Positions 1 through 64,000 of a DNA stretch of 64,000 nt are shown piece by piece. The translations under genes and the position numbers were made by a program. This stretch comes from Candidatus Zambryskiibacteriota bacterium (lineage in GTDB: Bacteria > Patescibacteriota > Minisyncoccia > Phycocordibacterales > WO2-35-19), in assembly GCA_048499675.1 (NCBI GenBank), contig JASNZL010000002.1, positions 40,138 through 104,137 of the forward strand. Direction: 5' to 3'. The notes beneath the pieces were generated by a model. It was not told the origin of the DNA, made no database searches, and saw only the letters and a program-made list of their open reading frames with translations. How positions within the stretch are numbered: position 1 is the first letter of the stretch; each line of letters starts with the position of its first letter.

Positions 1-1058
1 ACCAACCAAGATGATTGTTGCATTTGCATCACCCAAATATCTTTCCTCGTGACCAACAACCCTCCCCCCTTCTGACATTCCAGAACCAGCAATTATAATT
101 TTGGAACCTTTTACATTTTCAATTTGAGAAGACTCACTCACATCTCTAATAATCTTCAGATTTGGAAAATCAAAAATATCATCACCCGAATTTATCTCCT
201 CTTTAACCGATTCTTTAAATCTATCTTTGTATTTTTCGTATATAGCTGTAACTTTGGAAGCCAGCGGTGAATCAAGGAAGACGGGCACTTGTGCGATTTC
301 TCCATCTTCAACCATATTATTTATTTCATAAAGTAAAACTTGTGTCCTCTCAATAGAAAATGCCGGAATTACAATCGTTCCACCTTTCTCTATTCCCTCT
401 ATAAGGGCCTCTTTTAATTTCTCTCGTCTCTCTTTTTTTGTCTCATGATTTCTATCACCATAAACACTTTCCATTACCAAATAATCGGCCTTTACAGGGA
501 ATTCGTTGTCTGGAAGGAGTGGAGAAGGACTATTGCCCAAATCTCCCGTAAAAGCGACTGTTTTATCGCCACAAGTGACATTTATAATCGCCGAGCCCAA
601 TATGTGTCCAGCATTAATCATTTTTAAACTGCAATCTGGAAACAAATCTATTTTTTCATCATAATCAAATCCTTCCCACAGAGATAAAGATTTATCAATA
701 TCTTTCTCATCAAACATTTCCTTATCTTTATGACGCATCCTCATGACCTTCAAAGCATCATGAAGCATTGGATTCGCCAAATCTTTTGTTTCTTGTGTTG
801 AAATAATTTTGCCGTTAAACCCCTCTCTTACAAGTTTTGGAATTCTTCCTATATGGTCCATGTGCGCATGAGTAATGAGCAAAAAATCCACAGAACTCGG
901 ATCATACACAAAGTCCAAAAAGTTTTTCTCTTCCGCTTCTCTCCCTCCCTGAATCAAACCACAATCAACCAGAACTTTCCTATTATTAAAATTGAGCATA
1001 ATATTTGCTCCAGTTGTTGATCCAACTCCCCCGTAAAAATTTAAGCTCAATTTTTCCA
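1..1058 (-). CDS. MBL-fold beta-CASP ribonuclease (TTHA0252/RNase J-like), C-terminus beyond window start
   Basis: Reverse translation from ATG at 1058: MEKLSLNFYGGVGSTTGANIMLNF...VDCGLIQGG...LLITHAHMDHIGRIPKLVREGFNGKII, a metallo-beta-lactamase HxHxDH motif with beta-CASP-like downstream region; ORF runs off the window edge. Confidence 0.7.
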
Positions 1059-1288
1059 TATTAATAATTTATATTATACCCGCCAATTGCTAATACTTAT
1101 ATAATTTTTAATTTAAAATTTTCAATTTCCAATAAATTTTCAATGATTCAATTTTCAATTTAAAATTTTTAAACAAGCTTATTCCTTTCCCATCTCCCAC
1201 TCGCTATGATTAGTGTGCATTAGCCCGCCTGCAACGCTTATGCGATAGCATTGCGGGCAGGTGGATTGGCGGGCTACTTTTAAACTTT

Positions 1289-1696
1289 CTAACTTTTTAC
1301 TTTCAACTCTTGTAGGTACCCATAAAAACACCCTGCTAATGCCCCAAAAAAGTCCATTATCAGGTCGACCATAGTATCAAACGCATAATCATCACCACCA
1401 TACCTTGCCTCTCCTATTATTAATTCATAAGCTTCCCATAGTACACCTATAAATAGTATAGAGACTAAAGAAACTTTTAGAAATTGCTTCAAATCTCTTT
1501 TTTGAGGTTTAAATAGTTCTGAATAGAAATATAACCAAATAAAAAATAATGAAACCAATATTCCACCCAAAAAATGAACAAGACTATCAAATTCAGAAAG
1601 GCTCCAGTACAAATTAAAATAAGTTGCAACCCAATTCAGAGCTCCAACTATAAAAAACATAATGAATGTCTCCCAAAAAAGGGTTTGTTTATGCAT
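1289..1696 (-). CDS. hypothetical multi-pass membrane protein
   Basis: 135-aa ORF with 4 hydrophobic helices; no recognisable motif. Confidence 0.45.
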   Translation of the reverse strand: MHKQTLFWETFIMFFIVGALNWVATYFNLYWSLSEFDSLVHFLGGILVSLFFIWLYFYSELFKPQKRDLKQFLKVSLVSILFIGVLWEAYELIIGEARYGGDDYAFDTMVDLIMDFFGALAGCFYGYLQELKVKS

Positions 1697-1735
1697 TTAA
1701 ATTAACTTTAACATTTTTTTAAATTCTAACCAATA

Positions 1736-1760
1736 CAAAACCCCACAAATGCGGGGTTTT
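1736..1760. terminator. rho-independent terminator-like hairpin (ccccac-aaat-gcgggg plus T run), bidirectional
   Basis: GC stem flanked by A run upstream and T run downstream. Confidence 0.5.
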
Positions 1761-1980
1761 GTATGGGGTTACCCAGAAATATTCCCTAATTGAAAAATAT
1801 TAGGTGGGTGGCCTCGACTATAACAATCAGAACATAAAATGCTCATCATATTACAGAAAGTTAGCCTCCCTGAATATGAGCAATCTAGAAAATATCCGAG
1901 TAACCCTAAATGTAGTATAGCATAAAAAGCTAAGCGGTTGAAGGTTGAAGGTATCAGAAGGTAGATATCGTGTAGGATTT

Positions 1981-2044
1981 AGAATTTTTAATTTTCAATT
2001 TTGAATTTTCAATAAATTTTCAATGATTCAATTTTCAGTTCAAA
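1981..2044. repeat. AT-rich intergenic repeat family (AATTTTCAAT / ATTGAAAATT units)
   Basis: Near-identical ~40-bp block aataaattttcaatgattcaattttca at 1126-1165 and 2009-2047; related blocks at 2755-2815, 7095-7135, 7741-7860, 21930-22010, 26560-26745, 28560-28625, 29800-29880, 52680-52790. Confidence 0.7.
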
Positions 2045-2130
2045 ATTTTATCGTTACTCGTACTTCGTAACTCATAACTCGTTGCCTCAATTCGTATCAT
2101 TCGAGTTCATTCACGTATTTGTGTCGTGTT
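2045..2130. repeat. dispersed intergenic repeat containing CTCGTACTTCGTAACTCGT
   Basis: Shared 18-19-mer with 26757-26803 (just 3-prime of pilB) and, inverted, 29683-29715; also shared tail atttgtgtcRtgtta directly after the ndk and pilB stop codons. Confidence 0.6.
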
Positions 2131-2143
2131 AAAACTTTCTAAC

Positions 2144-2749
2144 CTACTCGAGTATTCCATCCAAATTAACATCATAAAGTATTTGTTCTTGGACTAAGCG
2201 ATAATCAATCAACTCTTCATCTTTAAACCAGTGTTTTATTTCTGCATTTGCTTCTTCAACAGATCCAGAACCATGAATAAGATTTCTAACAGCTCTACCG
2301 TCTGTATCAGCCATCATATAAGAATCCAAAACGAAATCGCCTCTAATTGTGCCGACATCAGATGTTCTTGGTTCTGTGCCTCCAGTTATTTTTCTTACCA
2401 CCTCCACAGCGTGTGCCCCTTCCCAAACCATTGGTATAACAGGACCACTTGTCATATAAGTAACAAGTGAATTTAGAACTTTTTCTCCAAGCTCCAATGG
2501 ATCGTTTGAGGGTGGTTTTATACCCTTTTTTTCATACGCAGAAATAGCTTTTTCTCCAACATTTTTCTTCCAGTTAGGATCAATTGTGTAATGTTTTTCT
2601 ACATGATCTTTTGTTGGTACCACTATTTTTAAACCAACAAGTTTTAATCCGACTCTTTCATATCTTTTTATAATCTCACCAACCAAAGTCCTCTGAACTC
2701 CATCTGGCTTAATAATTACAAGTGTTCTTTCCTTTTTTGCATGTCCCAT
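2144..2749 (-). CDS. ndk: nucleoside diphosphate kinase with ~50-aa C-terminal extension
   Basis: MGHAKKERTLVIIKPDGVQRTLVGEIIKRYE..., the NDK N-terminal signature; 201 aa versus a typical ~140. Confidence 0.8.
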   Translation of the reverse strand: MGHAKKERTLVIIKPDGVQRTLVGEIIKRYERVGLKLVGLKIVVPTKDHVEKHYTIDPNWKKNVGEKAISAYEKKGIKPPSNDPLELGEKVLNSLVTYMTSGPVIPMVWEGAHAVEVVRKITGGTEPRTSDVGTIRGDFVLDSYMMADTDGRAVRNLIHGSGSVEEANAEIKHWFKDEELIDYRLVQEQILYDVNLDGILE

Positions 2750-2822
2750 TTTATTTGAAAATTGAATAATTGATAATTATTTAAAAATTTTAAATTAAAA
2801 ATTGAAAATTACAAAATCTGGC

Positions 2823-3596
2823 TTATTTCGTTAGTATCTCTATTCCAGATTTTGTTACAGCTACCGTATGCTCAAAATGCGCCGAGAGGGATTTATCACG
2901 TGTAATATAAGTATATCCATCAGAAAGTTTTTTAATATCCCTACTCCCCAAGCTAAACATTGGTTCAATTGCAATGACCATGCCGGGTCTAATTTCCGGA
3001 CCTTCACCTCTCTCTGCTTTGTTTGGTACAAAAGGATCTTCGTGAACTTCAAACCCCACTCCATGCCCAGAAAGACCTTCCACTATCCCTAAATTCCTCC
3101 TTATAGCAACTTCCATAATTGCATGCCCAATGTCCCCAATATGCCCTCCAACTCGCATCGCACTGATTCCTTTTTCTAACGCCTCTCTTGTAGCATTTAT
3201 CAAATCTCTGGCCCTGTCGTCAATTTTGCCAACAGGCACAGTAATCGCACCATCTGTAATAAGATTCTTGTGAGTTAAACCCAAATCAAGGGTTACAATA
3301 TCGCCTTCAAATAGAATTTTTCCATTGCCTTCGTTTGGAATTCCGTGGACTATTTCTTCGTTTATAGAAACACACAGAGATGCAGGGTAAGGTTTTTTTG
3401 CGTCATAAGGTTGATAACCAAAAAATGAAGCCGTGCAACCCGCCTCATCAATCAAATGTTCGGCATAATCATTTAACTCTTTAGTTTTAATCCCTGGCTT
3501 AACTTTTTTTGCGACCTCTTTCAAAATACGAGCATGTATCTTGCCCCCTTCCCTAAGTATCGCTATGTCTTCTTCTGTTTTGTACCTTATTGCCAT
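2823..3596 (-). CDS. map: methionine aminopeptidase type I
   Basis: 257 aa; pita-bread fold metal-ligand context (DIVTLDLG..., HGIGH-like HGVGFEVHE); position after adk as in the canonical operon. Confidence 0.85.
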   Translation of the reverse strand: MAIRYKTEEDIAILREGGKIHARILKEVAKKVKPGIKTKELNDYAEHLIDEAGCTASFFGYQPYDAKKPYPASLCVSINEEIVHGIPNEGNGKILFEGDIVTLDLGLTHKNLITDGAITVPVGKIDDRARDLINATREALEKGISAMRVGGHIGDIGHAIMEVAIRRNLGIVEGLSGHGVGFEVHEDPFVPNKAERGEGPEIRPGMVIAIEPMFSLGSRDIKKLSDGYTYITRDKSLSAHFEHTVAVTKSGIEILTK

Positions 3597-3600
3597 TATT

Positions 3601-4194
3601 TTATTCCAAACCCACTTTTTTCATAATTTGTTGATGAACCTCTTCTATTGAACCAGATCCATCAATAGTCAAGAATTCATAGTATGGATTATTTCTGAAA
3701 AAGTTAATTGCGGGCACAACATTTTCTTCATACCAGTTGAGTCTTTTTTCTATATCCAAATTGTTATCGTCTTCCCTTTTTCTACTAAGCAATCTTTCTG
3801 AAGCTAATTCTCTTGATAACTCAATTGAAACAACAAAAGGTTTTTCTCTTCTATAAAATTTCATTGCCGAATCCAAAACTGGTGCTTCATCAACCCTTCT
3901 AGACAGACCATCAAGAACCATATGTTCATTACCCGACGTGTGTCTAACCAAATATTCTGTCCAAATCCATATAGGCAAAAATTCTGGAATCAGTCCACCA
4001 CTTCCTATTATTTCTTTTACATATTGAGCAGTAAGAGAAGCTTCTGTAGAAAATTCTCTAAACTTTTGTCCTGTTTCTAAATAAAGCACCGGTTTTTGGG
4101 GGTCAATCTCTTTTAGTTTGTCAATTAAAAGTCTCGCTTGTGTCCCTTTACCGCATCCCGATGGCCCAAAAAATATAAATGTTTGTGGTGTCAT
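3601..4194 (-). CDS. adk: adenylate kinase
   Basis: P-loop FIFFGPSGCGKGTQ. The track ORF extends to 4254 only because it reads through an upstream 18-bp tandem repeat; the ATG at 4194 (MTPQTF) is the likely start. Confidence 0.8.
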   Translation of the reverse strand: MTPQTFIFFGPSGCGKGTQARLLIDKLKEIDPQKPVLYLETGQKFREFSTEASLTAQYVKEIIGSGGLIPEFLPIWIWTEYLVRHTSGNEHMVLDGLSRRVDEAPVLDSAMKFYRREKPFVVSIELSRELASERLLSRKREDDNNLDIEKRLNWYEENVVPAINFFRNNPYYEFLTIDGSGSIEEVHQQIMKKVGLE

Positions 4195-4198
4195 ATTT

Positions 4199-4236
4199 AA
4201 AATTAACCTAATTATACTAATTAACCTAATTATACT
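4199..4236. repeat. 2 x 18-bp tandem repeat (taacctaattatactaat) in the secY-adk spacer
   Basis: Direct tandem duplication; related ctaattaacctaa / taattagaataatt motifs recur at 26500-26530 and 52340-52390. Confidence 0.7.
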
Positions 4237-4298
4237 AATTTTTTTAGTATTCACTAATTTCCTTATTTAGAAATTAGAGTAATTAGAATAATTTAAAT

Positions 4299-5570
4299 TT
4301 AGTATTCGCGAGCGGAAATTTGAGCGTCTACTTTTTTGACAAGATCAATCACAACAGAAACAACAATCAAAAGACCTGTTCCACCGATTGCAACCGCCCC
4401 TATACCAGTTAAAGATTGAACGACAAGCGGTAAAACTGCAATTACACCCAAGAACAAGGCTCCAACCATTGTTAATCTGAATAGAATTTTTCCTATGTAA
4501 GCAGATGTTGTGTTTCCCGGTCTTACCCCTGGGATAAAAGCTCCACTCCTTTGAAGATTTTTTGCTATTTGGTCTGGGTCAAAAGTAATCGCTGTATAGA
4601 AATATGTAAATAGAAATACGAGCAAGAAGTACATTATGGAGTAGAATGTTTGGTTAGACAGGATTTGTAATATAAACTCAGAAACTTTCTGTATTATTGT
4701 GTTGTTTACATTAGCCAAAAAACCAACAATCATTTGTGGGAACAACAAAATAGACATTGCAAAAATAATTGGAATAACTCCAGCTTGGTTAACTCTCAAA
4801 GGTAGGTAGGTTGAGACACCTCCATAAACTTTGTTTCCTCTAACTTGTTTTGCATATGTAACGGGTATTGGGCGTTCTGCTTCTGTGATAACCACAACTC
4901 CCCAAATAACCAAGAGTGACGCTACCAAAAATCCAACATAAACAGGCAATAGCGCTGTATCAAACGTAAAGACAAGTTGACTGATAGAACTTGGTAAGAC
5001 AGAAACTATACCAGCAAAAATTATAAGAGAAACTCCGTTCCCTATACCAAATTCAGATATAAGTTCACCAAGCCACATAAGCAAAAGAGAACCTCCAGCA
5101 ATAACAATAAGGTTTGTAGCCAAATCTAACGGCGCCAAATTGGTCAATATTCCTTGGTTTTGTAGAAGTTTCAAAAAGGCAAACCCTTGCACAAAAGCAA
5201 GCGGAACAGTAAGAAGTCTAGAATATTGTGTAAACTTCTTTCTACCAATATCACCCTCTTCTTGGTACATTGCTTTGAGTTTTGGAAACATTACAGTCAT
5301 AAGTTGCATTATGATTGAACCTGTAATATATGGACCAACACCAAGCATAACAATGGAAAGATTAGTTAAACCTCCTCCAGAGAAAATATTTAGAAGTCCT
5401 AGAAAATCATTACCAGAAATAAATTGTTCCAATCTTAATGTATCTATTCCCGGTATTGGAATAGTTGCAAGCAACCTAAATAGAGCCAAGATTAAAAGAG
5501 TAAATATTATCCTCCCTCTCAAAATTTTGTCTCCCAAAACCAATTTTAGTTTGTGAACAAAAGTATTCAT
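4299..5570 (-). CDS. secY: preprotein translocase subunit SecY
   Basis: 423 aa, 10 TM helices, N-term ...LRGRIIFTLLILALFRLLATIPIPGID; operon position after rplO. Confidence 0.9.
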   Translation of the reverse strand: MNTFVHKLKLVLGDKILRGRIIFTLLILALFRLLATIPIPGIDTLRLEQFISGNDFLGLLNIFSGGGLTNLSIVMLGVGPYITGSIIMQLMTVMFPKLKAMYQEEGDIGRKKFTQYSRLLTVPLAFVQGFAFLKLLQNQGILTNLAPLDLATNLIVIAGGSLLLMWLGELISEFGIGNGVSLIIFAGIVSVLPSSISQLVFTFDTALLPVYVGFLVASLLVIWGVVVITEAERPIPVTYAKQVRGNKVYGGVSTYLPLRVNQAGVIPIIFAMSILLFPQMIVGFLANVNNTIIQKVSEFILQILSNQTFYSIMYFLLVFLFTYFYTAITFDPDQIAKNLQRSGAFIPGVRPGNTTSAYIGKILFRLTMVGALFLGVIAVLPLVVQSLTGIGAVAIGGTGLLIVVSVVIDLVKKVDAQISAREY

Positions 5571-5580
5571 TATTTATTTA

Positions 5581-6039
5581 TTATCTTTTTTTGTCAGATA
5601 AAACAACTTTACCACCAGCTTTTTCTATCAACGTTTTAGCCTTCTCTGATATTTTAACATTTTCAAAATTAAGCGCCTTGGTTATTTCTCCAGAAGCAAC
5701 TATTTTTACATTTGGATATTTATTGCTTGTCTTCTTTATAAGACCTTTTTGTTCCAATGTAATTCTGTTTACAAGCTCACCTGCAGAGAAAATGGAGTTT
5801 ACTTCTGACATTTTTACAACCACATTTTCATCAAATCTTGATTTGAGGAAATTCTTTCCTCTTCCTCTAAGTTTTGGCAATCTTTTGATTATATCTCTCC
5901 ATTCTGGTCTTTTCTTTCTACCAGCTCTCGCATTCTGTCCTTTTGTACCTTTACCGGAAGTTTTGCCACGAGTTCCACCACGACCAACTTGCTTGGCTTT
6001 TCTGTTTGATTTATTCCTTTTTAGATTATGAGTTTGCAT
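5581..6039 (-). CDS. rplO: 50S ribosomal protein L15
   Basis: Gly/Lys/Arg-rich N-term (GRGGTRGKTSGKGTKGQ), 152 aa, operon context. Confidence 0.9.
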   Translation of the reverse strand: MQTHNLKRNKSNRKAKQVGRGGTRGKTSGKGTKGQNARAGRKKRPEWRDIIKRLPKLRGRGKNFLKSRFDENVVVKMSEVNSIFSAGELVNRITLEQKGLIKKTSNKYPNVKIVASGEITKALNFENVKISEKAKTLIEKAGGKVVLSDKKR

Positions 6040-6073
6040 AAATAAGTTTGAAAGTTATAAAGTTTAAAAGTTT

Positions 6074-6736
6074 TTAAAGTTCTTGCTTGTTAACTTGCGC
6101 CTTTTGACTTTTTAACTCTCCTAAAGCTTTTACTGTTGCTCTTGCAATATTAAGTTTGTTTTTTGATCTAGAAAGTAATTTCGACGCAATCTCTGTCACT
6201 CCAGCAAGTTCCAAAACAACACGCACAGCACTTCCTGCAATAACTCCCTTACCTGGAGCGGGCATCATCATAACTCTTATGCTTCCGTATTTTGCTTCAA
6301 CTGGATGAGAGATAGATTTTTTGTTATTAAGAGCAACCTTAATCATATTTTTCTTTGCGTCTCTTGTTGCTTTATCTACCGCAAGAGGAGTATCGCTTGA
6401 TTTGCCGACACCAACACCAACTCTGCCTTTTCTGTCTCCAATAACAATAGATACGCTGAAACTAAATCTTCTTCCTCCAGCAACAACTCTTGTAACTCTT
6501 CTAACACTGATTATTTTACTATCAAATTCTTGCCTAGCTCTTTCTGGTCTTCTTGATGGTCTCCTTTCGTTTTTTCTTCTATCAAATCTATTCTTCCTTT
6601 CTTCTGGGGGGATATTTGCCTCTACCGCATCGGCCTCTCTGTCTGTAGCAGAAACATCCGCAGTATCTAATACTGCATCAGGAGTTTCCAATACTTCTTC
6701 GCTCGTTATTATTTTATCTTCTTCTTTTGTTGACAT
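6074..6736 (-). CDS. rpsE: 30S ribosomal protein S5 with ~70-aa acidic N-terminal extension
   Basis: ...RVTRVVAGGRRFSFSVSIVIGDRKGRVGVGVGKS...; only a 34-bp gap to rplO, so no L30 gene. Confidence 0.9.
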   Translation of the reverse strand: MSTKEEDKIITSEEVLETPDAVLDTADVSATDREADAVEANIPPEERKNRFDRRKNERRPSRRPERARQEFDSKIISVRRVTRVVAGGRRFSFSVSIVIGDRKGRVGVGVGKSSDTPLAVDKATRDAKKNMIKVALNNKKSISHPVEAKYGSIRVMMMPAPGKGVIAGSAVRVVLELAGVTEIASKLLSRSKNKLNIARATVKALGELKSQKAQVNKQEL

Positions 6737-6746
6737 AACTTAAAAA

Positions 6747-7094
6747 TTAAAATTGTAGTCCGGCTTCCCTTGCCCCATCTGCCAATGCAGAAACAGAACC
6801 TGTATATATGTAACCTCCTCTATCAAAAACTGCTTTTGTTATTTTCTTTGCTTTTGCCTGTTCTCCAATTGAAGACCCTACAGCTTTTGCTCTTTCTGCT
6901 ACAGTCTTACCCTTTAGACCTTTACTTGTTGCAGAAGCAAGAGTCAATCCCTTTTCATCATCTATAAGCTGAGCACTTATGTATTTGTTGGATCTAAAAA
7001 CAGAAAGTCTTGGTTTCAATGCTGTACCAAAAATCTTAGCTCTGATTCGCTTTCTTCTTCTTTCTCTCTGAATTTTTTTTATTTTTGTATCCAT
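6747..7094 (-). CDS. rplR: 50S ribosomal protein L18
   Basis: [18 protein letters not shown]...[12 protein letters not shown]. Confidence 0.9.
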
Positions 7095-7201
7095 GTCTTT
7101 ATAATTTTCAATTTAAAATTTTCAATTTTCAATTCTTATATTCGTTTCTATTTGTGGATTGGTGGGTAATTTTTAATCTTGATTTTTAAATTTTACATTT
7201 T

Positions 7202-7747
7202 CTATGCTGTCTTCTTACCTTGTTTTCTTCTTATTACCTCTCCTTCGTATCTAAATCCTTTACCTTTGTATGGTTCTGGTTTTTTGAGAGCTCTAACCTT
7301 TGCTGTAAAACTACCTACCGACTCTTTGTCTATTCCTGATACTGTAATCAAATTTTTCTCTGCCTTAACTTCCAAGTCTTTTGGTATAGCAACTTCTACT
7401 GGATGGGAAAATCCTAGCGCTAGCACCAACTTATCACCTGTAACCTGTGATTTAAATCCAACCCCTTCAAGTATCAATTTCTTTTCAAAACCATTATTCA
7501 CTCCCTGAATCATATTTTTTATATGCGAAGCATATGTTCCCCAAAGAGCCTTTGTTTGCTTGTTCATTTTAGGAACCGAAAGAGAAATGTTTTTACCATT
7601 TACAACAATAGCAATATCAGAATTAAAAGTTCTTTGAAGTGTACCTTTTGGTCCTTTGACCGAAAATACGCCAGAATCAAAAGATATTTCTGTCTTTTCG
7701 TTTGCTACTATTTCTTTTTTTCCTATTCTACTCATTTTTGTAAACAA
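7202..7747 (-). CDS. rplF: 50S ribosomal protein L6
   Basis: MSRIGKKEI...SVKGPKGTL, 181 aa. Confidence 0.9.
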   Translation of the reverse strand: MFTKMSRIGKKEIVANEKTEISFDSGVFSVKGPKGTLQRTFNSDIAIVVNGKNISLSVPKMNKQTKALWGTYASHIKNMIQGVNNGFEKKLILEGVGFKSQVTGDKLVLALGFSHPVEVAIPKDLEVKAEKNLITVSGIDKESVGSFTAKVRALKKPEPYKGKGFRYEGEVIRRKQGKKTA

Positions 7748-7858
7748 ATTTTCAATTTAGAATTTTCAGTTTTCATTAAATTTTCAATGCTTCAATGTTT
7801 GAAAATTAAAAATTTTGATATTTATTATAAATTTTAAATTGATAATTGAAAATTATTA

Positions 7859-8251
7859 CTACCATATATTAAACAAATGTTCTCCCCCTAAATTTTGTTT
7901 CTTTGCATCAAAATCTGACATTATGCCTTTTGGTGTTGAAAATACTGACATTCCATAACCTTTTCTAAATTTAACTATATTCTTAGACTTCTTGTATAGT
8001 CTTCTCGAAGGTTTTGAAACTCTTTTTACATCAGAAATAACTGGTCTTGATTCTCCGTCATAAAGTAATTCAACGGTCAAATATTTTGCATTGCCTTTGT
8101 TTTTCTTGGATACTTTACCCAAATAACCTTTAACAGAAAGAAGCTCAGCTATAGAAAACTTAAGCTTTGAAAAAGGTAGAGAAATTTCATTTTTCCCCAC
8201 TTTGCCAGCATTCTTTATTCTTATTATAAAATCTCCTATTGGATCGTTCAT
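7859..8251 (-). CDS. rpsH: 30S ribosomal protein S8
   Basis: MNDPIGDFIIRIKNAG..., 130 aa. Confidence 0.9.
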   Translation of the reverse strand: MNDPIGDFIIRIKNAGKVGKNEISLPFSKLKFSIAELLSVKGYLGKVSKKNKGNAKYLTVELLYDGESRPVISDVKRVSKPSRRLYKKSKNIVKFRKGYGMSVFSTPKGIMSDFDAKKQNLGGEHLFNIW

Positions 8252-8362
8252 TCTGCTATGGACGAGAAATTATACAATTTAATGTATTTTTCTCATCTGG
8301 TATTACTTTAATAATTCTTTTTTATTTCGTTATAATTCGTTAACCAATTCGTTATTTCTTAT

Positions 8363-8548
8363 TTACCAAGATGATTTCTTAACTCCGGGTATTCTGCCTT
8401 CATTTGCAAGCTCTCTAAAACATATTCTACATAGCCCGAAATCACCCATATAAGCTTTGCCTCGACCACACTTGAAACATCGTCTAACTATCCGAGTGCT
8501 AAACTTCGGTTTCTTTTGTGATCTTGCTATAACTGATTTCTTTGCCAT
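8363..8548 (-). CDS. rpsZ: 30S ribosomal protein S14 type Z (zinc-binding)
   Basis: 61 aa with [10 protein letters not shown]...CRICFRE zinc ribbon. Confidence 0.9.
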
Positions 8549-8584
8549 TCTTTAATATATTTATAAAAAGCTCCAAAATAGAGC

Positions 8585-8850
8585 TACTCCAAGGTATCAA
8601 ATATAATAAAATAAGTCAACCCAGTAGTGAATTTTGGCATTGGACTCCATCCGCGCATTGTATGCGATGCCAAAATCTACTACTGGGTCAATCCCCGCTC
8701 ACCAATTTTGGTATTATTGCGAGACAATCTTTTTCTTTGTTTTTAGTGTTCGGTTTTGATGACAAATTTAATAGCGAGTAAGTTATTGATGTTGCAATAT
8801 ATAAAATACCAAAATTTGTGGCATGGGTATACCCACTCACTAATCTTTGC
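8585..8850 (-). repeat. structured ~270-bp repeat in the sense leader of the rpsZ operon; inverted copy of 55188-55560
   Basis: The reverse complement aligns (~80-85% by eye) with 55188-55560, including gtgagYgg..cccatgccacMaattttggtat, ..cgaacactMRaaacaaagaaaa.., aataccaaaattRgtgagcggggattgaccc and the gtagtRRattttggcat..atgccaaaatYYactac hairpin. Confidence 0.75.
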
Positions 8851-9036
8851 TTATAAATTAGATTATATCTTTTTTATATGATAATCTTTTTAGTACGGAG
8901 AGTTAACTCCGTGGATGAAAAGCAAACTTCTTTGCTTTTCATCCGGTCTGCGAACGGAAGTGAGCAGAATTGCCGTTGCGAGCTTTGCGAGCAGGCAATA
9001 GGTGGACGAAAGGGACTTTCGACCACTGCCATAAAC

Positions 9037-9124
9037 GGAGAGTTGGCTGAGTGGTCGAAAGCGCCTCACTGCTAACGAGGTGAGCCCTTTAAAGGCTCCG
9101 AGGGTTCGAATCCCTCACTCTCCG
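9037..9124 (+). tRNA. tRNA-Ser (anticodon GCT)
   Basis: Cloverleaf: acceptor GGAGAGT/ACTCTCC, D-arm with GG, anticodon loop CTGCTAA, long variable arm GAGCC-CTTTAAA-GGCTC, T-arm CGAGG-GTTCGAAT-CCCTC, discriminator G; no encoded CCA. Confidence 0.8.
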
Positions 9125-9258
9125 CTTGAGCTTCGCGAAAGCGGAGAGTGAGGTCTAGCTTTTGTGCAACAAAAGCGTAAGACGGATTCGAAGCCCGATT
9201 GAGATTTTTTAGGAGGACAACGAACTAAAAAATCCAATTGGGGTACTGAAGCTGTAAG
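9125..9258 (+). repeat. 134-bp element directly 3-prime of tRNA-Ser; direct repeat of 14922-15055
   Basis: Near-identical (2-3 mismatches) to 14922-15055; starts with a hairpin pairing the tRNA acceptor 3-prime strand; ends ...ggggtactgaagctgtaag. Confidence 0.8.
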
Positions 9259-9259
9259 C

Positions 9260-9299
9260 TTCGAATCCCTCACTCTCCGCTTGAGCTTCGCGAAAGCGG
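9260..9299 (+). repeat. 40-bp duplicate of tRNA-Ser 3-prime end (T-loop to end) plus 20 nt downstream
   Basis: Identical to 9105-9144 (ttcgaatccctcactctccgcttgagcttcgcgaaagcgg). Confidence 0.85.
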
Positions 9300-9351
9300 T
9301 GTGTATTGGACGAAGTTCGAATGTATTTCGGACAAAATCCGCAGGATTTTG

Positions 9352-9490
9352 ACGAATGACACTTGCGCCTCGCGCTCCCTTCGGTCGCGAACCAAAACCA
9401 AAAATTTCCTTACCAATCCTTTTTCGGCGGGGGGTGTGGGGGGAGCCGGCAAAAAATGGAAAGGAAAATTTTTGGTTTTGGTTCCGACGC
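9352..9490. repeat. left copy of an imperfect inverted repeat bracketing the 9.5-14.65 kb cargo; internally a 21-bp-stem hairpin with a G-rich loop
   Basis: Its reverse complement matches 14660-14795 (~85%); inner stem gaaccaaaaccaaaaatttcc / ggaaaatttttggttttggttc; loop contains cggcggggggtgtggggggagccggc. Confidence 0.75.
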
Positions 9491-9552
9491 TTCATAAATA
9501 CAGTATATGGCAATTTGGAATAATACACAATGGAATATTATTATATAAATAT

Positions 9553-9774
9553 ATGCCAAGAGCAATTTATCAAGATGACCACAAGAAAATCGTTGAGCGC
9601 TTGAAACAAGCACGGCTTGAGGTTGGTCTTGGGCAGGTTGAAGTTGCTGAGAAGCTTGGTAGAACTCAGTCGTATGTCTCAAAGATTGAATCAGGGCAAC
9701 GGCGCTTTGATGTTTTGCAACTCAAAGAGTTTGCAAAACTTTATAAAAAATCCTTGGATTTTTTTGTTAAATAA
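9553..9774 (+). CDS. XRE-family helix-turn-helix transcriptional regulator (C-protein-like)
   Basis: LKQARLEVGLGQVEVAEKLGRTQSYVSKIESGQRRFDVLQLKEFAKLY is a classic Cro/C1 HTH; the start is placed at the internal ATG because the upstream part of the track ORF lies in the repeat. Confidence 0.7.
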   Translation: MPRAIYQDDHKKIVERLKQARLEVGLGQVEVAEKLGRTQSYVSKIESGQRRFDVLQLKEFAKLYKKSLDFFVK

Positions 9775-9775
9775 C

Positions 9776-10858
9776 ATGAATCATAACCATGAAATTATAA
9801 TTACTAAGCAAGATGTTGTTCCGTACATCTATTTTGTATGTTCAATGGCTCAACGAGGCAGGATGTATGGGGGTCTTAGTGGAAAAAGTGATTATATTGG
9901 AGGGGTTTTTGATCGTTGGATAAATATAATTCCCGAAAGTGTAATTTTCAACAAATATTTTTTGCCCAGAATAGCCAATAATCTATCTGTCATTTCTGAC
10001 TATTATGAGTACGACCCAAAGAAATCCGGCATAGCCCCTGATGTGCTTGGTATAAGAGCTGGTCAAGACGCTAAGCCTTTTGTTGAATATGTAAATAAAT
10101 GGCAAGCATTAAATAATGCACCGCAAATTGAGGTAAAATCCTTCAAAAAAGCGCAGTACATGGTTAGTTTGAGGAACCAAGGGTACGACAATAAATATCT
10201 TGTCATGGTTGAAACAAATCTTGATAGCGATTACTTATTGCCTTTTTTTGAACAAACAGTCTTTAGTGAAGATGTCTACAACAAACTTAAAATGGACGAT
10301 AGAGTTTTTATAAAATCTAATGTTAACAATGACTTATCTTCCGTTACAAAAATTAATAGAAATAATACGGATTTAGGCTCACTAAAACTTATAACAGTTT
10401 GTTCAGCAAAAGATTTTATGTCTTTTTCAACTCTCTGCTCCTCAAATGAGAGCCCGATTTATGTAAAAGAAGTAAATGAAACTAGAACTGCAAAAACCAC
10501 TACAATTACAACGCCTTTATCTAATTATCTAACAAAAAATAGTAACAATTTATATAGTTGGAATAATAATTTGTTAGACAAAAATAACAAACATAAAATA
10601 CTAGATGTTTATATTGATGACATTCAAAACATTCATTTTGTAAAAAATAGTAAAAGCTCTATTACTATTACAACAACAGGTAGAGCCACTATAAATAATG
10701 TGGTTTTGGAAGCAAATAAAACCTATATTATTAAGTTCCAACTATTAGATCGTTCTTCAAACAATGGTGAGGAGTATTTTATGCATAAGTCCGTTATCGA
10801 TAAAATACCTAGTAAAGAGGACATTATGTTGGAGTCTATAAAGCAATATATAAAATAG
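9776..10858 (+). CDS. hypothetical protein, candidate restriction endonuclease partner of the adjacent methyltransferase
   Basis: 360 aa with no recognised family; weak PD...EVK pattern (IAPDVLGI ... IEVKSFKK); sits between the C-protein-like regulator and the convergent C5-MTase. Confidence 0.4.
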   Translation: MNHNHEIIITKQDVVPYIYFVCSMAQRGRMYGGLSGKSDYIGGVFDRWINIIPESVIFNKYFLPRIANNLSVISDYYEYDPKKSGIAPDVLGIRAGQDAKPFVEYVNKWQALNNAPQIEVKSFKKAQYMVSLRNQGYDNKYLVMVETNLDSDYLLPFFEQTVFSEDVYNKLKMDDRVFIKSNVNNDLSSVTKINRNNTDLGSLKLITVCSAKDFMSFSTLCSSNESPIYVKEVNETRTAKTTTITTPLSNYLTKNSNNLYSWNNNLLDKNNKHKILDVYIDDIQNIHFVKNSKSSITITTTGRATINNVVLEANKTYIIKFQLLDRSSNNGEEYFMHKSVIDKIPSKEDIMLESIKQYIK

Positions 10859-12436
10859 TTATTGCATTGCTCGCATCATTTCTTTTGCCACAGCTTCAAT
10901 AACAGGAACACTAACGGAATTTCCAGCTTGTTTGTATAGTGCCGAATCAGAAATTTTTGGAAGTTTGTAATTTTTTGGAAAGCCTTGAATTCTAAAACAC
11001 TCTAACGGAGTCAATTTTCGTATACCCTTTTTATCTTTTATGATTGGCACATTATGTCCACCTGTCCCCATGTTTGCAGTTAAAGTTGGGCAAACACCAC
11101 TTTTATTTTCTCTAACATATTGTCTGCGCCATTGATACACTTTACCTTCTTCCTTTACGTCATTTTTTAATCTTTCATATAATGGCTTGCCATTATAGTA
11201 ATATTTTTCAGGCACGTTTTTCTCCAATAGATCGGTTACTTTTTTCGTGAGCTTTATTGGTTTTGGAAACTCAAACTTATCAAAGTAGTTTTTATTTTTG
11301 AACCCTACAATATAGATACGCTCTCGATTTTGTGGCACATTTCCATACTCCATAGTATTTAGAACTTTTGATTTTACAAAGTATCCAAGATCTTCAAGTG
11401 TTTTTTCTATAACCTCAAAAGTTTTCCCCGAATCATGGCTCTTTAGATTTTTTACATTTTCAAGCAAAAAGCCTTCTGGTTTTCGTGCCTCAATGATCCT
11501 TGCAATATCGAAAAATAAATTTCCTCTATCCTTTTTATCTTTAAAGCCGTGCCTATATCCAGCAATAGAAAAAGCTTGGCAAGGGAAACCTCCTAAAAGA
11601 AAATCAAATTTAGGCAAATCATCAATTCCAATTTTTCGTATATCCTCAACTATTAATTTTGAATCTTTAAAATTAAGATCGTATGTATCTTTACATTGTG
11701 GTTCAAAGTCATTAGCAAAAACTGTTTGGAATCCAGCATTTTCAAAACCGATCCTTATCCCTCCTACACCCGCAAATAAATCTATTGTATTAAAACCATG
11801 TTTAGTTTTTTGTTTTGGCTTGAATTCTTCTTCGAACTGTATATTTCTAATTACTTGGACAACAACACCCCGAACTTCAACCTCTTTTCTATAAAATGGG
11901 AGCATTGATTGATTTCTCGGTTCAAGCCTAAACCGTGATTTTTCTCTATACAACTTTTTGAGTGTTGCTTCATTATCATCAATAATTGCAACGACTGTTT
12001 GTCCATTTTCTGCAACAGACTGTTTTTTTATCACAACAACATCTCCGTCAAAAATACCCTCGTCAATCATACTTTCTCCGACAACTCGTAGAGCATAATA
12101 ATCTTTAGAGTTTTGTATATTAGGATCAACAAGAGAGATAAAATCTTCTCGATTTTCTATTGCCTCAATAGGCTGTCCTGCCGCAATATTGCCTAAAATC
12201 GGAATTTCAACAACAGATTTTATTTCTTTCATGAGAGATAAACTTCTTGGAGAATTTTCAGACCTTGAAATATACCCCTTTGCCTCTAGGGAATTGATAT
12301 GCTCGTGAATGGTGGAAACTGCTTTTAGTTTTAGCTCTTTCCTGATCTCTTCAATCGTTGGGGAAATACCATTTTCAGAGATATATGTTTTTATAAAATC
12401 AAAAACCTGTTTTTGCTTTTTTGTAAGTTTAGACAT
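10859..12436 (-). CDS. fusion protein: complete LexA-like repressor (wHTH + S24 peptidase) fused to a Dcm-type DNA cytosine-5 methyltransferase
   Basis: N-terminal ~200 aa is LexA-like: MSKLTKKQKQVFDFIK...EIRKEL...EAKGYI, IAAG cleavage-site context, GESM serine, LKKL lysine, VVAII..ATLKKLYRE. C-terminal ~320 aa has m5C MTase motifs: DLFAGVGG (I), GGFPCQAFSIAG (IV), LLENV (VI), QNRERIY (VIII), GNSVSVPV (X). Confidence 0.8.
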   Translation of the reverse strand: MSKLTKKQKQVFDFIKTYISENGISPTIEEIRKELKLKAVSTIHEHINSLEAKGYISRSENSPRSLSLMKEIKSVVEIPILGNIAAGQPIEAIENREDFISLVDPNIQNSKDYYALRVVGESMIDEGIFDGDVVVIKKQSVAENGQTVVAIIDDNEATLKKLYREKSRFRLEPRNQSMLPFYRKEVEVRGVVVQVIRNIQFEEEFKPKQKTKHGFNTIDLFAGVGGIRIGFENAGFQTVFANDFEPQCKDTYDLNFKDSKLIVEDIRKIGIDDLPKFDFLLGGFPCQAFSIAGYRHGFKDKKDRGNLFFDIARIIEARKPEGFLLENVKNLKSHDSGKTFEVIEKTLEDLGYFVKSKVLNTMEYGNVPQNRERIYIVGFKNKNYFDKFEFPKPIKLTKKVTDLLEKNVPEKYYYNGKPLYERLKNDVKEEGKVYQWRRQYVRENKSGVCPTLTANMGTGGHNVPIIKDKKGIRKLTPLECFRIQGFPKNYKLPKISDSALYKQAGNSVSVPVIEAVAKEMMRAMQ

Positions 12437-12522
12437 ATTGCATTAAAAATTCATTTGCGCTACAATTTCATTGTAACCGAAAAGAAGCCGAAAAGTAAAG
12501 CGAGATTATCCACAATAATATT

Positions 12523-13764
12523 ATGAACGAACATTTTGAAAAATTTATAGATAATATCTCCCTGACTAAAAATCAAAGAGATGATTCTCTTACAAAATAT
12601 ATTGGAATATGCAAAACTCTGAATTCTGAATTCTACAGCTCAGAATATTCTGACTCTGTGAAGTTTTTGTTTGGCTCCTATAAGAAGAAAACAACCATTT
12701 CACATACAGGAAAAGATGTTGATGTTATTTTTAAAATCCCACAAGAAAAATTTGAAGAGTACCAAAAGCAAGAAAATGGACCCTCTAACCTGTTGACCAA
12801 AGTTAAAAATACTCTGAAAGACACTTATTCAACTACAGACAAAATAAAAAATTGGACAAAAGTGGTGGTGGTTGATTTCTCTACTTTTAAGGTAGAGATA
12901 CTCCCTGCGCTTGAAAAAGATGATGGTAAATTTATTGTTCCCAACACTGGAGATGGAGAAGATTGGATTATTTTTGATCCAAAAAGCGAAATAACGAGTT
13001 TTAAAAATTCAAATAACTCAAACAATGGGTTAACAAGAAACTTAATTAAAATTATCAAGAAATGGAAAATTGAAACAGGAAACGTAAATATAAAAACTTA
13101 CATTTTGGATAAGTACGTCATAGATTTTTTGAGTAATTATTCTTTTGCAAGTTATCCGAAAACCATTTTAGATTTTTTTGAATATTTGCATAAAAAAGAA
13201 AGTGGAACAAATATAGAAACAGCAAAAAATAGAGCAAAAAAAGCATATGCTTTTTACGAAGAAAACAATATTGAAAAGGCGGTAGAAGAATATCAAAAAA
13301 TCTTTGTGAATGGTTTCCCTAGAAATATTAAAAAAGAAGTTGGTGACTTTACAGATTACGTTAAAGCTCCAAATGAACAATTCATAGAAGATTTTTTTAG
13401 AGTTTCTTTAGATAAAAAAATAGACATTAATATTGAAACACGATGTAAACCTAAAAAAGGAGGCTTTATGAAGAGCATATTGTTGAGTAGATTACCAAAT
13501 GGTTGGGTATCTAAAAAAGATGATCTTGAGTTCGTTCTTAATACTAAAAACTTATCTGGGGAGTACTTAACTAAATGGAAAGTAAGAAATTTTGGCGAAG
13601 AAGCAACAAGAGATGGTAAACTCAGGGGAGAGATACTTGAGGATAATAATGGGATTCATAAATATAAAGACGGTGCGGCATTTTATGGAGAACATTTTTT
13701 AGAGTGTTACATTATTCAAAATAATATATGTATCGCGAGAAAAAGAGTTGTTGTACCAATATAG
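12523..13764 (+). CDS. pol-beta-superfamily nucleotidyltransferase resembling CD-NTase/SMODS (cGAS/DncV-like)
   Basis: FLFGSYKKKTTISHTGKDVDVIF fits the GS-x(9-13)-DhD signature, with a third acidic strand VVVVDFSTFKVEILPA; 413 aa; followed by a 2-TM partner. Confidence 0.45.
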   Translation: MNEHFEKFIDNISLTKNQRDDSLTKYIGICKTLNSEFYSSEYSDSVKFLFGSYKKKTTISHTGKDVDVIFKIPQEKFEEYQKQENGPSNLLTKVKNTLKDTYSTTDKIKNWTKVVVVDFSTFKVEILPALEKDDGKFIVPNTGDGEDWIIFDPKSEITSFKNSNNSNNGLTRNLIKIIKKWKIETGNVNIKTYILDKYVIDFLSNYSFASYPKTILDFFEYLHKKESGTNIETAKNRAKKAYAFYEENNIEKAVEEYQKIFVNGFPRNIKKEVGDFTDYVKAPNEQFIEDFFRVSLDKKIDINIETRCKPKKGGFMKSILLSRLPNGWVSKKDDLEFVLNTKNLSGEYLTKWKVRNFGEEATRDGKLRGEILEDNNGIHKYKDGAAFYGEHFLECYIIQNNICIARKRVVVPI

Positions 13765-13768
13765 AAAT

Positions 13769-14332
13769 ATGGATAAAAACAATCTATCAATCATAAGGCA
13801 ACAGTTTGCACAATGTGTGTTTACTCACAAGGTCTTGGAAAAGGCTTCTGATAGACTTGAGAAAGTAAATACGAAGATCAAATGGGCTAACGTCATAATT
13901 TTAGCCCTTGTTGTGGTTTTTCTTGTATTGCCAATTAGATTTCCTGAGTACTCATTTTTGAATGATGTCGCTATAGCCATAACAGTCTTTGAAATTTTAT
14001 TTGTCTATTTTCAAAAGGAATTTTCTTTTGAAGAAAAAGCAAAAGATCACAAAAAATTTGCCTTAAAATTTCTAGAGCTTCGTGATAAGTACAAAAATTT
14101 TATTGTTGATATAACAAACGGATTAGATAGTGGAGAAATCAGAACAAAGAGAGACCTTTTACAAGAACAGTATCAGATTATTAGTAGTTTAACCCCACAA
14201 ACTGAGTATATTGACTATAAAGAAGCGCAACTTGCTTTGTTGGGAAAAAATATTTCTGATGAAGAATTTACATGGTCTGACAAAGAGATAGATCGTTTTT
14301 TACCGAAAGAGTTAAGATTCGAAGAAGATTAA
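13769..14332 (+). CDS. small 2-TM protein, candidate SLATT-like effector partnered with the nucleotidyltransferase
   Basis: Two hydrophobic helices (WANVIILALVVVFLVLPI, VAIAITVFEILFVYF) then a charged C-term; overlaps the end of the upstream gene, suggesting coupling; an alternative TTG start lies at 13748. Confidence 0.4.
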   Translation: MDKNNLSIIRQQFAQCVFTHKVLEKASDRLEKVNTKIKWANVIILALVVVFLVLPIRFPEYSFLNDVAIAITVFEILFVYFQKEFSFEEKAKDHKKFALKFLELRDKYKNFIVDITNGLDSGEIRTKRDLLQEQYQIISSLTPQTEYIDYKEAQLALLGKNISDEEFTWSDKEIDRFLPKELRFEED

Positions 14333-14390
14333 AGAGGGTTTCGCTTGCGCGCGCATGGGAGGGTTGGGGCAAGCGCAATATGATTTGCTT

Positions 14391-14426
14391 GTGCCATTCG
14401 TCAGTTTGGCACAATCCGCTTTTTTA
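14391..14426 (+). terminator. rho-independent terminator after the 2-TM gene
   Basis: gtgcca-ttcgtcagtt-tggcac then aatccgctttttt. Confidence 0.5.
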
Positions 14427-14659
14427 GAGTTACCACGAACGCCGTCGAAGTCACAGAGCGAACACGAAGCAAGTACCGAGCAGGCATCGTGAGCGAATGC
14501 GAACGGCAAATGCGAGGTGATTGCGAAGTGTGAGCGGACGACAGAGCTATCACAAAACGCGGAGAGGAAGCGCCTCGCCCGACGCGAATGACGGAGAAAA
14601 GGACGGACGGAATATTGCCACCATGCTAAAATATACATACGAGTCCTTTTTGGAGGAAT

Positions 14660-14795
14660 GAAGCGGCGGAAACAAAACCATAAAATTTCCTTTCATTTTT
14701 TGAGCGGCTCCCCCCACACCCCCCGCCGAAAATGGATAGGTAAGGAAATTTTTGGTTTTGGTTCGCGACCGCAGGGAGCGAGGCGCGCACTGTTC
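14660..14795. repeat. right copy of the inverted hairpin repeat (partner of 9352-9490)
   Basis: ggaaacaaaaccataaaatttcc ... ggaaatttttggttttggttc stem with loop gagcggctccccccacaccccccgccg. Confidence 0.75.
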
Positions 14796-14921
14796 GCTTC
14801 ACCACGCCTGCCTGCGCCGAGGCTTCGGCAGGCAGGCAATCCGAGCGTACGATTTGGGTTCAAAGCCACCACGCGCTCCGCGCGTGCGAAGTGGGTTCGG
14901 GCAAAGGTTAGTATCTCACCG

Positions 14922-15055
14922 CTTGAGCTTCGCGAAAGCGGAGAGTGAGGTCTAGCTTTTGTGCAACAAAAGCGTAAGACGGATTCGAAGCCCGATTGAG
15001 ATTTTTTAGGAGGGCAACGAACTAAAAAATCCAATTGGGGTACTGAAACTGTAAG
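14922..15055 (+). repeat. second copy of the 134-bp tRNA-Ser-downstream element, followed by a tRNA-like 3-prime fragment with encoded CCA (15056-15079)
   Basis: cttgagcttcgcgaaagcggagagtgagg...ggggtactgaaactgtaag, then tttcgactcctgtcccatccacca, which parses as T-loop, T-stem 3-prime, 7-nt acceptor 3-prime, discriminator and CCA. Confidence 0.75.
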
Positions 15056-15094
15056 TTTCGACTCCTGTCCCATCCACCAAGTTTTACATTCAGC

Positions 15095-15127
15095 AAAAAG
15101 AGCGGGTTACTTCCGCTCCTTTTTGGG
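15095..15127. terminator. bidirectional terminator hairpin (gagcgg / ccgctc) with T runs on both strands
   Basis: aaaaagagcgggttacttccgctcctttttggg. Confidence 0.5.
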
Positions 15128-15130
15128 TTT

Positions 15131-15349
15131 TCAGACCCGAATGTGCTTGGCGAGCCAAGGAGTCTCTCTCGGTTGCTCGGGTAGTCCAACAAGAACAAAC
15201 CCTGAGTCAAAACGAGTTTGCTCGCGACGATTGTGTTCATCCCGTTGACCGTTGGCCTGAAATCCGCTTTCCGCAAGCAGATTCGTACCGCAACGGTCAC
15301 AAGCATCTCTTGACTCGAACTTACATGGACACACACTAGCATTTGGCAT
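15131..15349 (-). CDS. small Cys-containing protein in a GC-rich segment (possible zinc-binding)
   Basis: 72 aa MPNASVCPCKFESRDACDRCG...; SD-like gagagggg 4-5 nt upstream of the ATG; terminator directly downstream; GC content far above the local norm. Confidence 0.35.
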   Translation of the reverse strand: MPNASVCPCKFESRDACDRCGTNLLAESGFQANGQRDEHNRREQTRFDSGFVLVGLPEQPRETPWLAKHIRV

Positions 15350-15521
15350 TTTTCCCCTCTCTTTCTAGCGCTCCCGCAAGAGCATCTGTATTAATATTAC
15401 CACAAAAAGCACACTTACGCAAACAACTGTGGATATTGTTATGCCGGCTTAATTTGATAGAATTATAAATATTACTACTAATAAAGTTTCTAACTATTTA
15501 TAAGCATTTTTAACTAAAATT

Positions 15522-15890
15522 ATGGAAGAACAAAACAACACAACCCAAAATGAGTCACCAAAAACAGAGGAGGTGATAAAAATAGAAGCGCCCCGCAAAG
15601 AAAATTTATGGGCAATACTTTGTTATCTAGGAATTCTTATTATCATTCCATTTTTAATAGCAAAAAATAATTCTTTTGTTAAATACCACATCAAACAAGG
15701 TTTGGTTTTGCTTGCCCTATCATTTATCGCTTGGTTACTTCCGATGACTCACGATTCTTTTGATTTTGTTTCTGGCATAATAAATATTGCAATATTTATA
15801 CTATCAATAATTGGTATAATAAACGTAGTTCAAAACAGAGAAAAGGAATTGCCTCTTGTTGGTCAATTTTCAAAATATTTTAAATTTTAA
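15522..15890 (+). CDS. small membrane protein (DUF4870-like topology)
   Basis: 122 aa, 3 TM helices, acidic N-term. Confidence 0.45.
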   Translation: MEEQNNTTQNESPKTEEVIKIEAPRKENLWAILCYLGILIIIPFLIAKNNSFVKYHIKQGLVLLALSFIAWLLPMTHDSFDFVSGIINIAIFILSIIGIINVVQNREKELPLVGQFSKYFKF

Positions 15891-15892
15891 TT

Positions 15893-16147
15893 ATGAACAA
15901 CAAACCACTAATTATTACGCTTGTCATCGTCATTTTTATCCTAGGGGGATTATTTTACATTTACAATCCTGAACCGGTAGAAATAGGTAATAATGAAGAA
16001 GAAAATGTTGTTTGTACCATGGATGCACTACTATGTCCTGATGGAAGTTATGTAGGTAGAGTTCCGCCAGATTGTCAGTTTGAAGCTTGCCCAATTCCAG
16101 ACGATGCTGTTATGGAAGATGGAGTAATATTAGATGACAACAATTAA
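15893..16147 (+). CDS. small secreted/anchored Cys-rich protein
   Basis: 84 aa, N-terminal TM, CTMDALLCPDG...PPDCQFEACP. Confidence 0.4.
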   Translation: MNNKPLIITLVIVIFILGGLFYIYNPEPVEIGNNEEENVVCTMDALLCPDGSYVGRVPPDCQFEACPIPDDAVMEDGVILDDNN

Positions 16148-18380
16148 ACAGGATACGCCGATTGAAGAATTTCAAAGACTTTCGCCTATCCAAAAGAAGG
16201 CGCTACTAAAGCTACGTCTCAAAAGTGCAATAGACCTCCTTAGATATTTTCCCCAAAGATATGGCGAAGCAACTTCTACCAAATCAATTGAATATTTAAC
16301 ACAAGGAGAAAGTGCTGTAGTTTTTGGTAAAATTTCAAACTTAAAAACAGCAAAAACTTTTAAATCAAAGACTGCAATATCAAGCGCTTCAATAGAAGAT
16401 GCAACAGGAAAAGTGAGCTTGGTTTGGTTTAATCAACCCTACATTGCAAAAATGTATTTGACTGAATCTTTGGTGCGAATTGAGGGCAAAGTATCTCAAA
16501 AAAAAACTGGTGAGTTGTATTTTTCTAATCCAAAAATAGAGAAGGTTTCAAAAATCCCAGATGGAACAAGTGACACTCTTTTTATTGGAGAAGATTTCAG
16601 TAATATGTCTCCCGTATATCCCGAAAGTAGAGGGATTACATCAAATTGGATATACCACGCAATCCAAAGGATATTTGGTAGCGGGATACTAGAAGAAATT
16701 ATTGATCCCATTCCTGAATATATTTTAAAAAAATACAATCTTCCTACAATAAAAACCGCTCTTGTTTGGATTCATTCACCAAGAAAAAAAGAGGACGCGG
16801 AAATCGCTAGAAAAAGATTTGCGTTTGAAGAAATATTTTTTATCCAACTAGATAGACAAAGGGAGAAATTCCTAGCTCAAAAAGAAAAATCATTTATTAT
16901 TTCAAAATCAAAAAAAGAAATTAGAGATTTTACTAGCAGTTTTCCTTTTCCATTAACAGGAGCACAAGACAGATCCATCGAGACAATACTTTCTGATCTA
17001 AAAGATGGAGACCCTATGTCCCGTCTTTTGGAGGGGGATGTTGGCAGTGGCAAAACTGCAGTTTCAGCAACGGCAAGTTTTGCAGTAGTAACAACCACCC
17101 CACCAAATAGAGAAGTTGGTAATTTGCAAGTAGCGTATATGGCGCCTACCGAAATATTAGCCGAACAACATTTTGAATCTTTTATTGAATATTTCAAAAA
17201 ATACAAAATACAAATCGGATTAATTACAGGGAGCGGAGCAAAAAAGTTTCCATCAAAATCAAACCGCGAACTTTGGACAAAAATATCAAAACCCCAATTA
17301 TTAAAATGGGTAGAAAATGGTGAAATTGGTGTACTTATTGGTACCCACTCACTCATACAAAAGACTGTTAAATTCAAAAATTTGGCCCTTATTATAATAG
17401 ACGAGCAACATCGTTTTGGTGTTAGTCAACGTCGTGCGTTGGCTCGCGGAAAAATGCAGAATCAAACGCAGAATAACGCAGAACAAAAAACCGCTCAAAA
17501 TTCTACAGATATTTCCGTACCTAGTTCGGTCCAGAGAGCACCCATTCCGCATTTACTTAGTATGACCGCTACTCCAATCCCTAGAACTCTAGCGCTCACA
17601 CTTTTTGGTGATTTGGATTTATCAATACTCGATGAACTACCAAAAGGAAGGCAATTGCCTCTAACAAAAATAGTCTTGCAGACCGAAAGAGAAAGTGTTT
17701 ATGAAAAAATAAGAGAAGAATTAAATTCTGGAAGACAGGCTTATGTTATTTGCCCGCGAGTAAACGACCCAGATCCAGATATGGAAACTGCAATAAATGC
17801 TAAATCAGTGAAGTCCGAAATAGAAAGATTACAAACAAAAATTTTTAAAGAGTTTAAAGTCAGAGGAATTACCGGCAAAGACAAACCCAAAGAAAAAGAA
17901 GAAGTAATGAGAGATTTCAAAGAAGGAAAATTTGATATTCTGGTGGCCACTTCTGTTGTGGAAGTTGGGGTTAATGTTCCAAACGCAACAGTAATGATAA
18001 TAGAAAACGCAGAAAGATTTGGACTTGCTCAACTTCATCAACTGAGAGGCAGAATCCTCCGAAGTTCACACAAACCATACTGCTTTGTTTTTGCAGACAG
18101 CCAAAGCCAAAAAACAGTTAGTAGATTGAAATCTTTTGTTAATGCTAAAAATGGTTTTGAGCTGGCAGAAGCCGATATGCAACAAAGAGGAATTGGTGAT
18201 TTAACAGGAGTAAAACAGTGGGGAGTATCTGACCTTGCAATGGAAGCGTTGAAAAATATAAAAATGGTTGAGTACGCAAGAGAAGAAGCAAAAAGCTTAA
18301 TAGAAAAGGATTATGAATTAAAGAATTATCCCCTACTCCGAGATAAATTATTTCAGAAAGAAGGGGTACATATGGAGTAG
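16134..18380 (+). CDS. recG: ATP-dependent DNA helicase RecG
   Basis: LLEGDVGSGKT (Walker A), IIDEQHRFGV (DEQH), LSMTATPIPRTLA, C-terminal helicase domain; contains a Gln/Asn-rich low-complexity insert. Confidence 0.85.
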   Translation: MTTIKQDTPIEEFQRLSPIQKKALLKLRLKSAIDLLRYFPQRYGEATSTKSIEYLTQGESAVVFGKISNLKTAKTFKSKTAISSASIEDATGKVSLVWFNQPYIAKMYLTESLVRIEGKVSQKKTGELYFSNPKIEKVSKIPDGTSDTLFIGEDFSNMSPVYPESRGITSNWIYHAIQRIFGSGILEEIIDPIPEYILKKYNLPTIKTALVWIHSPRKKEDAEIARKRFAFEEIFFIQLDRQREKFLAQKEKSFIISKSKKEIRDFTSSFPFPLTGAQDRSIETILSDLKDGDPMSRLLEGDVGSGKTAVSATASFAVVTTTPPNREVGNLQVAYMAPTEILAEQHFESFIEYFKKYKIQIGLITGSGAKKFPSKSNRELWTKISKPQLLKWVENGEIGVLIGTHSLIQKTVKFKNLALIIIDEQHRFGVSQRRALARGKMQNQTQNNAEQKTAQNSTDISVPSSVQRAPIPHLLSMTATPIPRTLALTLFGDLDLSILDELPKGRQLPLTKIVLQTERESVYEKIREELNSGRQAYVICPRVNDPDPDMETAINAKSVKSEIERLQTKIFKEFKVRGITGKDKPKEKEEVMRDFKEGKFDILVATSVVEVGVNVPNATVMIIENAERFGLAQLHQLRGRILRSSHKPYCFVFADSQSQKTVSRLKSFVNAKNGFELAEADMQQRGIGDLTGVKQWGVSDLAMEALKNIKMVEYAREEAKSLIEKDYELKNYPLLRDKLFQKEGVHME

Positions 18381-18727
18381 CACGACACCAATACGCGAAT
18401 TGGCACGAATGACACGAATATAGAGTTAGAAAGTTAAAAAGTTAAAAGTTTATAAAGTAACCCGCCAATCGTATAAAAGCTTAACTAAAATTCTAAATAC
18501 TAAATCCGAAATCCGACTTGTCCCGCCGAAGCTTTAGCGAAGGGGGAAACAAACTCTTAAATCCTAAATACAAAATCTTTAAATTTTAGATTTTGTTATT
18601 TGTGTATTGTTTGTAATTTGGATACTGTAATTTGGTATTTTAAAAATTATTATATTAGTAATTAGTGGGTTAAAATTAAGAATTACCCACCAATCTTACA
18701 AATAGAGAAATAAAATTTTATTTTATG

Positions 18728-18752
18728 AAACAAAAATTAGTGTGCGGGTAGG
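18728..18752. repeat. 25-bp direct repeat carrying the tRNA-Gly(UCC) 3-prime end plus 15 nt downstream (partner at 19039-19063)
   Basis: aaacaaaaattagtgtgcgggtagg occurs twice, flanking the GIY-YIG remnant; the 18728-18775 copy is also a long palindrome. Confidence 0.8.
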
Positions 18753-19038
18753 CCCGTACACTAAATTTTGTTTCGGAAAAGTTTTATTGCACTAGATATT
18801 CTTTTTAGGAGCTGACACCTAGCTTGGCCTCGAAGCTTTAGACTTGATTCTCTAGATCTTGCTTCATTATCTACACTGTAGGCTTCATAATATAGAAGTT
18901 TGAGAGGTATTCTAGATTTAGTTGATAAAACTTTTCCAGAATTATGTTCTCCTAACAGCTTCTTTAGATTATTAGTGGAGCCAATATACAAATCTCCATC
19001 CTTGAGACTTCCAAGTAATATACATAGAGCATAATTTA
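18753..19038 (-). pseudogene. degenerate GIY-YIG (YhbQ/UPF0213-like) nuclease gene lacking a start codon
   Basis: Reads ...YALCILLGSLKDGDLYIGSTNNLKKLLGEHNSGK..., homologous to the intact copy at 56633-56887 (FYVYVLKSFKDSELYIGSTNNLKRRFEEHQKG); no in-frame ATG, and a TTG start loses the GIY motif. Confidence 0.55.
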
Positions 19039-19053
19039 AAACAAAAATTAGTG

Positions 19054-19124
19054 TGCGGGTAGGGGTAATCGAAACCCCGACTCAAGTTTGGAAAACTCGC
19101 ATTTTACCACTAAACTATACCCGC
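19054..19124 (-). tRNA. tRNA-Gly (anticodon TCC)
   Basis: Reverse complement GCGGGTA-TA-GTTT-AGTGGTA-AAAT-G-CGAGT-TTTCCAA-ACTTG-AGTC-GGGGT-TTCGATT-ACCCC-TACCCGC-A. Confidence 0.8.
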
Positions 19125-19265
19125 ATTTAGACTATTCTAACACAATATTCTTTTATTCAAAATAATCACAAATATAGAAATTGAGATTATATTTCGGCTC
19201 GCGATTTGATTTTTTATTGCTTTTTTATGTGGTATATGTTATAATAAGATAAGGAGGTAGTACCT

Positions 19266-19679
19266 ATGAAAAATATTTTTTTGGCGGTTGTTGCGACCAT
19301 TCTCTTTGTGGGGGTGCTTGCGACAGCTTTTAACTGGGCGCAGGAGAGACGCGTCCAGAAAATCGAACTGCGAGCCGGAGATCTCATCGATCTCCGCGTC
19401 CAGCGAGACGCGCCCGACTGGGAAAGCGGGTGCGTGGTCCATTTTACAGAGATGAGAGGGGTCTCTGGAATTGCCCTCTTACGAGCCGAGTCCGAAATGC
19501 CTCGCTCCGTGACACGCGTAGAACGTGTCGTCGGAGACAAGGTATTCTTGAAGGTTCTCTCCGAACCCTACGGCGAATTGGCAGATTACATCTGCCCCGC
19601 CGGAAGCACTTTTCAAATTGACCTCCATCTCGCCAAGGAGGCAAAGTACCGGACCCCAAAGGGAGTGCGGATGTACTGA
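19266..19679 (+). CDS. GC-rich (~58% GC) small secreted/membrane-anchored hypothetical protein, likely horizontally acquired
   Basis: Strong SD aaggaggt 7 nt before the ATG; N-terminal signal/TM (IFLAVVATILFVGVLATA); composition contrasts sharply with neighbours; perfect terminator follows. Confidence 0.55.
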   Translation: MKNIFLAVVATILFVGVLATAFNWAQERRVQKIELRAGDLIDLRVQRDAPDWESGCVVHFTEMRGVSGIALLRAESEMPRSVTRVERVVGDKVFLKVLSEPYGELADYICPAGSTFQIDLHLAKEAKYRTPKGVRMY

Positions 19680-19687
19680 ACACTCTT

Positions 19688-19728
19688 GCTGGAGTGTCCC
19701 CAAGGGGACACTCCAGCATTTTGTTTTT
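19688..19728 (+). terminator. rho-independent terminator (gctggagtgtcccc-aagg-ggacactccagc plus T run)
   Basis: Perfect 14-bp stem followed by attttgttttt. Confidence 0.7.
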
Positions 19729-20026
19729 AGTTATTTTTCTTTATATCAAGAAGTGCATCAAAATTGTCATTCTGTGACAATTTATTTTTATGAATCTTTC
19801 CACATTTTTGGCATTTTTGAATTACTCTCCAGCCATCACCATCTTTTTCTATATCGATTGGTTCCATCATTCCACCACACTCTTCTGCCCTATCCCCCGG
19901 AAAAATATCTACATGCTTACTCCAAAGACACTTGGGGCAATGATTTGTAAATCCATTACCCAGAACTTCTGTGCTACATTTTTCACATACAAAATCTTCT
20001 TTATTCTTTTTGAATTTAGAACTCAT
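19727..20026 (-). CDS. zinc-ribbon protein (four CxxC pairs)
   Basis: CEKC...CPKC...C..C...CQKC; start placed at the internal ATG (MSSKFKK) 5 nt after the pgk stop, because the track ORF overlaps pgk. Confidence 0.5.
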   Translation of the reverse strand: MSSKFKKNKEDFVCEKCSTEVLGNGFTNHCPKCLWSKHVDIFPGDRAEECGGMMEPIDIEKDGDGWRVIQKCQKCGKIHKNKLSQNDNFDALLDIKKNN

Positions 20027-21083
20027 TATTATTTTCAAATGCCAAAATTCCCGGCAATGTTCCATTGGCAAGAAAATCGAGCATTGCTCCACCAGAGGTT
20101 GAAACAAAAATATTTTTATTGTCTTTCAAAATAGAATCGATATTTATTCCAGCATTTTTTATTACCGTATAAGTGTCACCTCCACCAATTATTACTTTTT
20201 TGTCTGATTCAAAAAGAGTCCGAGCAAGAGCAGTAGTCCCCGCAATATAACCTTTTTCATAATTACCCAAAGGACCATTCCACAAAACAAATTTTGAATC
20301 AGCTATTTTTTCATAGAGCAATTCAAGAGTTTCGGTATTTGCGTCAAGAGCATCTTTTTCTCCAACAGGAAAAATAATTTTCCCTTCAAATTCTTTTTCT
20401 CTAAATTCTCTAATCTGATATGCTCTTTTTGCCATTGCCCCACCAATAAAAATAGAATCAGCAATGTCTAAAAATTTTGTCACTAAAGGGATTTTTGTAT
20501 CAAACTTGACCCCTCCCAAAATAAACAGAAAAGGATGTTCTGGATTTAGAGCTTTTGATAAATTCTCAAATTCATTTAAAAAACTGAAGCCAGCATATGA
20601 CGGCAAAAATTTAGGTATTCCTACAATAGAAGAATGTTCTCTGTGCGAAGCCGAGAAAGCTTCGTTTACATAAATGTCTCCAAAGTCCGCAAGTTTTTTT
20701 GCAAAACCGTCATCATTTTCTTTTTCTGCCCAAAATCTCAAGTTCTCAAATACTGCAATCTCGCCACATCTCATATCTTCTATTGCCGTCTTTCCTGAGG
20801 AAGAAGAATGATTCCAAGGATCATTTACAAATCTTATCCTTATCTCAGGAAAATACTTTTCTACTTCAGGAAGCACAATTTCCAAAGACTCATCTCCGTC
20901 ACCAAAATGACTAAGCACAACGACTTTTGCACCTTTTTCAAGTAAATAATTAATAGTCTTAACACCAGAGAGAATTCTCGAAGAATCAATTATTTTCTTG
21001 TCTTCATCAATTGGTAAATTCCAATCAACTCTCACCAAAACTATTGTTCCCTTCTCTATTTTTGCTTCTTCAATTGATCTCAT
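20016..21083 (-). CDS. pgk: phosphoglycerate kinase
   Basis: RVDWNLPIDE...RI N-terminal motif, hinge GGGDT, C-terminal TSGGAMLDFL. Confidence 0.85.
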   Translation of the reverse strand: MRSIEEAKIEKGTIVLVRVDWNLPIDEDKKIIDSSRILSGVKTINYLLEKGAKVVVLSHFGDGDESLEIVLPEVEKYFPEIRIRFVNDPWNHSSSSGKTAIEDMRCGEIAVFENLRFWAEKENDDGFAKKLADFGDIYVNEAFSASHREHSSIVGIPKFLPSYAGFSFLNEFENLSKALNPEHPFLFILGGVKFDTKIPLVTKFLDIADSIFIGGAMAKRAYQIREFREKEFEGKIIFPVGEKDALDANTETLELLYEKIADSKFVLWNGPLGNYEKGYIAGTTALARTLFESDKKVIIGGGDTYTVIKNAGINIDSILKDNKNIFVSTSGGAMLDFLANGTLPGILAFENNNEF

Positions 21084-21084
21084 T

Positions 21085-21853
21085 TTATCTTTTTACATCC
21101 GCCGACTTTAAAATTTTTGAGAATTGGATAGGGTCAAGAGAAGCATGACCGACAAGAAAACCATCAACATTTCCGTATTCTATAATTGAAGGCGCGTTTT
21201 CTGGTTCAACCGACCCACCATATAATATTTTGAATGAGTTTGCTATATCTTTACCAAAAATCTCACCGGCTATTTTTTTTATTATAAGAGTCATTTCGTG
21301 TATGTCTGTTGGATTCATAGATTCTTTGTAGGATTTGCCTATCGCCCAAATTGGCTCATAAGCAATTATAAGTCCGATTAAATCTTTTTTCTCCATCGTA
21401 CTCAAACATTCTTTAATCTGAGTTTTTATAAATCCCAAATATGATGCATCATGATCTCTTTCTTTTTCTCCAATACATAATATGGGCGTAAGTTTATTCA
21501 AAAAAGCCCTCTCCATCTTTTTTCTTACTATTTCGTTTGTCTCACCACCAGCCCTTCTTTCAGAGTGTCCAACTATTACATATTTTGCTCGAGCATCACT
21601 GTTTCTTGCTAACACCTCACCAGTGTGGGCACCTTTTTTCACTTGAAGATAAATCTTGAGCACCCAAATAAAAATTCTTAGGATTACTTAATTTTGAAAA
21701 TGTATGCAAATAAGGAAAGGGTGGGCAAACACAGACTTCTACATTTTTTACACCCTGAGCACTTTTTTTGATTCCATTAAAAACCTTCTTGGCTTCAAGA
21801 AGATTTTGGGGATTCATTTTCCAATTTGCGACCACCAAACTGCGACTCTTCAT
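21085..21853 (-). pseudogene. tpiA: triosephosphate isomerase with a +1 frameshift at an A6 homopolymer (coding strand; plus-strand T run 21634-21639)
   Basis: N-terminal ORF (..VVANWKMN..LGAQDLSSSEK then RCPHW*) and C-terminal ORF (QVKKGAHTGEV..IVGHSERR..YEPIWAIG..) overlap in different frames; removing one A gives the contiguous TIM sequence ...SSSEKGAHTGEV... Confidence 0.75.
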
Positions 21854-22011
21854 ATCATTATGGTATCGCAATAACTTATAATTTACAATTCTCTCCACCT
21901 ATCAAACGGACAATAATTCCCAATGTCCCAATTTGAAAATTAAAAATTAGAAATTAATTAAAAATTTTAAAACTTGTCCTGAGAGCAACGAAGGATTAAA
22001 AATTGGAAATT

Positions 22012-23793
22012 TTATTCTACCTCTTTCCAGCTCAAAATATTGAAACCTCCCGTTGGTCCAGATGAAAAATTTAAATCAGCAAGACCTGTTTCGTAGTTTA
22101 CTTGACCACCTCCAGAAATAATTATTTTATATGCCATCATAGCTTTGGCGCTTGTTCCTCCATTCATTTGTAGCGCTCCATAAGGAGCGGCGAGGACCAC
22201 AGCTCCAGAACCGCCCGAAATACTCAGTGCGTTGTTTTCAGAACACAAAGCATCATATGGGCAAACACTTGTTGTGACTACAAGCGGATAACTCCCCGTC
22301 TGACCAGATCCTGAAAACTGCCCGTTACCCGAAATACTCACCCTCCCATCCACCACCAAAACCCCACTTCTATTTCCATAGGAAGAATCAAGTTTAATTT
22401 TGCCTCCACCAGAAACAGTTACCGTACCGGTAACCCAGATTGTACCTGTTACATTCAATGTGCCACCGCCAGCAATACTTAAATCCCCATTTATTTTTGT
22501 AGGACCAAGAGTTGCTCCCGCCCATCCAACTGAATAATCACCATTATATACTCCTCCCGCTTCCGCCTCATCTTTCCATCCATTTATATTTGATTCTGAT
22601 ACGGGGAAATTTTGTGGTGAAGGATCACTTCTTGAAGTGTTGCAAGACTTACCATTATTCATAGTGCCATTTTGACAATATATTGTGCCATAAGTATTTG
22701 TACTATTAACTGTATTTGCCCAAGAATCACCTCCTTTTGTTCCAACTCTTAAGTAATCATAACCATCGCCTTCTATTTTTGAAACGAATCCATTTAGATA
22801 TATTTCAAAATAACCATCAAGACCAACAGGACTTGTATTGTTCCAACTTGAGCCCACTCTTCCGATTTTTGCCACACCATTTGCATAGTTTGTATTTGCC
22901 CCTATTGTGTAATATCGGCTTGAATTTGTTCCTCCATCAAGCACCACCCAATATGTAGTGCCTTCATTTAAAGGAATATAAGAACCAAAAACAACATCAA
23001 CCCAACCATATGATGTTGATACAAGACCTGCAGATAGAGTCGCTGAATCAAGGGTAGTAGAGCCGGGTACTCCACCATTATCAGTCACAATTCTAACTGT
23101 TAGATTATTTGGCGCACTTGAGGTTCTCCTTAAATAAAAACTTGCTTTGTTTAGTGGTCCTGACTCATTAACTACAAAACTCTGGGCAAAATCTTGGGTG
23201 GCATTATTATTACCAAAAATTATTTGATTTGGTGGAGTTGTTGGTGAATTGTTTGTTTGGTTGGCTGAAATAACAGGTGTATTAGCAGCTGTTGCAGAAC
23301 CTGTTATTGTAGAGCCCCCATCCCCTATAATATTTCCGTTTGAATAAACATTACCATCCACTGTTGATCCTCCATCAATAAAAAAACCTCCATTTCCTGT
23401 CTGTAAAGCAAAATTAAAAGCCACTCCTTCACCTATTACCAGAGCTGTCTCAATCTTTCTTGTATAATCTTCTCTGTTTGATATGGATGTAATAATTTTG
23501 TTACCTGAAACATCATCCGAAATTGAAGTAACAATATTTTCACCATCCAACACAAGATTATTATTTTCTGCTACAGTTATTCCATTTTTGATTCTATAAA
23601 TAACATCCTCAACCCCCGACTCAGCAAAATAATAACTTTTTTTAGTCTCACTAAAATTCTTCATTGCTTGCAAATGACTGAGTACTGGATTAACTATACC
23701 CATTGTTGCAATGATTGATACGGTAATAAAAATCACAATCATTATTATCATTGCTTGGCCTGAATTTTGTTTTGATTGTTTTGAATTCATCAT
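22012..23793 (-). CDS. large pilus-associated protein (N-terminal TM anchor, Gly/Asn/Thr/Ser-rich)
   Basis: 593 aa, a single N-terminal hydrophobic helix followed by beta-rich low-complexity repeats; adjacent to the prepilin genes. Confidence 0.45.
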   Translation of the reverse strand: MMNSKQSKQNSGQAMIIMIVIFITVSIIATMGIVNPVLSHLQAMKNFSETKKSYYFAESGVEDVIYRIKNGITVAENNNLVLDGENIVTSISDDVSGNKIITSISNREDYTRKIETALVIGEGVAFNFALQTGNGGFFIDGGSTVDGNVYSNGNIIGDGGSTITGSATAANTPVISANQTNNSPTTPPNQIIFGNNNATQDFAQSFVVNESGPLNKASFYLRRTSSAPNNLTVRIVTDNGGVPGSTTLDSATLSAGLVSTSYGWVDVVFGSYIPLNEGTTYWVVLDGGTNSSRYYTIGANTNYANGVAKIGRVGSSWNNTSPVGLDGYFEIYLNGFVSKIEGDGYDYLRVGTKGGDSWANTVNSTNTYGTIYCQNGTMNNGKSCNTSRSDPSPQNFPVSESNINGWKDEAEAGGVYNGDYSVGWAGATLGPTKINGDLSIAGGGTLNVTGTIWVTGTVTVSGGGKIKLDSSYGNRSGVLVVDGRVSISGNGQFSGSGQTGSYPLVVTTSVCPYDALCSENNALSISGGSGAVVLAAPYGALQMNGGTSAKAMMAYKIIISGGGQVNYETGLADLNFSSGPTGGFNILSWKEVE

Positions 23794-23794
23794 T

Positions 23795-24316
23795 TTAATA
23801 TGAGTTTCTTAGAACAGAAAAGCTTCTTAATGCTATACTTTTAACTGAATTTCCGTTTCCAGTCTCAACTTGAATAAAAATCCTAACGCCTTCAGAATTA
23901 GAATTTTGTAAATAATCATAAACCAAACCAGTTACTCTTACTTTGCTTGAAGTAAGGTTTGAAACTTCACCAGAAACCAAATTAGTCATCTGTAAAACAT
24001 TTTCGTCATTTACACCAAAAGCAATATTCTTAACCATTCCACCATCATCAGTACCACTCAGAGCCAGACTCCCAAAATTAGAACCAAAAACAGAATTCGC
24101 CACATCTACCAACTCTGCGTTTCTAATTTCCCTTGTCATTATTGACATAGCGCCCGACACAGATGATTCAATCAATTTATCGGCGAGTGTTGCTCTGTGC
24201 AAATTTAACAGACTAACTAAGGATTGAGCAACGATACCAACAATCAAAACCAGAATAGTCGCATAAAGCAAAGTTTCAATTATTGTTATTCCTTTTTTTA
24301 AAAAAAACTTTCTCAT
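23795..24316 (-). CDS. prepilin-type (class III signal) pseudopilin
   Basis: N-term MRKFFLKKG-ITIIETLLYATILV. Confidence 0.6.
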   Translation of the reverse strand: MRKFFLKKGITIIETLLYATILVLIVGIVAQSLVSLLNLHRATLADKLIESSVSGAMSIMTREIRNAELVDVANSVFGSNFGSLALSGTDDGGMVKNIAFGVNDENVLQMTNLVSGEVSNLTSSKVRVTGLVYDYLQNSNSEGVRIFIQVETGNGNSVKSIALRSFSVLRNSY

Positions 24317-24326
24317 TAACCATTAA

Positions 24327-24812
24327 TTAATTTCCAAATATATCTGCGATATAAGCACTCACTTCCCTAGTGCTTGTACCACTCTTGCTCAACCACTCCA
24401 CTTTCATTTGTAAAAATTTTGTTCCAGCATCAAGCCCCCCTCCGGTTTCTACAATATTACCGTTTACATCTCTCAACACATCGTAAACTCTAAAGGATCT
24501 ATAATATCCATTTGTATTTTGAGCAACTGTTGTAGCTACCCAACCACTATTAAATATTAAGTAGTAATCTGTATTTGGAATTAAGGGGTCTATGTTTGAG
24601 GTCCACGAATCATCTCTCATATATTTCAAAGCTTCTATTCCCTCTTCAGCCAAAAAAGAAGCTTGTATATAATGTTTGTTTCTTTTTGAAATCTCGGCAT
24701 AAAATGCATTCACAGACAAAGACAACAAAACAAAAATTGCAATTATTGATATCACTACAACTGCCTCAACCATTCCAAACCCTCTAATTTTATTTCTATT
24801 CTTAGATTTCAT
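24327..24812 (-). CDS. prepilin-type N-terminal cleavage/methylation domain protein
   Basis: RG-FGMVEAVVVISIIAIFVL. Confidence 0.6.
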   Translation of the reverse strand: MKSKNRNKIRGFGMVEAVVVISIIAIFVLLSLSVNAFYAEISKRNKHYIQASFLAEEGIEALKYMRDDSWTSNIDPLIPNTDYYLIFNSGWVATTVAQNTNGYYRSFRVYDVLRDVNGNIVETGGGLDAGTKFLQMKVEWLSKSGTSTREVSAYIADIFGN

Positions 24813-24817
24813 TTATA

Positions 24818-25267
24818 TTATTCTATCACTCCACTTGGTAATACAAAAATGGTTGTTGAGGAAGTAGAACTATTTTTTACTTTCAATTCAAAACTTCCAT
24901 GATTACCCGTATCCCCATTAAATCTAGAAAAAATTATTTGTGTCCCTCCTCCATTCAAATTTATATTAGAAATCTCAATCGATGAATGCAGATTATGAGT
25001 TTTGTTTTGAGGATCGTTTGGAACATAATTATTTCCCATAAATAGAGTTACCCCAGATGCTTCTAAATAGACACCGTATTTACTAGCGTTTTTTGATGAC
25101 ATAGAAAGCGATCTTGCCTCTTCCAAAATAGCGATTACTCCTTCTCTATCTTTCATCATTCTATCTGTACTTCTATCACCAAAAACAAAAAGAACTGCAA
25201 CTGCGAGCAAAATCATTATCCCCATAGAAATCAATATTTCCGCCAAAGTAAATCCTTTTGTTTTCAT
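24818..25267 (-). CDS. type IV pilin-like protein
   Basis: MKTKG-FTLAEILISMGIMILLAV. Confidence 0.65.
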   Translation of the reverse strand: MKTKGFTLAEILISMGIMILLAVAVLFVFGDRSTDRMMKDREGVIAILEEARSLSMSSKNASKYGVYLEASGVTLFMGNNYVPNDPQNKTHNLHSSIEISNINLNGGGTQIIFSRFNGDTGNHGSFELKVKNSSTSSTTIFVLPSGVIE

Positions 25268-25273
25268 ATTTTT

Positions 25274-26485
25274 TTATACCCCAATAACATCAACCAAAGA
25301 GTAGGTAGGAGCAAGCATTGCAATAGCAAAAATACCGACAGCAATACCTATAAGTATCATCAAAAATGGTTCTATTATTGTAGACAAATTTTTTGTTTTT
25401 TCTTCAACCTCTGCTTCGTAAAAATTAGCAACATTCTCAAACATATCAGCTATTTTGCCTGTTTCCTCACCAACACTAATCATTTCACTCATAAAAATTG
25501 GATATAGACCATTAGAATTTTCAAAAAAACTAGAAATTGACTCTCCTTTTTCTACATTTTGGGAAGCCAGAGCTAGTATTTTTTTATAAAAATGATTTTG
25601 AACAACATTTTCTGTAACTTTTAAGGCGTTAACAATATCAACTCCAGACAAAATCAGAGAAGAAAGGGTTCTTGCTGTTCTTGCAGAATTAACCTCCTTG
25701 GTCATTTGAGAAATTACGGGGATTTTTAAGACCATAACATCAATAAAATCTTTACCCCTTTTTGATTTTAAGAACGAAACAACGAGACCAATCAAGACAG
25801 AAACAAAAATCAAAACAAAAATAATATTGGTTTTTAGAAAATCACTTACCGCAATAATAACTCGTGTAGGCAGAGGCAATGGCACGTTTAATCCAACAAA
25901 AGTTTCGGTAAGCATTGGCACCATATAAACCATCATCAAAAAACCAATAACAACCATCAAAGAAACAATAATCGCTGGATAAATCATGGCTCCTAATATT
26001 TTTTTGTTTAAGTTATGTGCTTTTTCTAATTGACCCGCAACATTTTTTAATGCCTCCGCTTGTGTTCCAGACTCTTCACCTGATCTAACCATTGAAACAA
26101 AAAGATCTGAAAAAACATCTTTGTGTTCTGCCAAAGCATCAGATAGTGATTCCCCTCTGTTTATACTTGCATTTATATCTTCCAAAACCGTTTTAAGAGC
26201 TTTATTTTTTGCCTGTTTTGTCATTATTGTAAGAGCCCTACTAACAGAAAGACCTGCATCTATCATAATTGCCAAATTTTTTGCAAAAGAAATCTTTTCT
26301 TGAGCTTTTATTTTACCCAAACTCAAGTTTAATGAAAAAGTTTTTTTAGCGAGCACCTCTTCAGAAGACAAAAGTACTCCTCCTTCTTTATGTAGAAAAT
26401 CATACAAAGATTTTTTATCCTCAAATTCCTTTGTCTCCTCTTTCTCTTCGTTATTTATTATGTATTTGTATTTGTATAAAGGCAC
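25274..26485 (-). CDS. pilC: type IV pilus assembly platform protein PilC/GspF family
   Basis: 403 aa with two GspF repeats and 3 TM segments. Confidence 0.8.
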   Translation of the reverse strand: MPLYKYKYIINNEEKEETKEFEDKKSLYDFLHKEGGVLLSSEEVLAKKTFSLNLSLGKIKAQEKISFAKNLAIMIDAGLSVSRALTIMTKQAKNKALKTVLEDINASINRGESLSDALAEHKDVFSDLFVSMVRSGEESGTQAEALKNVAGQLEKAHNLNKKILGAMIYPAIIVSLMVVIGFLMMVYMVPMLTETFVGLNVPLPLPTRVIIAVSDFLKTNIIFVLIFVSVLIGLVVSFLKSKRGKDFIDVMVLKIPVISQMTKEVNSARTARTLSSLILSGVDIVNALKVTENVVQNHFYKKILALASQNVEKGESISSFFENSNGLYPIFMSEMISVGEETGKIADMFENVANFYEAEVEEKTKNLSTIIEPFLMILIGIAVGIFAIAMLAPTYSLVDVIGV

Positions 26486-26756
26486 GATATTAAATTATTC
26501 TAATTACCCTAATTCCTAATTAACCTAAAATTAAAATACTTAAAATAATTATATCAAACTAATTAAATTTTTAATCCTTCGACGTTCAGAAGACAAGTTT
26601 TTAATTTTTCAGCTATTGGAACTATAAATTTTAAAAGTAAATTCCAAAATAATTTTAAATTTTCAAATTTTCTAATTCTGTTCATAAGCGATAATTAATA
26701 CATTATTTTAGAATTTAAAATTTGTAATTTGAAATTGACTTAAAGGTGCTTTTCTC

Positions 26757-26803
26757 GTAACTCGTTACTCGTACTTCGTACCTCGTCTCTCATTTGTGTC
26801 ATG
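26757..26803. repeat. second copy of the CTCGTACTTCGTAACTCGT-family repeat, directly 3-prime of pilB
   Basis: ttactcgtacttcgtacctcg...catttgtgtcatgtta matches 2045-2130. Confidence 0.6.
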
Positions 26804-28555
26804 TTATTCCGAAACAACTCTTAGTACTTCTTCAATTGTTGTCAATCCTTGCGCCGCTTTGAAAATACCATCCTCAAGCATCGTAAGCATTCCTTCTTTT
26901 CTTGCCTGCAATTCAATATCTTCTGTCGTAGAACCCTTTATAATCAAATCTTTGATTGAGGTTGAAACGTTCAAAACTTCATAAATACCAATTCTGCTTT
27001 TAAAAGCTTCTTCTCCGGCATTTTTTTCTGGTTTATAAAAAGGAATATTTTCCCAGTCATCATTTTTACCAACAATTTTTTCTTCCTTTAGCGCCGTAAG
27101 TATGGTGTCCATATCAACCGCTTTTGATAATGAGGCGACTTCTTGTTTGGTTAAATAATATTTTTCTTTTTTATCAGAAAGTTTTCTTACAAGTCTCTGC
27201 CCAATAATTGCATCTATTGTAGAAATAATAAGAAAAGGTTCTACCTTCATATCAATCAAACGAGGCACAGCCCCTGCAGCAGAGTTTGTGTGCAAAGTAG
27301 AAAGCACCAAATGACCAGTAAGCGAAGCATTAATAGCAAGAGAAGCTGTTTCGTTGTCTCTAATTTCTCCAACCATTATTATGTCTGGGTCTTGTCTAAC
27401 CAAAGTTCGAAGTCCCGAAGCAAAAGTGAGCCCTATTTCTGGTTTAACTTGAGTTTGATTAACTCTCTTCATTTGATATTCAACAGGATCTTCAATTGTA
27501 GAAATATTTACATCCGGAGTATTTAGAATATCTAACATTGTATAGAGCGTGGTTGATTTTCCGCTTCCTGTAGGACCAGTCGTCAAAACCATTCCAGTTG
27601 TATGCTGTAGAGCTTTGTGTAAAATTTCCAGTGCTTCACCATGAAAACCAAGCGACTCTAGTGTAAAGCCAGAAACAGATTCTCTGAGCAACCTCATTAC
27701 TGTTTTTTCTCCATAATAAACTGGAAGAGTTGATACACGGAAGGATACTTTTTCTCCGTTCATATCTATTTTAAATCTCCCATCTTGTGGCAATCTTTTT
27801 TCGTCTAACCGAAGACTTGAGAGCACTTTTATACGAGCCGTCAAAGAGTGGCTTATATGTTTTGGCAATACCATTGCATCGTGCAAAATTCCATCTATTC
27901 TGTATCTAATCAAAATCTGGTCCTCAAGTGGTTCAATGTGAATATCTGATGCGTTTTGAATGATTGCGTGCTTCAAAAGTGTGTCTACAATCCTAACCAC
28001 CGGTAATTCCTCTGCCAATTTTTTCAAGTCACCCAAAGAAGTTTCTTCTCCTGGCATTTTGTCGGTTATTGTCTTTATTTCATCAGATTCACTCTTGATA
28101 ATATCTCCGAATTCATCCTTTAAGTTTTTTTGGTATTGAATAAGAGCCCCCCTGATTGATTCTGAGTCGGTCAGACGAGGTAATATTTTTAAACCAACTT
28201 TCTTTTTGATGGAATTTAGTGCCTGTAAATCATCAGTATCGAGCATAGCAACCTCCAGAGTGTCTTCCCTTTTTTCAAAAGCTACAACATTATGTTTTCG
28301 TGCAATTGGTTCTGGAATTAAATTTAAAATATCCTTATTTAGATTTTGTCCTTTGAGATTAATAAAAGGAATACCGAGTATGTATGCAGTAATTCTCCTC
28401 AGATCATCTTCTGATAATTTTCCTTTTGATATCAAAGCTTCGCTTAATTTCTTTTTTCTTGATTTCGCTTCTTTGTGAATCTCCTCAATCTCAGCTTTAG
28501 AAATAAGTCCTGCGTCAATAATAAATTCTTTTATTTGTTCATCTTCTACTCGCAT
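26804..28555 (-). CDS. pilB: type IV pilus assembly ATPase PilB/GspE
   Basis: Walker A VLTTGPTGSGKSTTLY, Asp box DPDIIMVGEIRD, His box, N-terminal GSPII domains. Confidence 0.85.
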   Translation of the reverse strand: MRVEDEQIKEFIIDAGLISKAEIEEIHKEAKSRKKKLSEALISKGKLSEDDLRRITAYILGIPFINLKGQNLNKDILNLIPEPIARKHNVVAFEKREDTLEVAMLDTDDLQALNSIKKKVGLKILPRLTDSESIRGALIQYQKNLKDEFGDIIKSESDEIKTITDKMPGEETSLGDLKKLAEELPVVRIVDTLLKHAIIQNASDIHIEPLEDQILIRYRIDGILHDAMVLPKHISHSLTARIKVLSSLRLDEKRLPQDGRFKIDMNGEKVSFRVSTLPVYYGEKTVMRLLRESVSGFTLESLGFHGEALEILHKALQHTTGMVLTTGPTGSGKSTTLYTMLDILNTPDVNISTIEDPVEYQMKRVNQTQVKPEIGLTFASGLRTLVRQDPDIIMVGEIRDNETASLAINASLTGHLVLSTLHTNSAAGAVPRLIDMKVEPFLIISTIDAIIGQRLVRKLSDKKEKYYLTKQEVASLSKAVDMDTILTALKEEKIVGKNDDWENIPFYKPEKNAGEEAFKSRIGIYEVLNVSTSIKDLIIKGSTTEDIELQARKEGMLTMLEDGIFKAAQGLTTIEEVLRVVSE

Positions 28556-28705
28556 ACGATTTGAATTTTCAATTTTGAATTTTCAATTTTTATTAAATTT
28601 AAAATTTCCAATGTTTCAATTATAACAAAATAAAACAAACAAAAGAAAAAACTTTGTTTATAAATATTAAAAAAACAGATGCTCCACTCTAAAGTAAAAC
28701 ATCTG

Positions 28706-28933
28706 TTAGTTTTGAGAATTTTTTTTGATTTTGATTTCTCTGTTCCTTTTTGCTTTTTCCAGGCGCTCACATAACTCTGTATTTTTTTGTCCCCTTTTGT
28801 GCGCCTCTTCAAGCAAGGTTTGGGCAAAAGCCACAAAACCTATATCACCAAATCCCATTGCGCTCGCAAGTAGAGTGCCAATTCTAATCTCTAAAGGCAC
28901 ATCCTTGTTTTGCAAGAAATCATCAAGTTGCAT
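28706..28933 (-). CDS. small hypothetical protein
   Basis: 75-aa non-overlapping ORF between pilB and the NYN gene. Confidence 0.3.
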   Translation of the reverse strand: MQLDDFLQNKDVPLEIRIGTLLASAMGFGDIGFVAFAQTLLEEAHKRGQKNTELCERLEKAKRNREIKIKKNSQN

Positions 28934-28959
28934 ATGAACCCCTTTCTATATTTATTATA

Positions 28960-29496
28960 TCAAATTTTTATATTAGATTGTGGCAATCTCGCCCCTATCA
29001 AATATTTTTTTGGGTTTGTATCCAAATCCACAAATTCATCAGCAATTTCAATGAGTTTTGCCGATGATGACTTACCAAAAGACATTACTTCCACCTGACA
29101 ACCTTCATTTACTTTCAAATATTCTACAAGTGGCACAAAGTCCCCATCCCCTGTTACAAGTATTACTGCATCAAGTTTTGGTGCAAGTTTGATGGCATCA
29201 ACCGCAAGTCCAACATCCCAGTCGCCCTTTTTAGCACCACCCGCAAATATCTGCAGGTTTTTTGTTTTTGTTTCAATTCCAAGTTTACCAAGCGCCTCAA
29301 AAAATCCCCTCTCTTCACCTGATTCAGTTGTTATAACATAAGCCATTGCCCTAATAAGGGACCTTCCTGCAAGACCATCTTTTACTACTTGGCCAAAATT
29401 TACCTTTGCTTTATATAAATTTTTTGCGCTGTGATATAAATTTTGTGTATCTATAAAAATACCAACTCTCTGATTTTTGTGTTTAATTACGCTCAT
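28960..29496 (-). CDS. NYN/LabA-like domain protein (PIN-like nuclease fold)
   Basis: VGIFIDTQNLY...DWDVGLAVDAI...DAVILVTGDGDFVPLVEYLK. Confidence 0.7.
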   Translation of the reverse strand: MSVIKHKNQRVGIFIDTQNLYHSAKNLYKAKVNFGQVVKDGLAGRSLIRAMAYVITTESGEERGFFEALGKLGIETKTKNLQIFAGGAKKGDWDVGLAVDAIKLAPKLDAVILVTGDGDFVPLVEYLKVNEGCQVEVMSFGKSSSAKLIEIADEFVDLDTNPKKYLIGARLPQSNIKI

Positions 29497-29882
29497 TTAT
29501 GAAAAATTATTTGTTAATAAAATAAAAACTACCAACTCTATTCTACCACTTCTCGCCCCGCGATGAGTAAAGCGAATTTTGCGGGGTGTTTAATTACTGA
29601 CATAAGTTTAGTTAAAAATAAATATTAAAAATACCCACTAATCACACGAATTCTCACTAATCTTACTAATAAAAATTTAAGGTGAGCACGAGTTACGAAG
29701 TACGAGATACGATAAAAAATTAAATTTTAAGTTAAAAAGTTAATAATAGGATACAAATAATTATATCATAAAGATATAAGACAAATTATGGTGCCCAAAG
29801 AAAATTAGAACATTGAAAATTCAATGAAAATTGAGAATTTTAAATTAAAAATTTAAAAAGATAATAATTTAGAGAGAAATTA

Positions 29883-30152
29883 TTAGCTTTTTTTGAGGCC
29901 TAACTTTTTGACTAACGAGTTGTATCTTTTTGGATCCTTTTTCTCCAAATACTTCATATGAGCTTTTCTGTCTGCAACTAGCCCCAAAAGGCCTCTTCTT
30001 GAGTGTTTATCTTTTTTATTTTTCTTTAGGTGTGTTGAAAGATCGTCTATTCTTCTTGATAGAACGGCAATTTGCACTTCAGGACTACCTGTATCTTTGT
30101 CGTGAACAGCCACATCCTTTATAATTCTTTGTTTTTTGTTTTTTGTTAACAT
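29883..30152 (-). CDS. rpsO: 30S ribosomal protein S15
   Basis: TGSPEVQIAVLSRRIDDLSTHLKKNKKDKHSRRGLL. Confidence 0.9.
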   Translation of the reverse strand: MLTKNKKQRIIKDVAVHDKDTGSPEVQIAVLSRRIDDLSTHLKKNKKDKHSRRGLLGLVADRKAHMKYLEKKDPKRYNSLVKKLGLKKS

Positions 30153-30479
30153 ATACGAATTAACGAATTTAATAACGAATTGCTACCCGCCCGAAATACT
30201 ATCGTATATAAATGGCGGGCGGGCGAAAACTTTCACATATTAAGTATATCACAATCCCCATTTTTTAGCAAACCCCGTTAGAGATTTTATTTAGATATTT
30301 AGCGGATTAACTATATTTAGAGTCATATTTCCTGCTAATAACAAAAAACGAGAGAATTTAAATCTCTAACGGGACAATCCAAACTTTTAATAAGCGAAGA
30401 GACTATAAAAATTAGGGAAGCTGAGGTAATCCGAAGTGTATTAATTTCCCTTATTTTGAGCCATTTTCTTTCATTTTGC

Positions 30480-30508
30480 TTGACTTTTATATTGAATGGG
30501 TGTATAAT
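30480..30508 (+). promoter_or_regulatory. consensus sigma70 promoter: TTGACT, 17-bp spacer, TATAAT
   Basis: ttgact at 30480-30485 and tataat at 30503-30508 with an exact 17-bp spacer; 23 nt upstream of the first GC-rich cassette gene. Confidence 0.6.
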
Positions 30509-30530
30509 ATATGTAGATAGGTTAACCCCT

Positions 30531-31475
30531 ATGTACAAGCGGTTGGTAGCCCCAACCCTACTTGAAAATCACATACTGGCAACCCCAGAAGAAAGAAAAG
30601 TGAAAATGCCTACCACGATTATGATCGAGAATGGTCCGAAGTTGCAGATGGAAGTTGCAGAGGATTGCGTTGTATTCGCAGGTCGCTGCATCTGCCACCA
30701 GATCAACAAAAACGCCGAGGTCATGATTCAGAAAGCGAAGGCTGCCGGAAAGACCAAAATCGTTATCGTTGGTGACTGCGACGAGCACAACGGAAGAGAA
30801 GGCGAGATGTTGCAAGTGATGTCGGCAGCCGGCATAGAGTGCAAGTGGCTCTATGAAGAGACTTGCTTCTTGCGAGAGGTAATGCCCAACTTCTCACAAA
30901 CTGGCATCCGTCGGTTTGCGGAAGCCGAGGATTTCAGAAAGTTGCGAAACTTGCTCGACAAGATCGGTCGCCGAGTGTGGGACATCAAGCAGAAAATCAA
31001 GCACGAATCCACACTCCTCGCCGAGTACCCAGTGGTCGCGCAGGTTCAAGCAATTGAATCTCACGACCACAACTTCGAGTACGCAGCGGGTGAAGGGACG
31101 ATAGTGTTCAACGCACTTTTCGGCCATCGTGCGAACACTCTTGTCTCTGAAGTGAACTCGGTCGTTTTGTTCAATCTGGAAAACAAAACCGGATTGATCG
31201 TGACCAAGTCGCAGAGGTTCGATTTCTCCTTTGCTAATCCCGATGATTTCGAACTGAACATCTTTCAAGGCAAGGGTAAGAGTCAATTGGAGAGAAAAGG
31301 GTACACACGCGAAGGCTGTGGTTCCATCCGGGTGAATGTGGGTAAGGGCTCAACCGAGCTTTCCATCTACTGCAATCCTGGCGTGTGGACTGTGAAGCCC
31401 CACCCCGAACTCGACGTTACTGACCCAGACGTTCATTACGTCCCCATGTGGAAACGCGTGGAGAAGGTCAAGTAG
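30531..31475 (+). CDS. GC-rich hypothetical protein (foreign composition)
   Basis: ~52% GC against a ~33% background; start placed at the first ATG downstream of the promoter (MYKRLVAPTLL), since the track ORF start at 30456 lies upstream of the -35 box. Confidence 0.5.
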   Translation: MYKRLVAPTLLENHILATPEERKVKMPTTIMIENGPKLQMEVAEDCVVFAGRCICHQINKNAEVMIQKAKAAGKTKIVIVGDCDEHNGREGEMLQVMSAAGIECKWLYEETCFLREVMPNFSQTGIRRFAEAEDFRKLRNLLDKIGRRVWDIKQKIKHESTLLAEYPVVAQVQAIESHDHNFEYAAGEGTIVFNALFGHRANTLVSEVNSVVLFNLENKTGLIVTKSQRFDFSFANPDDFELNIFQGKGKSQLERKGYTREGCGSIRVNVGKGSTELSIYCNPGVWTVKPHPELDVTDPDVHYVPMWKRVEKVK

Positions 31476-31638
31476 CCCGCCAGTATAAAATCCGGTGACG
31501 AGCCGGTGTCCAACTTCGGTTGGGCTTCTACCAAAGTTTTTTAAAAAGAAAATTTTGGTGGGAGTAATCACACAAGCAAGAATACTTACCGTGTGAAAAA
31601 CCAAATTGGGATAGTTCTATTTGGAAAGGAGAAAAGAC

Positions 31639-32055
31639 ATGCCGACCTGGTTGGATATGTTGAGTATTGAAATGGAGAACATGGACGCGACCAAGTTAAT
31701 CGAACCGCCTCACGAGGTGGATCCCAGCCGCGACCACGTTGTTTGCAAAGCCGAAGAAGCTCTTTGCAAGTTGTACAGCTTGGCTATGCAGTTTGAGAAA
31801 GAAGCCAACGTAGCGTTGATTAACGCTCGCTACTCCGGTAATCTCAACGAAATCAAGGATGCCCTTGAAAACGGTGCTCGGCTCATGAAGAAAGTGGAGA
31901 CCCTTCGGGAGATTTTTTGGATCTCCCTGAAGGATAACCACGATCTATGGAACAAGCCTTCCGTCGGCATCCGTCGGGGTTGGAAGGTGGTCTGGAGCGA
32001 TTCGGATCCGATGCCCGATATCCGGGACATCATCAGTGGACTTTTCGGACGCTGA
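31639..32055 (+). CDS. GC-rich hypothetical protein
   Basis: SD ggaaaggag 8 nt upstream of ATG (MPTWLDML...); 139 aa. Confidence 0.5.
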   Translation: MPTWLDMLSIEMENMDATKLIEPPHEVDPSRDHVVCKAEEALCKLYSLAMQFEKEANVALINARYSGNLNEIKDALENGARLMKKVETLREIFWISLKDNHDLWNKPSVGIRRGWKVVWSDSDPMPDIRDIISGLFGR

Positions 32056-32072
32056 CAAAAGGAGGTGATTTT

Positions 32073-32180
32073 ATGGCCGGATTCGGTTCTCGTGGTGGTC
32101 TCCGCAATGTTGGAGCATCCCGCAAGGATGTTCCGGAGCGGAAGACCTCGCCACCGACTAAGACCAAGCCCAAGTCGTAA
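32073..32180 (+). CDS. small basic protein (35 aa)
   Basis: SD aaaggaggtg, 6-nt spacer, ATG; MAGFGSRGGLRNVGASRKDVPERKTSPPTKTKPKS; followed by a terminator. Confidence 0.35.
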   Translation: MAGFGSRGGLRNVGASRKDVPERKTSPPTKTKPKS

Positions 32181-32216
32181 AAAATGGGTTTGATACACCA
32201 CGAAAGGAGGTGAAAA

Positions 32217-32248
32217 ACAGACTGTTCTTCGGAACAGTCTTTTGTTTT
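32217..32248 (+). terminator. rho-independent terminator closing the GC-rich cassette
   Basis: acagactgttc-ttcg-gaacagtct then tttgtttt. Confidence 0.65.
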
Positions 32249-32266
32249 ATGTTATATTTTTAATCA

Positions 32267-32452
32267 ATGACTATACTATCTCACAAAAAAATATTTATAC
32301 TGGGAGATGGTGGTAGAGGTAAAACTACCTTTGCCAAAAAGCTATCTGAACATACAGGAATACCTTTCTACTCAACAGATGATTTTTTCTGGAAAGTTAA
32401 ATTTACTGTTCCAAACGACAGAGAAAAAAGCGTTCAAATAGATTTGGATTAG
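32267..32452 (+). pseudogene. truncated P-loop kinase (topology-modulation/adenylate-kinase-like) fragment
   Basis: 61 aa KKIFILGDGGRGKTTFAKKL...IPFYSTDDFFWK matches only the N-terminus of ~170-aa family members; downstream DNA has no intact frame. Confidence 0.45.
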
Positions 32453-32850
32453 AATTTAAGATTTTAATCCATTCCAATATTCAACAATTTCTTTTTCTGT
32501 TTCTTCCGAAATGGGTTCTTTGCAAAATATATGTCAAACGAAGCCATAGATACCCATTTGGAAGATATTACTGATGCTATAGCTCCTGTTTCCCACAATG
32601 TACCAAATAAAATAGGTGCTAATCTAAAATAAAATTTGTTACCTATCCCAGTTCTAACATTATCCTCTAGCCCGTGGTGGGATGGTAAAAATAATCATAT
32701 TGAGAATATTAGAATATTACACAAATGTATTGATGGCGTATTATTATGTTAATAAGAAAGTCTATAGTATTTTAAAAATTTTCCAGATAGTAGTTTCCAT
32801 TGCCTGCGGCGTAGCAAGATATAAATAAAATAAAAAAGAAATAAAATTTT

Positions 32851-32886
32851 AAAAAAACACGCCACTTATGGCGTGTTTTTTTATTT
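32851..32886. terminator. bidirectional terminator (cacgcca-ctta-tggcgtg flanked by A and T runs)
   Basis: aaaaaaacacgccacttatggcgtgttttttt. Confidence 0.65.
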
Positions 32887-32902
32887 TTAAATTTTGATAA
32901 AT

Positions 32903-33790
32903 TTAATCTCTTTTGCCAGCGTTTTTGTTTGATTGGACATAACTTACACATTGACCCTGGTTTTTAAACTCTGGGTTGTTGAAAGTCATCCAGCCACCCT
33001 TTTTACATTGTTCCATATCTGTCGGAGTACCAATTGGAGCCTCAATTAAATTAAACTCCACGGTTTCTCTTATATTTGATTCACCAGCGTCTTCTACTGG
33101 ATTATAAATGAAGCAGTACATTCCGAGTGGTAAACTAGACATATCTCCTGTAAATGAGAATGTTTGGTTTGATAAATCACTTTGATCTATAACGGCTACA
33201 TCCGAGCGACCGTCAACATTACCAAAAACTGTTCCTATTCCTGCGGCGCAGGTACCTTGTCTTACCGCCCATTGAATTGCATCAGCATCGTCATCATCAA
33301 GATAAGCTGTGAAATTTACTAATCCATAAACATCTTGCCCTGAAGTTGGAGAAGTTATTTCTGCAGTCCTTGCATAAGGAACTGGCAAAACTTCAAATCT
33401 TGTCCAGTCAAATCTTTCATCTGTTTCTGCACCATATACCATACGAACATCTATAAATTCAACTGCTGGAATTGTTTTTGTCACTGAAGAATTATTAACG
33501 CACACCTGAGTCCAACGTCCATCAGTTACGCTTGGATTTGGGTTTGGTCCTGGAACTGTGTTTGCCTCATTATCTACCCTGTACTCAAAACAACTCCAAA
33601 ATGTTCTTGTGCTAATAAATTGTAAATCGGTTGTTCCCACACCAACACTAAGCTGATTAACGTGAGCCCATCCATTAGTTCGATTAATATCATTGGTGCT
33701 CGGTGTCACCGCATTGATTTCGGCATTAACAACACCGACCACTCCAAGAACCAGTACTAAACTCGCTAAAACTAAAATTGTTTTTTTCAT
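32903..33790 (-). CDS. secreted hypothetical protein (signal peptide)
   Basis: MKKTILVLASLVLVLGVVGVVNA then a 270-aa mature region with several Cys. Confidence 0.5.
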   Translation of the reverse strand: MKKTILVLASLVLVLGVVGVVNAEINAVTPSTNDINRTNGWAHVNQLSVGVGTTDLQFISTRTFWSCFEYRVDNEANTVPGPNPNPSVTDGRWTQVCVNNSSVTKTIPAVEFIDVRMVYGAETDERFDWTRFEVLPVPYARTAEITSPTSGQDVYGLVNFTAYLDDDDADAIQWAVRQGTCAAGIGTVFGNVDGRSDVAVIDQSDLSNQTFSFTGDMSSLPLGMYCFIYNPVEDAGESNIRETVEFNLIEAPIGTPTDMEQCKKGGWMTFNNPEFKNQGQCVSYVQSNKNAGKRD

Positions 33791-33957
33791 ATTTTTATAT
33801 TATTTAATTTATAATTTAGGTAATCGACCTCTTGGTAATTTTATCAAAAAAAGACAGGGGTTTCTTAAAAAAAGAATAAAAAGAAGTGAATAAACAGTGG
33901 AAAAGTCCAAAATATCATTAAAAGCAGTATTCCTATAAAAAATGCTACAATATTGTA

Positions 33958-36141
33958 ATGCAGAAACTAAGTGATTTAAAAAGGCAGTTTTTGGAATATA
34001 TAGAAATTGAGAAAGGTCGTTCGCTTTTAACTATAGAAAACTACGACAGATATTTAACTCGTTTTTTGGAATTTTTGAAAAGCGAAGAACCAAAAGATAT
34101 AAATGACAATTCTGTTAGAGAATTTCGTCTTTGGCTCAATAGACAACCGGCAAGTAAAATAAAGAAAAATGCAGACACCTTGTCTCGTAGAACACAAAAC
34201 TATTATCTAATTGCTCTTCGCGCCTTTCTCAAATATCTTGCAAGACAAGGAGTTACTTCCCTATCGCCCGAAAAGATAGAGCTTGCCAAGACCCCAGAGA
34301 GATCTCTTGACCTAATCACAGACGACGAGCTTATTCGCCTCCTCAAATCCCCTTCTGGCGACAGTTTGAAAAGTTTGCGGGACAGAGCGATGTTACACCT
34401 CCTTTTTTCTACCGGTCTTCGTGTTTCTGAACTTTGTGCTCTTGACCGCGATATAGATTTAAAAAAAGACGAGCATTCTATTCGAGGAAAAGGTGGGAAA
34501 ATAAGGGTGGTTTTCTTTTCGGATGAAGCCAAGAAAGCTTTAAACGATTATTTAGAAAAAAGAAAAGACCTAAACGATGCAATGTTTATCCAACTTTCAA
34601 AAAATTTAAAACCAAATGCAAAAGGCGAAGATATGCGAATAAACAAACGCAGTGTCGCAAGAATTGTAAAACAATACGCCATCAAAGCCGGAATTTCCAA
34701 AAAAGTAACCCCGCATACACTAAGACATTGTCTCCACCCAGATACACTTATTCATTTGCCTTACACCATAACAAGCGCAAGGGAACTATATTTGTCCAAC
34801 ACAAAAAGAATAACATCGGTAGACCTTAATGTTGGGAAAACCGTAAAATCAAACATAATTCAAAAGAGAAAATATAAATCACTTGATATGATTTCTCTTT
34901 CTGCTAATGGTTATCAAATTTCTGTTACTCCAGACCACAAATTTTTTACTCTTGGAACAGATGGAATAGTGGAAATTAATGCAAGAGATATAAAGAAAAA
35001 TCAATTCATTGCTGGTGTTAAGAAAATAACAATGAATAGTTCAAAAAAATCAAGAAGTAAAAACAATTGGAGAATAATTGGTTATATTTTGGAGGATGGA
35101 ACAATAAGTGAGAAGAGGCGGGGGGTCATAATTTCTGATAAGAATCCAACTTTTATAGAATTTTATAAAGATTTAATTACTTCAGAATATAAACATAAAC
35201 CAACAATAAAAAAAATAGAAGGCGCAAATAATGTTATTTTAAATTTTTATTCAAAACAATTTGTTACTTATTTGAGAAAAATAGGAATAACAGAGAAATC
35301 ACCTCTCAGAAGAGTTCCTAAAATTTTATTCTCCCAAAGCAAAGAAGTTATAGCAGAATTTTTGGCTGGATATTACGACGCTGAAGGAAATGAGGGTAAT
35401 TCTATTAAATTTTTCTCTTCAAGTGAAATGCTTTTGCGAGATATTCAAATGTTATTATTAACTTTCGGGATTGATTCTCATTTATATAAAAGATTGAGGA
35501 GAGTAAAACTACCAAAAGGAAAAATTATAAGCCACAAAATGTTATATCTACAAATATTACACAAACCAGATCAGGAACTTTTTATTAAGATTGTTCCCAC
35601 CCTAAAAAAATTAAAAGCAAAAAGCTTTTTTGCAGGGGATAAAATTCCAGTCAGAAATATGTTAAAAGACATATATATAAATCTACCAAAAAAATGGCAC
35701 AATTTTGCTCAATATCTAAAAATAGATGGGAAAATTGATATATATAGATATGTTGGTAACACAACCAAAACAGTCCCCACAAAGAAAGTTTTGGAAAAGA
35801 TAATCAAATATTTTAGAGATGCTAAATGTAATGACCCGAGATTAGATTTTATGCAAAAACTCATTGATTCTGATATTCAGTGGCTTAGGGTTCAAAAAGT
35901 TGAAAGGTGTAAATATAATGGACCAGTATATGATTTCGCTGTAAATAAATATGAGAATTTAATAACAAACGGTTTTTTGTCGCACAACTGTTTTGCGACT
36001 GACCTTTTAAGCAATGGTGCTGATCTTCGCTCCGTTCAAGCTCTACTCGGCCACGCAAATATAGGCACAACTCAAGTTTACACCCATGTCACAGACCGCC
36101 ACCTCCGCGACATCCACAAAAAATTCCATAACAAAAAGTAA
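33958..36141 (+). CDS. XerC/XerD-family tyrosine recombinase interrupted by a 420-aa intein with LAGLIDADG homing endonuclease
   Basis: N-terminal SAM-like domain, catalytic region ...[19 protein letters not shown]...TPHTLRH, then CLHPD...[11 protein letters not shown]...[13 protein letters not shown]...GFLSHN, then [34 protein letters not shown]. The host exteins sum to ~307 aa. Confidence 0.85.
34729..35988 (+). mobile_element. intein (Cys1 ... His-Asn, then +1 Cys) with two LAGLIDADG motifs
   Basis: 1260 nt in frame; begins TGT directly after HTLRH and ends CAC AAC directly before TGT TTT GCG ACT. Confidence 0.8.
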
Positions 36142-36181
36142 AGACAACTTTTTTTATGTGCTAAAATAATTTTATGAATCC

Positions 36182-36251
36182 GGTAGTGAATTTTGGCAAT
36201 AATTCCTACGGAATTGGTTAATTAATTAACATTGCCAAAATCTACTACTGG
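36182..36251 (+). repeat. third copy of the gtagtgaattttggca..tgccaaaatctactac hairpin, abutting the start codon of the Fic gene
   Basis: ccggtagtgaattttggcaat-N29-attgccaaaatctactactgg; the same hairpin occurs at 8614-8680 and 55480-55556. Confidence 0.7.
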
Positions 36252-37256
36252 ATGAAAAACGAACACAACAAATTACAAAGTATTGTCATTTATAAAGACA
36301 AGAAAGGTAATGTTGAACTAAAAACCGATATTCAAAAAGAAACAATTTGGGCAACTCAGGACCAGATTGCTTTTCTTTTTGGTACAAAAAGGCCGGCAAT
36401 TACAAAGCACTTACAAAACATCTTTAAATCAAACGAATTAAATAAGAATTCAGTTAGTTCCATTTTGGAACATACTGCAAGCGACGGAAAGAAATACAAA
36501 ACCCAATTCTACAACTTGGACGCGATGATTGCTGTTGGATATAGAGTAAACTCAAAAAGAGCTACTCAATTTCGTATCTGGGCAACCAAAACGTTGAGAG
36601 ATTACATAATCAAAGGTGTTGCTATAAATACCGAAAGAATAAAAAAATTGCATGAAGCAGGACTCAAAGATTTGCAAAACAAAATTGAATTTATTCAAAA
36701 CACTATTCAAAAAAGAGAACTGGATAAAGACGAGATCCAGAGTCTTTTGTCTGTCATAAAGGATTATGCAAACTCCTGGACCACTCTCAAAGAATATGAC
36801 GAGGGTGATATTGTAATCAAAAAAAGCAAAAACAAAGAGAGAAAAATTTTTGATTATGAATTTGCCCGTAAAGCAATCGATGAATTAAAAATAAACCTTG
36901 TTAACAAAAAAGAAGCGGGTGATTTGTTTGGTAACGAAAGAGATGAAACATTCAAAGGCATTCTAAAAACAATTTATCAAACATTTGACAGCAAAGAGCT
37001 ATACGCGAGCTTAGAAGAAAAAGCTTCTCATTTGTTGTATTTTATAATCAAAGACCATCCGTTTTCTGATGGAAACAAAAGGGTTGGTTCTCTTTTGTTC
37101 ATTTTATTTCTAGAAAGAAATAATATTTTACTTAGAAAAAATGGGGAAAGAAAAATAAACGACAATACTCTTGTTGCCCTTGCCCTCTTGGTTGCCGAAA
37201 GCAATCCTAATGAAAAAGAAACAATGACTGCTTTAATTACAAACCTTTTGATTTAA
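36252..37256 (+). CDS. RhuM-family N-terminal domain plus Fic/Doc domain protein
   Basis: YNLDAMIAVGYRVNSKRATQFRIWATKTLRDY (RhuM-like) and a C-terminal Fic motif HPFSDGNKRVGS. Confidence 0.75.
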   Translation: MKNEHNKLQSIVIYKDKKGNVELKTDIQKETIWATQDQIAFLFGTKRPAITKHLQNIFKSNELNKNSVSSILEHTASDGKKYKTQFYNLDAMIAVGYRVNSKRATQFRIWATKTLRDYIIKGVAINTERIKKLHEAGLKDLQNKIEFIQNTIQKRELDKDEIQSLLSVIKDYANSWTTLKEYDEGDIVIKKSKNKERKIFDYEFARKAIDELKINLVNKKEAGDLFGNERDETFKGILKTIYQTFDSKELYASLEEKASHLLYFIIKDHPFSDGNKRVGSLLFILFLERNNILLRKNGERKINDNTLVALALLVAESNPNEKETMTALITNLLI

Positions 37257-37403
37257 AAAATTAAAACAAAAAGGCGCCAGAACTTGTCTGACGCCACCCA
37301 CTGTTATTTTTTAGTGGGTTTTGGTTTGGGAGCAGGCTTTTCCTGCTCCCGTGTCCAGTAAGGCTTTCCGCGCCCACTGGAGCCAGAATTGGCGTATGGC
37401 ATC

Positions 37404-37790
37404 CTATTCACCCCCTTTCTTTTCAAGCTTTACCAAGGTTCCTGCACCATCATTGAACCTTGCTAGAACCCTGCTTTTGAGAAGTTTTATAACCTCTTCG
37501 TTTATTTTTGTGTTGCAATCCAAGACACGATCTTCGTCCAGGTAAAGAATTTCCCGAACAAGCTTCTCGGGAAGTTCGAGGTTCTTCTCAAACACCTCAA
37601 AGAATTTCCCCTTTAAATCCTTTTGCCAACTTGAGCTCTGGCACTGGAGGCAGTAATCCAATTTGACTCCCAGCTCCTGCAACTCAACCAGAGTTCTCTG
37701 GACTCGAAAGAAATCGTCCGCGGAAACTTCCTCGAAAACTGCCTCGAGAGCGAAGAAACCAATACCTTCAAGACTGAGAGCGATTCCCAT
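37404..37790 (-). CDS. hypothetical protein
   Basis: SD aaaggagataat before ATG (MGIALSLEG...); moderately GC-enriched. Confidence 0.4.
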   Translation of the reverse strand: MGIALSLEGIGFFALEAVFEEVSADDFFRVQRTLVELQELGVKLDYCLQCQSSSWQKDLKGKFFEVFEKNLELPEKLVREILYLDEDRVLDCNTKINEEVIKLLKSRVLARFNDGAGTLVKLEKKGGE

Positions 37791-38264
37791 ATTATCTCCT
37801 TTTCTCAAAGAACTTAGGGATTTCTCCCTAGTAAAATTCGTTTTGTTTACGGATCTTGCTAGGGAGGGCGATTGCTTTTAGGTAATCGCCCTATCTTGCG
37901 ATGATTCCTCAGGGAGAGTCAATCAACATACTGACCCTGTACCCCCTTGGCTTTTGCTATTCGCTCGGCTTCCGCACTAGGTCCTCGAGCAGTTTGTTGG
38001 GTTTGGCTTTTTCCCCTTCGCTCAACAAACCATGTTTAGCCGCAGACTCCGTCCGCCACCTGCAACCGCATCGCAAACGGAAGGCAAATTCGTCAAAGAA
38101 CTTTGTTTTACTTCTGTATCCATTATAGCAAATTTAATGTAAATAGTCAAGCACTATATCTAAACTTTAAACTAAATAAACCTTTATTTACAATGGTTTT
38201 TTGTTATATACAAGATAATAGTCAAAAATATTGACTATTTTTACGCTCTTGATATAATATAACT

Positions 38265-38996
38265 ATGATCAAAATTAAAGAAGCTTTAAAGAATTTGGGA
38301 CTTAACGAAAAGCAAACAATTGTATATTTAAGTTTACTTCAGCTTGGAAATACCACTGCATATAAAATTGCTCAAAAGAGTGGCCTTAAAAGGCCGACCG
38401 TATATGTGGTTATGGAAGAATTAAGACAAAAGGGTCTTGTTTTGAAAATTCCCTACCCCAAAAAACAAATATATGGTGCAAAATCTCCCGAGGAATTAAT
38501 AATTGAGTCTGAAAGTAAAATAAGTGCCATTAGAAATATGTTGCCAGAACTCATGGCTTTGATGAGGAACGATGACAAACCAAGTGTTATGTATTTTGAA
38601 GGACTAGATGGCATAAAGGAAATACTAAACTTTGGATTGAATAAGTTAGAAAACAGTGAGCTTGTAGGTTTCAATGCTCATGCTGACGGGACAGATGAAA
38701 GAATGGTAAGCATTTTTGATGAGTATAACAACATATTAAAAAGAAAAAATGTAAAAATCAGAGGAATCGTTCCAGAGCACTTAAGTTTGAAGCAATACCG
38801 AGAGGAAGATGAAATATTCAACAGAAAAATGAAAACTGTTGCCTTTGATAAATATTCCTCCAATGTTTCAATTGATATTGGATCAGATTTTGTAAAAATC
38901 TTAATGTTTAGTACATTGCAAGGGGTGATTATCGAAGATAAAAATTTGGCTATGGCAATGAAACAAATATTCGAAATGCAGTGGGATAGTATTTAG
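38265..38996 (+). CDS. TrmB-family transcriptional regulator
   Basis: N-terminal wHTH LNEKQTIVYLSLLQLGNTTAYKIAQKSGLKRPTVYVVMEELRQKGLV. Confidence 0.65.
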   Translation: MIKIKEALKNLGLNEKQTIVYLSLLQLGNTTAYKIAQKSGLKRPTVYVVMEELRQKGLVLKIPYPKKQIYGAKSPEELIIESESKISAIRNMLPELMALMRNDDKPSVMYFEGLDGIKEILNFGLNKLENSELVGFNAHADGTDERMVSIFDEYNNILKRKNVKIRGIVPEHLSLKQYREEDEIFNRKMKTVAFDKYSSNVSIDIGSDFVKILMFSTLQGVIIEDKNLAMAMKQIFEMQWDSI

Positions 38997-39010
38997 GTTA
39001 AGATATAAAT

Positions 39011-39823
39011 ATGAAAATCATAAGCTGGAACGTAAATGGACTAAGGGCGGTGCACAAGAAGGGGCTTTTTATGCCTTTTGTAGATAAATACAAGCCAGAT
39101 ATTATTTGTTTGCAAGAAATAAAGTCGCAAAAGGACCAAAACGAGCTTGACCTGAAAGATTATGAAGAATTTTGGAATCCGGCAGAAAGAAAAGGTTATA
39201 GTGGCACCGCCATTTTTGTTAAGAAAGACAAGAATTTAAAAGTATTAAGCACCACCCTTGGCTTCCCTCAAAAAATTGTCAAAAAATATGATTTGGAAAA
39301 TGATGGTTACGGGGACTTAAACAAAGAAGGTAGAATAATTACAGCTGAATTTAATGATTTTTACTTGGTAAACTGTTACACCCCCAACTCAAAGGAGGAT
39401 TTAAGTAGGTTGGATTTAAGATTTAAGAAGTGGGACCCTGCTTTTTTGGAACATGTTAAAAATCTGGCTAAGTTAAAAAATGTCATTTTTTGTGGCGATT
39501 TAAATGTCGCTCACACTGAAGACGATTTGGCTAATCCAAAACCAAATATAGGAAAACATGGCTTTACAAAAGAAGAAAGAGAAGGAGTAGATAAAATAAT
39601 ACAAAACGGCTTTGTTGACACCTTTAGAATATTTACACAAGGCAAAGGCCACTACACTTGGTGGACCCATTTTGCGAACGCCAGAGCAAGAAATGTTGGC
39701 TGGAGAATAGATTATTTCTTTGCAAACAAAAAGCTTGTCAAAAAAATCAAAACATCGAGCATTTTGCCTAATGTTTTGGGTTCGGACCACTGCCCCGTTC
39801 TCTTGGAAGTTGATAGTTTTTAG
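39011..39823 (+). CDS. xth: exodeoxyribonuclease III / AP endonuclease
   Basis: MKIISWNVNGLRA...DIICLQEIK...GDLNVAH...SDHCPV. Confidence 0.85.
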   Translation: MKIISWNVNGLRAVHKKGLFMPFVDKYKPDIICLQEIKSQKDQNELDLKDYEEFWNPAERKGYSGTAIFVKKDKNLKVLSTTLGFPQKIVKKYDLENDGYGDLNKEGRIITAEFNDFYLVNCYTPNSKEDLSRLDLRFKKWDPAFLEHVKNLAKLKNVIFCGDLNVAHTEDDLANPKPNIGKHGFTKEEREGVDKIIQNGFVDTFRIFTQGKGHYTWWTHFANARARNVGWRIDYFFANKKLVKKIKTSSILPNVLGSDHCPVLLEVDSF

Positions 39824-40328
39824 ATATTAGTTGTTAGTAAAAGATTTTGTTTTTACTAAAAACTAAAACCTAATACCTGTAATCTATTTAGACATAAAAA
39901 AAAACCACCAAGATGCGGTGGAGGGTTTCGCACAACAAGGTGGTTTCTAAAATATCCCTATATGAAGGGAAAAGAACATACTGCCCAGCCCTAATTTTAT
40001 ATCCAAAACTTTAGGTACAAAATTAGAGCCGGGAGCAAAAGATAAACTCAGTCAAATAGCGCCATTATAGAAATGAGTCTTATATCTCAAAAATAAATAC
40101 ACAAAAATGAAGATATGTATAACTCTCTTTTCTATTATTAACCAAGCTTTCTTTTATTTCGTCCGTCGACGAATAATAACAAAGAACTAATTGCCAATGA
40201 TAAGATGAGTTGTCTTTTTAAAATATTGGCTATGTCTGATATATATTTTATGTCCTTTACAAACAATGTAAAGGACATACTGTGGACAATTAATAAGTCA
40301 CAAGGACAATTACTAAAATGTCTTTTTA

Positions 40329-41912
40329 TTAAGCCACGGAATGCTTGTTTCTAATTTGCTTGATTATTTTTTCTTCTTCTTTTTCTCTCTTCTCTTTACC
40401 CTTTTCTGACATTTTTTTTAGTTCACCTTCTGGCAATTTACTTAGTTCAATTACTCTATTTTCTAAATACTCTTTTGTGTTTAGTTTTGGATCATCTAGT
40501 ATTTCCTCCAATAAAGCATTCAGAATTTGTCCTATTATAGGCCCAGGTTTTACATCCAATAATTCCATTATTCTTTGACCATTAACTTTTAACATTCCAA
40601 CAGAAATCGGATCAGCCATTACCTCTTCTATCATGGCTTGATATTTTCTTAGTCTATACGGATTCTCTTTTGGTCTACCTGTTCCTATTCTGTCACAGTG
40701 CCTAATATTTATTAAATCCCAAACGTTTTCTTTACCAACATTAGATATCATCCTTCTCACCGCAGAATGTGTAATTTGTGCTGTATCTGAGAAAAACATA
40801 TGCCACCTTACCAATTTTGAAACGCGCTCAATTGTTTCACGTGAAAATTTAAGATTCTCTAATATCGCCTTAGTTACACGTGAACCAATTACTTCATGGC
40901 CATAAAATGTCCATTGCTTAGCTTCCTGATCGAACCTTCTACTTGCCGGTTTTGATATGTCATGAAATAGTGCAGATAGTCTCACGTGTAACGGAAAATT
41001 TTTGTCTGCAGAATGTTGAACTGTTTTGATTAAATGAGTCCATACATCATAAGAATGCGCCTTATTTTGCTCAATTCCTATGGTGTCCTCAAGCTCTGGT
41101 ATTACATATGTTAGAACTCCAAGTTTTCTCATTAACTCCAAACCTCCACTTGGATTTGGCGACATTATAATCTTTATAAACTCATCTCTAATCCTTTCTT
41201 TTGAGATAGATTTCAAAATATCCTTATTTTCCAATATTGCTTTCTCAGTCTCTGAATCAATTACAAAACCTAGTTCCACGTGAAATCTAATTGCTCTTAG
41301 TATCCTTAGACCATCTTCATAAAATCTATCTTTTGGGTTGCCAACTGTTTTAATAATTCCTCTAGCCAAATCTGCAACCCCATAAAAAGGATCTATTATT
41401 TCACCCGTATCTGTATCATACGCTATGGAATTTATTGTAAAATCACGCCTCTTTAGATCATCCTCTATCTTATCGCTGAATTTAACACTGTCAGGCCTTC
41501 TATGGTCAGAATAAGCGCCCTCTATTCTATACGGCGTTATTTCTATAACTTTTAAGCTATTATCTCTCAATTTATCATTACTATTGGAATTTAAGCTTTC
41601 CGACTCATTTGTTACATGTGTAACCAAAGAGCCTTCTTCATGGCCTACATCCTCGGTGAATTCGTCAGATTCCTCGACAACGGCTACTGTACCGAAATTA
41701 TTCTCATACACAGTCTTGGGGAAAAGCAGAATAATCTCCTCCGGCTTAGCATTTGTTGTAACATCCCAATCTTTTGGTTTTCTACCCATAAACAAATCTC
41801 TGACACAACCACCAACCAAATATGCCTCAAAACCAGCGTTTTTGAGGACAGATGTTACACGCGAAACCTTTTCGGGTATATCAAATTTTTGTATTTTTAC
41901 ACTATTGTCCAT
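40329..41912 (-). CDS. cca: CCA-adding enzyme / tRNA nucleotidyltransferase with HD domain
   Basis: YLVGGCVRDLFMG...DWDVTT (pol-beta head), RRDFTINSIAYD, HD domain HDISK; cotranscribed orientation with the two upstream tRNAs. Confidence 0.8.
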   Translation of the reverse strand: MDNSVKIQKFDIPEKVSRVTSVLKNAGFEAYLVGGCVRDLFMGRKPKDWDVTTNAKPEEIILLFPKTVYENNFGTVAVVEESDEFTEDVGHEEGSLVTHVTNESESLNSNSNDKLRDNSLKVIEITPYRIEGAYSDHRRPDSVKFSDKIEDDLKRRDFTINSIAYDTDTGEIIDPFYGVADLARGIIKTVGNPKDRFYEDGLRILRAIRFHVELGFVIDSETEKAILENKDILKSISKERIRDEFIKIIMSPNPSGGLELMRKLGVLTYVIPELEDTIGIEQNKAHSYDVWTHLIKTVQHSADKNFPLHVRLSALFHDISKPASRRFDQEAKQWTFYGHEVIGSRVTKAILENLKFSRETIERVSKLVRWHMFFSDTAQITHSAVRRMISNVGKENVWDLINIRHCDRIGTGRPKENPYRLRKYQAMIEEVMADPISVGMLKVNGQRIMELLDVKPGPIIGQILNALLEEILDDPKLNTKEYLENRVIELSKLPEGELKKMSEKGKEKREKEEEKIIKQIRNKHSVA

Positions 41913-41965
41913 ATTTTATAAATTTAATCCTTAGATCAACTTCTTCTGCTGACATCAAACTTTTG

Positions 41966-42037
41966 CGCGCCCGCCAGGATTCGAACCCAGAATAACGGTT
42001 CCGAAGACCGCTGTGATATCCATTTCACCACGGGCGC
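41966..42037 (-). tRNA. tRNA-Arg (anticodon TCG)
   Basis: Reverse complement GCGCCCG-TG-GTGA-AATGGAT-ATCAC-A-GCGGT-CTTCGGA-ACCGT-TATT-CTGGG-TTCGAAT-CCTGG-CGGGCGC. Confidence 0.7.
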
Positions 42038-42097
42038 GTAAATAAATAGTAACACTTATTCAGTATAATTAATACAAAATATAAGTGCTTTAATGTG

Positions 42098-42168
42098 TGC
42101 GGTCAGGGGGAATCGAACCCCCATCTCAGTCTTGGCAAGACCGTATTTTACCACTAAATTATGACCGC
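42098..42168 (-). tRNA. tRNA-Gly (anticodon GCC)
   Basis: Reverse complement GCGGTCA-TA-ATTT-AGTGGTA-AAAT-A-CGGTC-TTGCCAA-GACTG-AGAT-GGGGG-TTCGATT-CCCCC-TGACCGC-A. Confidence 0.8.
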
Positions 42169-42460
42169 TTCAAGTATAAAAATATACTTGTATATAATTT
42201 AGCATAAATATTTTTATTAACAAAATCAACTTTTGGATAAAAATGACAAATCATACCAAAAGACTAAAAGTATTATAGAATTTACGAACAAAAAGTAATA
42301 TAATTAACTTAGTGTCTTTATGGTCTAGTAGACCTTATTTATCAACATAACTGTGGATAACTTTGGGGACACTGTGTATAAGTCAAAGTCAATAGATTTA
42401 ATATATGGCTTAAAATAAGGATTTATTGAAAAGACAGACTTTTACACAGTCCTATAATTA

Positions 42461-42901
42461 TTGACACAATTTTATATGGCATTACACAACGAACTAGGGG
42501 AAATGGGGGAGAATATTGCTTCTAATTTTCTTATAAATAAAGGTTTTAAACTGATAGAAAGGAACCATAATAGAAAATGGGGAGAGATAGATATAATTCT
42601 ACACAAAGACAAAAGACTACATTTTGTTGAAGTCAAAACAGTAAAAAGACAGTCAGTAAATGGATTTTTTGAGCAACCAATGACAAACACATTATCAAAA
42701 AGCAAAAATGAGATAAGACCCGAGGAAAATATGCACATTCACAAAGTTAAAAGATTGAAACGAGTTATTGAGACATACTTGCTTGAAAATAAACACAAAT
42801 GGGGAAGTGAGGTGGTTTGGCAGTTTGATTTGGTATGTGTTTATGCTGATCCAGATAAAAAAGTGGCTAAGGTAAGTATTATGCAAAATCTTATATTATA
42901 A
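42461..42901 (+). CDS. YraN-family (UPF0102) PD-(D/E)xK endonuclease-like protein
   Basis: GE.IA..FL..KGF.LIERN.R...GEIDII......LHFVEVKT. Confidence 0.7.
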   Translation: MTQFYMALHNELGEMGENIASNFLINKGFKLIERNHNRKWGEIDIILHKDKRLHFVEVKTVKRQSVNGFFEQPMTNTLSKSKNEIRPEENMHIHKVKRLKRVIETYLLENKHKWGSEVVWQFDLVCVYADPDKKVAKVSIMQNLIL

Positions 42902-42966
42902 GCTTAGAGCTTGAAGCTAACCTGCCTGCCGGCGAGGCAGGGGGCTTAGAGAAAAAGAAACATTGT

Positions 42967-42985
42967 TTCGGAGTGCCGAGAATCG
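42967..42985. repeat. 19-bp duplicate of the tRNA-Pro 3-prime end, 138 bp from the gene copy (43104-43122)
   Basis: ttcggagtgccgagaatcg occurs twice; the intervening ~120 bp has the same hairpin architecture as the element after tRNA-Ser, and the junction again reads cctgtaagg. Confidence 0.75.
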
Positions 42986-43104
42986 TTCCTTACAGGAACA
43001 GTGCAGGTTTCCTATTTATTCGGACAAAGTCCTCATAAATAAAGGAGAACCTTTTCGATTCTCGGACGCAAGCAAAGTAGTTTGCTTGCTCATCCTCACT
43101 ACGT

Positions 43105-43175
43105 TCGGAGTGCCGAGAATCGAACTCGGACCTAACGCTCCCAAAGCGTTTATACTACCACTATACTACACTCCG
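43105..43175 (-). tRNA. tRNA-Pro (anticodon TGG)
   Basis: Reverse complement CGGAGTG-TAG-TATA-GTGGTAG-TATA-AACGC-TTTGGGA-GCGTT-AGGT-CCGAG-TTCGATT-CTCGG-CACTCCG-A; the junction between acceptor and D-arm is slightly irregular. Confidence 0.6.
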
Positions 43176-43428
43176 TGAATATAAAGATAATACTATGAAA
43201 ATATATTTTTAGCCACTTTTGCTTGAAAATTAATAAATTACACTCTCTCAACAAACAAACTACTAATTCCCTTAAAACTCAATAAAAGCAAGAACTTAAA
43301 TCTAAGTAAAATAAGGTTTTTTGATGATTTTGATAAAGTGGTGGAAATCAACAAAAACAGAGTTTAAAAAACTTGACAGAGTACACCAAAAGTATATACT
43401 TATTATATACTAATTAACTTAAAATATT

Positions 43429-43716
43429 ATGACCTCACAAGTTATTTTTAAAATAGATAAAAAGATGAAAGACGCGGCTCAAGCCAAAGCCAAAAAAGAA
43501 GGGATTTCTCTTGCCGATATTTATAAATCTGCCACCCGATCATATATTGACGGTAATCTTAGTATTGGGCTCATTTATTATGGGACATTAACCCCAAACG
43601 CCAAAACAGGGAGAGCTTTAATGAAGGCTAGAAGGGAAATAAAAGCGGGTAAAAATATGTCGGGCCCTTTCAAAACTACAGCCGAAGTGAATGCTCATCT
43701 TGATAGTTTAATATAA
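43429..43716 (+). CDS. RelB/DinJ-family antitoxin
   Basis: MTSQVIFKIDKKMKDAAQAKAKKEGISLADIYKSATRSYID, a ribbon-helix-helix antitoxin pattern, 4 nt upstream of the toxin gene. Confidence 0.6.
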   Translation: MTSQVIFKIDKKMKDAAQAKAKKEGISLADIYKSATRSYIDGNLSIGLIYYGTLTPNAKTGRALMKARREIKAGKNMSGPFKTTAEVNAHLDSLI

Positions 43717-43720
43717 AAAT

Positions 43721-43981
43721 ATGCAATTTTTCTTTAAAGAAAAGTTCAATCATAGCTACAAGAAACTTAGTCCAAAAATAAAAGCAAGATTCAAAGAGAG
43801 AAGGGAATTATTTAGCAAAGAGCCAAACTGCAGAATTCTGAATCTTCACAAACTGAGCGGAAAATACGACGGTATGTGGAGCATAAATATTACCGGCGAC
43901 TACAGAGCTATTTTTGATAAGCAAAATGAAGAAATAATAATTTTCATAAATATAGGCACCCACAGTGAACTATTTAAATGA
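43721..43981 (+). CDS. RelE/ParE-family toxin
   Basis: 86 aa, ...WSINITGDYRAIFDKQNEEIIIFINIGTHSELFK. Confidence 0.65.
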   Translation: MQFFFKEKFNHSYKKLSPKIKARFKERRELFSKEPNCRILNLHKLSGKYDGMWSINITGDYRAIFDKQNEEIIIFINIGTHSELFK

Positions 43982-44291
43982 TTTCGACAAGGTGGTGAAA
44001 ATTTCTCAGGGGAAATAAAATGGTTCATGCGTCCGGAATCAAAAACTGGAATATGTTTTTTATTGGCGTGTTTTTAGTAGAACACGCGAAGTGGGTCACG
44101 AAATTTAACCAATAACTAAATAACTGGGTATTTGTGACCGATTCTAAGCACTCCAATAATACCTTCTTGTCTTTGTAAAGGTGTTACATACTAATTTTAC
44201 AAAAATGTATTCTAATTCTTTTACACAGAAGTGACGTGTATTTGTAAATTGCTGTAATATAATTTAGGTATTATCAATTTACTAGTTATAT

Positions 44292-45566
44292 ATGGTCAAT
44301 GAACAAATGCTTGATTACATCAAGCAACAATCAAGTCAGGGTGTAGATAAAGTTAAAATAAAAGAGTCTTTATTGGGTGCGGGGTGGAAAGAATCTGATG
44401 TTTCAGAATCTTTTAGAATATTGTTTCCAGAAACCACAGTTACTCCAGAGAATAATATCTCTAACAATGAATCCATGGTTCCTCAAGCTGGATTACTTGG
44501 TACCAAACAAATTTTGTCGAACGCATTAGAGGATTATAAAAAACATTTTTTCAAATACGTAGGGGTGTACCTTCTTCCAGTTATACTCATTCAACTATAT
44601 TCTATGTTCGTTATTGATAAAATATTTGGTGTAGATTATGCCGTTGCCGAATCAGTAAATCCATTAATGTTTCTGCTAATAATTCCTGTATTCATTCTAT
44701 TAACTTGGGGTCATTCTTCTCTGATTTCTGTAGTTGTAGACAGAAAGGAAGGTGGTGGCATCGCTCAATATTTCAGTACTGGTTTTTCTAAACTACCTTC
44801 TCTATTATGGGTTCACATCTTAACCCTAACGATCTTGTTTGGATTGTATATGCTCTTTGTTATACCTGGTATAATCTTTTCGTTTTACTTGGCTTTTTCT
44901 GCTTTCTTCATTTTTGATCAAGATATAAAAGGAACAAACGCGCTCAAGGCGAGCAGGTCCTATGTGCAAGGCAACTGGGGAAAAGTTGCCACAAGAGTTT
45001 TCCTAATATCAATCGCCATATTCCTGATGGGGGTATTTCTAGAAATGATCTTATCGCTCGTAGGTCTTGAATCAATTGCCAGTTTTGTAAGTTCAACTAT
45101 TCTGTTCCCGTTGTTTGTTATTGCAAATTATGTTCTATATAAAAATCTTAGGAATATAAAAGGGTTAGTCAACGAAAACGATTTGAAACAAACTGGAGGA
45201 CTAAAGGGTTTCCTGATTTGGGGAATTATTGCTGTTATTTTGGTTACCTTTTCAGTTATAGCACTTAGTGCCATGAAGGGAGCCAGGGACAGGGGAGAAG
45301 AAACAAAAAGTATTTTTTACGATATACAGCGCTCTAGCGATATTTCTACAATAAAACTAGCTTTGGATAGATACTATCTTGAGTATGGATTTTATCCGTA
45401 TATGTTAACTGAACTAAACCCAGTATTTTTAACAAGAGAATTCAATGATCCTGTTACAGGTATGGGTTATGTGTACGAAAGAATAAGTGATGATGAATAT
45501 AGTATTTGCTCAGAATTGTCTTCTGGAGAAAAATATTGTATGACCGAGCAAATGAGCAATTTGTAA
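44292..45566 (+). CDS. polytopic membrane protein with an internal prepilin-like segment and C-terminal pseudopilin (GspG-like) domain
   Basis: Several TM helices, then KG-FLIWGIIAVILVTFSVIALSAMKGARDRGEE...IKLALDRYYLEYGFYP...DPVTGMGYVYE, which resembles type II secretion pseudopilins. Confidence 0.45.
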   Translation: MVNEQMLDYIKQQSSQGVDKVKIKESLLGAGWKESDVSESFRILFPETTVTPENNISNNESMVPQAGLLGTKQILSNALEDYKKHFFKYVGVYLLPVILIQLYSMFVIDKIFGVDYAVAESVNPLMFLLIIPVFILLTWGHSSLISVVVDRKEGGGIAQYFSTGFSKLPSLLWVHILTLTILFGLYMLFVIPGIIFSFYLAFSAFFIFDQDIKGTNALKASRSYVQGNWGKVATRVFLISIAIFLMGVFLEMILSLVGLESIASFVSSTILFPLFVIANYVLYKNLRNIKGLVNENDLKQTGGLKGFLIWGIIAVILVTFSVIALSAMKGARDRGEETKSIFYDIQRSSDISTIKLALDRYYLEYGFYPYMLTELNPVFLTREFNDPVTGMGYVYERISDDEYSICSELSSGEKYCMTEQMSNL

Positions 45567-45585
45567 TAAAAACCATATGACAATC

Positions 45586-45610
45586 AAAAACCCGCTAGTA
45601 GCGGGTTTTT
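45586..45610 (+). terminator. rho-independent terminator (cccgcta-gtagcggg plus T run)
   Basis: aaaaacccgctagtagcgggttttt. Confidence 0.7.
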
Positions 45611-45650
45611 GATTAAAATAAAAAAATCATTTTATGCTATTATCCTTTTT

Positions 45651-47357
45651 ATGCCTAAAACGTACAAAGTAAAACCAGAACTACCTAAAAAAACAAAGGT
45701 GGAGCTAAAAGATTTTGACCCTCTGACAGCAAAACTTCTCTCTAATAGAGGTATAACAACAAAAAAAGAAGCGGAAAAATTTGTAAATCCAGATTTTGAA
45801 AACCATCTACATGATCCTTTTTTGCTCTGCGATATGGGGAAAGCGGTAGATAGGATATTATTTGCCATAAAAAAGAATCAAAAAATTGGAATTTGGAGCG
45901 ACTACGATGCAGACGGAATACCTGGGGGCGCGCTTTTGTATGATTTTTTCAAAAAGATTGGTTTTAATAACTTTGTAAACTACATACCAAACAGACATAC
46001 GGAAGGGTACGGGATGAATATAGAAAATATTGAAAGATTGAAAGAAGAAAAGATTGAATTATTAATAACGATAGATTGTGGCATCCGCGACATAAAAGAA
46101 GTCAACAGAGCAAACGAGTTAGGTATTGATGTAATAATTACAGACCACCACGAGCAATCCGATGGGCTGCCTGATGCTTTTGCAATAATAAATCCAAAAC
46201 GAACTGACTCAAAATATCCCGAGCAAGTTTTGTGTGGTACAGGTGTAGTATGGAAACTTATTCAAGCGATATTAATAAAGAATAGGGAATTATTAAAAGA
46301 AGGGCACGAAAAATGGCTTCTTGATTTGGTGGGTATTGCCACTCTTTCTGATATGGTTCCGCTCACTGGAGAGAATAGGGTGCTATCACGTTTTGGACTT
46401 TCTGTTTTGAGGAAGAGTAGGCGATCAGGACTCAATAAACTTTTTCAAATGCTTCGAATGAATAAACAAAATTTGAGTGAAGACGATATAGCTTTTATGA
46501 TAACTCCGCGAATAAATGCGGCGTCCCGAATGGGACATCCGATTGATGCTTTCAATCTTTTGATTGCAGAAAATGATAGCGATGCAGAAACCTATGCAAG
46601 ACACTTGGACCACATCAACAATGAGAGAAAAGGAATTGTTGCAAGCATTACCAAAGAGGCCAAGAAAAAAATAAAAGAAAAGATTTTAAATTTTGGGGAA
46701 AAGCCAGTTATAGTTTTGGGAAACCCAGATTGGCGACCATCACTTTTAGGACTAGTTGCAAACTCTGTTGCCGAAGAATACAAACGTCCGGTTTTTCTCT
46801 GGGGCAAAGAAGGGGGGGATACGATAAAAGGTTCTTGCCGGTCAGATGGTTCTACTAATTTGGTTGCCATAATGGAGAGAGCAAACGGAGCTTTTTTGGA
46901 TTTTGGAGGACACAAATTCTCTGGAGGATTCTCAGTTGATTTTGAAAAAATTCACACACTAGAAGAAACTATTATTGACGCGTGTCTACACTCACCAGTT
47001 TTGGAAGAAGATATTTTTGTTGATGAAGAAATAAGTCTTTCGGATGTTAATCAAAAAACAGTAGAGAAAATTTTTGCACTTGCCCCGTTTGGAGTAGGGA
47101 ATGAAAAACCTGTCTTTACTTTTAGAGATGTGATACCCGAGAGAATAAATCGTTTTGGAAAAAACAAAGAGCATCTCTCTGTTATATTTAGAGATGGAAG
47201 CAGTACAGCAAAAGCAATTTCTTTTTTTACTTCACCTGATCAATTTGGAGACTTGCTCAAAGAGGGAATTAAGACAAATCTTGTAGCAAATATCGAGAAA
47301 TCATTTTTCAATGGCTCAAGTGAAATAAGATTACGCATCGTGGATTTTTTTAAATAA
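45651..47357 (+). CDS. recJ: single-stranded-DNA-specific exonuclease RecJ
   Basis: DHH motifs IGIWSDYDADG, ITIDCG, ITDHHE; DHHA1 GGHKFSGGFS; start placed at the ATG after the terminator. Confidence 0.8.
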   Translation: MPKTYKVKPELPKKTKVELKDFDPLTAKLLSNRGITTKKEAEKFVNPDFENHLHDPFLLCDMGKAVDRILFAIKKNQKIGIWSDYDADGIPGGALLYDFFKKIGFNNFVNYIPNRHTEGYGMNIENIERLKEEKIELLITIDCGIRDIKEVNRANELGIDVIITDHHEQSDGLPDAFAIINPKRTDSKYPEQVLCGTGVVWKLIQAILIKNRELLKEGHEKWLLDLVGIATLSDMVPLTGENRVLSRFGLSVLRKSRRSGLNKLFQMLRMNKQNLSEDDIAFMITPRINAASRMGHPIDAFNLLIAENDSDAETYARHLDHINNERKGIVASITKEAKKKIKEKILNFGEKPVIVLGNPDWRPSLLGLVANSVAEEYKRPVFLWGKEGGDTIKGSCRSDGSTNLVAIMERANGAFLDFGGHKFSGGFSVDFEKIHTLEETIIDACLHSPVLEEDIFVDEEISLSDVNQKTVEKIFALAPFGVGNEKPVFTFRDVIPERINRFGKNKEHLSVIFRDGSSTAKAISFFTSPDQFGDLLKEGIKTNLVANIEKSFFNGSSEIRLRIVDFFK

Positions 47358-47389
47358 TATAGATGTTTTGTGATAATATTTATTTTATG

Positions 47390-47905
47390 ATAAAGAAATT
47401 AGTATTATTGCCAGAAGAAATTATCGAGAGAAAAATTTACCTAATAAAGGGAGTTAAAGTAATGCTTGATAGCGACTTAGCTTTTCTTTATCAGGTACCT
47501 ACTTTTAGATTAAATGAAGCGGTCAAAAGAAACAAAGATAGATTTCCAACCGACTTCATGTTTCAGCTAAACGAAAAAGAGGCAAGGTTTTTGACATCGC
47601 AATTTGCGATACCAAAAGGTCGTGGTGGTCGAAGAACTTTACCGTATGTATTTACAGAACATGGTGTTGCCATGCTCTCTTCGGTTCTAAATAGCAAAAG
47701 AGCAATCCAAGTCAATATTGCTATCATAAGAGCTTTTATAAAGCTCCGCGAACTTTTAGCTACACACAAGAACCTAATTTCAGAAATTAATAAAATAAAA
47801 AGAGAACAAAAAAATCAAAATCAGAAAATTAATTCTGTAATTAACGTCATTGGTCAGATGATAAATCCAAAAGTTGACGAAAAAGAACCGATAGGGTTCA
47901 AATAA
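47390..47905 (+). CDS. ORF6N-domain DNA-binding protein (antirepressor-like)
   Basis: IKGVKVMLDSDLAFLYQVPTFRLNEAVKRNKDRFPTDFMFQL...PYVFTEHGVAMLSSVL. Confidence 0.6.
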   Translation: MKKLVLLPEEIIERKIYLIKGVKVMLDSDLAFLYQVPTFRLNEAVKRNKDRFPTDFMFQLNEKEARFLTSQFAIPKGRGGRRTLPYVFTEHGVAMLSSVLNSKRAIQVNIAIIRAFIKLRELLATHKNLISEINKIKREQKNQNQKINSVINVIGQMINPKVDEKEPIGFK

Positions 47906-47945
47906 AAAATATAAAGGTCGTGCCTCAAAGAACGTATCACACGAC

Positions 47946-48545
47946 TTGAATTCACTAAATCAAATGAACAAATATATTATTTATACAGACGGTTCATCGA
48001 GAGGGAATCCAGGTAGGGGAGGATGGGCTGTCATCATTATTGAAAATAATGATGACAGCAAATTCCAAATTACACCTGTCCAGCGAAGCTTCAGCGTAGT
48101 TGGAAATGACACCTGCCTGCCGGCAAGGCAGGAATTACAAATAAAAGAATTAGGTGGGAGGGAAGAGATGACAACGAATAACAGGATGGAGATGACTGCA
48201 AGTATTGAGGGACTGAAGAACACACCAGAGAATTGTGAAGTAGAAATTTATACTGATTCAGAATATTTGATGAAAGGCATAACTCTCTGGATTTATAATT
48301 GGCAAAAAAATAACTGGAGGACCAAAGACAAGAAAGATGTTTTGAACAAGGATTTGTGGTTACAACTTTTGGAAGAGACACAAAAAAGAAAAGTGGTTTG
48401 GAAAAAAGTTTTAGGACATTCAGGAGACAAGTTAAATGATAGATGTGACGAGATTGCTACAAGCTTTGCAGACAACAAAAGTATTGTCCTATATAATGGC
48501 TTAAAACAAGACTATTTTTTGTTTCACCAAAACAGAGAAAAATAG
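47946..48545 (+). CDS. rnhA: ribonuclease HI carrying an in-frame GC-rich palindromic insertion
   Basis: YTDGSSRGNPGRGGWAVII...TTNNRMEMTA...YTDSEYL...GHSGD..NDRCDE; an extra ~25-aa segment (SFSVVGNDTCLPARQELQIKELGGRE) encoded around the hairpin at 48112-48132. Confidence 0.8.
   Translation: MNSLNQMNKYIIYTDGSSRGNPGRGGWAVIIIENNDDSKFQITPVQRSFSVVGNDTCLPARQELQIKELGGREEMTTNNRMEMTASIEGLKNTPENCEVEIYTDSEYLMKGITLWIYNWQKNNWRTKDKKDVLNKDLWLQLLEETQKRKVVWKKVLGHSGDKLNDRCDEIATSFADNKSIVLYNGLKQDYFLFHQNREK
48112..48132. repeat. GC-rich palindrome CCTGCC-TGCCGGCAA-GGCAGG (also at 42921-42942 and 14808-14837)
   Basis: Three copies of the cctgcctgc...ggcagg hairpin in an AT-rich genome, one of them inside the rnhA CDS. 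Confidence 0.7.
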
Positions 48546-48572
48546 TTTTTGTATGTTTCACTCAAACTCTAA

Positions 48573-50054
48573 ATGATTTACTTAAATGTTGTTTCATTTG
48601 CGATAGGAATTTTTTTAAAAGACTACTTCAATATTAGCTGGAGTAGTTTTTTGTTTATGGTTTTGATTGGTATTGTCTCTCTCCTTATCTTGAGAGAAAA
48701 AAAGTATTACAAATTTATAATATGTATTTTGTTTTTGACTCTTGGATTTTTTAGGATGCAAATCACAAATTCTTCCCCTGACCAAACATTACTACAAAAC
48801 ACAGGTATAGCATTTTCATTTGATGCTGTTGTAATCGAGGAGCCGGATATACGTGACAGCGGTACTCGTTACACAATCAAACCAATAGAGTACGAAAGTC
48901 TGATACTTTTGGTTGCCGATAGATTTCCTGAATTGAAATACGGAGACAAAATAAAAGTAGAAGGAAAAATTGAATTACCTAAAAATTTTATTACTGAAAC
49001 AGGCAATGAGTTTGATTACATTTCTTTCTTATCAAAAGATAAAATTCATTTTTTGATTTATAGACCAAAGATAGAAAAAATTGAAGAAGGAGAAGCAAAC
49101 GTATTGGTTGGCGCACTTTATAAACTCAAAAATAATTTTATAGAAAATATTGGAAGTGTTGTGAGAGAACCCGACTCATCACTTCTGGCTGGACTTATAT
49201 TTGGAGTGAAGCAATCTTTGGGACAAGACCTTCTGGATAATTTCAAAAAGGTCGGACTTGTTCACATCATTGTTCTCTCAGGTTACAACATTACAATCGT
49301 TGCGATGGCAATTCTTTATGTAACTGCTTACACTGGGAAAAGAACTTTGGGATTTATTTTGGCTGGAATTGGAATTGTACTTTTTGCAATTATGGTTGGT
49401 CTTGGTGCGACTGTGGTGAGAGCAAGTGTGATGGCTCTAATTGCAATTATTGCGAGACACTTAGGCAGACCGTCAGACGCTTTGCGTGCTCTATTTGTGG
49501 CCGGCTTCTTGATGCTTCTCTGGAATCCACTCACACTTATTCGCGATCCATCTTTTCAACTTTCCTTTAGTGCAACACTTGGTTTAATTTTGTACTCACC
49601 ATTTGTATACAATTTTGTTTCAGAAAAAATACCCGTGGTGACAGAAAAGCTTGGACTCCGAGAAATTCTTTCTTCAACTTTTGCAGTACAACTTTTTGTT
49701 TTACCACTTCTAACAAAAATGTCGGGAGTGGTTTCGATAATTTCTTTTATTGTTAATTTGATTGTTTTGCCTCTCGTTCCTTTTGCAATGTTTTTTGGAT
49801 TTCTCACTGGACTTTTAGGATTCATTCCACTCTTAGGAGTGCCCCTTTCGTGGATAGCAGGAATAGTTGCATTTGTATTTACTAAAATAATAATTACTGT
49901 GACAGAAATTGGAGCAAGTGTGCCATTTGCAGTTTTAAAAACTGGCACACTTCCACTATTCGGAATAATAGTTTGGTATCTGGTTTATGCTTTTGTTTAT
50001 TTAAAAATAAAAAAATTAAAACCAGCAAACAAAATTAATAGCAACACAATTTAA
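48573..50054 (+). CDS. comEC: ComEC/Rec2-family competence protein, N-terminal DUF4131 plus channel domain only (no MBL domain)
   Basis: LLAGLIFGVKQSLGQDLLDNFKKVGLVHIIVLSGYNITIV and 8+ TM helices; the MBL domain is encoded separately at 51351-52265. Confidence 0.7.
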   Translation: MIYLNVVSFAIGIFLKDYFNISWSSFLFMVLIGIVSLLILREKKYYKFIICILFLTLGFFRMQITNSSPDQTLLQNTGIAFSFDAVVIEEPDIRDSGTRYTIKPIEYESLILLVADRFPELKYGDKIKVEGKIELPKNFITETGNEFDYISFLSKDKIHFLIYRPKIEKIEEGEANVLVGALYKLKNNFIENIGSVVREPDSSLLAGLIFGVKQSLGQDLLDNFKKVGLVHIIVLSGYNITIVAMAILYVTAYTGKRTLGFILAGIGIVLFAIMVGLGATVVRASVMALIAIIARHLGRPSDALRALFVAGFLMLLWNPLTLIRDPSFQLSFSATLGLILYSPFVYNFVSEKIPVVTEKLGLREILSSTFAVQLFVLPLLTKMSGVVSIISFIVNLIVLPLVPFAMFFGFLTGLLGFIPLLGVPLSWIAGIVAFVFTKIIITVTEIGASVPFAVLKTGTLPLFGIIVWYLVYAFVYLKIKKLKPANKINSNTI

Positions 50055-50095
50055 AATCTACACTATTTTTACGGTCGTAAAAATAGTGTAGATTT
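50054..50095. terminator. perfect 16-bp-stem palindrome (tctacactatttttac / gtaaaaatagtgtaga)
   Basis: Lies between convergent genes. Confidence 0.6.
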
Positions 50096-50119
50096 TAAAA
50101 TTTTAATTTAATGATAAAA

Positions 50120-50158
50120 ATCGTAAAACGAAATCCGCCAAACCTTTCGGTTTGGCGG
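50120..50158 (-). terminator. terminator hairpin ccgccaaacc-tttc-ggtttggcgg for the minus-strand gene
   Basis: U-rich tail on the minus strand. Confidence 0.6.
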
Positions 50159-50170
50159 GAATAGGGAGAG

Positions 50171-50689
50171 CTATACAGGAAGCTTCATTCCAAAACACAG
50201 ATCAACACCGTGCTCTGCGCTCATCGATTTAATCATTTCTTTGATTTCGGCTAAATGCCTGCGTCCAAAGTTTTTGATGCGAAGACACTCACTTTCGGAC
50301 ATAGACAGAATATCTGCCAAGCGAGAAAATCCCGCCCTTTTCAGTGCATTATAGGTACGAACACTTAGAAGGAGTTCTTCAATGCACATTTCCAGGAGCC
50401 TCTTAAGTCTTTCAGACTTATCATCTTTATCTTGTTTTGCAGGCATCACAAACTCTAATACTTCTCCCTCTCCATCTTTTACTTGAGAAACAAAGAAGCC
50501 ATTCGCTGCATACCTTTCAATAGTGTTTGCAATACTCCTGTAAAAATCCAAAAGTCTCGCTGTGTACTCAACACCATCAACACATTCTTGAATTCTAGGC
50601 ATTTCAAACTTTAGAATCAGGGTTTCGCTTATCAACACAGAACACCACCTTTCTGCCCAAAAGAATATATTATATTTCCAAAAAGTCAA
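50171..50689 (-). CDS. protein with RNA polymerase alpha C-terminal-domain-like (HhH) region
   Basis: C-term LLSVRTYNALKRAGFSRLADILSMSESECLRIKNFGRRHLAEIKEMI; the N-terminal part is unassigned; the true start may be the internal ATG (MPRIQE...). Confidence 0.45.
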   Translation of the reverse strand: MTFWKYNIFFWAERWCSVLISETLILKFEMPRIQECVDGVEYTARLLDFYRSIANTIERYAANGFFVSQVKDGEGEVLEFVMPAKQDKDDKSERLKRLLEMCIEELLLSVRTYNALKRAGFSRLADILSMSESECLRIKNFGRRHLAEIKEMIKSMSAEHGVDLCFGMKLPV

Positions 50690-51283
50690 CTATTGCACTT
50701 TTCCAAAATTTTCCTCGATTGCTTTCCAGTTTAGGTTAGCGAAGAAGTCATTTACATAATCTTTCTTGCCACTCGGTTGGTAGTCATAAACAAAAGAATG
50801 CTCCCACATATCAAGAGCAAGTATTGGTGCGCATCCTTGGAGTTGACCTAAATGCTGTTCGTCTATCCAAGCATTCAAAAGACGATTTTCTTTTTTGTCA
50901 TAATAAAGAATTGCCCAGCCAATTCCACGAGTAAGAGCCATACTTTTAAAATAAGCGAGCCATTTATCAAATGAGCCAAAATCATCTTCAATTTTTTTCT
51001 TAAGAAAACTTCCTTCTTCTAATTCTTTTGGGCCACCTGAGAGTGATTCAAAATATACTTCGTGGTTTCTGATACCATTGTATTCAAAACCAAATCTCCT
51101 TTGAGTTTCGGCTATTGTGTAGGTGTTCTTCTCGAGGTCACTACTCATCTCTTCTATTTTTTCCAAAATTAAGTTTGTGTGCTTAACATACCCCGCATAA
51201 AGTTTTAGGTGCTCCTCAATATTTTTCTCTGAAATACCTTTTAGTTTTCCTATTTCAAATTGTTTTGCTTCAAAATGCTTCAT
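50690..51283 (-). CDS. sodA: Fe/Mn superoxide dismutase
   Basis: HHxKHH-type N-term (EEHLKLYAGYVKHTN), C-terminal DMWEHSFVYDY. Confidence 0.85.
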   Translation of the reverse strand: MKHFEAKQFEIGKLKGISEKNIEEHLKLYAGYVKHTNLILEKIEEMSSDLEKNTYTIAETQRRFGFEYNGIRNHEVYFESLSGGPKELEEGSFLKKKIEDDFGSFDKWLAYFKSMALTRGIGWAILYYDKKENRLLNAWIDEQHLGQLQGCAPILALDMWEHSFVYDYQPSGKKDYVNDFFANLNWKAIEENFGKVQ

Positions 51284-51350
51284 TTTTTTGTTTTTACTTT
51301 ATAAACTTTATAACTTAGAACTTTATACTATTATAATCTATCATAAAGTG

Positions 51351-52265
51351 ATGGAAAGGAGGTTTAAAATAAAAATAGCTATTTTTTCTATTTTGTTTTT
51401 AGGAGCAATTTTCTCTTTATACTTTGCAAATAGAGAAAGCAGAGCAGGGATTTTGACTGTTGCCTTCCTTGATGTAGGACAAGGGGACGCTATATTTATT
51501 GAAGCTCCAAACGGTAATCAAATGCTTGTTGATGGCGGGATTGGCAGGGGAGTGCTCCGTGAGCTCGGTAAAGCTATGCCTTTTTATGACAAAAGTATTG
51601 ATGTAGTAGTCGCAACTCATCCGGATGCTGACCACATAGGAGGATTAAATGATGTTTTAGGGAGATATAAAGTTGATTTATTTATGGAGAGCGGAGTTAT
51701 TTCTGATACTAGTTTTTATAAAGAATTAGAATCCAGAATTCTGAATCTTGAATCAAAAGGGAGAATAAAAAAGATGGAAGCAAGAAGTGGGATGATTGTA
51801 GATTTTGGCGGGGGAGTGTTTTTTGAAATCCTTTATCCTATATATGACACGGAAGGAATGGAGAGCAATAGTGCTTCAATAGTCGGGCGACTTGTTTATG
51901 GCGAAAATTCATTTATGCTCACCGGCGATTCACCCAAAAACATAGAGGAGTACTTAGTTTCTTTGGAGTGCCGAGGGCAACCCTTAATGTGCCCCGGTCC
52001 CAAAGGGTTGCCCTCGGCACTGAAGAGCAATGTATTAAAAGCCGGACATCACGGCTCAAAAACTTCCACTTCTGAAGCTTTTGTTGGAGCTGTTGCTCCA
52101 GAATACGCAGTCATTTCTGCCGGAAAAGACAACCGCTACGGTCATCCTCACCAAGAAGTTTTGGACACTCTAGAAAAATTTAACGTTCAAGTATTAAACA
52201 CCGCCGATTTAGGGAGAATTATATTTAAGAGTGATGGAAATAAAATTAACCTAATTTCTAATTAA
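51351..52265 (+). CDS. ComEC-type MBL-fold domain protein with an in-frame GC-rich hairpin insertion
   Basis: AFLDVGQGDAIFIEAPNGNQMLVDGG...THPDADHIGGL...LKAGHHGSKTS; inserted segment LECRGQPLMCPGPKGLPSALKS encoded by a 17-bp-stem GC hairpin. Confidence 0.7.
   Translation: MERRFKIKIAIFSILFLGAIFSLYFANRESRAGILTVAFLDVGQGDAIFIEAPNGNQMLVDGGIGRGVLRELGKAMPFYDKSIDVVVATHPDADHIGGLNDVLGRYKVDLFMESGVISDTSFYKELESRILNLESKGRIKKMEARSGMIVDFGGGVFFEILYPIYDTEGMESNSASIVGRLVYGENSFMLTGDSPKNIEEYLVSLECRGQPLMCPGPKGLPSALKSNVLKAGHHGSKTSTSEAFVGAVAPEYAVISAGKDNRYGHPHQEVLDTLEKFNVQVLNTADLGRIIFKSDGNKINLISN
51967..52021. repeat. GC-rich 17-bp-stem hairpin inside the MBL CDS (agtgccgagggcaaccc / gggttgccctcggcact)
   Basis: ~65% GC palindrome in an AT-rich gene; shares the 11-mer ggagtgccgag with the tRNA-Pro 3-prime repeat. 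Confidence 0.7.
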
Positions 52266-52390
52266 CCTCCCCCTTCATTATCATTTCGCAGGACAAGTAA
52301 TTGTTCTAAATAAAAAACAAAACCTGATTTAAGAATTGAGGCTTGGAAATTATTTAGGTTAATTAGAATAATTAGAGTACTTAGAATAAT

Positions 52391-52633
52391 TTATATTATT
52401 CCCGCCTCCTTCAAAGTGGCGTAAGCACCTTTCTTTTGAATAGTTTTGATTGCTTTTGTTGATAGGTTCAGAGTCAGTGTTTTGTTTATTTCAGGCACAA
52501 AAATCCTCTTTTTTTGGATATTAGCATAGCGTCTTTTTAGCCCAGTTGGATTGAATTGGGTAGCACGAGTCCTGTTGGAGTATCCGCCTCCAATTTGTGA
52601 TGTTTTTCCTGTTATAACGCATTGTTTTGCCAT
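52391..52633 (-). CDS. rpmB: 50S ribosomal protein L28
   Basis: MAKQCVITGKTSQIGGGYSNRTRATQFNPTGLKRRYANIQKKRIFVPE. Confidence 0.75.
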   Translation of the reverse strand: MAKQCVITGKTSQIGGGYSNRTRATQFNPTGLKRRYANIQKKRIFVPEINKTLTLNLSTKAIKTIQKKGAYATLKEAGII

Positions 52634-52788
52634 AGTGGACATTATGCTATCATAAGACTTGTATAAAGACAAGTAATTTTTAATTTAAAATTTTTAATTT
52701 TCATTCAATTTTCAATGTTTTAATATTTGAAAATTAAATAATTAAGACATTTATTGGAAATTCTAAATTGAAAATTGAAAATTAATAT

Positions 52789-53400
52789 ATGGAATTTATA
52801 TTTATTATCGCAATACTCATAATGTCGGTCGTTATTCACGAAGTCTCTCACGGATATGCAGCTTTGGCATTAGGGGACCCTACTGCAAAATACCAAGGGC
52901 GACTTACACTCAATCCTATTGCCCACTTAGACCCAGTCGGTTCATTTATTGTTCCAGCAATTGGATATTTTTTGGGAGGATTTATTATTGGCTGGGCACG
53001 ACCCGTCCCTTTTAATCCCTATAACCTAAAGAGTGCAAAATGGGGAGAAGCAATTGTTGCTGTAGCTGGCCCCCTTTCCAATATAGCCATTGCTGTTATT
53101 TTTGGAATAGTAATTCGTGTTGGTATCGCGAAAGACCTTCTCGATCCACAATTTTTAGGCCTTGCAAGTTTTGTAGTCTTAATAAATTTAGTTCTTGCTA
53201 TATTCAATATGATACCAATACCTCCACTTGATGGCTCTAAAATACTTTTTTCAATCCTGCCTCACAAATGGAGTCATTTGAGGTGGCAACTAGAAAAGTT
53301 TGGTTTAATATTTGTTTTTCTTTTTATATTTTTGTTCTGGCACATACTGAGTCCAATTATTTCTAAACTATTTTTATTAGTAACAGGTATTGATGCATAA
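52789..53400 (+). CDS. site-2 protease family (peptidase M50) membrane metalloprotease
   Basis: HEVSH zinc motif within a TM helix, multi-TM, LDGS region. Confidence 0.7.
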   Translation: MEFIFIIAILIMSVVIHEVSHGYAALALGDPTAKYQGRLTLNPIAHLDPVGSFIVPAIGYFLGGFIIGWARPVPFNPYNLKSAKWGEAIVAVAGPLSNIAIAVIFGIVIRVGIAKDLLDPQFLGLASFVVLINLVLAIFNMIPIPPLDGSKILFSILPHKWSHLRWQLEKFGLIFVFLFIFLFWHILSPIISKLFLLVTGIDA

Positions 53401-53455
53401 GATTTGCCTTAATATTGTAAAATAATAGAAGTGAAAATTTCACTTCTCTTATTTT

Positions 53456-54772
53456 ATGAATAAAAAACCAGTTTTTGTTCAACACGCAATCATATCACTT
53501 ATAGCTTTTGCTATTCTTCTTGGAATCGTTTTTTCTATTTTTACATTCATCCCAGAAATACTGGAGTACTCGCAAATTTATACAGGAATAAAACTTACTC
53601 CTGAAGAAATGCAATATCTATCAGTTCAAATTTTGCTTGTAATAATAAGCGTGCTTTTGTCTTATGTATTTTATTTATTATTATCTTCAAGAACTCGAAG
53701 TGAAATTCTTGCTTTTAAGCACAACAGAGCAATAGACTCTTCACTTAGGCAATTTACAAAATTATACGAGGAGTCTCCTGTACCTTATCTACTTCTAGAC
53801 GAAGAGGGCCACATACACAACCCAAATAAATCGGCCTTGCGCTTCTTTGGAGTTGTCCAAGAAGAGATAGAAGGTAAAAATATTTTTGATCTACAAATAG
53901 ATGAGAAGTCAGAAAAAAATGATCGCCTAATTAGATATTATAAATCAAATATTCCAATCAATCGGCAAGAGGTTCAGTTTGTAACAAAAAGCGGTAATAC
54001 AAAATGGGCTATTTTTTCTATATTTAACACCAAAAAAAGTAATTACTCTGGGCTAGCGACAATATTTGATATCACGGAACAAAAAAAATTGGATAAAGCA
54101 AAAACTGAATTTCTCTCACTTGCATCACACCAACTCAGAACTCCAGTTGCAACAATCAAATGGTACTTAGAAATGTTGCGCTCAGACAAAAACAAGACAA
54201 CACCAGAAAAACAAGCAGAATACCTTTTGCGAACACAGAAAGTCGCAGAGGATATGGGGGAACTTATAGATGCCCTCCTAAACGTATCTAGAATAGAGAT
54301 TGGTTCCATAAAACCAGAAATAAAAGAAACTAATTTGGTAGAGATAGTTGAGGGAATATTGAATGAGATGATTTATATGACAGAACAAAAGAAAATAGAA
54401 ATAATAAAAAAATATGAAGGGGATTTATCTAAAATAAAAACGGATCCAAAAATAATCAGAATTGTGATACATAACCTAATTTCTAATTCTTTAAAATACA
54501 CATTTCCAAACGGTAAAGTAACCATAGAAATTAGTGAATCATTTGATAAAGCCACAATCAACATATCGGACACGGGTGTTGGTATACCAAAAAACGAACA
54601 AGGCAAAATATTCACCAAAATGTTCAGGGCAGATAACGTAAAAAATCTAATTGGAAATCAAGGTACTGGTCTAGGATTATATTTGGTAAAATCATTATTA
54701 GATATAATCGGAGCAAAAATATCTTTTGTATCAGAAGAAAATGTTGGTTCAAAATTTACTATTAAACTTTAA
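53456..54772 (+). CDS. sensor histidine kinase (TM, PAS-like, HisKA, HATPase_c)
   Basis: H-box LASHQLRTPVATI, N-box NLISNSLKYT, G-box DTGVGIP, GTGLGLYLV. Confidence 0.8.
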   Translation: MNKKPVFVQHAIISLIAFAILLGIVFSIFTFIPEILEYSQIYTGIKLTPEEMQYLSVQILLVIISVLLSYVFYLLLSSRTRSEILAFKHNRAIDSSLRQFTKLYEESPVPYLLLDEEGHIHNPNKSALRFFGVVQEEIEGKNIFDLQIDEKSEKNDRLIRYYKSNIPINRQEVQFVTKSGNTKWAIFSIFNTKKSNYSGLATIFDITEQKKLDKAKTEFLSLASHQLRTPVATIKWYLEMLRSDKNKTTPEKQAEYLLRTQKVAEDMGELIDALLNVSRIEIGSIKPEIKETNLVEIVEGILNEMIYMTEQKKIEIIKKYEGDLSKIKTDPKIIRIVIHNLISNSLKYTFPNGKVTIEISESFDKATINISDTGVGIPKNEQGKIFTKMFRADNVKNLIGNQGTGLGLYLVKSLLDIIGAKISFVSEENVGSKFTIKL

Positions 54773-54778
54773 TAAAAT

Positions 54779-55159
54779 ATGGAAAAGGAGAATAAAAAAA
54801 GAATACTTGTTGTAGACGATGATGAAAATCTAAGATTGGTTTTGGTCGACAAACTAAATCAATCTGGTTTTGAAGCGATTGGTCTCGAAAATGGGAAATT
54901 GGGTTTAGAAAAAGCCCTAGAAACACATCCTGACGCTATTCTGCTTGATATTTTAATGCCAGTTATGAATGGTTGGGAAATGCTAGAGAAATTAAGGGAG
55001 GATGAATGGGGCAAAAATGCTAAAGTGATAATGTTAACCGTAATGGAAAATTCGGAATCAGTAGCCAGAGCAGTAGAGGATGGTAGTTTTAGTTATCTTA
55101 TAAAATCCAACCAGAGTATGGAAGATATTGTAAATAAGGTAAACGAAATTCTAAAATAA
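54779..55159 (+). CDS. response regulator receiver domain protein (stand-alone REC)
   Basis: ILVVDDDENLR...LLDILMPVMNGWE... Confidence 0.8.
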   Translation: MEKENKKRILVVDDDENLRLVLVDKLNQSGFEAIGLENGKLGLEKALETHPDAILLDILMPVMNGWEMLEKLREDEWGKNAKVIMLTVMENSESVARAVEDGSFSYLIKSNQSMEDIVNKVNEILK

Positions 55160-55187
55160 TCTTTCAAACAAACTCTCGCCATTCCAA

Positions 55188-55560
55188 CTTGTGAGCGGGC
55201 CTGCCCATGCCACCAATTTTGGTATCTTAAATATTGCAACATATATAACTCGCTAGTTATGGGATAGGTCACCAATATCGAACACTCGAAACAAAGAAAA
55301 GGGTCGTATTGCAATAATACCAAAATTAGTGAGCGTGCCTGCCCATGCCACCAATTTTGGTATCTTCTTGTAGAAACACCAAGGAGAGTATTGATTTGGG
55401 TATATCGCCAGATCCAATGTGGCGCAATGTTTTAATATGTAATCTTTCTACAATACCAAAATTAGTGAGCGGGGATTGACCCGTAGTGAATTTTGGCATT
55501 GGTTATAAACCATGCACTTCGTGCCATGCCAAAATCTACTACGGGGTTGCTTTTTTCTCC
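55188..55560 (+). repeat. structured repeat in the rpsL leader (partner of 8585-8850) with an internal ~135-bp tandem duplication and a terminal hairpin plus T tract
   Basis: Two gtgagcgNgcctgcccatgccaccaattttggtatctt modules (55190 and 55323), then aataccaaaattagtgagcggggattgacccgtagtgaattttggcat...atgccaaaatctactacggggttgcttttttc. Confidence 0.75.
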
Positions 55561-55610
55561 GCTTTGTATTAGATTTGTATTTGTCCGCGGAAGCGGTTTT
55601 TAAATAGAAA

Positions 55611-56021
55611 ATGGCTACAATAAACCAACTTATAAAAAGAAAGAGAAAAGACGTAAAGAAAAAGTCTAAAGCTATTGCTTTGGGCCATGGTTTTAATACA
55701 TTAAAAAACAGGCCAGTAAAATATACTTCACCTTTCAAAAGGGGTGTTTGTGTAAAAGTAACAACCAAAACACCTAGAAAACCAAACTCTGCTATCAGAA
55801 AAATAGCCAGAGTAAGACTTACAAACGGTACAGAAGTGACCGCATACATTCCAGGTATTGGACATAATTTGCAGGAACACTCAGTGGTTTTGTTAAGAGG
55901 GGGTAGAGTAAAAGACATTGGAGTTAGATACACAGTAGTAAGAGGCAAGCTAGATGCTGGAGGTGTTGAGAAAAGAATGACCTCAAGATCAAGTTATGGC
56001 GCTAAAAGACCTAAAAAGTAA
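55611..56021 (+). CDS. rpsL: 30S ribosomal protein S12
   Basis: [45 protein letters not shown]. Confidence 0.9.
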
Positions 56022-56084
56022 TATTTTATTCGTATAATTATTTTCGTTGTCATTTCGTAGTTTTCGTTTAATTTTAGTATCATT

Positions 56085-56555
56085 ATGAGAGGAAAAGTAA
56101 AAAACAGAAACATAGTAAAGCCAGACATAATGTTCAACTCTACAAAAGTTGAGAAGTTTATTAACTACATTATGGAAAGGGGAAAGAAAAATACTGCAAG
56201 AAAAATAGTATACGGTTCTTTTGATTACATAAAAACAAAAGAAAAAGTAGAAGACCCAATGGAAGTGTTCGATACCGCCCTTAAAAATGCAGGGCCAACA
56301 GTAGAAGTTAGATCAAAGAGAGTGGGTGGTGCAAACTACCAAGTACCAAGAGAAGTAAGACCCGAAAGACGAGCTTATCTATCAATGAAATGGATTATAG
56401 ACTCAGCTAAAGCCAAAAAAGGCAAACCAATGCACGAAAGACTGGGGGATGAAATAATACTGGCAAGCAAAAACGAAGGCGAGGCAATCAAAAAAAGAGA
56501 AAACGTTCACAAAATGGCAGAAGCCAACAAAGCATTTGCCCACTTTGCTTGGTAA
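56085..56555 (+). CDS. rpsG: 30S ribosomal protein S7
   Basis: 156 aa, ...RVGGANYQVP...KRENVHKMAEANKAFAHFAW. Confidence 0.9.
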   Translation: MRGKVKNRNIVKPDIMFNSTKVEKFINYIMERGKKNTARKIVYGSFDYIKTKEKVEDPMEVFDTALKNAGPTVEVRSKRVGGANYQVPREVRPERRAYLSMKWIIDSAKAKKGKPMHERLGDEIILASKNEGEAIKKRENVHKMAEANKAFAHFAW

Positions 56556-56632
56556 ACCCGCACACTCAACAATTGTGATGTGCTTTCAGCACATGCCTAC
56601 GGCATCACAATTTTGAGTGTACAGGTAAACAC

Positions 56633-56887
56633 TTACCCCAAACTTCCTTCTATTCGTTCTTTCAAAAACCTTCTAGCATTTCCTCTCAATTTTAGTGCTT
56701 GCTCTCTGAGGCGAGCATCTTTTTCACTTTTGTATGCTTCATAGTATACTAATTCAAACGGTCTCCTAAATTGAGTAGAAAAAGATAACCCCTTTTGATG
56801 TTCTTCAAATCTTCTTTTAAGGTTATTTGTACTGCCTATGTATAATTCAGAATCTTTAAAACTTTTTAATACATAAACGTAAAACAT
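56633..56887 (-). CDS. GIY-YIG nuclease family protein (YhbQ/UPF0213-like), intact copy
   Basis: MFYVYVLKSFKDSELYIGSTNNLKRRFEEHQKG...; lies antisense between rpsG and fusA. Confidence 0.75.
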   Translation of the reverse strand: MFYVYVLKSFKDSELYIGSTNNLKRRFEEHQKGLSFSTQFRRPFELVYYEAYKSEKDARLREQALKLRGNARRFLKERIEGSLG

Positions 56888-57067
56888 ATATAAAGATTAT
56901 CACAAAATAATATCTCGACCCATAGTGTAAATTTAATATTTGCTACGATTTTGCAATTTAGTAATTAATAGTGTATATTCTTTATGTCCATTGCGGGATT
57001 TTTTATTTAATTTTATTCGTATTAATTAGTATCATTTGTACAATTCGTATATTGGTATCATACTCAC

Positions 57068-59221
57068 ATGAACAGAGACTATCCATTAGATAAAGTAAGA
57101 AACTTTGGTATCATCGCGCACATTGACGCTGGAAAAACAACAACTTCGGAGCGTATTTTATATTACACAGGAAGTCAGCACAAAATAGGGGAAGTTCATG
57201 AAGGCGAAACAACAACAGACTGGATGGAACAAGAGAGAGAAAGAGGCATCACAATTACAGCGGCGGCAATTACTTGTTTTTGGGGACCAACTTATCTCTC
57301 GCCCGAAGAAAGAAACAAAAAAGAAAACAAATTTAGATTTAATATTATTGACACCCCAGGTCACATTGACTTCACTGCAGAAGTAAAAAGATCTATGAGA
57401 GTTTTGGATGGTGCCGTTTGTGTTTTTGATGGAGTAGCTGGTGTTGAACCACAGTCAGAAACAAACTGGAGATACGCTGAAGAAGCAAATGTTCCAAGAC
57501 TTTGTTTTATAAACAAACTAGACAGAATAGGAGCAAACTTTGAAAAATCCTACAAATCAATTTTAGATAGACTTTCCAAAAAAGCGGTGCGAATGCAAGT
57601 ACCTTTAGGAGAAGAGGATAAACACGAAGGTGTTGTTGATTTGCTCCAAATGAAAGCTTTTGATTTTGAAGGCAAGCTCGGTGACAATGTTATCGAAGTG
57701 GCTTTTCCTGAAAATCTAAGAGCAGATGCAGAAAAATACAGAGCAGAATTAATTGAAAAAATAGTAGAAAATGATGAAGAGTTGATGAACAAATATCTTG
57801 CCGGAGAAGAAATTCCTCTTACTGATTTGAAAAAAACACTAAGAAAGGCGGTGATTGAAAACAAAATATTCCCAGTATTTTGCGGTTCTGCTCTAAAAAA
57901 TAAAGGGGTGCAGTTGGTGCTTGATGCTGTTGTTGATTATCTACCAAGTCCACTTGATATCCCAGCCATAAAAGGTACAGATCCAAAAACAGGCGAAGAA
58001 ATTGAGAGACATCCATCTGATGAGGAACCATTCTCAGCCCTTGCTTTCAAACTACAAGCAGACCCATTTGTTGGACAACTAACTTTCTTTAGAGTTTATT
58101 CTGGAACAATAGAATCCGGTTCATATATATATAATGCAAACACAGGAGACAAAGAAAGACTGGGAAGAATCGTAAGACTTCAAGCTGATAAGAGGGAAGA
58201 GGTGAAAAAAGTTTATGCTGGAGAAATCGCTGCGGCTGTTGGGTTAAAAGATGCAAAAACTTCACACACATTTTGTGACGAAAATAATCCAATATTACTT
58301 GAAGAAATTGTATTTCCAGAACCAGTTATTTCTCTTAGAATTGAACCGAAAACTAAAGCTGACCAAGAAAAAATGGGGCTTGCTCTTAAACGACTTTCTG
58401 ACGAAGACCCAACATTTAGAATTAAATCGGATTCTGAAACCGGAGAAACTGTTATTTCTGGAATGGGTGAACTTCACTTGGATATCATCGTTGACAGAAT
58501 GAAGAGAGAATTCAATGTAGAAGCAAATGTTGGCGCGCCTCAAGTGGCTTACAAAGAAACAATCACTGGTACCGCTGAAGCAGAAACAAAATACATCAAG
58601 CAAACAGGAGGTAAGGGTCAGTACGGTCACGTCAAACTTAACATCAAACCATTACAACCAGAAGAGGAGGGTGCCAAGAAACAGAAAAACGTACACAGAG
58701 AAGATGGTTTTGAATTTATTGATTCTATCAAAGGTGGTGTCATTCCTTCAGAGTTTATTCCAGCAGTTGAAAAAGGTGTAAAAGAAGCAATGGAAAGAGG
58801 AATTGTGGCTGGATACAAGATGACGGATATTTCTTGTGAACTAACTTTTGGTTCATATCACGATGTTGACTCTTCAGAAATTGCATACAAAATCGCGGCT
58901 TCACAAGCTTTCCAGGAAGCAGCCAAAAAAGCAAACCCAGTTATTCTTGAACCAATAATGAAAGTTGAAGTAGTTGTTCCAGAAAAATTCATGGGTGATG
59001 TGACGGGTTACCTATCATCAAAGAGAGGTTTGATAGAAGGAATGGATGATAGGGCAGGCAACAAAGTTGTCAAAGCAAAAGTGCCTCTTTCTGAACTATT
59101 CGGATATGTTACCACCCTCAGATCTATGACAGAAGGCAGGGGAAACGCCAACATTGAATTTGATCACTACGCAATTGTCCCACCAAATGTCGCCATGGCG
59201 ATAGCAGAAAGCAGAAAGTAA
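57068..59221 (+). CDS. fusA: elongation factor G
   Basis: [33 protein letters not shown], domains II-V. Confidence 0.9.
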
Positions 59222-59291
59222 TATAGTCACAAAACGACAATAACCATTTCTCGCCCCGTGAATCTTTTGAGTAGCAAAAGATTTTTACGGG

Positions 59292-59332
59292 GTCCCACCA
59301 AATGTCGCCATGGCGATAGCAGAAAGCAGAAA
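59292..59332 (+). repeat. 41-bp direct duplicate of the fusA 3-prime end (59177-59217), 115 bp downstream
   Basis: gtcccaccaaatgtcgccatggcgatagcagaaagcagaaa is present twice; the stop codon differs (aaagtaa versus aaaataa) but both would encode ...[14 protein letters not shown]; the 72-bp spacer holds a ccccgtgaatcttttg...caaaagattttacgggg hairpin related to 29540-29590. Confidence 0.8.
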
Positions 59333-59429
59333 ATAAAAAAGAAATAAGATATAAGAAGTAAGATATAAGATTAGAGACAAAAGTTGAAGCCCCGCACTGG
59401 ATGGTGCAGGGCTTTTGTAAAACACGAGT

Positions 59430-59522
59430 TTAGACAAATAGTGCAAGAGCGCCGAGGAAGAGGGCGGTAACACTAATTGCTCCGATAAAATCGAGAAATG
59501 CTTGGGCTTTCATTCTAAACAT
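59430..59522 (-). CDS. possible 30-aa hydrophobic peptide
   Basis: MFRMKAQAFLDFIGAISVTALFLGALALFV, followed by a hairpin plus T-run terminator; weak RBS. Confidence 0.25.
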   Translation of the reverse strand: MFRMKAQAFLDFIGAISVTALFLGALALFV

Positions 59523-59675
59523 AAGCTACCAAGAAAACACAAAATAAGCAAAGTTTTTATAATATGTTTTTATATGTTATATTATTTTTGTTATTAGTAA
59601 TTATGAGGTTTTTCAATTTTTGAATTTGAGGATTTATATAAGTCACCAAATTCAAGAATTGGCCTCATTAAAAAA

Positions 59676-61781
59676 ATGATAAGTAAAAAATATTCGGTTC
59701 CATCAAATGGAAGCACTTTAGTAGCTGAATTTAACGATTTGGCAGAAAATGCGCATGGTTCGGTTATGTTGAAACTTGGGGACACCACTGTTTTTGCAAC
59801 AGCAGTTATGTCCAAAGGTGAAAAAGATTTGGATTATTTTCCTCTTTCTGTTGAGTACGAGGAAAGATTTTATGCAGCAGGACAAATATTAGGTAGCAGA
59901 TTTATGAGACGCGAAGGTAGACCATCAGACGAGGCAATTCTTTCTGGAAGAATAGTAGACAGAACAATTCGCCCATTATTTGATAGTGACCTTCGAAACG
60001 AAATTCAAGTTGTTGTTACTATACTTTCATTGGATGAATACGATCCAGATGTTTTGGGAGTTATAGCTTCTTCTTTGGCACTTGGTGTTTCAAAAATCCC
60101 TTGGAATGGACCAGTGAGTGCTGTAAGAATTGGAAAGAATAAAGGTAGTGACGATTTCTTGATTAATCCAACATACCTACAAAGACAAGATGAAAATTAT
60201 GAACTTGATTTGATAGCTTGTGGCAAAGACGGAACAATCAATATGATTGAGGTTGGAAGTAGTGAAGTTTCAGAAGATGTTTTGATGAAAGCTTTGGAAA
60301 AAGCAAAGGAGGAGCTAGAAAAACTACAAAAGTTCCAAGAAGATATCATAAAAGAAATCGGCCAGAAGAAAGTAGCGGTAAACAAAAAAGAAGTTCCTGA
60401 AATTCTAAAAAAATCTTTCCAAGAAAAAGTTTTGTCAAAAATTGAAAGCGTTTTGGGAGAAGCGGGGAAAGCGAGAATTTATGAACTTGAAGAAGAGTGG
60501 ATGGTTTTTGTTGAAACAGAAATGCCTGAAATGGATAAAAGAATTGCACGAAAACTTTACCACGAAGCAATAAATGAATTAATTCACAAAAAAGCTATTG
60601 AGGAAAATACCAGATTTGATGGTAGAGGTTTTGATGATTTGAGAAATCTTTATGCAAAAGCTGGGGGGATTTCAGAAATCTTACACGGATCAGGTATTTT
60701 TTATAGAGGAGGAACTCACATTTTTTCAGCTCTTACTCTAGGAGCCCCGGGAGATTCTCAGGTAATAGACGGCATGGAAACACAAACCAACAAAAGATTT
60801 ATGCACCACTATAATTTCCCACCTTTCTCTGTTGGAGAAACAGGTAGAATTGGTGGATTAAACAGAAGAATGGTAGGCCATGGCGCCCTCGCTGAAAAAG
60901 CCTTAATTCCTGTTTTGCCAAGTAAAGAAAATTTTCCTTACACAATTAGAATTGTATCAGAAGCACTCGCCTCAAACGGCTCAACATCTATGGGTTCAGT
61001 TTGTGCAAGCACTTTAGCCTTGATGGACGCTGGTGTTCCAATAACAAAACCAGTTGGTGGAATCGCGTCCGGTTTGATGATGGAGGGTGATAAATATAAA
61101 GTTCTCACAGACATACAAGGACCAGAAGACGAACATGGTGATATGGACTTCAAAGTTGCAGGTACCAGAGATGGAGTAACAGCAGTCCAGATGGATGTAA
61201 AAGTGGACGGTATTCCTCTACCTATTCTCAAAGAAGCTTTTGAAAAAGCAAAGTCAGCAAGAATAAAAATAATTGAAAGAATAGAAGAAGAAATAAAAGA
61301 ACCAAGACCGGAATTGTCACCAAAGGCTCCGAGAATTATAGCAATTAAAATAAAACCAGAACAAATAGGTATGGTTATAGGAACAGGTGGTAAGGTAATA
61401 AATGAAATCAAAGACTTGACTGGAGCTGAGATAGATATAGAAGAAGATGGAACAGTGTTTATTACTGGCGAAGCAGAAGGGGCAGAAAAAGCAAAGGGGC
61501 TTATAGAAGACATTGTAAGAGAATACAAACAAGGCGAAAGATTTGAAGGCGAAGTAATTAGAGTAGCTGACTTTGGTGCCATAGTTAAACTAGGCAGAAA
61601 CGGAGAGGGAATGGTTCATGTATCTGAAATCGCACCCTTTAGAGTGGAAAAAACAGAGGATTATCTAAAGCTCGGAATGAAAGTTCCTGTTATAATAAAA
61701 GGGGTAGACGACAAAGGAAGGCTTAAACTTTCTATCAAGGAATCTGATCCAAATTTTTTCCAAAAACCGAAACCACAGTAA
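59676..61781 (+). CDS. pnp: polynucleotide phosphorylase
   Basis: Two RNase PH-like domains, a KH domain (IGMVIGTGGKVINEI) and an S1 domain (GEVIRVADFGAIVKL). Confidence 0.9.
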   Translation: MISKKYSVPSNGSTLVAEFNDLAENAHGSVMLKLGDTTVFATAVMSKGEKDLDYFPLSVEYEERFYAAGQILGSRFMRREGRPSDEAILSGRIVDRTIRPLFDSDLRNEIQVVVTILSLDEYDPDVLGVIASSLALGVSKIPWNGPVSAVRIGKNKGSDDFLINPTYLQRQDENYELDLIACGKDGTINMIEVGSSEVSEDVLMKALEKAKEELEKLQKFQEDIIKEIGQKKVAVNKKEVPEILKKSFQEKVLSKIESVLGEAGKARIYELEEEWMVFVETEMPEMDKRIARKLYHEAINELIHKKAIEENTRFDGRGFDDLRNLYAKAGGISEILHGSGIFYRGGTHIFSALTLGAPGDSQVIDGMETQTNKRFMHHYNFPPFSVGETGRIGGLNRRMVGHGALAEKALIPVLPSKENFPYTIRIVSEALASNGSTSMGSVCASTLALMDAGVPITKPVGGIASGLMMEGDKYKVLTDIQGPEDEHGDMDFKVAGTRDGVTAVQMDVKVDGIPLPILKEAFEKAKSARIKIIERIEEEIKEPRPELSPKAPRIIAIKIKPEQIGMVIGTGGKVINEIKDLTGAEIDIEEDGTVFITGEAEGAEKAKGLIEDIVREYKQGERFEGEVIRVADFGAIVKLGRNGEGMVHVSEIAPFRVEKTEDYLKLGMKVPVIIKGVDDKGRLKLSIKESDPNFFQKPKPQ

Positions 61782-61857
61782 ATCTTTGCCCAAAATTTTG
61801 GCTTAAATCTGAATCAAAACATCTGTGCTAGAATATTGTTATATGTATTTATAATTT

Positions 61858-62928
61858 TTGATTATAGATAAAATGGGTTCAGAAAATCAAAATAAAAAAA
61901 TAAATGACCAAAAAGATGGAATGGGTGTTATTGTTGACGCTCTTCATAACAAACAAAAGCTCTCATCTTTAAGAACGTATCAGGGAGATATGGCAGAATT
62001 CATAAAAGAAAAAAATGAATCTGTTATTTCTGTTAGTTTAAAAGAGAAAAAAAGAAAAGAAGAACAAGAAAAAAAACAAAAAGAAGAGGAAGACAGAATA
62101 CAAAAAGAAGAAAAGGAGAGAAAACAGGCAAAACAAGAAAGTCACGAGAAAGAAGAAAGAAAAATTGAAGAAAGAAAAGAAATCACTCTTGATGGAACAA
62201 TAATAGTAAAAGAACCAGAACCAAAAAGATCAAAAAAATATTCCAACCTTCAAACAAACCTATTAATAACAGTGGCTAGCATTCTACTTGTTGTTGGTGG
62301 TGCTTATGTTTTGTTTAACGTATTTGGAACATTGTTGAACCGTGAGAATATTCCTGAATATATTGACCAAAAAGAAATTATCCCATACTCAAATCTGATT
62401 AATGTGAGTAACATTACCAGACAAAATATTTCTTCTCAAATTAGTGGTCTAACGATGCAAAACGGAATAAATATTATAAAAATATCAGACGAAAATGGCG
62501 ACCAACTAAAAACAGCTATAAGTTTTTTTGATTTTTTAGAAATTCCAGTTCCATCTAGCTTAAGACGAGATCTTTATGACGAATTTGCTTACGGCAAAAT
62601 AAAAAAAGGTGACACGGAAGCACAATTTATTGCTTTTGGTGTCAGAGATTTTGGTAGAGCGTTTTCATCTATGCTTGAATGGGAAGATGAAATGTTAAAC
62701 CATTTTAATTTTATGATTACTTCACAAGAACAAGGAGTGGAACAGGGGACAGAACAATGGAAAGACTTAATCATAAAAAACAAAGATGTTAGAGCTGTGA
62801 CTCTTTCAAATAACAAACCAATACTCCTTTATACCTTTCTTGATAAAAACACAATCCTTATAACCGGGGACGTGTCAGCCATTGAAGAGATGAGCAATGC
62901 CTTTTCTTCAAGGTCTTTTGCAAGATAG
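61858..62928 (+). CDS. hypothetical membrane-anchored protein with a Lys/Glu-rich coiled segment
   Basis: KEKKRKEEQEKKQKEEEDRIQKEEKERKQ..., one TM (LLITVASILLVVGGAYVLF). Confidence 0.4.
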   Translation: MIIDKMGSENQNKKINDQKDGMGVIVDALHNKQKLSSLRTYQGDMAEFIKEKNESVISVSLKEKKRKEEQEKKQKEEEDRIQKEEKERKQAKQESHEKEERKIEERKEITLDGTIIVKEPEPKRSKKYSNLQTNLLITVASILLVVGGAYVLFNVFGTLLNRENIPEYIDQKEIIPYSNLINVSNITRQNISSQISGLTMQNGINIIKISDENGDQLKTAISFFDFLEIPVPSSLRRDLYDEFAYGKIKKGDTEAQFIAFGVRDFGRAFSSMLEWEDEMLNHFNFMITSQEQGVEQGTEQWKDLIIKNKDVRAVTLSNNKPILLYTFLDKNTILITGDVSAIEEMSNAFSSRSFAR

Positions 62929-62952
62929 CAAGATGTGCTATAATCAATATAT

Positions 62953-63321
62953 ATGAAAAGAGACGATTTAGATTTTAATTACTATAAACAAAAACTTCTT
63001 GAAGAACTTTCTTTGGTTGAAAGAGAACTTGAAGGTGTCGGCAGAAGAAACCCAGACAACAAAAAGGACTGGGAGGCAGAACCAGCAGAAATTGACACTA
63101 GTAGTGCGGACGACAACGAGACCGCAGACAAAATGGAAGAGTATGAGACAAATACTGCAATACTAAAAGACTTAGAAATTAGATATAACGACATTAAAGT
63201 AGCTCTGGATAAAATAGAAGGGGGCACTTATGGTATTTGCGAAGTTTCTGGATTGCCGATTGAAAAAGACAGACTAGAAGCAAACCCAGCTGCCCGAACC
63301 TGCAAGGCGCATATGGAATAA
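62953..63321 (+). CDS. DksA/TraR-family protein
   Basis: Coiled-coil N-term and C-terminal GICEVSGLPIEKDRLEANPAARTCKAH. Confidence 0.55.
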   Translation: MKRDDLDFNYYKQKLLEELSLVERELEGVGRRNPDNKKDWEAEPAEIDTSSADDNETADKMEEYETNTAILKDLEIRYNDIKVALDKIEGGTYGICEVSGLPIEKDRLEANPAARTCKAHME

Positions 63322-63436
63322 TACGAAAACCATGCGAAACACAACGAAAAGCTACAAAAATTTAAAGGCTCAATCTAACATTATTTCCTAAAATTTTCGT
63401 TGTTATTTCGTATTTTTCGCATAATTTTAGTATCGT

Positions 63437-64000
63437 ATGAGTTACGCAAAAGTTCATAGTGCACAAGCTCACCTTTTAAAACCATACATAGTTGATGTTG
63501 AGGCAGACCTTTCAAAGGGTCTGCATTCGTTTTCTATAGTTGGTCTTGGCGACAAAGCAGTTGAAGAAGCAAAAGACAGAATAAGTGCCGCGGTAAAAAA
63601 TACAGGTTTTGAATCTCCAAAATCAAAAAACCAAAAAGTTGTTATATCTCTCGCTCCTGCAGAAATAAAAAAAGAAGGTTCTGGGCTTGATGTCCCAATC
63701 GCCCTATCTTATCTTCTTGCAAGTGGAGACGTACTTTTTGATCCCAAAGACAAGATTTTTCTCGGCGAACTTTCTCTTGATGGCAAACTTAGGGGAATCA
63801 AAGGCGCTCTTGCTTTTACCAGAAAAGCAAAAGAAAAAGGTTTTAGGGAAATATATTTACCAAAAGAAAACACAGCTGAAGCATCGCTCGTTGATGGGAT
63901 ACTTGTATATGGCGCAGAAACACTCAGAGAAATTATAGACCATATACAAGTTGATACAGATATTAACCAAAAATTAAAACCAGAAAGTAAAAAAGAAATA
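63437..64000 (+). CDS. comM: YifB/ComM-family Mg-chelatase-like ATPase, 3-prime partial
   Basis: LLKPYIVDVEADLSKGLHSFSIVGLGDKAVEEAKDRISAAVKNTGF...LAPAEIKKEGSGLDVPIAL. Confidence 0.7.
   Translation, partial: MSYAKVHSAQAHLLKPYIVDVEADLSKGLHSFSIVGLGDKAVEEAKDRISAAVKNTGFESPKSKNQKVVISLAPAEIKKEGSGLDVPIALSYLLASGDVLFDPKDKIFLGELSLDGKLRGIKGALAFTRKAKEKGFREIYLPKENTAEASLVDGILVYGAETLREIIDHIQVDTDINQKLKPESKKEI

What the first reader, a model, noticed from the sequence alone, without database searches (positions are those of the whole stretch)
9105..15127. Insertion at tRNA-Ser carrying an RM-like module and a CBASS-like pair, bounded by 134-bp direct repeats and ~140-bp inverted hairpin repeats
Seen directly: tRNA-Ser(GCU) ends at 9124. 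The next 134 bp (9125-9258) recur almost identically at 14922-15055. The tRNA 3-prime 20 nt plus 20 nt downstream are duplicated at 9260-9299. Two ~140-bp elements (9352-9490 and 14660-14795) are reverse complements of each other, each folding into a 21-bp-stem hairpin with a G-run loop, and they bracket five genes: XRE regulator, hypothetical, LexA::Dcm-MTase, nucleotidyltransferase, 2-TM protein. The right boundary is followed by a different tRNA-like 3-prime fragment with encoded CCA and then ~1 kb of GC-rich (~55%) non-coding DNA. The r-protein operon is cut off exactly here: L5, L24 and L14 are not upstream of S14. This looks like an integrated defense island in a streamlined CPR-like genome. 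No integrase or transposase is present, so how it mobilises is unknown.
Basis: partly seen in the sequence, partly recalled or inferred. Interest (0 to 1): 0.85.

Follow-up and report, generated by a model that had tools for sequence, protein, structure and literature searches.

The report
Orphan hairpin-bounded defence cassette at tRNA-Ser
A 5.6-kb block of anti-phage genes just after a serine tRNA gene in a tiny-genome (CPR/Paceibacteria) bacterium is a worn, recombinase-less copy of a widespread and apparently undescribed family of hairpin-bounded gene cassettes that normally sit beside a large serine recombinase at the 3' ends of tRNA genes.

Summary
The genes are as called: XRE regulator, a PD-ExK restriction-endonuclease candidate, a full LexA fused to a C5 methyltransferase, and a type I CBASS pair (cyclase plus 2TM effector).

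The structure is not a one-off. The 22-nt loop of the hairpin repeat (H) has exact matches in at least 120 metagenome contigs and one viral contig. The usual layout there is: tRNA 3' end, palindrome a / large serine recombinase (LSR) / a', TERM, H, XRE, variable cargo (mostly RM systems), conserved non-coding gc1, H', TERM'.

The window copy keeps TERM-H, gc1 and H'-TERM'. It has no LSR; a 17-nt palindromic stub sits in the LSR position. Its inverted repeats are 91% identical, against 98-100% in most relatives, so it looks old.

The 134-bp direct repeats are TIR-only "empty cassettes" built from tRNA-Ser 3'-end copies. Each starts with the same 23-nt dyad core (three copies).

The ribosomal operon break is also present in the relatives L007 and L008. 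In L007 it lies beside a homologous locus with different cargo, so this cargo did not cause it.

How the cassette moves is inferred, not shown: LSR supplied in trans, or homologous recombination.

The parts
9037..9124 (+). tRNA-Ser(GCU). No encoded CCA here, unlike its closest relative L005, which has CCA.
9122..9144 (+). Dyad core copy 1: CCG, 17-nt stub CTTGAGCTTCGCGAAAG, CGG. It forms a 15-bp hairpin with the tRNA 3' end. It sits where LSR-bearing relatives have a-LSR-a'.
   Evidence: (z -5.6)
9142..9279 (+). Empty cassette Y1. It holds an inverted copy of the tRNA-Ser 3' half (9142-9153 and 9184-9196) split by a hairpin, then a second hairpin, then a direct 20-nt tRNA 3' copy (9260-9279). 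Segment 9145-9259 is absent from variant contig L001.
   Evidence: z -9.0
9277..9299 (+). Dyad core copy 2.
9297..9363 (+). TERM, the outer part of the left terminal inverted repeat (L095 type): CGGTGTGTATTGGACGAAGTTCGAA... Read outward it resembles a tRNA 3' half.
9364..9495 (+). H (left hairpin repeat). Loop GGCGGGGGGTGTGGGGGGAGCC. Sharp inner end at ...CGCTTCAT.
9553..9774 (+). XRE/HTH_3 regulator, 73 aa, probable control protein. The same small XRE sits next to H in 17 of 30 cassettes.
9776..10858 (+). ORF360, a restriction-endonuclease candidate with a PD-ExK fold. P88-D89 and E119-V-K121 are invariant.
   Evidence: its slot is held by R.Bsp6I in L207-L211
10859..12436 (-). LexA (DNA-binding domain plus S24 peptidase) fused to a C5 cytosine methyltransferase, 525 aa.
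12523..13764 (+). CBASS oligonucleotide cyclase (SMODS plus AGS_C).
13769..14332 (+). SLATT_4 2TM effector.
14338..14657 (+). gc1, a conserved non-coding module. It is 82-92% identical in the 13 full-length copies and hit in 63 loci. It is not coding and has no stable fold.
14658..14795 (-). H' (right hairpin repeat), the inverted copy of H.
14796..14921 (-). gc2 plus TERM' of the L193 type. TERM' is about 14893-14921, GGGTTCGGGCAAAGGTTAGTATCTCACCG. This is the outer part of the right terminal repeat.
14919..14941 (+). Dyad core copy 3.
14939..15079 (+). Empty cassette Y2. It is the 98.5% copy of Y1, but it ends in a foreign tRNA-like 3' end with CCA (15056-15079).
15100..15133 (+). Terminator-like hairpin (GAGCGG...CCGCTC) followed by a T run.
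   Evidence: read

Best explanation
The region 9125-15079 is a small array of cassettes attached to the 3' end of tRNA-Ser(GCU). It belongs to a family of elements common in Paceibacteria metagenomes.

In complete members the order is:
- tRNA 3' end
- a 120-200-nt palindrome (a/a') that encloses a large serine recombinase (LSR) gene convergent with the tRNA
- TERM
- hairpin H
- XRE
- variable cargo
- gc1
- H'
- TERM'

The outer ends of a/a' are the last 4-7 nt of the tRNA and their complement. TERM ends read outward look like tRNA 3' halves (GTTCGA, then about 20 nt, then CACCA or CCGCC). Each cassette junction is therefore a dyad: one real or mimicked tRNA end facing another.

Inferred mechanism: the LSR recognises these dyads. 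It inserts itself at their centre and can excise, insert or invert the DNA between two dyads.

The window holds three such dyads with an identical 23-nt core. They delimit an empty cassette (Y1), the 5.6-kb defence cassette (9297-14921) and a second empty cassette (Y2). The LSR has been lost, leaving a 17-nt palindromic stub. The cassette is now fixed unless an LSR acts in trans or homologous recombination acts between the 134-bp repeats or the conserved arms.

Shown: the architecture, the family, the LSR-tRNA linkage, cargo turnover, and decay of the window copy. Inferred: that the LSR acts on the dyads, and what H and gc1 do.
For: Spread of the family:
- The H loop 22-mer has exact matches in at least 120 metagenome loci and one viral contig.
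- Twenty-seven of 31 two-copy loci show the window's + ... - arrangement. Another three show the - ... + arrangement; where TERM could be located (L153, L168) this is a loop flip at both ends.

LSR linkage:
- LSR homologues (Resolvase, Recombinase, Zn_ribbon_recom) occur in about 30 of the H-bearing loci.
- In 15 of 19 interpretable loci the LSR 5' end faces the XRE end of the cassette.
- In all 11 loci where a tRNA is seen next to the LSR, the LSR 3' end abuts the tRNA 3' end.
- Nested inverted repeats: 132-142 nt around the LSR and 214-388 nt around the cargo, overlapping by 12-42 nt.

Cargo turnover:
- LSRs 94-96% identical (L153, L095, L104, L115) flank unrelated cargo.
- Of 117 cargo ORFs, 65 are singletons. 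Pfam hits are mostly RM enzymes.
- The H-cargo boundary is sharp.
- L007 sits at the same chromosomal locus with TdeIII REase, an N6/N4 MTase, LexA and HNH instead. It shares gc1 plus H at 84% (about 87-90% in the conserved core, read) although flanking proteins are only 65-76% identical.
- L200 is the L007-type cassette (same H-cargo junction sequence and matching gene sizes) with both terminal repeats intact.

LSR-less copies: window, L007 and L113 all have tRNA-Ser, a palindromic stub, then TERM-H. The window stub resembles a hairpin inside L193-type a.

Decay of the window copy: its terminal repeats are 90.9% identical, the second lowest of 30 elements.

Same RM module in other settings:
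- L212: after tRNA-Ser(CGA), with remnants of gc1 and TERM'.
- L208: a divergent terminal-repeat family, an LSR and tRNA-Glu.
- A phage contig carries H followed by XRE, MTase and REase.
Against: - No LSR is present in the 64-kb window, and none can be shown elsewhere in this genome.
- No excised circle, and no empty site for the whole cassette, was observed.
- Serine-integrase att sites are normally about 50 bp with a 2-bp core. The 120-390-nt inverted repeats here are far longer than that model needs, so H, gc1 and a may serve other roles.
- The two ends of a cassette are inverted repeats. On simple rules that predicts inversion rather than excision.
- The only orientation isomers seen (L103, L176, and L208 versus L209) could be assembler choices, because those repeats exceed k-mer length.
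- The resemblance of TERM to a tRNA 3' half is by eye, with a spacing 4-6 nt longer than in real tRNAs.
- The metagenome hits were selected by an exact loop match, so the invariance of the loop is partly circular.
Confidence: 0.7

Rival explanations
1. Exchange by homologous recombination only. H, TERM and gc1 are conserved for some other reason (insulation, regulation). They merely provide 140-460-bp homology arms, so cargo is swapped by RecA after DNA uptake. The LSR moves only itself.
For: The arms are 82-95% identical between elements and 98-100% identical within elements. Only a-LSR-a' looks like a discrete unit with perfect ends. The phage copy has a single H and no LSR. L212 shows swapping at the level of single genes, with DUF5677 in the CBASS slot.
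Against: The H-cargo junction is the same to the nucleotide across unrelated cargo classes. The LSR is adjacent and consistently oriented. TERM ends mimic the LSR's tRNA target. The same RM module recurs directly downstream of four different tRNA genes (Ser-GCU, Ser-CGA, Gln, Glu), in one case with an intervening LSR.
Confidence: 0.3
2. Invertible (phase-variable) defence cassette. The LSR is an invertase that flips the DNA between the long inverted repeats and so switches expression of the RM/CBASS genes or of the LSR itself.
For: Inverted repeats flank the cassette and a serine recombinase gene lies next to them. Opposite orientations are seen in L103 and L176. L208 and L209 carry the same cassette at 99.97% identity but flipped relative to the murE flank. 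Near-perfect arm identity within elements.
Against: Fifteen of 19 interpretable loci are in one orientation. The isomers may be assembly ambiguity, because the repeats are longer than k. Cassettes carry their own XRE promoter regions, so no outside promoter is needed. Inversion does not explain cargo diversity or the tRNA linkage.
Confidence: 0.25
3. Ordinary decayed tRNA island made by a tyrosine integrase that has since been lost. The repeats are attL/attR scars, and the link to the LSR family is coincidental.
For: There are direct copies of the tRNA 3' end (9260-9279) and a foreign tRNA-like end with CCA. This pattern is well known for integrase islands and tycheposons (bioRxiv 10.1101/2020.12.28.424599).
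Against: No integrase appears among the 25 most frequent Pfam families (of 74 detected) in 83 cargo proteins, nor among the genes checked in the window, L007 or L208-L214. The window flanks are homologous to flanks that sit beside LSRs in about 30 loci.
Confidence: 0.08
4. Assembly artefact: collapsed or duplicated repeats.
For: Short-read contigs break at every repeat. L001 lacks one unit.
Against: The repeat copies differ at fixed positions (2 of 134 for the direct repeat; 9-11% for the inverted repeat). The junctions X2/tRNA-like end and H/cargo are reproduced 100% in independent Logan contigs. The same architecture recurs in many unrelated assemblies.
Confidence: 0.03

Closest known systems
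SCCmec / ccr cassette chromosome elements (staphylococci, enterococci)
   Same: Large serine recombinases. Insertion at the 3' end of one conserved gene. Tandem arrays of cassettes separated by repeated att-like sites. Recombinase-less cassettes that persist. Frequent RM and defence cargo (background knowledge; PMC6222049 is listed but was not read).
   Different: The target here is a tRNA 3' end, not rlmH. The LSR lies inside a 120-200-nt palindrome outside the cargo. Cassette ends are 200-390-nt inverted repeats with a 140-nt hairpin, plus a conserved 320-nt non-coding module. SCC boundaries are short direct and inverted repeats.
Tycheposons of Prochlorococcus (bioRxiv 10.1101/2020.12.28.424599)
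   Same: Cargo-carrying elements in a streamlined genome. They target tRNA genes, leave partial tRNAs and degenerate recombinase-less remnants that build islands, and a few use large serine recombinases.
   Different: In that study 910 of 937 elements use tyrosine recombinases, and many carry replication or packaging modules. No hairpin terminal repeats and no gc1-like module are described there. The cargo there is mostly nutrient-acquisition genes, whereas here it is mostly RM and defence genes.
Integron gene cassettes
   Same: A conserved platform with exchangeable cassettes, separated by imperfect palindromic sites that can fold as hairpins. Cassette boundaries are sharp.
   Different: There is no IntI tyrosine recombinase. 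The palindromes are 5-10 times longer and lack R/L boxes. The cassettes carry their own regulator and promoter. The ends are inverted rather than head-to-tail.
Serine-invertase segments (Hin/Gin/Pin) and epigenetic invertons
   Same: A serine recombinase gene lies beside a segment flanked by inverted repeats. A link between serine recombinases and defence genes has been noted (PMC13552941).
   Different: Those systems use small recombinases, 26-bp sites and a fixed segment content. Here the recombinase is large, the repeats are hundreds of bp, and the content is highly variable.
C-protein-controlled type II RM units and type I CBASS
   Same: The gene content of the cargo matches both.
   Different: The methyltransferase is fused to a complete LexA. 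The endonuclease belongs to an unnamed family.

Membership tests
Type II restriction-modification system | C5 methyltransferase with the conserved motifs (FxGxG, PCQ, ENV, QxRxR, GN) | tested here: met
   PF00145 at 1.3e-94, TIGR00675 at 348 bits. DLFAGVGG, GFPCQAFS, ENVKNL, QNRERIY and GNSVSV are read in the translation.
Type II restriction-modification system | Cognate endonuclease | tested here: inconclusive
Type II restriction-modification system | Control protein with an operator | tested here: inconclusive
   The XRE protein matches PADLOC Control_protein models only weakly (1.5e-4). AT-rich palindromes lie upstream of XRE in relatives. Binding was not tested.
CBASS (type I) | CD-NTase with GS...DxD active-site residues | tested here: met
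   PADLOC cyclase PDLC00796 at 1.8e-90; SMODS plus AGS_C. FGSY...DVDV is read in the translation. The NCBIfam match is below its cut-off (104 versus 200 bits).
CBASS (type I) | Adjacent effector and no Cap2/Cap3 genes | tested here: met
   SLATT_4 at 8e-32, PADLOC 2TM effector at 5e-40, starting 5 nt after the cyclase stop. No other genes lie in the unit.
tRNA-integrated genomic island | Lies at a tRNA 3' end and is flanked by copies of that end | tested here: met
tRNA-integrated genomic island | Encodes its own integrase | tested here: not met
   No recombinase among the ORFs of the island. No LSR anywhere in the window by tblastn.
LSR-associated H/TERM cassette family (defined here) | H hairpin pair in inverted orientation with the invariant loop | tested here: met
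LSR-associated H/TERM cassette family (defined here) | TERM outside H at both ends, XRE at the tRNA-proximal end, gc1 at the distal end | tested here: met
   The two TERMs are of different subtypes.
LSR-associated H/TERM cassette family (defined here) | LSR within the a/a' palindrome between the tRNA and TERM | tested here: not met
   A 17-nt stub sits in its place. The same is true of L007 and L113.
SCC-like (ccr) elements | ccr-type LSR acting on short ISS/att direct repeats at rlmH | tested here: not met
   The target is different, and no LSR is present in the window. The relationship of the family LSR to Ccr was not tested.
Integron | IntI tyrosine recombinase, attI, and attC sites with R/L boxes | tested here: not met
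   No tyrosine recombinase among the genes checked. H lacks a GTTRRRY core (read).
TIR transposon / MITE | Terminal inverted repeats plus target-site duplication | tested here: not met
   Terminal inverted repeats are present. The flanks of 8 complete elements show no duplication, only a continuation of the inverted repeat.
Serine-invertase switch | Both orientations present in one population | tested here: inconclusive
   L208 versus L209, and L103 and L176. Confounded by assembly ambiguity.

The most novel reading that the evidence does not exclude
Paceibacteria, and at least one of their phages, carry an integron-like cassette system run by a large serine recombinase. The recombinase sits in a palindrome at a tRNA 3' end. 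Cassette ends mimic tRNA 3' ends, so any two such dyads can be recombined. This lets whole defence operons, each with its own regulator, a conserved hairpin (H) and a conserved non-coding module (gc1), be excised, inverted, stacked and moved between tRNA genes, genomes and phages. H and gc1 would then be new cis-acting parts of a recombination or insulation machinery.
Probability: 0.3. Interest if true: 0.85.

Novelty: new variant of a known kind. Interest (0 to 1): 0.68.

Why it matters
CPR bacteria have tiny genomes and are thought to have few classical mobile elements, yet they exchange genes readily.

A conserved platform that is easy to recognise (one 22-nt probe found at least 120 loci) and carries mostly RM systems, with occasional CBASS, Thoeris-like TIR and other genes, would help explain how these organisms acquire and turn over phage defence. 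It would also give a practical marker for finding new defence genes in CPR metagenomes.

The recombinases appear to target the conserved 3' ends of tRNA genes. Their cognate sites can be read directly from the sequence, which makes them testable candidates for genome engineering.

The widespread fusion of a complete LexA to a cytosine methyltransferase suggests a link between the SOS signal and restriction-modification that has not been studied.

Tried and rejected
1. Structured RNA (tmRNA, RNase P and similar) in the GC-rich DNA. Rfam at E up to 5 found nothing beyond the tRNA. gc1 has fold z about 0 on both strands, no conserved ORF and no 3-nt periodicity. RNAalifold on 101 H copies recovered only the 5 pairs closing the loop, because the alignment of the arms is not structure-aware. 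Covariation in the arms was therefore not established.

2. H as a peptide gene (MKRRNQNQKF...). The reading frames diverge between copies.

3. Active flip-flop of the H loop. The flipped loop belongs to one sequence subfamily, so it reflects old events.

4. Target-site duplications around complete elements. None were found.

5. Other copies of the repeats, or of an LSR, in the 64-kb window. None were found.

6. An empty site for the whole island. Logan look-ups with S14 and the MamF-like protein gave only short contigs. L005 ends 64 nt after the tRNA.

7. The gc1 29-mer in viral contigs gave 0 hits.

8. Literature. No paper among those searched described this architecture. The search covers open-access text only.

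9. The foreign tRNA-like 3' end was not found in any fetched locus outside this population.

Full report
**1. Observation**

tRNA-Ser(GCU) lies at 9037-9124. The repeats are as described.
- 9125-9258 recurs at 14922-15055 with 132/134 identity. Without gaps the match extends to 151 nt.
- The last 20 nt of the tRNA plus the next 20 nt recur 40/40 at 9260-9299.
- 9364-9495 and 14658-14789 are 132-nt reverse complements at 89-91%.
- Each inverted-repeat arm folds into a long interrupted hairpin with a G-run loop. DNA z-scores are -5.5 and -5.1, and no shuffle out of 200 folds as well.
- None of these sequences occurs elsewhere in the window.
- The core CCGCTTGAGCTTCGCGAAAGCGG occurs three times against 0.00 expected.

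Independent Logan contigs from SRR21762701 reproduce 9385-14768 and 15018-17138 at 100% and break inside the repeats. The structure is therefore not an assembly artefact. The GC-rich non-coding DNA spans 8890-9500 and 14333-15420 in a genome of about 34% GC.

**2. Genes**

- XRE/HTH_3, 73 aa.
- ORF360 has no Pfam, NCBIfam or PADLOC match.
- A 525-aa protein combines LexA_DNA_bind, Peptidase_S24 and a C5 methyltransferase. The LexA part matches the LexA equivalog at 196 bits over its full length.
- A SMODS plus AGS_C cyclase (PADLOC 1.8e-90).
- A SLATT_4 2TM effector.

**3. Host and the ribosomal operon**

L6 finds its closest relatives among Paceibacteria (Zambryskibacteria- and Nomurabacteria-like MAGs). 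L5, L24 and L14 are absent from the window.

L007 (L6 76% identical) has the same order: S14, tRNA-Ser(GCU), an island, then small84-RecG. L008 also lacks L5, L24 and L14 within 10 kb of S14. In 63 further relatives the L5-S14 spacer ranges from 8 nt to 6.9 kb, median 751 nt, and holds miscellaneous accessory genes. The break is shared with these relatives, and in L007 it lies beside a homologous locus with different cargo, so this cargo did not cause it.

**4. The same locus in L007**

L007 carries different cargo: TdeIII endonuclease, an N6/N4 methyltransferase, a free-standing LexA (45% identical to the window's LexA part) and an HNH protein.

Its non-coding flanks are homologous to the window's.
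- Window 14349-14780 (gc1 plus H') matches at 84% over 444 nt; the conserved core is about 87-90% identical by eye.
- Window 9296-9495 (TERM plus H) matches at 83%.
- A 29-nt inner fragment of H lies on the other side of the cargo.

The flanking proteins are only 65-76% identical, and their DNA is not detectable by blastn. The flanks are therefore either under strong constraint or themselves mobile.

**5. The family**

Of 31 loci with two copies, 27 show the window's + ... - arrangement. Another three show - ... +, which in L153 and L168, where TERM could be located, is a loop flip at both ends.

Alignment of the outer sides defines a further conserved module, TERM (GGTGTGTATTGGACGAAGTTCGAA...). 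An alternative insert, gc2, can lie between TERM and H.

The inner end of H is sharp...CGCTTCA(N)|. It is followed either by one of several XRE promoter classes or by gc1. gc1 is hit in 63 loci. Its 13 full-length copies are 82-92% identical to the window's, and it always lies at the end of the cargo away from XRE. It has no conserved reading frame, no codon periodicity and no stable fold.

A 70-83-aa XRE lies next to H in 17 of 30 cassettes. The remaining cargo is highly diverse, with 65 singleton families among 117 ORFs, and is dominated by RM enzymes:
- N6_N4 methyltransferase in 9 proteins, C5 methyltransferase in 3
- D12 methyltransferase, and HindIII, HaeIII and DpnII endonucleases
- ResIII, type ISP, AAA_15/21, LexA and others

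**6. The recombinase**

Next to many cassettes lies a 1.4-1.5-kb unit flanked by its own perfect inverted repeats a/a' of 118-142 nt; in one case (L194) only 52 nt of the arm could be seen, at the contig end. These repeats overlap the cargo repeats by 12-42 nt. The unit encodes a large serine recombinase (LSR) with Resolvase, Recombinase and Zn_ribbon_recom domains.

tblastn finds homologues at 25-100% identity in about 30 H-bearing loci. In 15 of 19 interpretable loci the LSR 5' end faces the XRE end of the cassette. In all 11 loci where a tRNA is visible next to the LSR, its 3' end abuts the tRNA 3' end. The tRNAs are Ser-GCU, Ser-UGA, Ser-CGA, Lys, Leu, Arg and Phe, and Glu in the divergent L208 family.

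The a/a' palindrome starts inside the tRNA, at its last 4-7 nt, and ends with their complement at the first bases of TERM. Read outward, TERM resembles a tRNA 3' half: GTTCGA, then 20-24 nt, then CACCA or CCGCC. This is my reading, not a statistical test.

**7. Cargo turnover and mobility**

- LSRs 94-96% identical (L153, L095, L104, L115) flank unrelated cargo.
- L153 and L168 carry homologous cargo next to tRNA-Ser(UGA) and tRNA-Ser(CGA) respectively.
- L200 is the L007-type cassette, with the same H-cargo junction sequence and matching gene sizes, and both terminal repeats intact.
- The window's XRE-ORF360-LexA::Dcm module (84% DNA identity) lies after tRNA-Ser(CGA) in L212. There DUF5677 occupies the CBASS slot, and only remnants of gc1 and TERM' remain.
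- ORF361 plus LexA::Dcm lies directly after tRNA-Gln in L214.
- In a viral contig of about 50% GC, a single H followed by XRE, a C5 methyltransferase and an endonuclease forms a 37-43% GC patch.
- L208 and L209 hold the same 6.6-kb cassette at 99.97% identity but in opposite orientation relative to the murE flank. This may be a real inversion. It may also be the assembler's choice, because the 246-nt repeat exceeds the k-mer length.

**8. Reading the window with this key**

From left to right:
1. tRNA-Ser 3' end.
2. Dyad core 1 (9122-9144).
3. Y1. This holds an inverted copy of the tRNA-Ser 3' half split by a hairpin, then a second hairpin, then a direct 20-nt tRNA 3' copy. It folds as a three-way structure with z -9.0.
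4. Dyad core 2 (9277-9299).
5. TERM of the L095 type (9297-9363).
6. H.
7. XRE, ORF360, LexA::Dcm, cyclase, SLATT.
8. gc1.
9. H'.
10. gc2 plus TERM' of the L193 type, ending at 14921 (21/23 and 44/53 collinear matches).
11. Dyad core 3 (14919-14941).
12. Y2, which ends in a foreign tRNA-like 3' end with CCA.
13. A terminator-like hairpin.

L007 has the same right-hand order: TERM', a palindromic stub, an inverted tRNA half with inserted hairpins, then ...GACCGAATCCCCTCTTCCGCCA.

The place that holds a-LSR-a' in complete members holds a 17-nt palindromic stub in the window. The stub is 30 nt in L007 and 39 nt in L113. The window stub resembles a small hairpin inside L193-type a. This fits loss of the LSR by deletion within the palindrome.

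The closest relative, L005, has the identical tRNA 3' end with an encoded CCA followed by AT-rich DNA. The window tRNA lacks CCA, as expected if the crossover lies at the very end of the gene.

A 99.8%-identical contig from another sample, L001, joins 9144 directly to 9260. Y1 is therefore polymorphic, either through recombination between cores 1 and 2 or through k-mer collapse.

The window's terminal repeats are 90.9% identical, the second lowest of 30 elements. Most others are 98-100%, although many of those values come from contig ends.

**9. Mechanism**

The most likely mechanism, at about 0.4 for the mechanistic part, is this. The LSR recognises dyads formed by a real or mimicked tRNA 3' end facing another. 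It resides at the dyad centre and recombines pairs of dyads, so that cassettes can be inserted, excised, stacked (L104 has two in tandem) or inverted. The window copy is a recombinase-less array. It can move only if an LSR acts in trans, or through homologous recombination between the 134-bp repeats or the conserved arms.

Rival readings:
- Exchange by homologous recombination only.
- A phase-variable inverton.
- A decayed tyrosine-integrase island.

The roles of H (invariant loop) and gc1 remain unexplained.

**10. Comparison and novelty**

The nearest known systems are the following.
- SCCmec/ccr cassette arrays: LSRs, a conserved-gene 3' end as target, recombinase-less cassettes, defence cargo.
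- Tycheposons: tRNA-targeting cargo elements in a streamlined genome that leave partial tRNAs.
- Integrons and serine-invertase switches resemble it in single respects.

None of these combines an LSR enclosed in a palindrome at a tRNA end, 200-390-nt hairpin-bearing inverted ends that mimic the target, and a conserved non-coding module. I found no description of such a combination in the searchable literature.

I file it as a new variant of a known kind: recombinase-driven cassette islands linked to tRNA genes. The window's own copy is an ordinary-looking relic. The interest lies in the family it reveals.

Noticed in passing
window 10859-12436 (-); P0001-P0120: A complete LexA (DNA-binding domain, Ala-Gly cleavage site, Ser/Lys dyad) fused to a C5 methyltransferase is widespread in CPR bacteria. 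More than 120 clusters at 79% identity or above share the same three domains. They are annotated either as LexA or as Dcm. This suggests SOS-linked control of an RM system.
   Followed up: partly
window 9776-10858 (+): ORF360 represents an unnamed family with 445 homologues. It has a PD-ExK fold and contig lengths suggest it co-occurs with LexA::Dcm. It is probably a new type II endonuclease family that alternates with R.Bsp6I in the same slot.
   Followed up: partly
L010-L084, between L5 and S14: The L5-S14 spacer of the ribosomal protein cluster is a variable region in Paceibacteria, ranging from 8 nt to 6.9 kb. It holds DUF285/FG-GAP surface proteins, glycosyltransferases, a MutS-like protein, AAA_14, threonine synthase and others.
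   Followed up: partly
L002 190-1233: In a 97% relative, a LAGLIDADG_3 ORF lies between tRNA-Ser and S14.
   Followed up: no
window 8895-9036; L007 8060-8200: Upstream of tRNA-Ser, both genomes carry a partial copy of the tRNA 5' end interrupted by GC-rich hairpins. This suggests rearrangements on the 5' side as well.
   Followed up: no
window 14338-14657 and at least 63 loci: gc1 is a highly conserved, purine-rich, non-coding module of about 320 nt with no stable fold. It contains GAGCGAA-like repeats. Its function is unknown.
   Followed up: partly
L208 / L209 (ERZ4198920, JGI 3300038304): The same 6.6-kb cassette (ThsB_TIR, 8xMP, LexA::Dcm, R.Bsp6I, XRE) appears in opposite orientations relative to the flanking murE region. 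This is either a real inversion or an assembly ambiguity.
   Followed up: partly
window 15131-15349 (-): A 72-aa Cys-rich ORF lies in GC-rich DNA (gc3) right of the island. It is called as a gene in L003, has no family match, and has no homologue in the fetched loci.
   Followed up: no
window 19.0-20.1 kb, 29.5-32.3 kb, 37.0-38.3 kb: Three further GC-rich patches occur in this AT-rich genome, one of them next to tRNA-Gly. They share no sequence with the H/TERM/gc modules and were not characterised.
   Followed up: partly
L212 9254-9568: A GIY-YIG ORF lies directly after tRNA-Ser(CGA). It is followed by a tRNA-like 3' fragment (…CCCGCCTCCGCCA) ahead of the RM module.
   Followed up: no

Follow-up and report, generated by a model that had tools for sequence, protein, structure and literature searches.

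The spacers between the duplicated 3′ ends of tRNA-Ser and of tRNA-Pro in the 64-kb window (the whole stretch of DNA that was analysed) are members of one family, which we call element S. Members are about 110-150 nt long, lie directly downstream of tRNA genes and bear a second copy of roughly the last 21 nt of the tRNA. Our structural model of S is a three-way junction folded from one strand, the one with tRNA-sense polarity. The family is apparently undescribed and very widespread in Patescibacteria; a literature search found no description of S-like elements. The explanation that we tentatively prefer, while granting it a little less than an even chance, is that S is a non-autonomous, gene-less, single-strand-folded element that recombines at the tRNA T-loop.

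Copies of element S in the window and their fold

Five tRNAs were found in the window by ARAGORN and Rfam (Ser-GCU, Gly-UCC, Arg-UCG, Gly-GCC and Pro-UGG). When the 64 kb were scanned for direct repeats with copies no more than 600 nt apart, the top-ranked repeats were those at fusA, tRNA-Ser, tRNA-Gly and tRNA-Pro, all four of which the initial annotation had reported. The tRNA-Ser repeat, consisting of 21 nt of tRNA-Ser(GCU) and 19 nt of trailer, is exact (40/40; 9105-9144 and 9260-9299), as are those of tRNA-Pro(UGG) on the minus strand (19/19; 42967-42985 and 43104-43122) and of tRNA-Gly(UCC), which flanks a GIY-YIG open reading frame (ORF) (25/25; 18728-18752 and 19039-19063). The fusA copies agree at 94% over 50 nt (59177-59226 and 59292-59341). 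A further repeat array, missing from the initial annotation, lies at 55186-55471.

The Ser, Pro and fusA duplications had been described as one pattern, and a covariance model of the spacers had been proposed as a check. The model that we built (R1) places the Ser and Pro spacers in one family, which shows significant covariation. R1 matched the window exactly three times, at the Ser spacer, at a second copy that the initial annotation had missed and at the Pro spacer (Table 1); neither the fusA spacer nor the tRNA-Gly/GIY-YIG spacer was matched. The grouping of fusA with the two tRNAs was therefore not upheld. The alternative suggestion of a new class of structured 3′-flank repeat, on the other hand, is strongly supported, the Ser and Pro spacers being one covarying family.

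Table 1. Features of the window discussed in the text
Feature	Position	Strand	Evidence or remark
tRNA-Ser(GCU), intact host gene of S(Ser)	9037..9124	+	ARAGORN; Rfam tRNA 57.7 bits
X1+B, first repeat copy: 21 nt of tRNA-Ser from T54 to the 3′ end, then 19 nt of trailer	9105..9144	+	
anti-X arm of S(Ser), GCGGAGAGTGAGG	9141..9153	+	sequence reading and fold
S(Ser) core	9179..9288	+	R1 97.7 bits, E=4e-23; fold z=-8.0
X2+B, second copy of the Ser 40-nt repeat	9260..9299	+	repeat scan
Left terminal inverted repeat (D+H) of the defence island	9297..9495	+	directly after X2+B
Right inverted repeat H′ and variant tRNA-tail-like end (..GGGTTCGGGCAAAGGTTAGTATCTCACCGC)	14658..14914	+	
S copy 2	14915..15085	+	R1 93.7 bits (match 14976-15085), mismatches in P1
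tRNA-Gly(UCC) tail duplication	18721..19063	-	repeat scan, Pfam, hairpin scan
S(Pro), diverged member	42959..43104	-	R1 72.2 bits (match 42959-43067); fold z=-6.6; alignment
tRNA-Pro(UGG), host gene of S(Pro)	43105..43175	-	ARAGORN, Rfam
fusA 3′-end duplication	59177..59341	+	repeat scan; no R1 match

As the initial annotation had noticed, the tRNA duplicates start inside the T-loop: the Ser and Pro copies both run from T54. We use X for the tRNA from T54 to its 3′ end, with X1 and X2 as its first and second copies. The hairpin reported to pair the tRNA 3′ strand is likewise real. The anti-X arm of S(Ser) is the exact complement of the T-stem/acceptor 3′ strand of tRNA-Ser, forms 13 bp (9113-9125 with 9141-9153) and is able to pair with either X1 or X2; the arm of S(Pro), whose X2 lies at 42985-42967 on the minus strand, is 12 nt long. 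The S(Ser) core comprises the anti-T-loop arm, P3, P4, the junction, P5 (9248-9262, loop UGUAA) and X2.

Self-comparison of the window showed that S copy 2 is 96.7% identical to the Ser unit (14915-15065 and 9118-9268). It keeps the Ser-type anti-arm and has a different tail, TTCGACTCCTGTCCCATCCACCA (15057-15080), which is tRNA-like with CCA and Ala-like with U70 and is followed by a terminator. The Ser-type arm and the Ala-like tail of this chimera are joined exactly at TTCGA, which leaves P1 mismatched. An intact same-strand tRNA with a tail equal to the copy stands upstream of S(Ser) and S(Pro); upstream of copy 2, neither ARAGORN nor Rfam found a tRNA, and copy 2 is thus an orphan. A tmRNA gene split by S (14340-15083) was considered here and rejected, there being no 5′ acceptor partner and no tmRNA by Rfam or ARAGORN.

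The window contains CTGTAAG, the heptamer that had been said to precede the tail copies, at four places (5.7 expected), three of which sit 1-4 nt upstream of a tRNA 3′-end copy. In all three window copies of S it is the loop region of the 5-bp hairpin P5, whose stem varies in a compensatory manner: GAAGC/GCTTC in Ser, GAAAC/GTTTC in copy 2 and GTTCC/GGAAC in Pro, where the hairpin reads GUUCC-UGUAA-GGAAC.

Spacer and tail copy together fold at -73 kcal/mol for Ser (z=-8.0) and at -54 kcal/mol for Pro (z=-6.6). In the structure model, derived from an alignment of 77 copies, P1 pairs the anti-arm with the copied remainder of the T-loop and the T-stem 3′ strand. The acceptor strand is paired as well in some copies, including Ser in the window; the acceptor part of anti-X is often imperfect or missing. 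P2 is a variable hairpin upstream of the anti-arm, P3 has 8 bp with compensatory changes in all eight pairs, and P4 is a variable hairpin with an apical GAG…CGAA; both of these helices vary in sequence and show covariation. The junction GUACU is followed by P5 (GAAR-C·UGUAA·G-YUUC), the 3′ strand of which is formed by T54-T55-C56 of the tail copy (T-loop bases UUC). Judged from its sequence, anti-X is an inverted copy of X and not a copy of the tRNA's own 5′ strands, because the complement of the T-loop is included.

Alignment cells were paired on this structure at 89.4%, compared with 68.5% in shuffles, none of 500 of which reached the observed value. Double-change cells numbered 367 in S and 142 in shuffles, and sliding the partners by 1-3 columns lowered pairing to 25-51%. 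T-loop base 59 pairs with its partner in 73 of the 77 copies (U-A 29, A-U 23, C-G 14, G-C 4, G·U 2 and U·G 1). The single-sequence minimum-energy fold favours TCGAAG:CTTCGA over P5; covariation supports P5, whose R/Y pair is A-U in 44 copies and G-C in 30.

These properties bear on a second explanation, which we regard as possible but more doubtful: S may be a putative noncoding RNA gene that accompanies tRNAs and mimics the T-stem, sometimes the acceptor stem, and the exact 3′ tail of its neighbour. The three-way junction, standing in place of a T-loop, would carry the function, local duplication would spread the unit, and selection would keep the tail. Because its helix and tail mimic a tRNA, such an RNA is predicted to be recognized by RNase P, RNase Z, the CCA-adding enzyme and possibly a synthetase. 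Strong covariation in P1, P3 and P5 and the very stable folds of the Ser and Pro units point in this direction, as do the junction and loop bases, which are single-stranded and invariant across at least 119 species-level genomes, a feature more typical of functional RNA. By analogy, the P5 loop CUGUAAG may also be called anticodon-loop-like in a formal sense (U33, GUA, purine 37). Counts of G·U against A·C, however, gave no clear RNA polarity, and further observations against an RNA gene are given below.

Distribution, repeat edges and strain-level differences

The 20-nt motif ACTGAARCTGTAAGYTTCGA was sought in one genome per GTDB species, a collection whose size leads one to expect about 4 chance matches. 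At least 119 stretches were found, and all of those listed are from Patescibacteria. Among the matches listed, S occurs in Taylor-, Nomura-, Kaiser-, Lloyd-, Zambryski- and Vogelbacteria (Paceibacteria/Parcubacteria groups) and in Minisyncoccia. The listed loci hold 126 motif instances, 91 of them with an intact same-strand tRNA upstream at a distance of 82-340 nt in single units (mostly 100-145 nt) and of up to 466 nt in tandem arrays. Host tRNAs are those for Ser, Ile, Cys, Leu, Asn, Tyr, Gln, Arg, Pro, Gly, Val, Lys, Glu, Ala and His; core subtypes are common to different tRNA types and do not track tRNA identity. The other 35 instances lie mostly at locus edges, and some adjoin tRNAs that ARAGORN missed, such as a tRNA-Asn with a group I intron (L053). 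R1 identified 124 members in 100 genome loci, which total 693 kb; an 8-kb stretch has as many as three, and the scores form a continuum between 101 and 25 bits. Most copies in these motif-selected loci were intact rather than decayed.

No ACTGAARCTGTAAGYTTCGA-type motif was present in the 2.9 million viral contigs of IMG/VR; no vector for S is therefore known, and an attP of S on phages was rejected on the same result. Rfam 15 gave no match for S at the gathering threshold, which only tRNAs passed in the window, and an E-value-threshold search added only chance-level matches below it (sX4, 31.3 bits against a gathering score of 70; snoR138, 21 against 44). A hammerhead or other known ribozyme core was set aside, since by eye the junction is off the hammerhead consensus and there were no Rfam matches.

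Tail copies lie on one side only. An exact 12-nt copy of the tail is found within 400 nt downstream of 66 of the 159 tRNAs in the loci and the window, and within 400 nt upstream of none (0/159). The S motif accompanies 54 of these 66; the other 12 have S variants or other cores in the same layout (for example, tRNA-Phe in L030 and tRNA-Ser in L100), and the tRNA-Ser of the related contig L004 shows that layout with yet another core. Among tRNAs outside the motif selection, roughly 16 of about 70 bear an extra folded unit. That the duplications are chance repeats or an assembly artefact is scarcely credible. Repeats of 40 nt can make short-read assemblers mis-join, but the same architecture recurs in hundreds of independent assemblies, none of the 159 upstream controls has a tail copy, and independent Logan contigs agree with the window on both sides.

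In most of the 91 tRNA-flanked instances, the bases after the motif copy the upstream tRNA from T54; a minority have diverged or non-matching tails (L028, L046, L050, L066 and L111). A gapped comparison of copy and tRNA gave 13/13 identity in 49 of 82 cases, and variants inside the copied T-loop consist of 2 extra bases or a conserved 15-nt mini-hairpin. The left edge of the repeat is TTCGA (T54) in all 91 loci. The right edge coincides with the tRNA 3′ end (+0-3 nt) in most, passing it by more than 5 nt in 4 of the 91, one of them a tandem array; a few repeats run 30-57 nt into the trailer or terminator, and one tandem-array locus reaches 123 nt. A tail copy that mostly ends at the tRNA 3′ end, often with a terminator of its own, would suit an RNA gene, but a repeat that at times reaches the trailer or terminator is more than a functional tail mimic would need. 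Where X1 and X2 differ by substitution, the anti-arm matches the tRNA (X1) over X2 by 8:1, so X2 can decay; this too argues against an RNA gene.

In a heuristic scan, terminator-like hairpins were found between tRNA and S in 43 of 83 loci (about 35-40 convincing on inspection) and after X2 in 32 of 83. This is as expected if S brings X1 and a terminator and X2 keeps the native one. For an RNA gene the same pattern is awkward, as an intrinsic terminator between tRNA and S in about half of the loci leaves no room for a promoter. Insertion at the T-loop would account for the order of the unit, for its two terminators and for a repeat that is fixed on the left and variable on the right. The reading that we prefer also draws on the breadth of host tRNAs, on the one-sided position of the tail copies, on the recurrence of the layout with unrelated cores, on the capacity of X2 to decay and on the fold with its covariation.

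All tRNA-flanked instances of S sit downstream of the tRNA and on its strand. This placement, the X1/anti-X hairpin right at the tRNA end in the window and the weak, sub-threshold match to Rfam sX4 (a tRNA with a tail-pairing 3′ hairpin) would also be consistent with a 3′ element that acts in cis on the tRNA transcription unit as a terminator, processing site or insulator; its anti-X would fold against the tRNA tail or X2 and so halt transcription or guide nucleases. We consider such a role improbable: ordinary terminators already flank S at many loci, the 100-nt conserved junction far exceeds what a terminator needs, most tRNAs have no S, and near-identical strains differ in carrying it.

A comparison with a sister strain for presence and absence, as the initial annotation had advised, was made at tRNA-Ser. 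Logan contig L001 comes from a different sample; it matches window positions 7104-9144 at 99.8% identity and then resumes at 9260-9325. Its allele consists of tRNA-Ser, one 40-mer X+B and the downstream flank, and the 155-bp unit is absent; a deletion between the 40-nt repeats could equally have produced this allele. The contig breaks off because it ends within a dispersed repeat, 26 nt into it. The comparison covers the tRNA-Ser site: the toxin-gene contig ends before tRNA-Pro, and exact-protein matches to fusA, rpsG and the UPF0102 gene, sought as markers of sister strains for the fusA and tRNA-Pro sites, yielded none on record. Tandem arrays whose period is the whole unit were found in five loci (L024, L073, L101, L110 and L116). 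Strain-level presence and absence, arrays and the mismatched chimera all speak against an RNA gene.

The reverse holds for a tRNA-Tyr locus at which two species (L062 and L124) both carry S. Their copies differ at 3 of 104 nt, compared with 89% identity (about 11% divergence) around them, and P2 has changed from AAAA/TTTT to GGAG/CTCC in a compensatory manner. Slow evolution and compensatory changes in orthologous copies favour an RNA gene, and this retention looks like selection at the locus rather than a neutral insertion.

Neither S nor its surroundings yielded an integrase, transposase or reverse transcriptase, whether in the window or among 110 downstream neighbour ORFs, which were judged by inspection of their N-terminal sequences and look like housekeeping genes except for one serine-recombinase-like fragment (L079). 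The genes of the window island are defence genes. No excised or circular form of S was seen; like the missing integrase, the intact state of most copies and the lack of a known vector, this weighs against the reading that we prefer.

The fusA and tRNA-Gly duplications and the defence island

The fusA repeat consists of the last 14 codons and the stop codon, copied 115 nt downstream with one synonymous change. Its 74-nt spacer has a terminator-like hairpin (59255-59291) and neither an inverted copy nor an S core, and gene order breaks at fusA, with PNPase next instead of tuf. This case resembles an independent event, in which a small piece was inserted or replaced at the end of the gene.

The tRNA-Gly(UCC) gene lies at 19053-19124 on the minus strand, and its 25-nt repeat comprises 10 nt of acceptor strand and 15 nt of trailer. 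Read along that strand, X1 and trailer (19063-19039) are followed by the GIY-YIG ORF (about 19036-18785) and a hairpin (18780-18721) with 28-nt arms, the 3′ arm of which is the second copy (18752-18728). The ORF had correctly been called a GIY-YIG remnant (Pfam GIY-YIG, E=1.8e-10; no start codon). As a proposed fourth case of the pattern, the duplication itself is genuine, but it starts in the acceptor stem, encloses a gene and has no S match. It is outside S, yet its order of X1, cargo, anti-X and X2 is alike. Because the fusA and tRNA-Gly cases fall outside the family, the view that one family targets both tRNA and translation genes was not sustained.

Casposons insert, with 14-15 bp duplications, at the 3′ ends of tRNA genes or of the gene for EF-2, which in archaea corresponds to fusA/EF-G. 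They are about 8-20 kb long and encode Cas1 and a polymerase, whereas S has no such genes and its repeats span 19-57 nt from T54; none of these casposon genes were found near the four duplication sites.

The Ser unit is directly followed by a defence island. Its left inverted repeat has an outer end, GCGGTGTGTATTGGACGAAGTTCGAAT, that resembles an inverted tRNA-Ser-like tail; at the other side, H′ (14658-14786) is 91% identical to inverted 9365-9495, and the variant tRNA-tail-like end ..GGGTTCGGGCAAAGGTTAGTATCTCACCGC abuts S copy 2. The sequence after the Ser unit, GCGG and then TGTGTATTGGACGAAGTTCGAAT…, marks the end of a widespread element: when metagenomes were scanned for it, at least 120 loci were found in a variety of flanking contexts, and several of these have two inverted copies 5-6.4 kb apart. 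In four paired-end elements, all matches of the large ORFs tested were to restriction-modification and related defence domains; none was to a transposase. The window island contains an HTH gene, a nuclease, a LexA-C5-methylase fusion and SMODS/SLATT genes; relatives with the same end have restriction-modification and SMODS/SLATT genes, and CBASS-like genes occur in the cassettes of both the window and its relatives. No recombinase domains were found in the island beside tRNA-Ser. In eight loci, the island end stands beside tRNA-Ser, by way of a terminator hairpin or an S-like unit.

The initial annotation had read the duplications as attL/attR-type footprints. In its strict form, in which they are decayed scars of large integrase-borne islands in tRNA genes, this explanation could draw on the defence island adjoining tRNA-Ser and on the start of the duplication in the T-loop, a classic signature of T-loop-targeting integrases. 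It is nevertheless very unlikely. The spacers form a single family, conserved, covarying and constant in size, in at least 119 genomes, which largely refutes it; no integrase remnants were found, and the defence island has separate inverted-repeat ends of its own. The units are intact, conserved and small, not decayed footprints of islands, and no integrase lies in or near S. A weaker form of the claim survives, since the T-loop left edge, the absence from a strain, the arrays and the chimera fit recombination at the T-loop.

The island ends hint that one logic may underlie both the small S units and the large defence cassettes. They might belong to a mobility system of Patescibacteria that has gone unrecognised, made up of elements of any size bounded by inverted and direct tRNA-tail mimics, but we think this unlikely. 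Such a system, with the same slender prospects, would span everything from the 110-nt S to the 5-6.4-kb restriction-modification cassettes. Its elements, having no recombinase of their own, would present a self-folded copy of the target and be moved at T-loops by a host enzyme, and the three-way junction would be a handle for that enzyme or a catalytic RNA.

Relation to known systems and possible origin of element S

Integrative elements of tRNA and tmRNA genes resemble S in a repeat that runs from the T-loop to or past the 3′ end, an intact tRNA, arrays and polymorphism. As in those elements, direct repeats of a tRNA 3′ segment flank S and the tRNA is restored; S differs in having no internal recombinase gene, no known arm-type sites and no excised form, and in being a gene-less unit of 110-150 nt with an inverted target copy and a folded core. 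Integron attC sites and the attP of CTX phage (XerCD) share with S the layout of target copy, cargo, inverted arm, spacer and target copy, and their stems, too, conserve structure over sequence; the function of S would likewise be strand specific. The inverted repeat that these sites fold from one strand at the distal end has counterparts in P1 and in the 28-nt-arm hairpin of the GIY-YIG case. In contrast with these sites, S targets a tRNA gene and not attI or dif, and it has a conserved three-way junction that attC lacks. With regard to the integron R-box/GTT crossover, the base before TTCGA on the S side is Y, not G. The likeness of S to folded att sites is one of topology only.

MITEs and REP/REPIN, Correia, RPE and ERIC repeats are, like S, small, gene-less, multi-copy, hairpin-forming and intergenic, with inverted ends. 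Compared with MITEs, S has arms that match the local tRNA, is confined to tRNA 3′ ends and has no short fixed target-site duplication, its repeat being 19-57 nt with a variable right end. The tRNA-like domain of tmRNA, mascRNA and YrlA also combine an acceptor/T-stem-like helix and a tRNA tail with an RNA body; S, however, is present in multiple copies per genome, each mimicking another neighbouring tRNA, and its T-loop is paired. A group I intron reported from a Patescibacteria tRNA interrupts that tRNA at position 35/36 (PMC13011429). Such an intron was rejected as an identity for S: the host tRNAs are uninterrupted, S lies downstream and is about 110 nt long, and it has no Rfam group I match.

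On the reading that we prefer, the integrated unit would consist, in order, of the tRNA 5′ part, X1, a short cargo in the form of a loop or intrinsic terminator, anti-X, the conserved core and X2. A unit of X, cargo, anti-X and core would enter by recombination at the boundary of core and T-loop, with TTCGA, common to S and nearly all tRNAs, as the proposed crossover sequence; the exchange might be site-specific or a short-homology event of the Campbell type. With the X of the element the tRNA would be whole again, and the native tail would turn into X2. The recombinase would be supplied in trans, and the unit could be lost by the reverse event or by slippage between X1 and X2. The hairpin of anti-X and X would act as a folded, double-stranded copy of the target, comparable to integron attC and CTX phage attP. 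Once a unit has moved to another tRNA, template switching within the quasi-palindrome would restore the match of the anti-arm. Template-switch (quasi-palindrome) mutation creates and maintains hairpins (PMC8794818) and would make or re-match an inverted arm in one step; it leaves the conserved core and the tRNA specificity unexplained. The origin of anti-X at each new tRNA would come down entirely to this step. The mobile-element and noncoding RNA explanations are not mutually exclusive.

The partial tRNA copies have practical consequences. They break short-read assemblies, and two contigs (L001 and L003) end in such copies; they are also open to being mis-called as att sites or tRNA pseudogenes. 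The R1 covariance model is a means of annotating S. For the biology of Patescibacteria, the family means that many tRNA genes bear extra folded units in spite of some of the most streamlined genomes among bacteria. If S is an RNA, it would be a large, phylum-wide class of tRNA-mimicking noncoding RNA. If S is mobile, it would use tRNA genes as landing sites without a recombinase of its own, and the defence cassettes with tRNA-tail-like ends suggest a route by which anti-phage genes may be exchanged in Patescibacteria.

Repeats, a second GIY-YIG ORF and breaks in gene order

Broken conserved gene order in the window coincides with two repeat-containing sites. The S14 gene is preceded by repeats and a divergent tRNA-Ser, not L5, and fusA is followed by PNPase, not tuf. 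In a relative (L002; L-numbers denote loci or contigs from other genomes or metagenomes), a LAGLIDADG gene lies upstream of S14. A dispersed repeat, composed of the hairpin ATACCAAAATTAGTGAGCG…CACCAATTTTGGTAT and a spacer, is found at two sites: upstream of rpsL it forms ~2.5 units in tandem, and upstream of the S14 gene there is one inverted copy, 80% identical. A long compound hairpin ends each site. This repeat is not related to S, the folded element found 3′ of tRNA genes that carries a copy of the tRNA tail.

A second, intact GIY-YIG ORF is flanked by rpsG and fusA, lies on the strand opposite to them, and is adjoined by a long hairpin. It shares 51% identity with the GIY-YIG ORF linked to tRNA-Gly, and its homologue in L014 is located just upstream of an S-carrying tRNA-Ser. 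Members of an AT-rich intergenic repeat family, AATTTTTAATTTAAAATTTTCAA-like and 79-91% identical, sit between ribosomal-protein genes and other genes and may be promoter or terminator modules.

Coordinates of repeats, ORFs and island features in the window
Feature	Positions	Strand	Size
Breaks in gene order, at repeats	8363-8548; 59221-59676		
Dispersed repeat, upstream of rpsL	55186-55556		~137 nt (unit)
Dispersed repeat, upstream of S14	8609-8850		~137 nt (unit)
Compound hairpins ending the dispersed repeat	8619-8688; 55480-55545		
Second GIY-YIG ORF	56633-56887	-	84 aa
Hairpin adjoining this ORF	56556-56626		
AT-rich repeats	1100-1172; 1976-2049; 2749-2818; 7096-7133; 7746-7858; 28560-28621; 29800-29861; 52674-52789		~55-110 nt
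Inverted repeats bounding the defence island	9297-9495; 14658-14914		~130-200 nt
Variable cargo	9553-14332		
GC-rich stretch	14340-14657		

Core families other than S

The layout of inverted arm, core and tRNA-tail copy was also found with other cores, at L030 (tRNA-Phe), L100 (tRNA-Ser), L004/L006/L204/L226 (tRNA-Ser) and L055/L021. One such family reads GATTTGAACG…TGCCCAGACC…GCGACGGCAAAACTTGAGTCGCGG and another GGTCGGGRAAC…GAAACCGTGGGTTTC; a 15-nt module, GATAARYGTAMYCRYGGTCC, is common to different core families. Two short conserved motifs, TGTCACTTTTGTCACTTTTTG upstream of S copies (L023, L102) and TAGAGCTAGCACGAGA directly behind the tail copy (L023, L120), may be protein-binding sites.

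Ends and cargo of the defence island

The inverted repeats bounding the defence island next to tRNA-Ser have a conserved outer end, GCGGTGTGTATTGGACGAAGTTCGAAT, which is present in at least 120 metagenome contigs (L134-L253) with differing flanks. In several of these contigs, inverted copies are paired 5-6.4 kb apart. Among the large ORFs tested in four paired-end elements there was no transposase; all were genes for restriction-modification or related defence functions.

Within the island, a GC-rich stretch (~41% GC locally versus 35% overall) contained no convincing ORF and had no Rfam match; relatives with different cargo (L007, L008, L013) have it too, at 81-82% conservation. One 73-aa HTH protein, identical throughout, stands at the head of many differing cargo sets (the window and L004-L013), which include an EcoRV-like or unknown nuclease, SMODS+SLATT, AAA ATPases, and a LexA domain fused to a C5 or D12 methylase. 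This region has the appearance of a variable hotspot for defence genes that includes a LexA-methyltransferase fusion.

Follow-up and report, generated by a model that had tools for sequence, protein, structure and literature searches.

Organization of the locus

The window, the whole 64-kb stretch of DNA that was analysed, contains a gene in which a LexA repressor is joined in frame to a C5 DNA methyltransferase (MTase). This gene, M, is followed tail-to-tail by a candidate restriction endonuclease gene (R) that is itself preceded by the gene for a controller (C) protein, and on its other side it diverges from two genes of a CBASS defence system. All of these lie between two terminal inverted repeats that enclose no genes beyond the restriction-modification (R-M) and C genes and the CBASS pair. 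The positions of the individual features are collected in Table 1.

Table 1. Features of the cassette and of the control region upstream of M; positions are those of the window.
Feature	Position	Strand	Remarks
Left terminal inverted repeat of the cassette	9364..9495	+	
C-box-like conserved sequence TATATGGCAATTTGGAATAATACACAATGGAATA	9504..9537	+	Upstream of the C gene; kept in about 20 loci
C (controller) protein gene	9553..9774	+	73 aa, XRE-type HTH; immediately upstream of R; HTH_3 match, 1e-11
Candidate restriction endonuclease R	9776..10858	+	360 aa; tail-to-tail with M, no gap
LexA-C5 DNA methyltransferase fusion (M subunit)	10859..12436	-	525 aa; ATG start; uninterrupted ORF
Domains of the fusion (residues)			wHTH 1-64; S24 79-198; variable linker 199-215; MTase 216-525
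Putative divergent promoter TTGCAT-17-TACAAT	12438..12466	+	-35 abuts the M start codon; would read across the proposed operator towards CBASS
Palindrome TACAAT-GAA-ATTGTA	12461..12475	.	Two back-to-back -10 hexamers, one per strand
M promoter	12470..12499	-	-35 TTTACT (12499-12494), 18-nt spacer, -10 TACAAT (12475-12470); listed by promoter scan
Direct repeat TTCGG-N6-TTCGG	12477..12492	-	Inside the M promoter spacer; proposed LexA-domain operator
TGTGGATAA, reverse complement of the DnaA-box consensus TTATCCACA	12506..12514	-	Upstream of the M -35
CBASS oligonucleotide cyclase (SMODS + AGS-C)	12523..13764	+	Divergent from M, in the 'cargo' slot; PADLOC Cyclase 1.8e-90
CBASS 2TM effector (SLATT_4)	13769..14332	+	PADLOC 2TM effector 2.6e-40
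Right terminal inverted repeat of the cassette	14658..14789	-	89-91% identical to the left copy

Anatomy of the fusion protein

The protein is a complete LexA, with winged helix-turn-helix (wHTH) and S24 peptidase domains, joined to a complete C5 MTase. A preliminary description of this DNA had recognized a LexA N-terminus with a wHTH, an Ala-Gly cleavage site and a Ser/Lys dyad, continuing into a full m5C MTase with motifs I, IV, VI, VIII and X, and each of these elements was found. Profile searches matched all three domains, with Pfam assigning residues 1-64 to LexA_DNA_bind (PF01726; 8.2e-20), 79-193 to Peptidase_S24 (6.5e-28) and 215-521 to DNA_methylase (PF00145; 1.3e-94). In NCBIfam, residues 1-200 score 196.6 bits for the lexA equivalog TIGR00498, for which the cutoff is 110.95, and the fusion scores 347.8 bits for TIGR00675 (dcm). 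As evidenced by alignment with E. coli LexA, Ala86-Gly87 in the sequence IAAG corresponds to A84-G85, Ser122 (GESM) to S119 and Lys160 (LKKL) to K156, and the motifs of the MTase are located at residues 221 (FAGVGG), 284 (FPCQ), 326 (ENV), 369 (QNRER) and 505 (GNSV).

These residues are kept throughout the family. Among 79 aligned fusion sequences that are 66-97% identical overall, A86, S122 and K160 occur in every member and G87 in 78, and the MTase motifs I (FxGxG), IV (PCQ), VI (ENV), VIII (QxRxR) and X (GN) are invariant. Conservation is highest in these motifs and in the target-recognition region, which is present with its TL dipeptide, and the linker between the two halves is variable. 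The closest solved methyltransferase is M.HhaI, with a similarity that extends from end to end (E 1.7e-60). Note that the AlphaFold (AF2) model of the fusion, at a mean pLDDT of 61 and with values below 50 for residues 76-215, is uninformative on the S24 domain and the junction.

Distribution of the family

The fusion belongs to a large family of Patescibacteria that is found in hundreds of genomes. Three-domain fusions of 520-527 aa form more than 120 independent 90% protein clusters, at least 526 stretches of species-representative genomes carry the fusion, with the best 80 all essentially full length, and one independent contig encodes an identical protein. A frameshift or an assembly artefact is ruled out by the clusters, the identical protein and the 80 full-length copies, and with hundreds of independent copies recovered in the search for orthologous fusions the protein is not a one-off. 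In viral contigs and GenBank phages no fusion was found, the matches there being LexA-only or partial. Where the top matches included other MTases with an N-terminal extension, P0198 alone had a LexA module, and among the others were one RadC and one Bsp6I extension.

Members of the family are already present in the sequence databases under automatic names, many of them as 'transcriptional repressor LexA' at NCBI. In the searchable literature we found no description of a LexA-methyltransferase fusion and none that joins LexA, Patescibacteria and methyltransferase; a 2025 review of R-M systems does not mention LexA.

Restriction-modification partners

The gene context identifies the fusion as the M subunit of a type II R-M cassette, with the R of the window as a candidate nuclease. 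A convergent gene abuts M tail-to-tail in 75 of 76 loci, and these genes fall into eight unrelated families, including Bsp6I-like, PD-(D/E)XK and NgoFVII-B3-like proteins, often with a C protein gene upstream. Three of the eight have restriction-enzyme matches in Pfam (RE_Bsp6I, PDDEXK_5 and the NgoFVII B3-domain), and in 25 loci the partner is an endonuclease of the RE_Bsp6I family. The R gene of the cassette is interchangeable, and about 20 loci have the same 73-aa C protein, placed in front of R genes from four different families. For the C gene of the window, PADLOC returned an HTH match together with weak matches to Control_protein (8.5e-4) and to capH (1.3e-6).

The R family of the window adjoins M in 13 loci and comprises 445 proteins, all named 'hypothetical', in which a nuclease motif, P-D89 ... 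E119-V-K121, is invariant. This R has no match in Pfam, NCBIfam or PADLOC, and a Foldseek comparison of its AlphaFold model (mean pLDDT 50) with the PDB gave nothing below E = 0.2. The earlier proposal of a convergent C-protein-like XRE gene and a possible cognate endonuclease is thus supported by the C gene itself, by the invariant motif in R and by the recurrence of the layout.

Target specificity

Avoidance of target sites was found for GCNGC. Its observed/expected ratio in the window is 0.39, the lowest of the 16 SS-N-SS patterns, and when all 1024 pentamers are ranked by depletion over 1.15 Mb of related loci, the four that match GCNGC take the first four places. As the most depleted class of pentamers, GCNGC is the likely target of the cassette's MTase, with the assignment to this particular system drawn by inference. 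The similarity to M.HhaI and a GCGC in the leader of M had suggested GCGC as an alternative; this was rejected, as the recognition residues differ from those of M.HhaI, GCGC is undepleted with a ratio of 0.92, and the motif in the leader is not conserved across loci.

The control region

A TTGnnn / TATAAT pair equivalent to the M promoter is conserved across the loci, and the highest information content within the M upstream region resides in the TTCGG repeat. The sequence TTCGG-N6-TTCGG is found upstream of M in 68 of 81 cases; these 68 are the only occurrences in 1.19 Mb of loci, each of them at the M promoter, and the 64-kb window contains a single copy. No recA or uvr promoters are present in the sequence of the window and the related loci. 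The repeat also varies together with the recognition helix alpha-3 of the wHTH domain: proteins with ST[IV]H[EQ]H have TTCGG repeats and those with STA[HY][HFY][HY] have TTTCTA/TTTCGA repeats, a pairing that recurs in an independent fusion of LexA to an N6/N4-MTase. The covariation covers few independent lineages, namely one divergent clade and one separate fusion. Confined to the M promoter across 1.25 Mb and changing in step with the recognition helix, TTCGG-N6-TTCGG most likely serves the LexA domain as its autoregulatory operator.

An SOS-box-like palindrome had been anticipated between 12437 and 12522. The sole palindrome in this region consists of the two back-to-back -10 hexamers, with equivalents in L030, L053 and the second cassette of L077, and the strongly conserved promoter-specific element is the direct repeat. 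The second of the two hexamers belongs to the putative divergent promoter, which in the window agrees with the consensus at 8 of 12 positions and lies below the threshold of the promoter scan; 38 of 81 loci have TTGnnn-16..18-TAnnnT at this position. If this promoter is active, the 'leader' of M would be conserved because the divergent promoter sequence lies there. TGTGGATAA is found in 53 of 81 regions; its usual place is 20-23 nt ahead of the first TTCGG, with other positions or orientations in divergent loci.

The divergent neighbour and mobility of the cassette

In the window, M and the divergent CBASS share an 86-bp control region, an arrangement that was absent from the preliminary description. 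This CBASS is of type I: it consists of a cyclase and a 2TM effector and lacks Cap2/Cap3 and any further accessory genes. The closest gene upstream of M points away from it in 72 of 81 loci and is frequently a defence gene. CBASS itself neighbours the fusion in only two of the loci examined, and a fixed divergent partner was ruled out, with Vsr alone recurring, in 6-7 loci. Housekeeping genes (TsaD, ribosomal protein S12) make up some of the divergent neighbours, and the term 'cargo slot' thus does not apply universally.

The R-M cassette that carries the fusion is mobile, being found with its terminal inverted repeats at many unrelated genomic sites. An Rfam search of the island and its GC-rich flanks returned tRNA only. 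A GC-rich element of 440 nt is unconvincing as a structured RNA, with z = -1.8 for the + strand, -0.2 for the - strand and an unfavourable covariation term.

A model for damage-relieved autorepression

The LexA module probably links the control of the R-M cassette and of the neighbouring defence gene to DNA damage. On balance, and with clear reservations as to the whole, we favour the explanation that the fusion is the M subunit of a mobile type II cassette under a LexA-type autorepression that is relieved by damage. Dimerized through its S24 domain, the LexA module would bind to TTCGG-N6-TTCGG, between the -35 and -10 elements of M and just downstream of the start of the back-to-back promoter on the opposite strand. 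Owing to this location at both promoters, binding would be expected to shut the M promoter, halting synthesis of M at a sufficient level of the enzyme in the manner of SsoII and Ecl18kI, and to damp the divergent gene, which is a type I CBASS here and Vsr or another defence gene elsewhere.

Upon DNA damage, filaments of RecA on single-stranded DNA, with RecA assumed to be the co-protease partner, would induce the cut by means of the Ala-Gly site and the Ser/Lys dyad, separating the DNA-binding domain from the S24-MTase body. The operator would then be freed, M would rise and the divergent defence gene would be induced. Since M and R are arranged tail-to-tail without a gap or terminator, transcription of M would run antisense into R, and R would be dampened by this convergent transcription in what would amount to restriction alleviation. 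Note that if the S24-MTase fragment were degraded after cleavage, the outcome would be reversed. MTases that double as repressors are well established, as is the alleviation of restriction in response to damage (PMC12707154, PMC2760811), and DNA-damage-sensing regulators between R-M and CBASS operons have been documented (PMC13373217; bioRxiv 10.1101/2022.04.27.489752).

A more ambitious version, possible in our view but doubtful, sees the LexA-methyltransferase as a damage-sensing hub. RecA filaments, arising from breaks that the cassette's own endonuclease makes in invading DNA or from other damage, would cleave M, with the effect that methylation goes up, restriction of the host goes down and a plug-in defence gene is turned on. 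The slot behind the back-to-back promoter would accommodate CBASS, PDC systems, DitA or Vsr, and R would be exchanged among at least eight unrelated families, escaping the anti-restriction of phages.

Alternative explanations

The anatomy of the fusion is equally compatible with a suicide or addiction device in which cleavage exposes degrons, as happens in E. coli LexA, the S24-MTase is destroyed, methylation lapses and a stable R cuts the host DNA, leading to abortive infection or post-segregational killing that is fired by RecA filaments during phage attack. After cleavage, the fragments of E. coli LexA are degraded by ClpXP and Lon, a point that counts for such a device, as does the position of the cassette next to abortive-infection systems such as CBASS. 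R-M systems are moreover known to act as addiction modules akin to toxin-antitoxin pairs (PMC3874152). We nevertheless regard this as unlikely, as cleavage takes off only the 86-residue DNA-binding domain and the MTase beyond the variable linker should remain active, derepression of the M promoter would restore M, and a response that renders ordinary DNA damage lethal seems costly for a cassette residing in hundreds of species. Also to be weighed is a constitutive autorepressor of the SsoII kind, in which the S24 domain only dimerizes the wHTH and cleavage is physiologically unused or answers to a signal other than RecA. The SsoII, Ecl18kI and EcoRII MTases do autoregulate without proteolysis by means of a fused DNA-binding domain (PMC12707154, PMC2760811, PMC3978073), and neither the window nor the related loci showed a recA gene. 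This reading is distinctly unlikely, however, as the retention of Ala-Gly, Ser and Lys at the given sequence divergence would be hard to explain for an unused site and the module scores as a LexA equivalog.

That same equivalog-level match could be taken to mean that the protein is the housekeeping LexA of its host, a global SOS repressor incidentally fused to a methyltransferase, and the names given to many members by NCBI as well as the lack of a second LexA in the 64-kb window are in line with this. The gene, however, rides on an inverted-repeat-bounded cassette at many unrelated sites and has its proposed operator only at its own promoter in the 1.25 Mb scanned. In addition, a single locus (L077) has two fusions whose operators differ, and in L055 a separate LexA-like gene of 192 aa is located 2.6 kb from the fusion, all of which makes a housekeeping role very improbable.

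Implications

In type II R-M systems the timing of M and R is governed by a C protein, by antisense RNA or by a small repressor domain that M carries, and to our knowledge none of these systems senses DNA damage. A LexA module on M would provide them with a direct input of this kind. Damage-induced restriction alleviation has been described only for type I systems, where it proceeds via ClpXP (PMC12707154). With damage-relieved autorepression the fusion would join the damage-responsive regulators of anti-phage defence (CapH/CapP, CapW, CapK/CapS) as a self-contained member, and if the more ambitious hub version were true it would represent the first SOS-type proteolytic control wired into a type II R-M enzyme, with front-line and abortive defences layered upon each other. 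One conserved M that is paired almost at random with eight unrelated R genes is furthermore a natural experiment in the exchange of restriction enzymes, set in the Patescibacteria, whose genomes are tiny and for which experimental genetics hardly exists.

Comparison with known systems

With the Bsp6I / Fnu4HI-type R-M systems that recognize GCNGC, the cassette has in common the RE_Bsp6I-family partners found in part of its loci, and from M.HhaI the fusion differs in the target-recognition residues; we know of no N-terminal LexA module in any of these enzymes. The LexA SOS repressor (TIGR00498; PDB 3K2Z, 1JHH, 3JSO) is matched over its full length; it shares both fold families, wHTH and S24, with the fusion, whose cleavage site and catalytic dyad are in register with the E. 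coli protein. Unlike this repressor, the fusion carries an enzyme, is located on a mobile R-M cassette and has its proposed operator at its own promoter only, with no regulon evident in the 1.19 Mb of loci and the window. Its TTC-containing direct repeat with an 11-bp period presumably resembles the SOS box of alphaproteobacteria, GTTC-N7-GTTC.

We class the fusion among the SsoII-type repressor-methyltransferases, as a new variant. The preliminary description had likened it to these enzymes for their N-terminal regulatory domain, aptly so in view of the fused DNA-binding domain and the promoter-specific repeat. Like the SsoII, Ecl18kI and EcoRII-type MTases it is a C5 enzyme with an N-terminal DNA-binding domain, a flexible linker and a proposed operator in its own promoter. 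In SsoII-type systems the promoters overlap, with one of them opposite the M start codon, and binding of RNA polymerase is competitive (PMC2760811, PMC3978073, PMC12707154); the predicted promoters of the cassette overlap in the same way. In contrast to the HTH region of about 70 aa in those enzymes, the fusion carries an entire LexA, some 200 aa long, in which the cleavage site is intact. Its proposed operator is a direct repeat, its R is convergent and situated outside the shared control region, and the gene divergent from M varies, serving in defence or repair (CBASS, Vsr or others).

CapH/CapP, CapW and CapK/CapS are repressors beside defence operons for which inactivation by damage has been proposed or shown (bioRxiv 10.1101/2022.04.27.489752; PMC11662680; PMC13373217). 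They are often located between an R-M operon and CBASS, and the window has the same order of R-M, regulator and CBASS. No metallopeptidase of the CapH/CapP type is present at the cassette of the fusion, and the likeness is one of function and position only. The proteins themselves are unrelated, being built from an HTH with a metallopeptidase, a WYL protein or a kinase, whereas in the fusion the role of sensor and repressor would fall to a LexA module that cleaves itself and is part of the M subunit.

A LexA repressor joined to a C5 methyltransferase

The preliminary description had proposed that a complete LexA repressor is fused in frame to a Dcm-type C5 DNA methyltransferase (M), and this was borne out, with all described features present. 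The reading frame is uninterrupted over 525 amino acids, and the profile searches that the description suggested matched all three domains, LexA_DNA_bind (residues 1-64), Peptidase_S24 (79-193) and DNA_methylase (215-521) in Pfam. In NCBIfam, residues 1-200 score as a LexA equivalog with 196.6 bits, above the cutoff of 110.95, and the remainder as dcm with 347.8 bits. A PDB search matched the N-terminal 200 residues to LexA structures (3K2Z, 1e-36) and the C-terminal 310 to M.HhaI over the full length (1.7e-60). Alignment to E. coli LexA places the scissile bond A86-G87 at A84-G85 and puts the catalytic dyad, S122 and K160, in register with S119 and K156. Judged by its sequence, the N-terminal module has every feature of a LexA.

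Orthologous fusions, which the description had also proposed to look for, form a widespread and easily testable family. Among 5.8 billion proteins searched, more than 120 clusters matched (79-97% identity), each of about 525 aa with the three domains, from Moran-, Parcu-, Yanofsky-, Taylor- and Paceibacteria, and named at source either 'transcriptional repressor LexA' or 'DNA (cytosine-5)-methyltransferase 1'. A scan with one genome per species confirmed at least 526 stretches, of which the best 80 (66-93% identity) all span practically the whole length, and clustering at 50% left the fusion as a single family. Among 79 sequences A86, S122 and K160 are invariant, as are FPCQ, ENV and QNRER, while G87 is found in 78 and GNSV in 99-100%. 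The mean fraction sharing the window's residue is highest in the target-recognition region (0.88) and lowest at the junction 199-215 (0.34), which is therefore a flexible linker. This conservation indicates that the LexA and methyltransferase halves are both under purifying selection, which extends to residues required solely for the predicted self-cleavage. The LexA-S24 module is also joined to other methyltransferases, in a protein of the related locus L077 and in P0198, a divergent 777-aa relative consisting of LexA, S24, Dcm and an Eco57I-like domain.

Features of the window around the fusion gene
Feature	Position	Strand	Remark
tRNA-Ser(GCT)	9037-9125		adjoins island
151-nt direct repeats	9118-9268, 14915-15065		97% identical
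tRNA-Ser 3' end plus following hairpin, duplicate	9260-9304
132-nt GC-rich element and inverted copy	9364-9495, 14658-14789
C gene	9553-9774	+	73-aa XRE-type protein
R candidate	9776-10858	+
M	10859-12436	-	LexA-methyltransferase fusion
Putative divergent promoter TTGCAT-17-TACAAT	12438-12466	opposite to M
Palindrome TACAAT-GAA-ATTGTA	12461-12475
M promoter -10 TACAAT	12475-12470	-
Direct repeat TTCGG-N6-TTCGG	12492-12477	-	proposed operator
M promoter -35 TTTACT	12499-12494	-
CTGTGGATAAC	12506-12514	-
CTGTGGATAAC, second copy	42350-42360	+	intergenic, upstream of next ORF
ORF	42461-42901		YraN-like by eye
Non-coding GC-rich stretch	14346-14780		adjoins right inverted repeat

A restriction-modification cassette with exchangeable endonucleases

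The fusion is the M subunit of a restriction-modification cassette. Of the 76 loci having enough sequence, 75 have a gene tail-to-tail with M, usually with a gap of 1-4 bp or with an overlap, and these partners fall into eight mutually unrelated families.

Families of genes found tail-to-tail with M
Family	Loci	Annotation
C1	25	RE_Bsp6I
C3 (window's own)	13	without Pfam match
C4	9	PDDEXK_5
C9	6	NgoFVII B3-like DNA-binding domain
C7	6	no annotation
C8	6	no annotation
C10	6	weak HTH_17 match alone, under Pfam cutoff
C15	4	no annotation

A profile search with the window's candidate endonuclease (R) gave no match; its 445 relatives are named 'hypothetical', and the family has an invariant nuclease motif, P-D89 ... 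E119-V-K121. The C protein is encoded upstream of R in about 20 loci, where it serves four different R families, and the sequence upstream of its gene is conserved. Across the related loci (L001-L083) a single conserved M gene is seen with eight unrelated endonuclease families directly downstream. The identity of R is nearly independent of the M tree and the pairing near random: an M gene and its nearest relative share their R family in 21 of 74 cases, versus 19% expected by chance, and M proteins 95-97% identical adjoin unrelated R (L017 versus L022, L006 versus L011, L053 versus L056).

Bsp6I cuts GCNGC and NgoFVII cuts GCSGC. In line with this, GCNGC shows the strongest depletion among the 16 SS-N-SS patterns in the window (60 observed, 154 expected), with each of the four middle bases affected; among all 1024 pentamers in 1.15 Mb of related loci, its four variants occupy the four lowest ranks in representation. 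GCGC is not depleted in the window (ratio 0.92). The mismatch endonuclease Vsr, which usually accompanies C5 methylation, is encoded divergently next to M in 6-7 loci. Strong depletion over the window as a whole also affects CCNGG (observed/expected 0.40) and GGCC (0.49), and moderate depletion TCGA, GATC and CATG (0.56-0.60), which suggests pressure from other restriction systems, past or present.

The 132-nt inverted pair brackets C, R, M and the CBASS genes. Inverted repeats of 70-255 nt (91-98% identity) also enclose units of 3.8-5.4 kb with the order [cargo]-M-R-(C) in L014, L017, L022, L042 and L077; no transposase was found inside any of these units or that of the window, and they look like a non-autonomous mobile cassette. 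The tRNA duplication and the 151-nt repeats, which flank the whole island with no integrase between them, look like att-type integration scars. The non-coding stretch beside the right inverted repeat (GC about 50%, against about 32% elsewhere) is kept at 83-85% in L037 and L042; an Rfam search gave no match, and folding z-scores of -1.8 (+ strand) and -0.2 (- strand) came with no favourable covariation.

A probable private operator and a proposed divergent cargo slot

Motif-level conservation covers the 140 nt before M, although the proteins of these loci share only 66-90% identity. The anchored alignment reads TGTGGATAA, a -35-like TTGnnn, a spacer with TTCGG-N6-TTCGG and TATAAT, and the M promoter was independently listed by a promoter scan. 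Of the 81 upstream regions, 68 contain the repeat; 1.19 Mb of loci have no copy away from the M promoter, and the window has a single one, which points to a dedicated operator rather than a regulon-wide box. TTCGG repeats go with the recognition helix ST[IV]H[EQ]H, and in the few loci with a TTTCTA or TTTCGA repeat the helix is STA[HY][HFY][HY]. L077 encodes a second, independent fusion (621 aa, 1632-3497, + strand) of LexA and S24 with an N6/N4 amino-methyltransferase, with its own convergent gene (233 aa), in which an STAHYH helix is paired with TTTCTA-N5-TTTCTA in the promoter spacer. The variable helix positions correspond to A43 and E45 of E. coli LexA, and E45 contacts bases in the LexA-DNA structure. 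We take the direct repeat as the predicted operator of the LexA domain, although the covariation comes from few independent lineages. Beside the promoter, CTGTGGATAAC is conserved in 53 of 81 loci; on the complementary strand it reads as the DnaA-box consensus TTATCCACA. It usually stands 20-23 nt before the operator, and in divergent loci takes other positions and orientations irrespective of operator class.

Read on the opposite strand, the conserved 'leader' that separates the -10 from the M start codon has the form of a putative promoter, whose -35 abuts the start codon and whose -10 is the second arm of the palindrome. The scan tool did not list it because only 8 of 12 consensus positions match; TTGnnn-16..18-TAnnnT stands at the equivalent position in 38 of 81 loci. 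Such a back-to-back promoter would serve a cargo slot, and RNA made from it would read through the operator between about +4 and +19. Of 81 loci, 72 have a divergently oriented gene as the nearest one upstream; although these genes belong to many families, in 33 loci the gene begins no more than 120 nt from the M start codon. Besides Vsr, these genes encode a CBASS cyclase and SLATT effector (window), a CBASS patatin effector with a cyclase gene beyond (L019), PDC-M50A (L042, same family in L031), PDC-S39 (L025), DitA (L062), PDC-M04A (L043), SEC-C proteins (L017, L022, L035) and DUF5677 (L018). Among the 64 divergent neighbours scanned there were also OLD/TOPRIM ATPases, DpnI and a few housekeeping genes (TsaD, ribosomal protein S12).

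Proposed mechanism and alternatives

The sequences show how the domains are arranged and conserved, the synteny, the avoidance of the target site and the specificity of the operator; DNA binding, self-cleavage with its trigger, and the direction in which each effect goes are inferred as follows. A LexA-M dimer would bind the direct repeat and repress its own promoter in the SsoII/Ecl18kI manner, and probably the back-to-back promoter too. As M and R are tail-to-tail without room for a terminator, M transcription must run antisense into R. Cleavage between A86 and G87, set off by RecA filaments after DNA damage, would free the DNA-binding domain from the S24-methyltransferase body; this would derepress M and the divergent gene, and convergent transcription would dampen R. 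The outcome would be alleviation of type II restriction together with an induced second-line defence. We give this full account somewhat better than an even chance, and the SOS-responsive switch envisaged in the preliminary description is plausible and supported in part.

Cleavage might instead act as a suicide switch, the cleaved M being degraded and R killing the cell, which we think unlikely. That M is a constitutive autorepressor using S24 for dimerisation alone is quite unlikely, the residues for cleavage being near-invariant. Very improbable is that the fusion serves as the host's global LexA: the cassette is mobile, its operator is private to the M promoter, and two LexA-methyltransferase fusions occur in one locus. 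Furthermore, L055 encodes a standalone 192-aa LexA-like protein (6006-6584, - strand; VTAG, GDSM and TMKY motifs; 30% identity to the LexA part of the fusion) 2.6 kb from its LexA-Dcm gene, so that at least one genome has both.

Comparison with known systems

No description of a LexA-methyltransferase fusion was found in the literature searched, which leaves out REBASE and the majority of subscription journals, so that an earlier mention may exist there; LexA is absent from a 2025 review of restriction-modification biology. As proposed, the fusion would work like the dual-function methyltransferase repressors SsoII, Ecl18kI and EcoRII, but its regulatory module is a 200-aa LexA where theirs is a short HTH, and its R is convergent where theirs is divergent. 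In Ecl18kI the M promoter has a competitor in the partner promoter, which is placed opposite the M start codon (PMC2760811); the geometry of the putative divergent promoter described here resembles this. The position of the fusion between restriction-modification genes and CBASS parallels that of the damage-responsive regulators CapH/CapP, CapW and CapK/CapS, although these proteins are unrelated to it; approximately 20% of capK+capS loci reportedly have a restriction-modification operon on one side and an immune operon, for example CBASS, on the other (PMC13373217).
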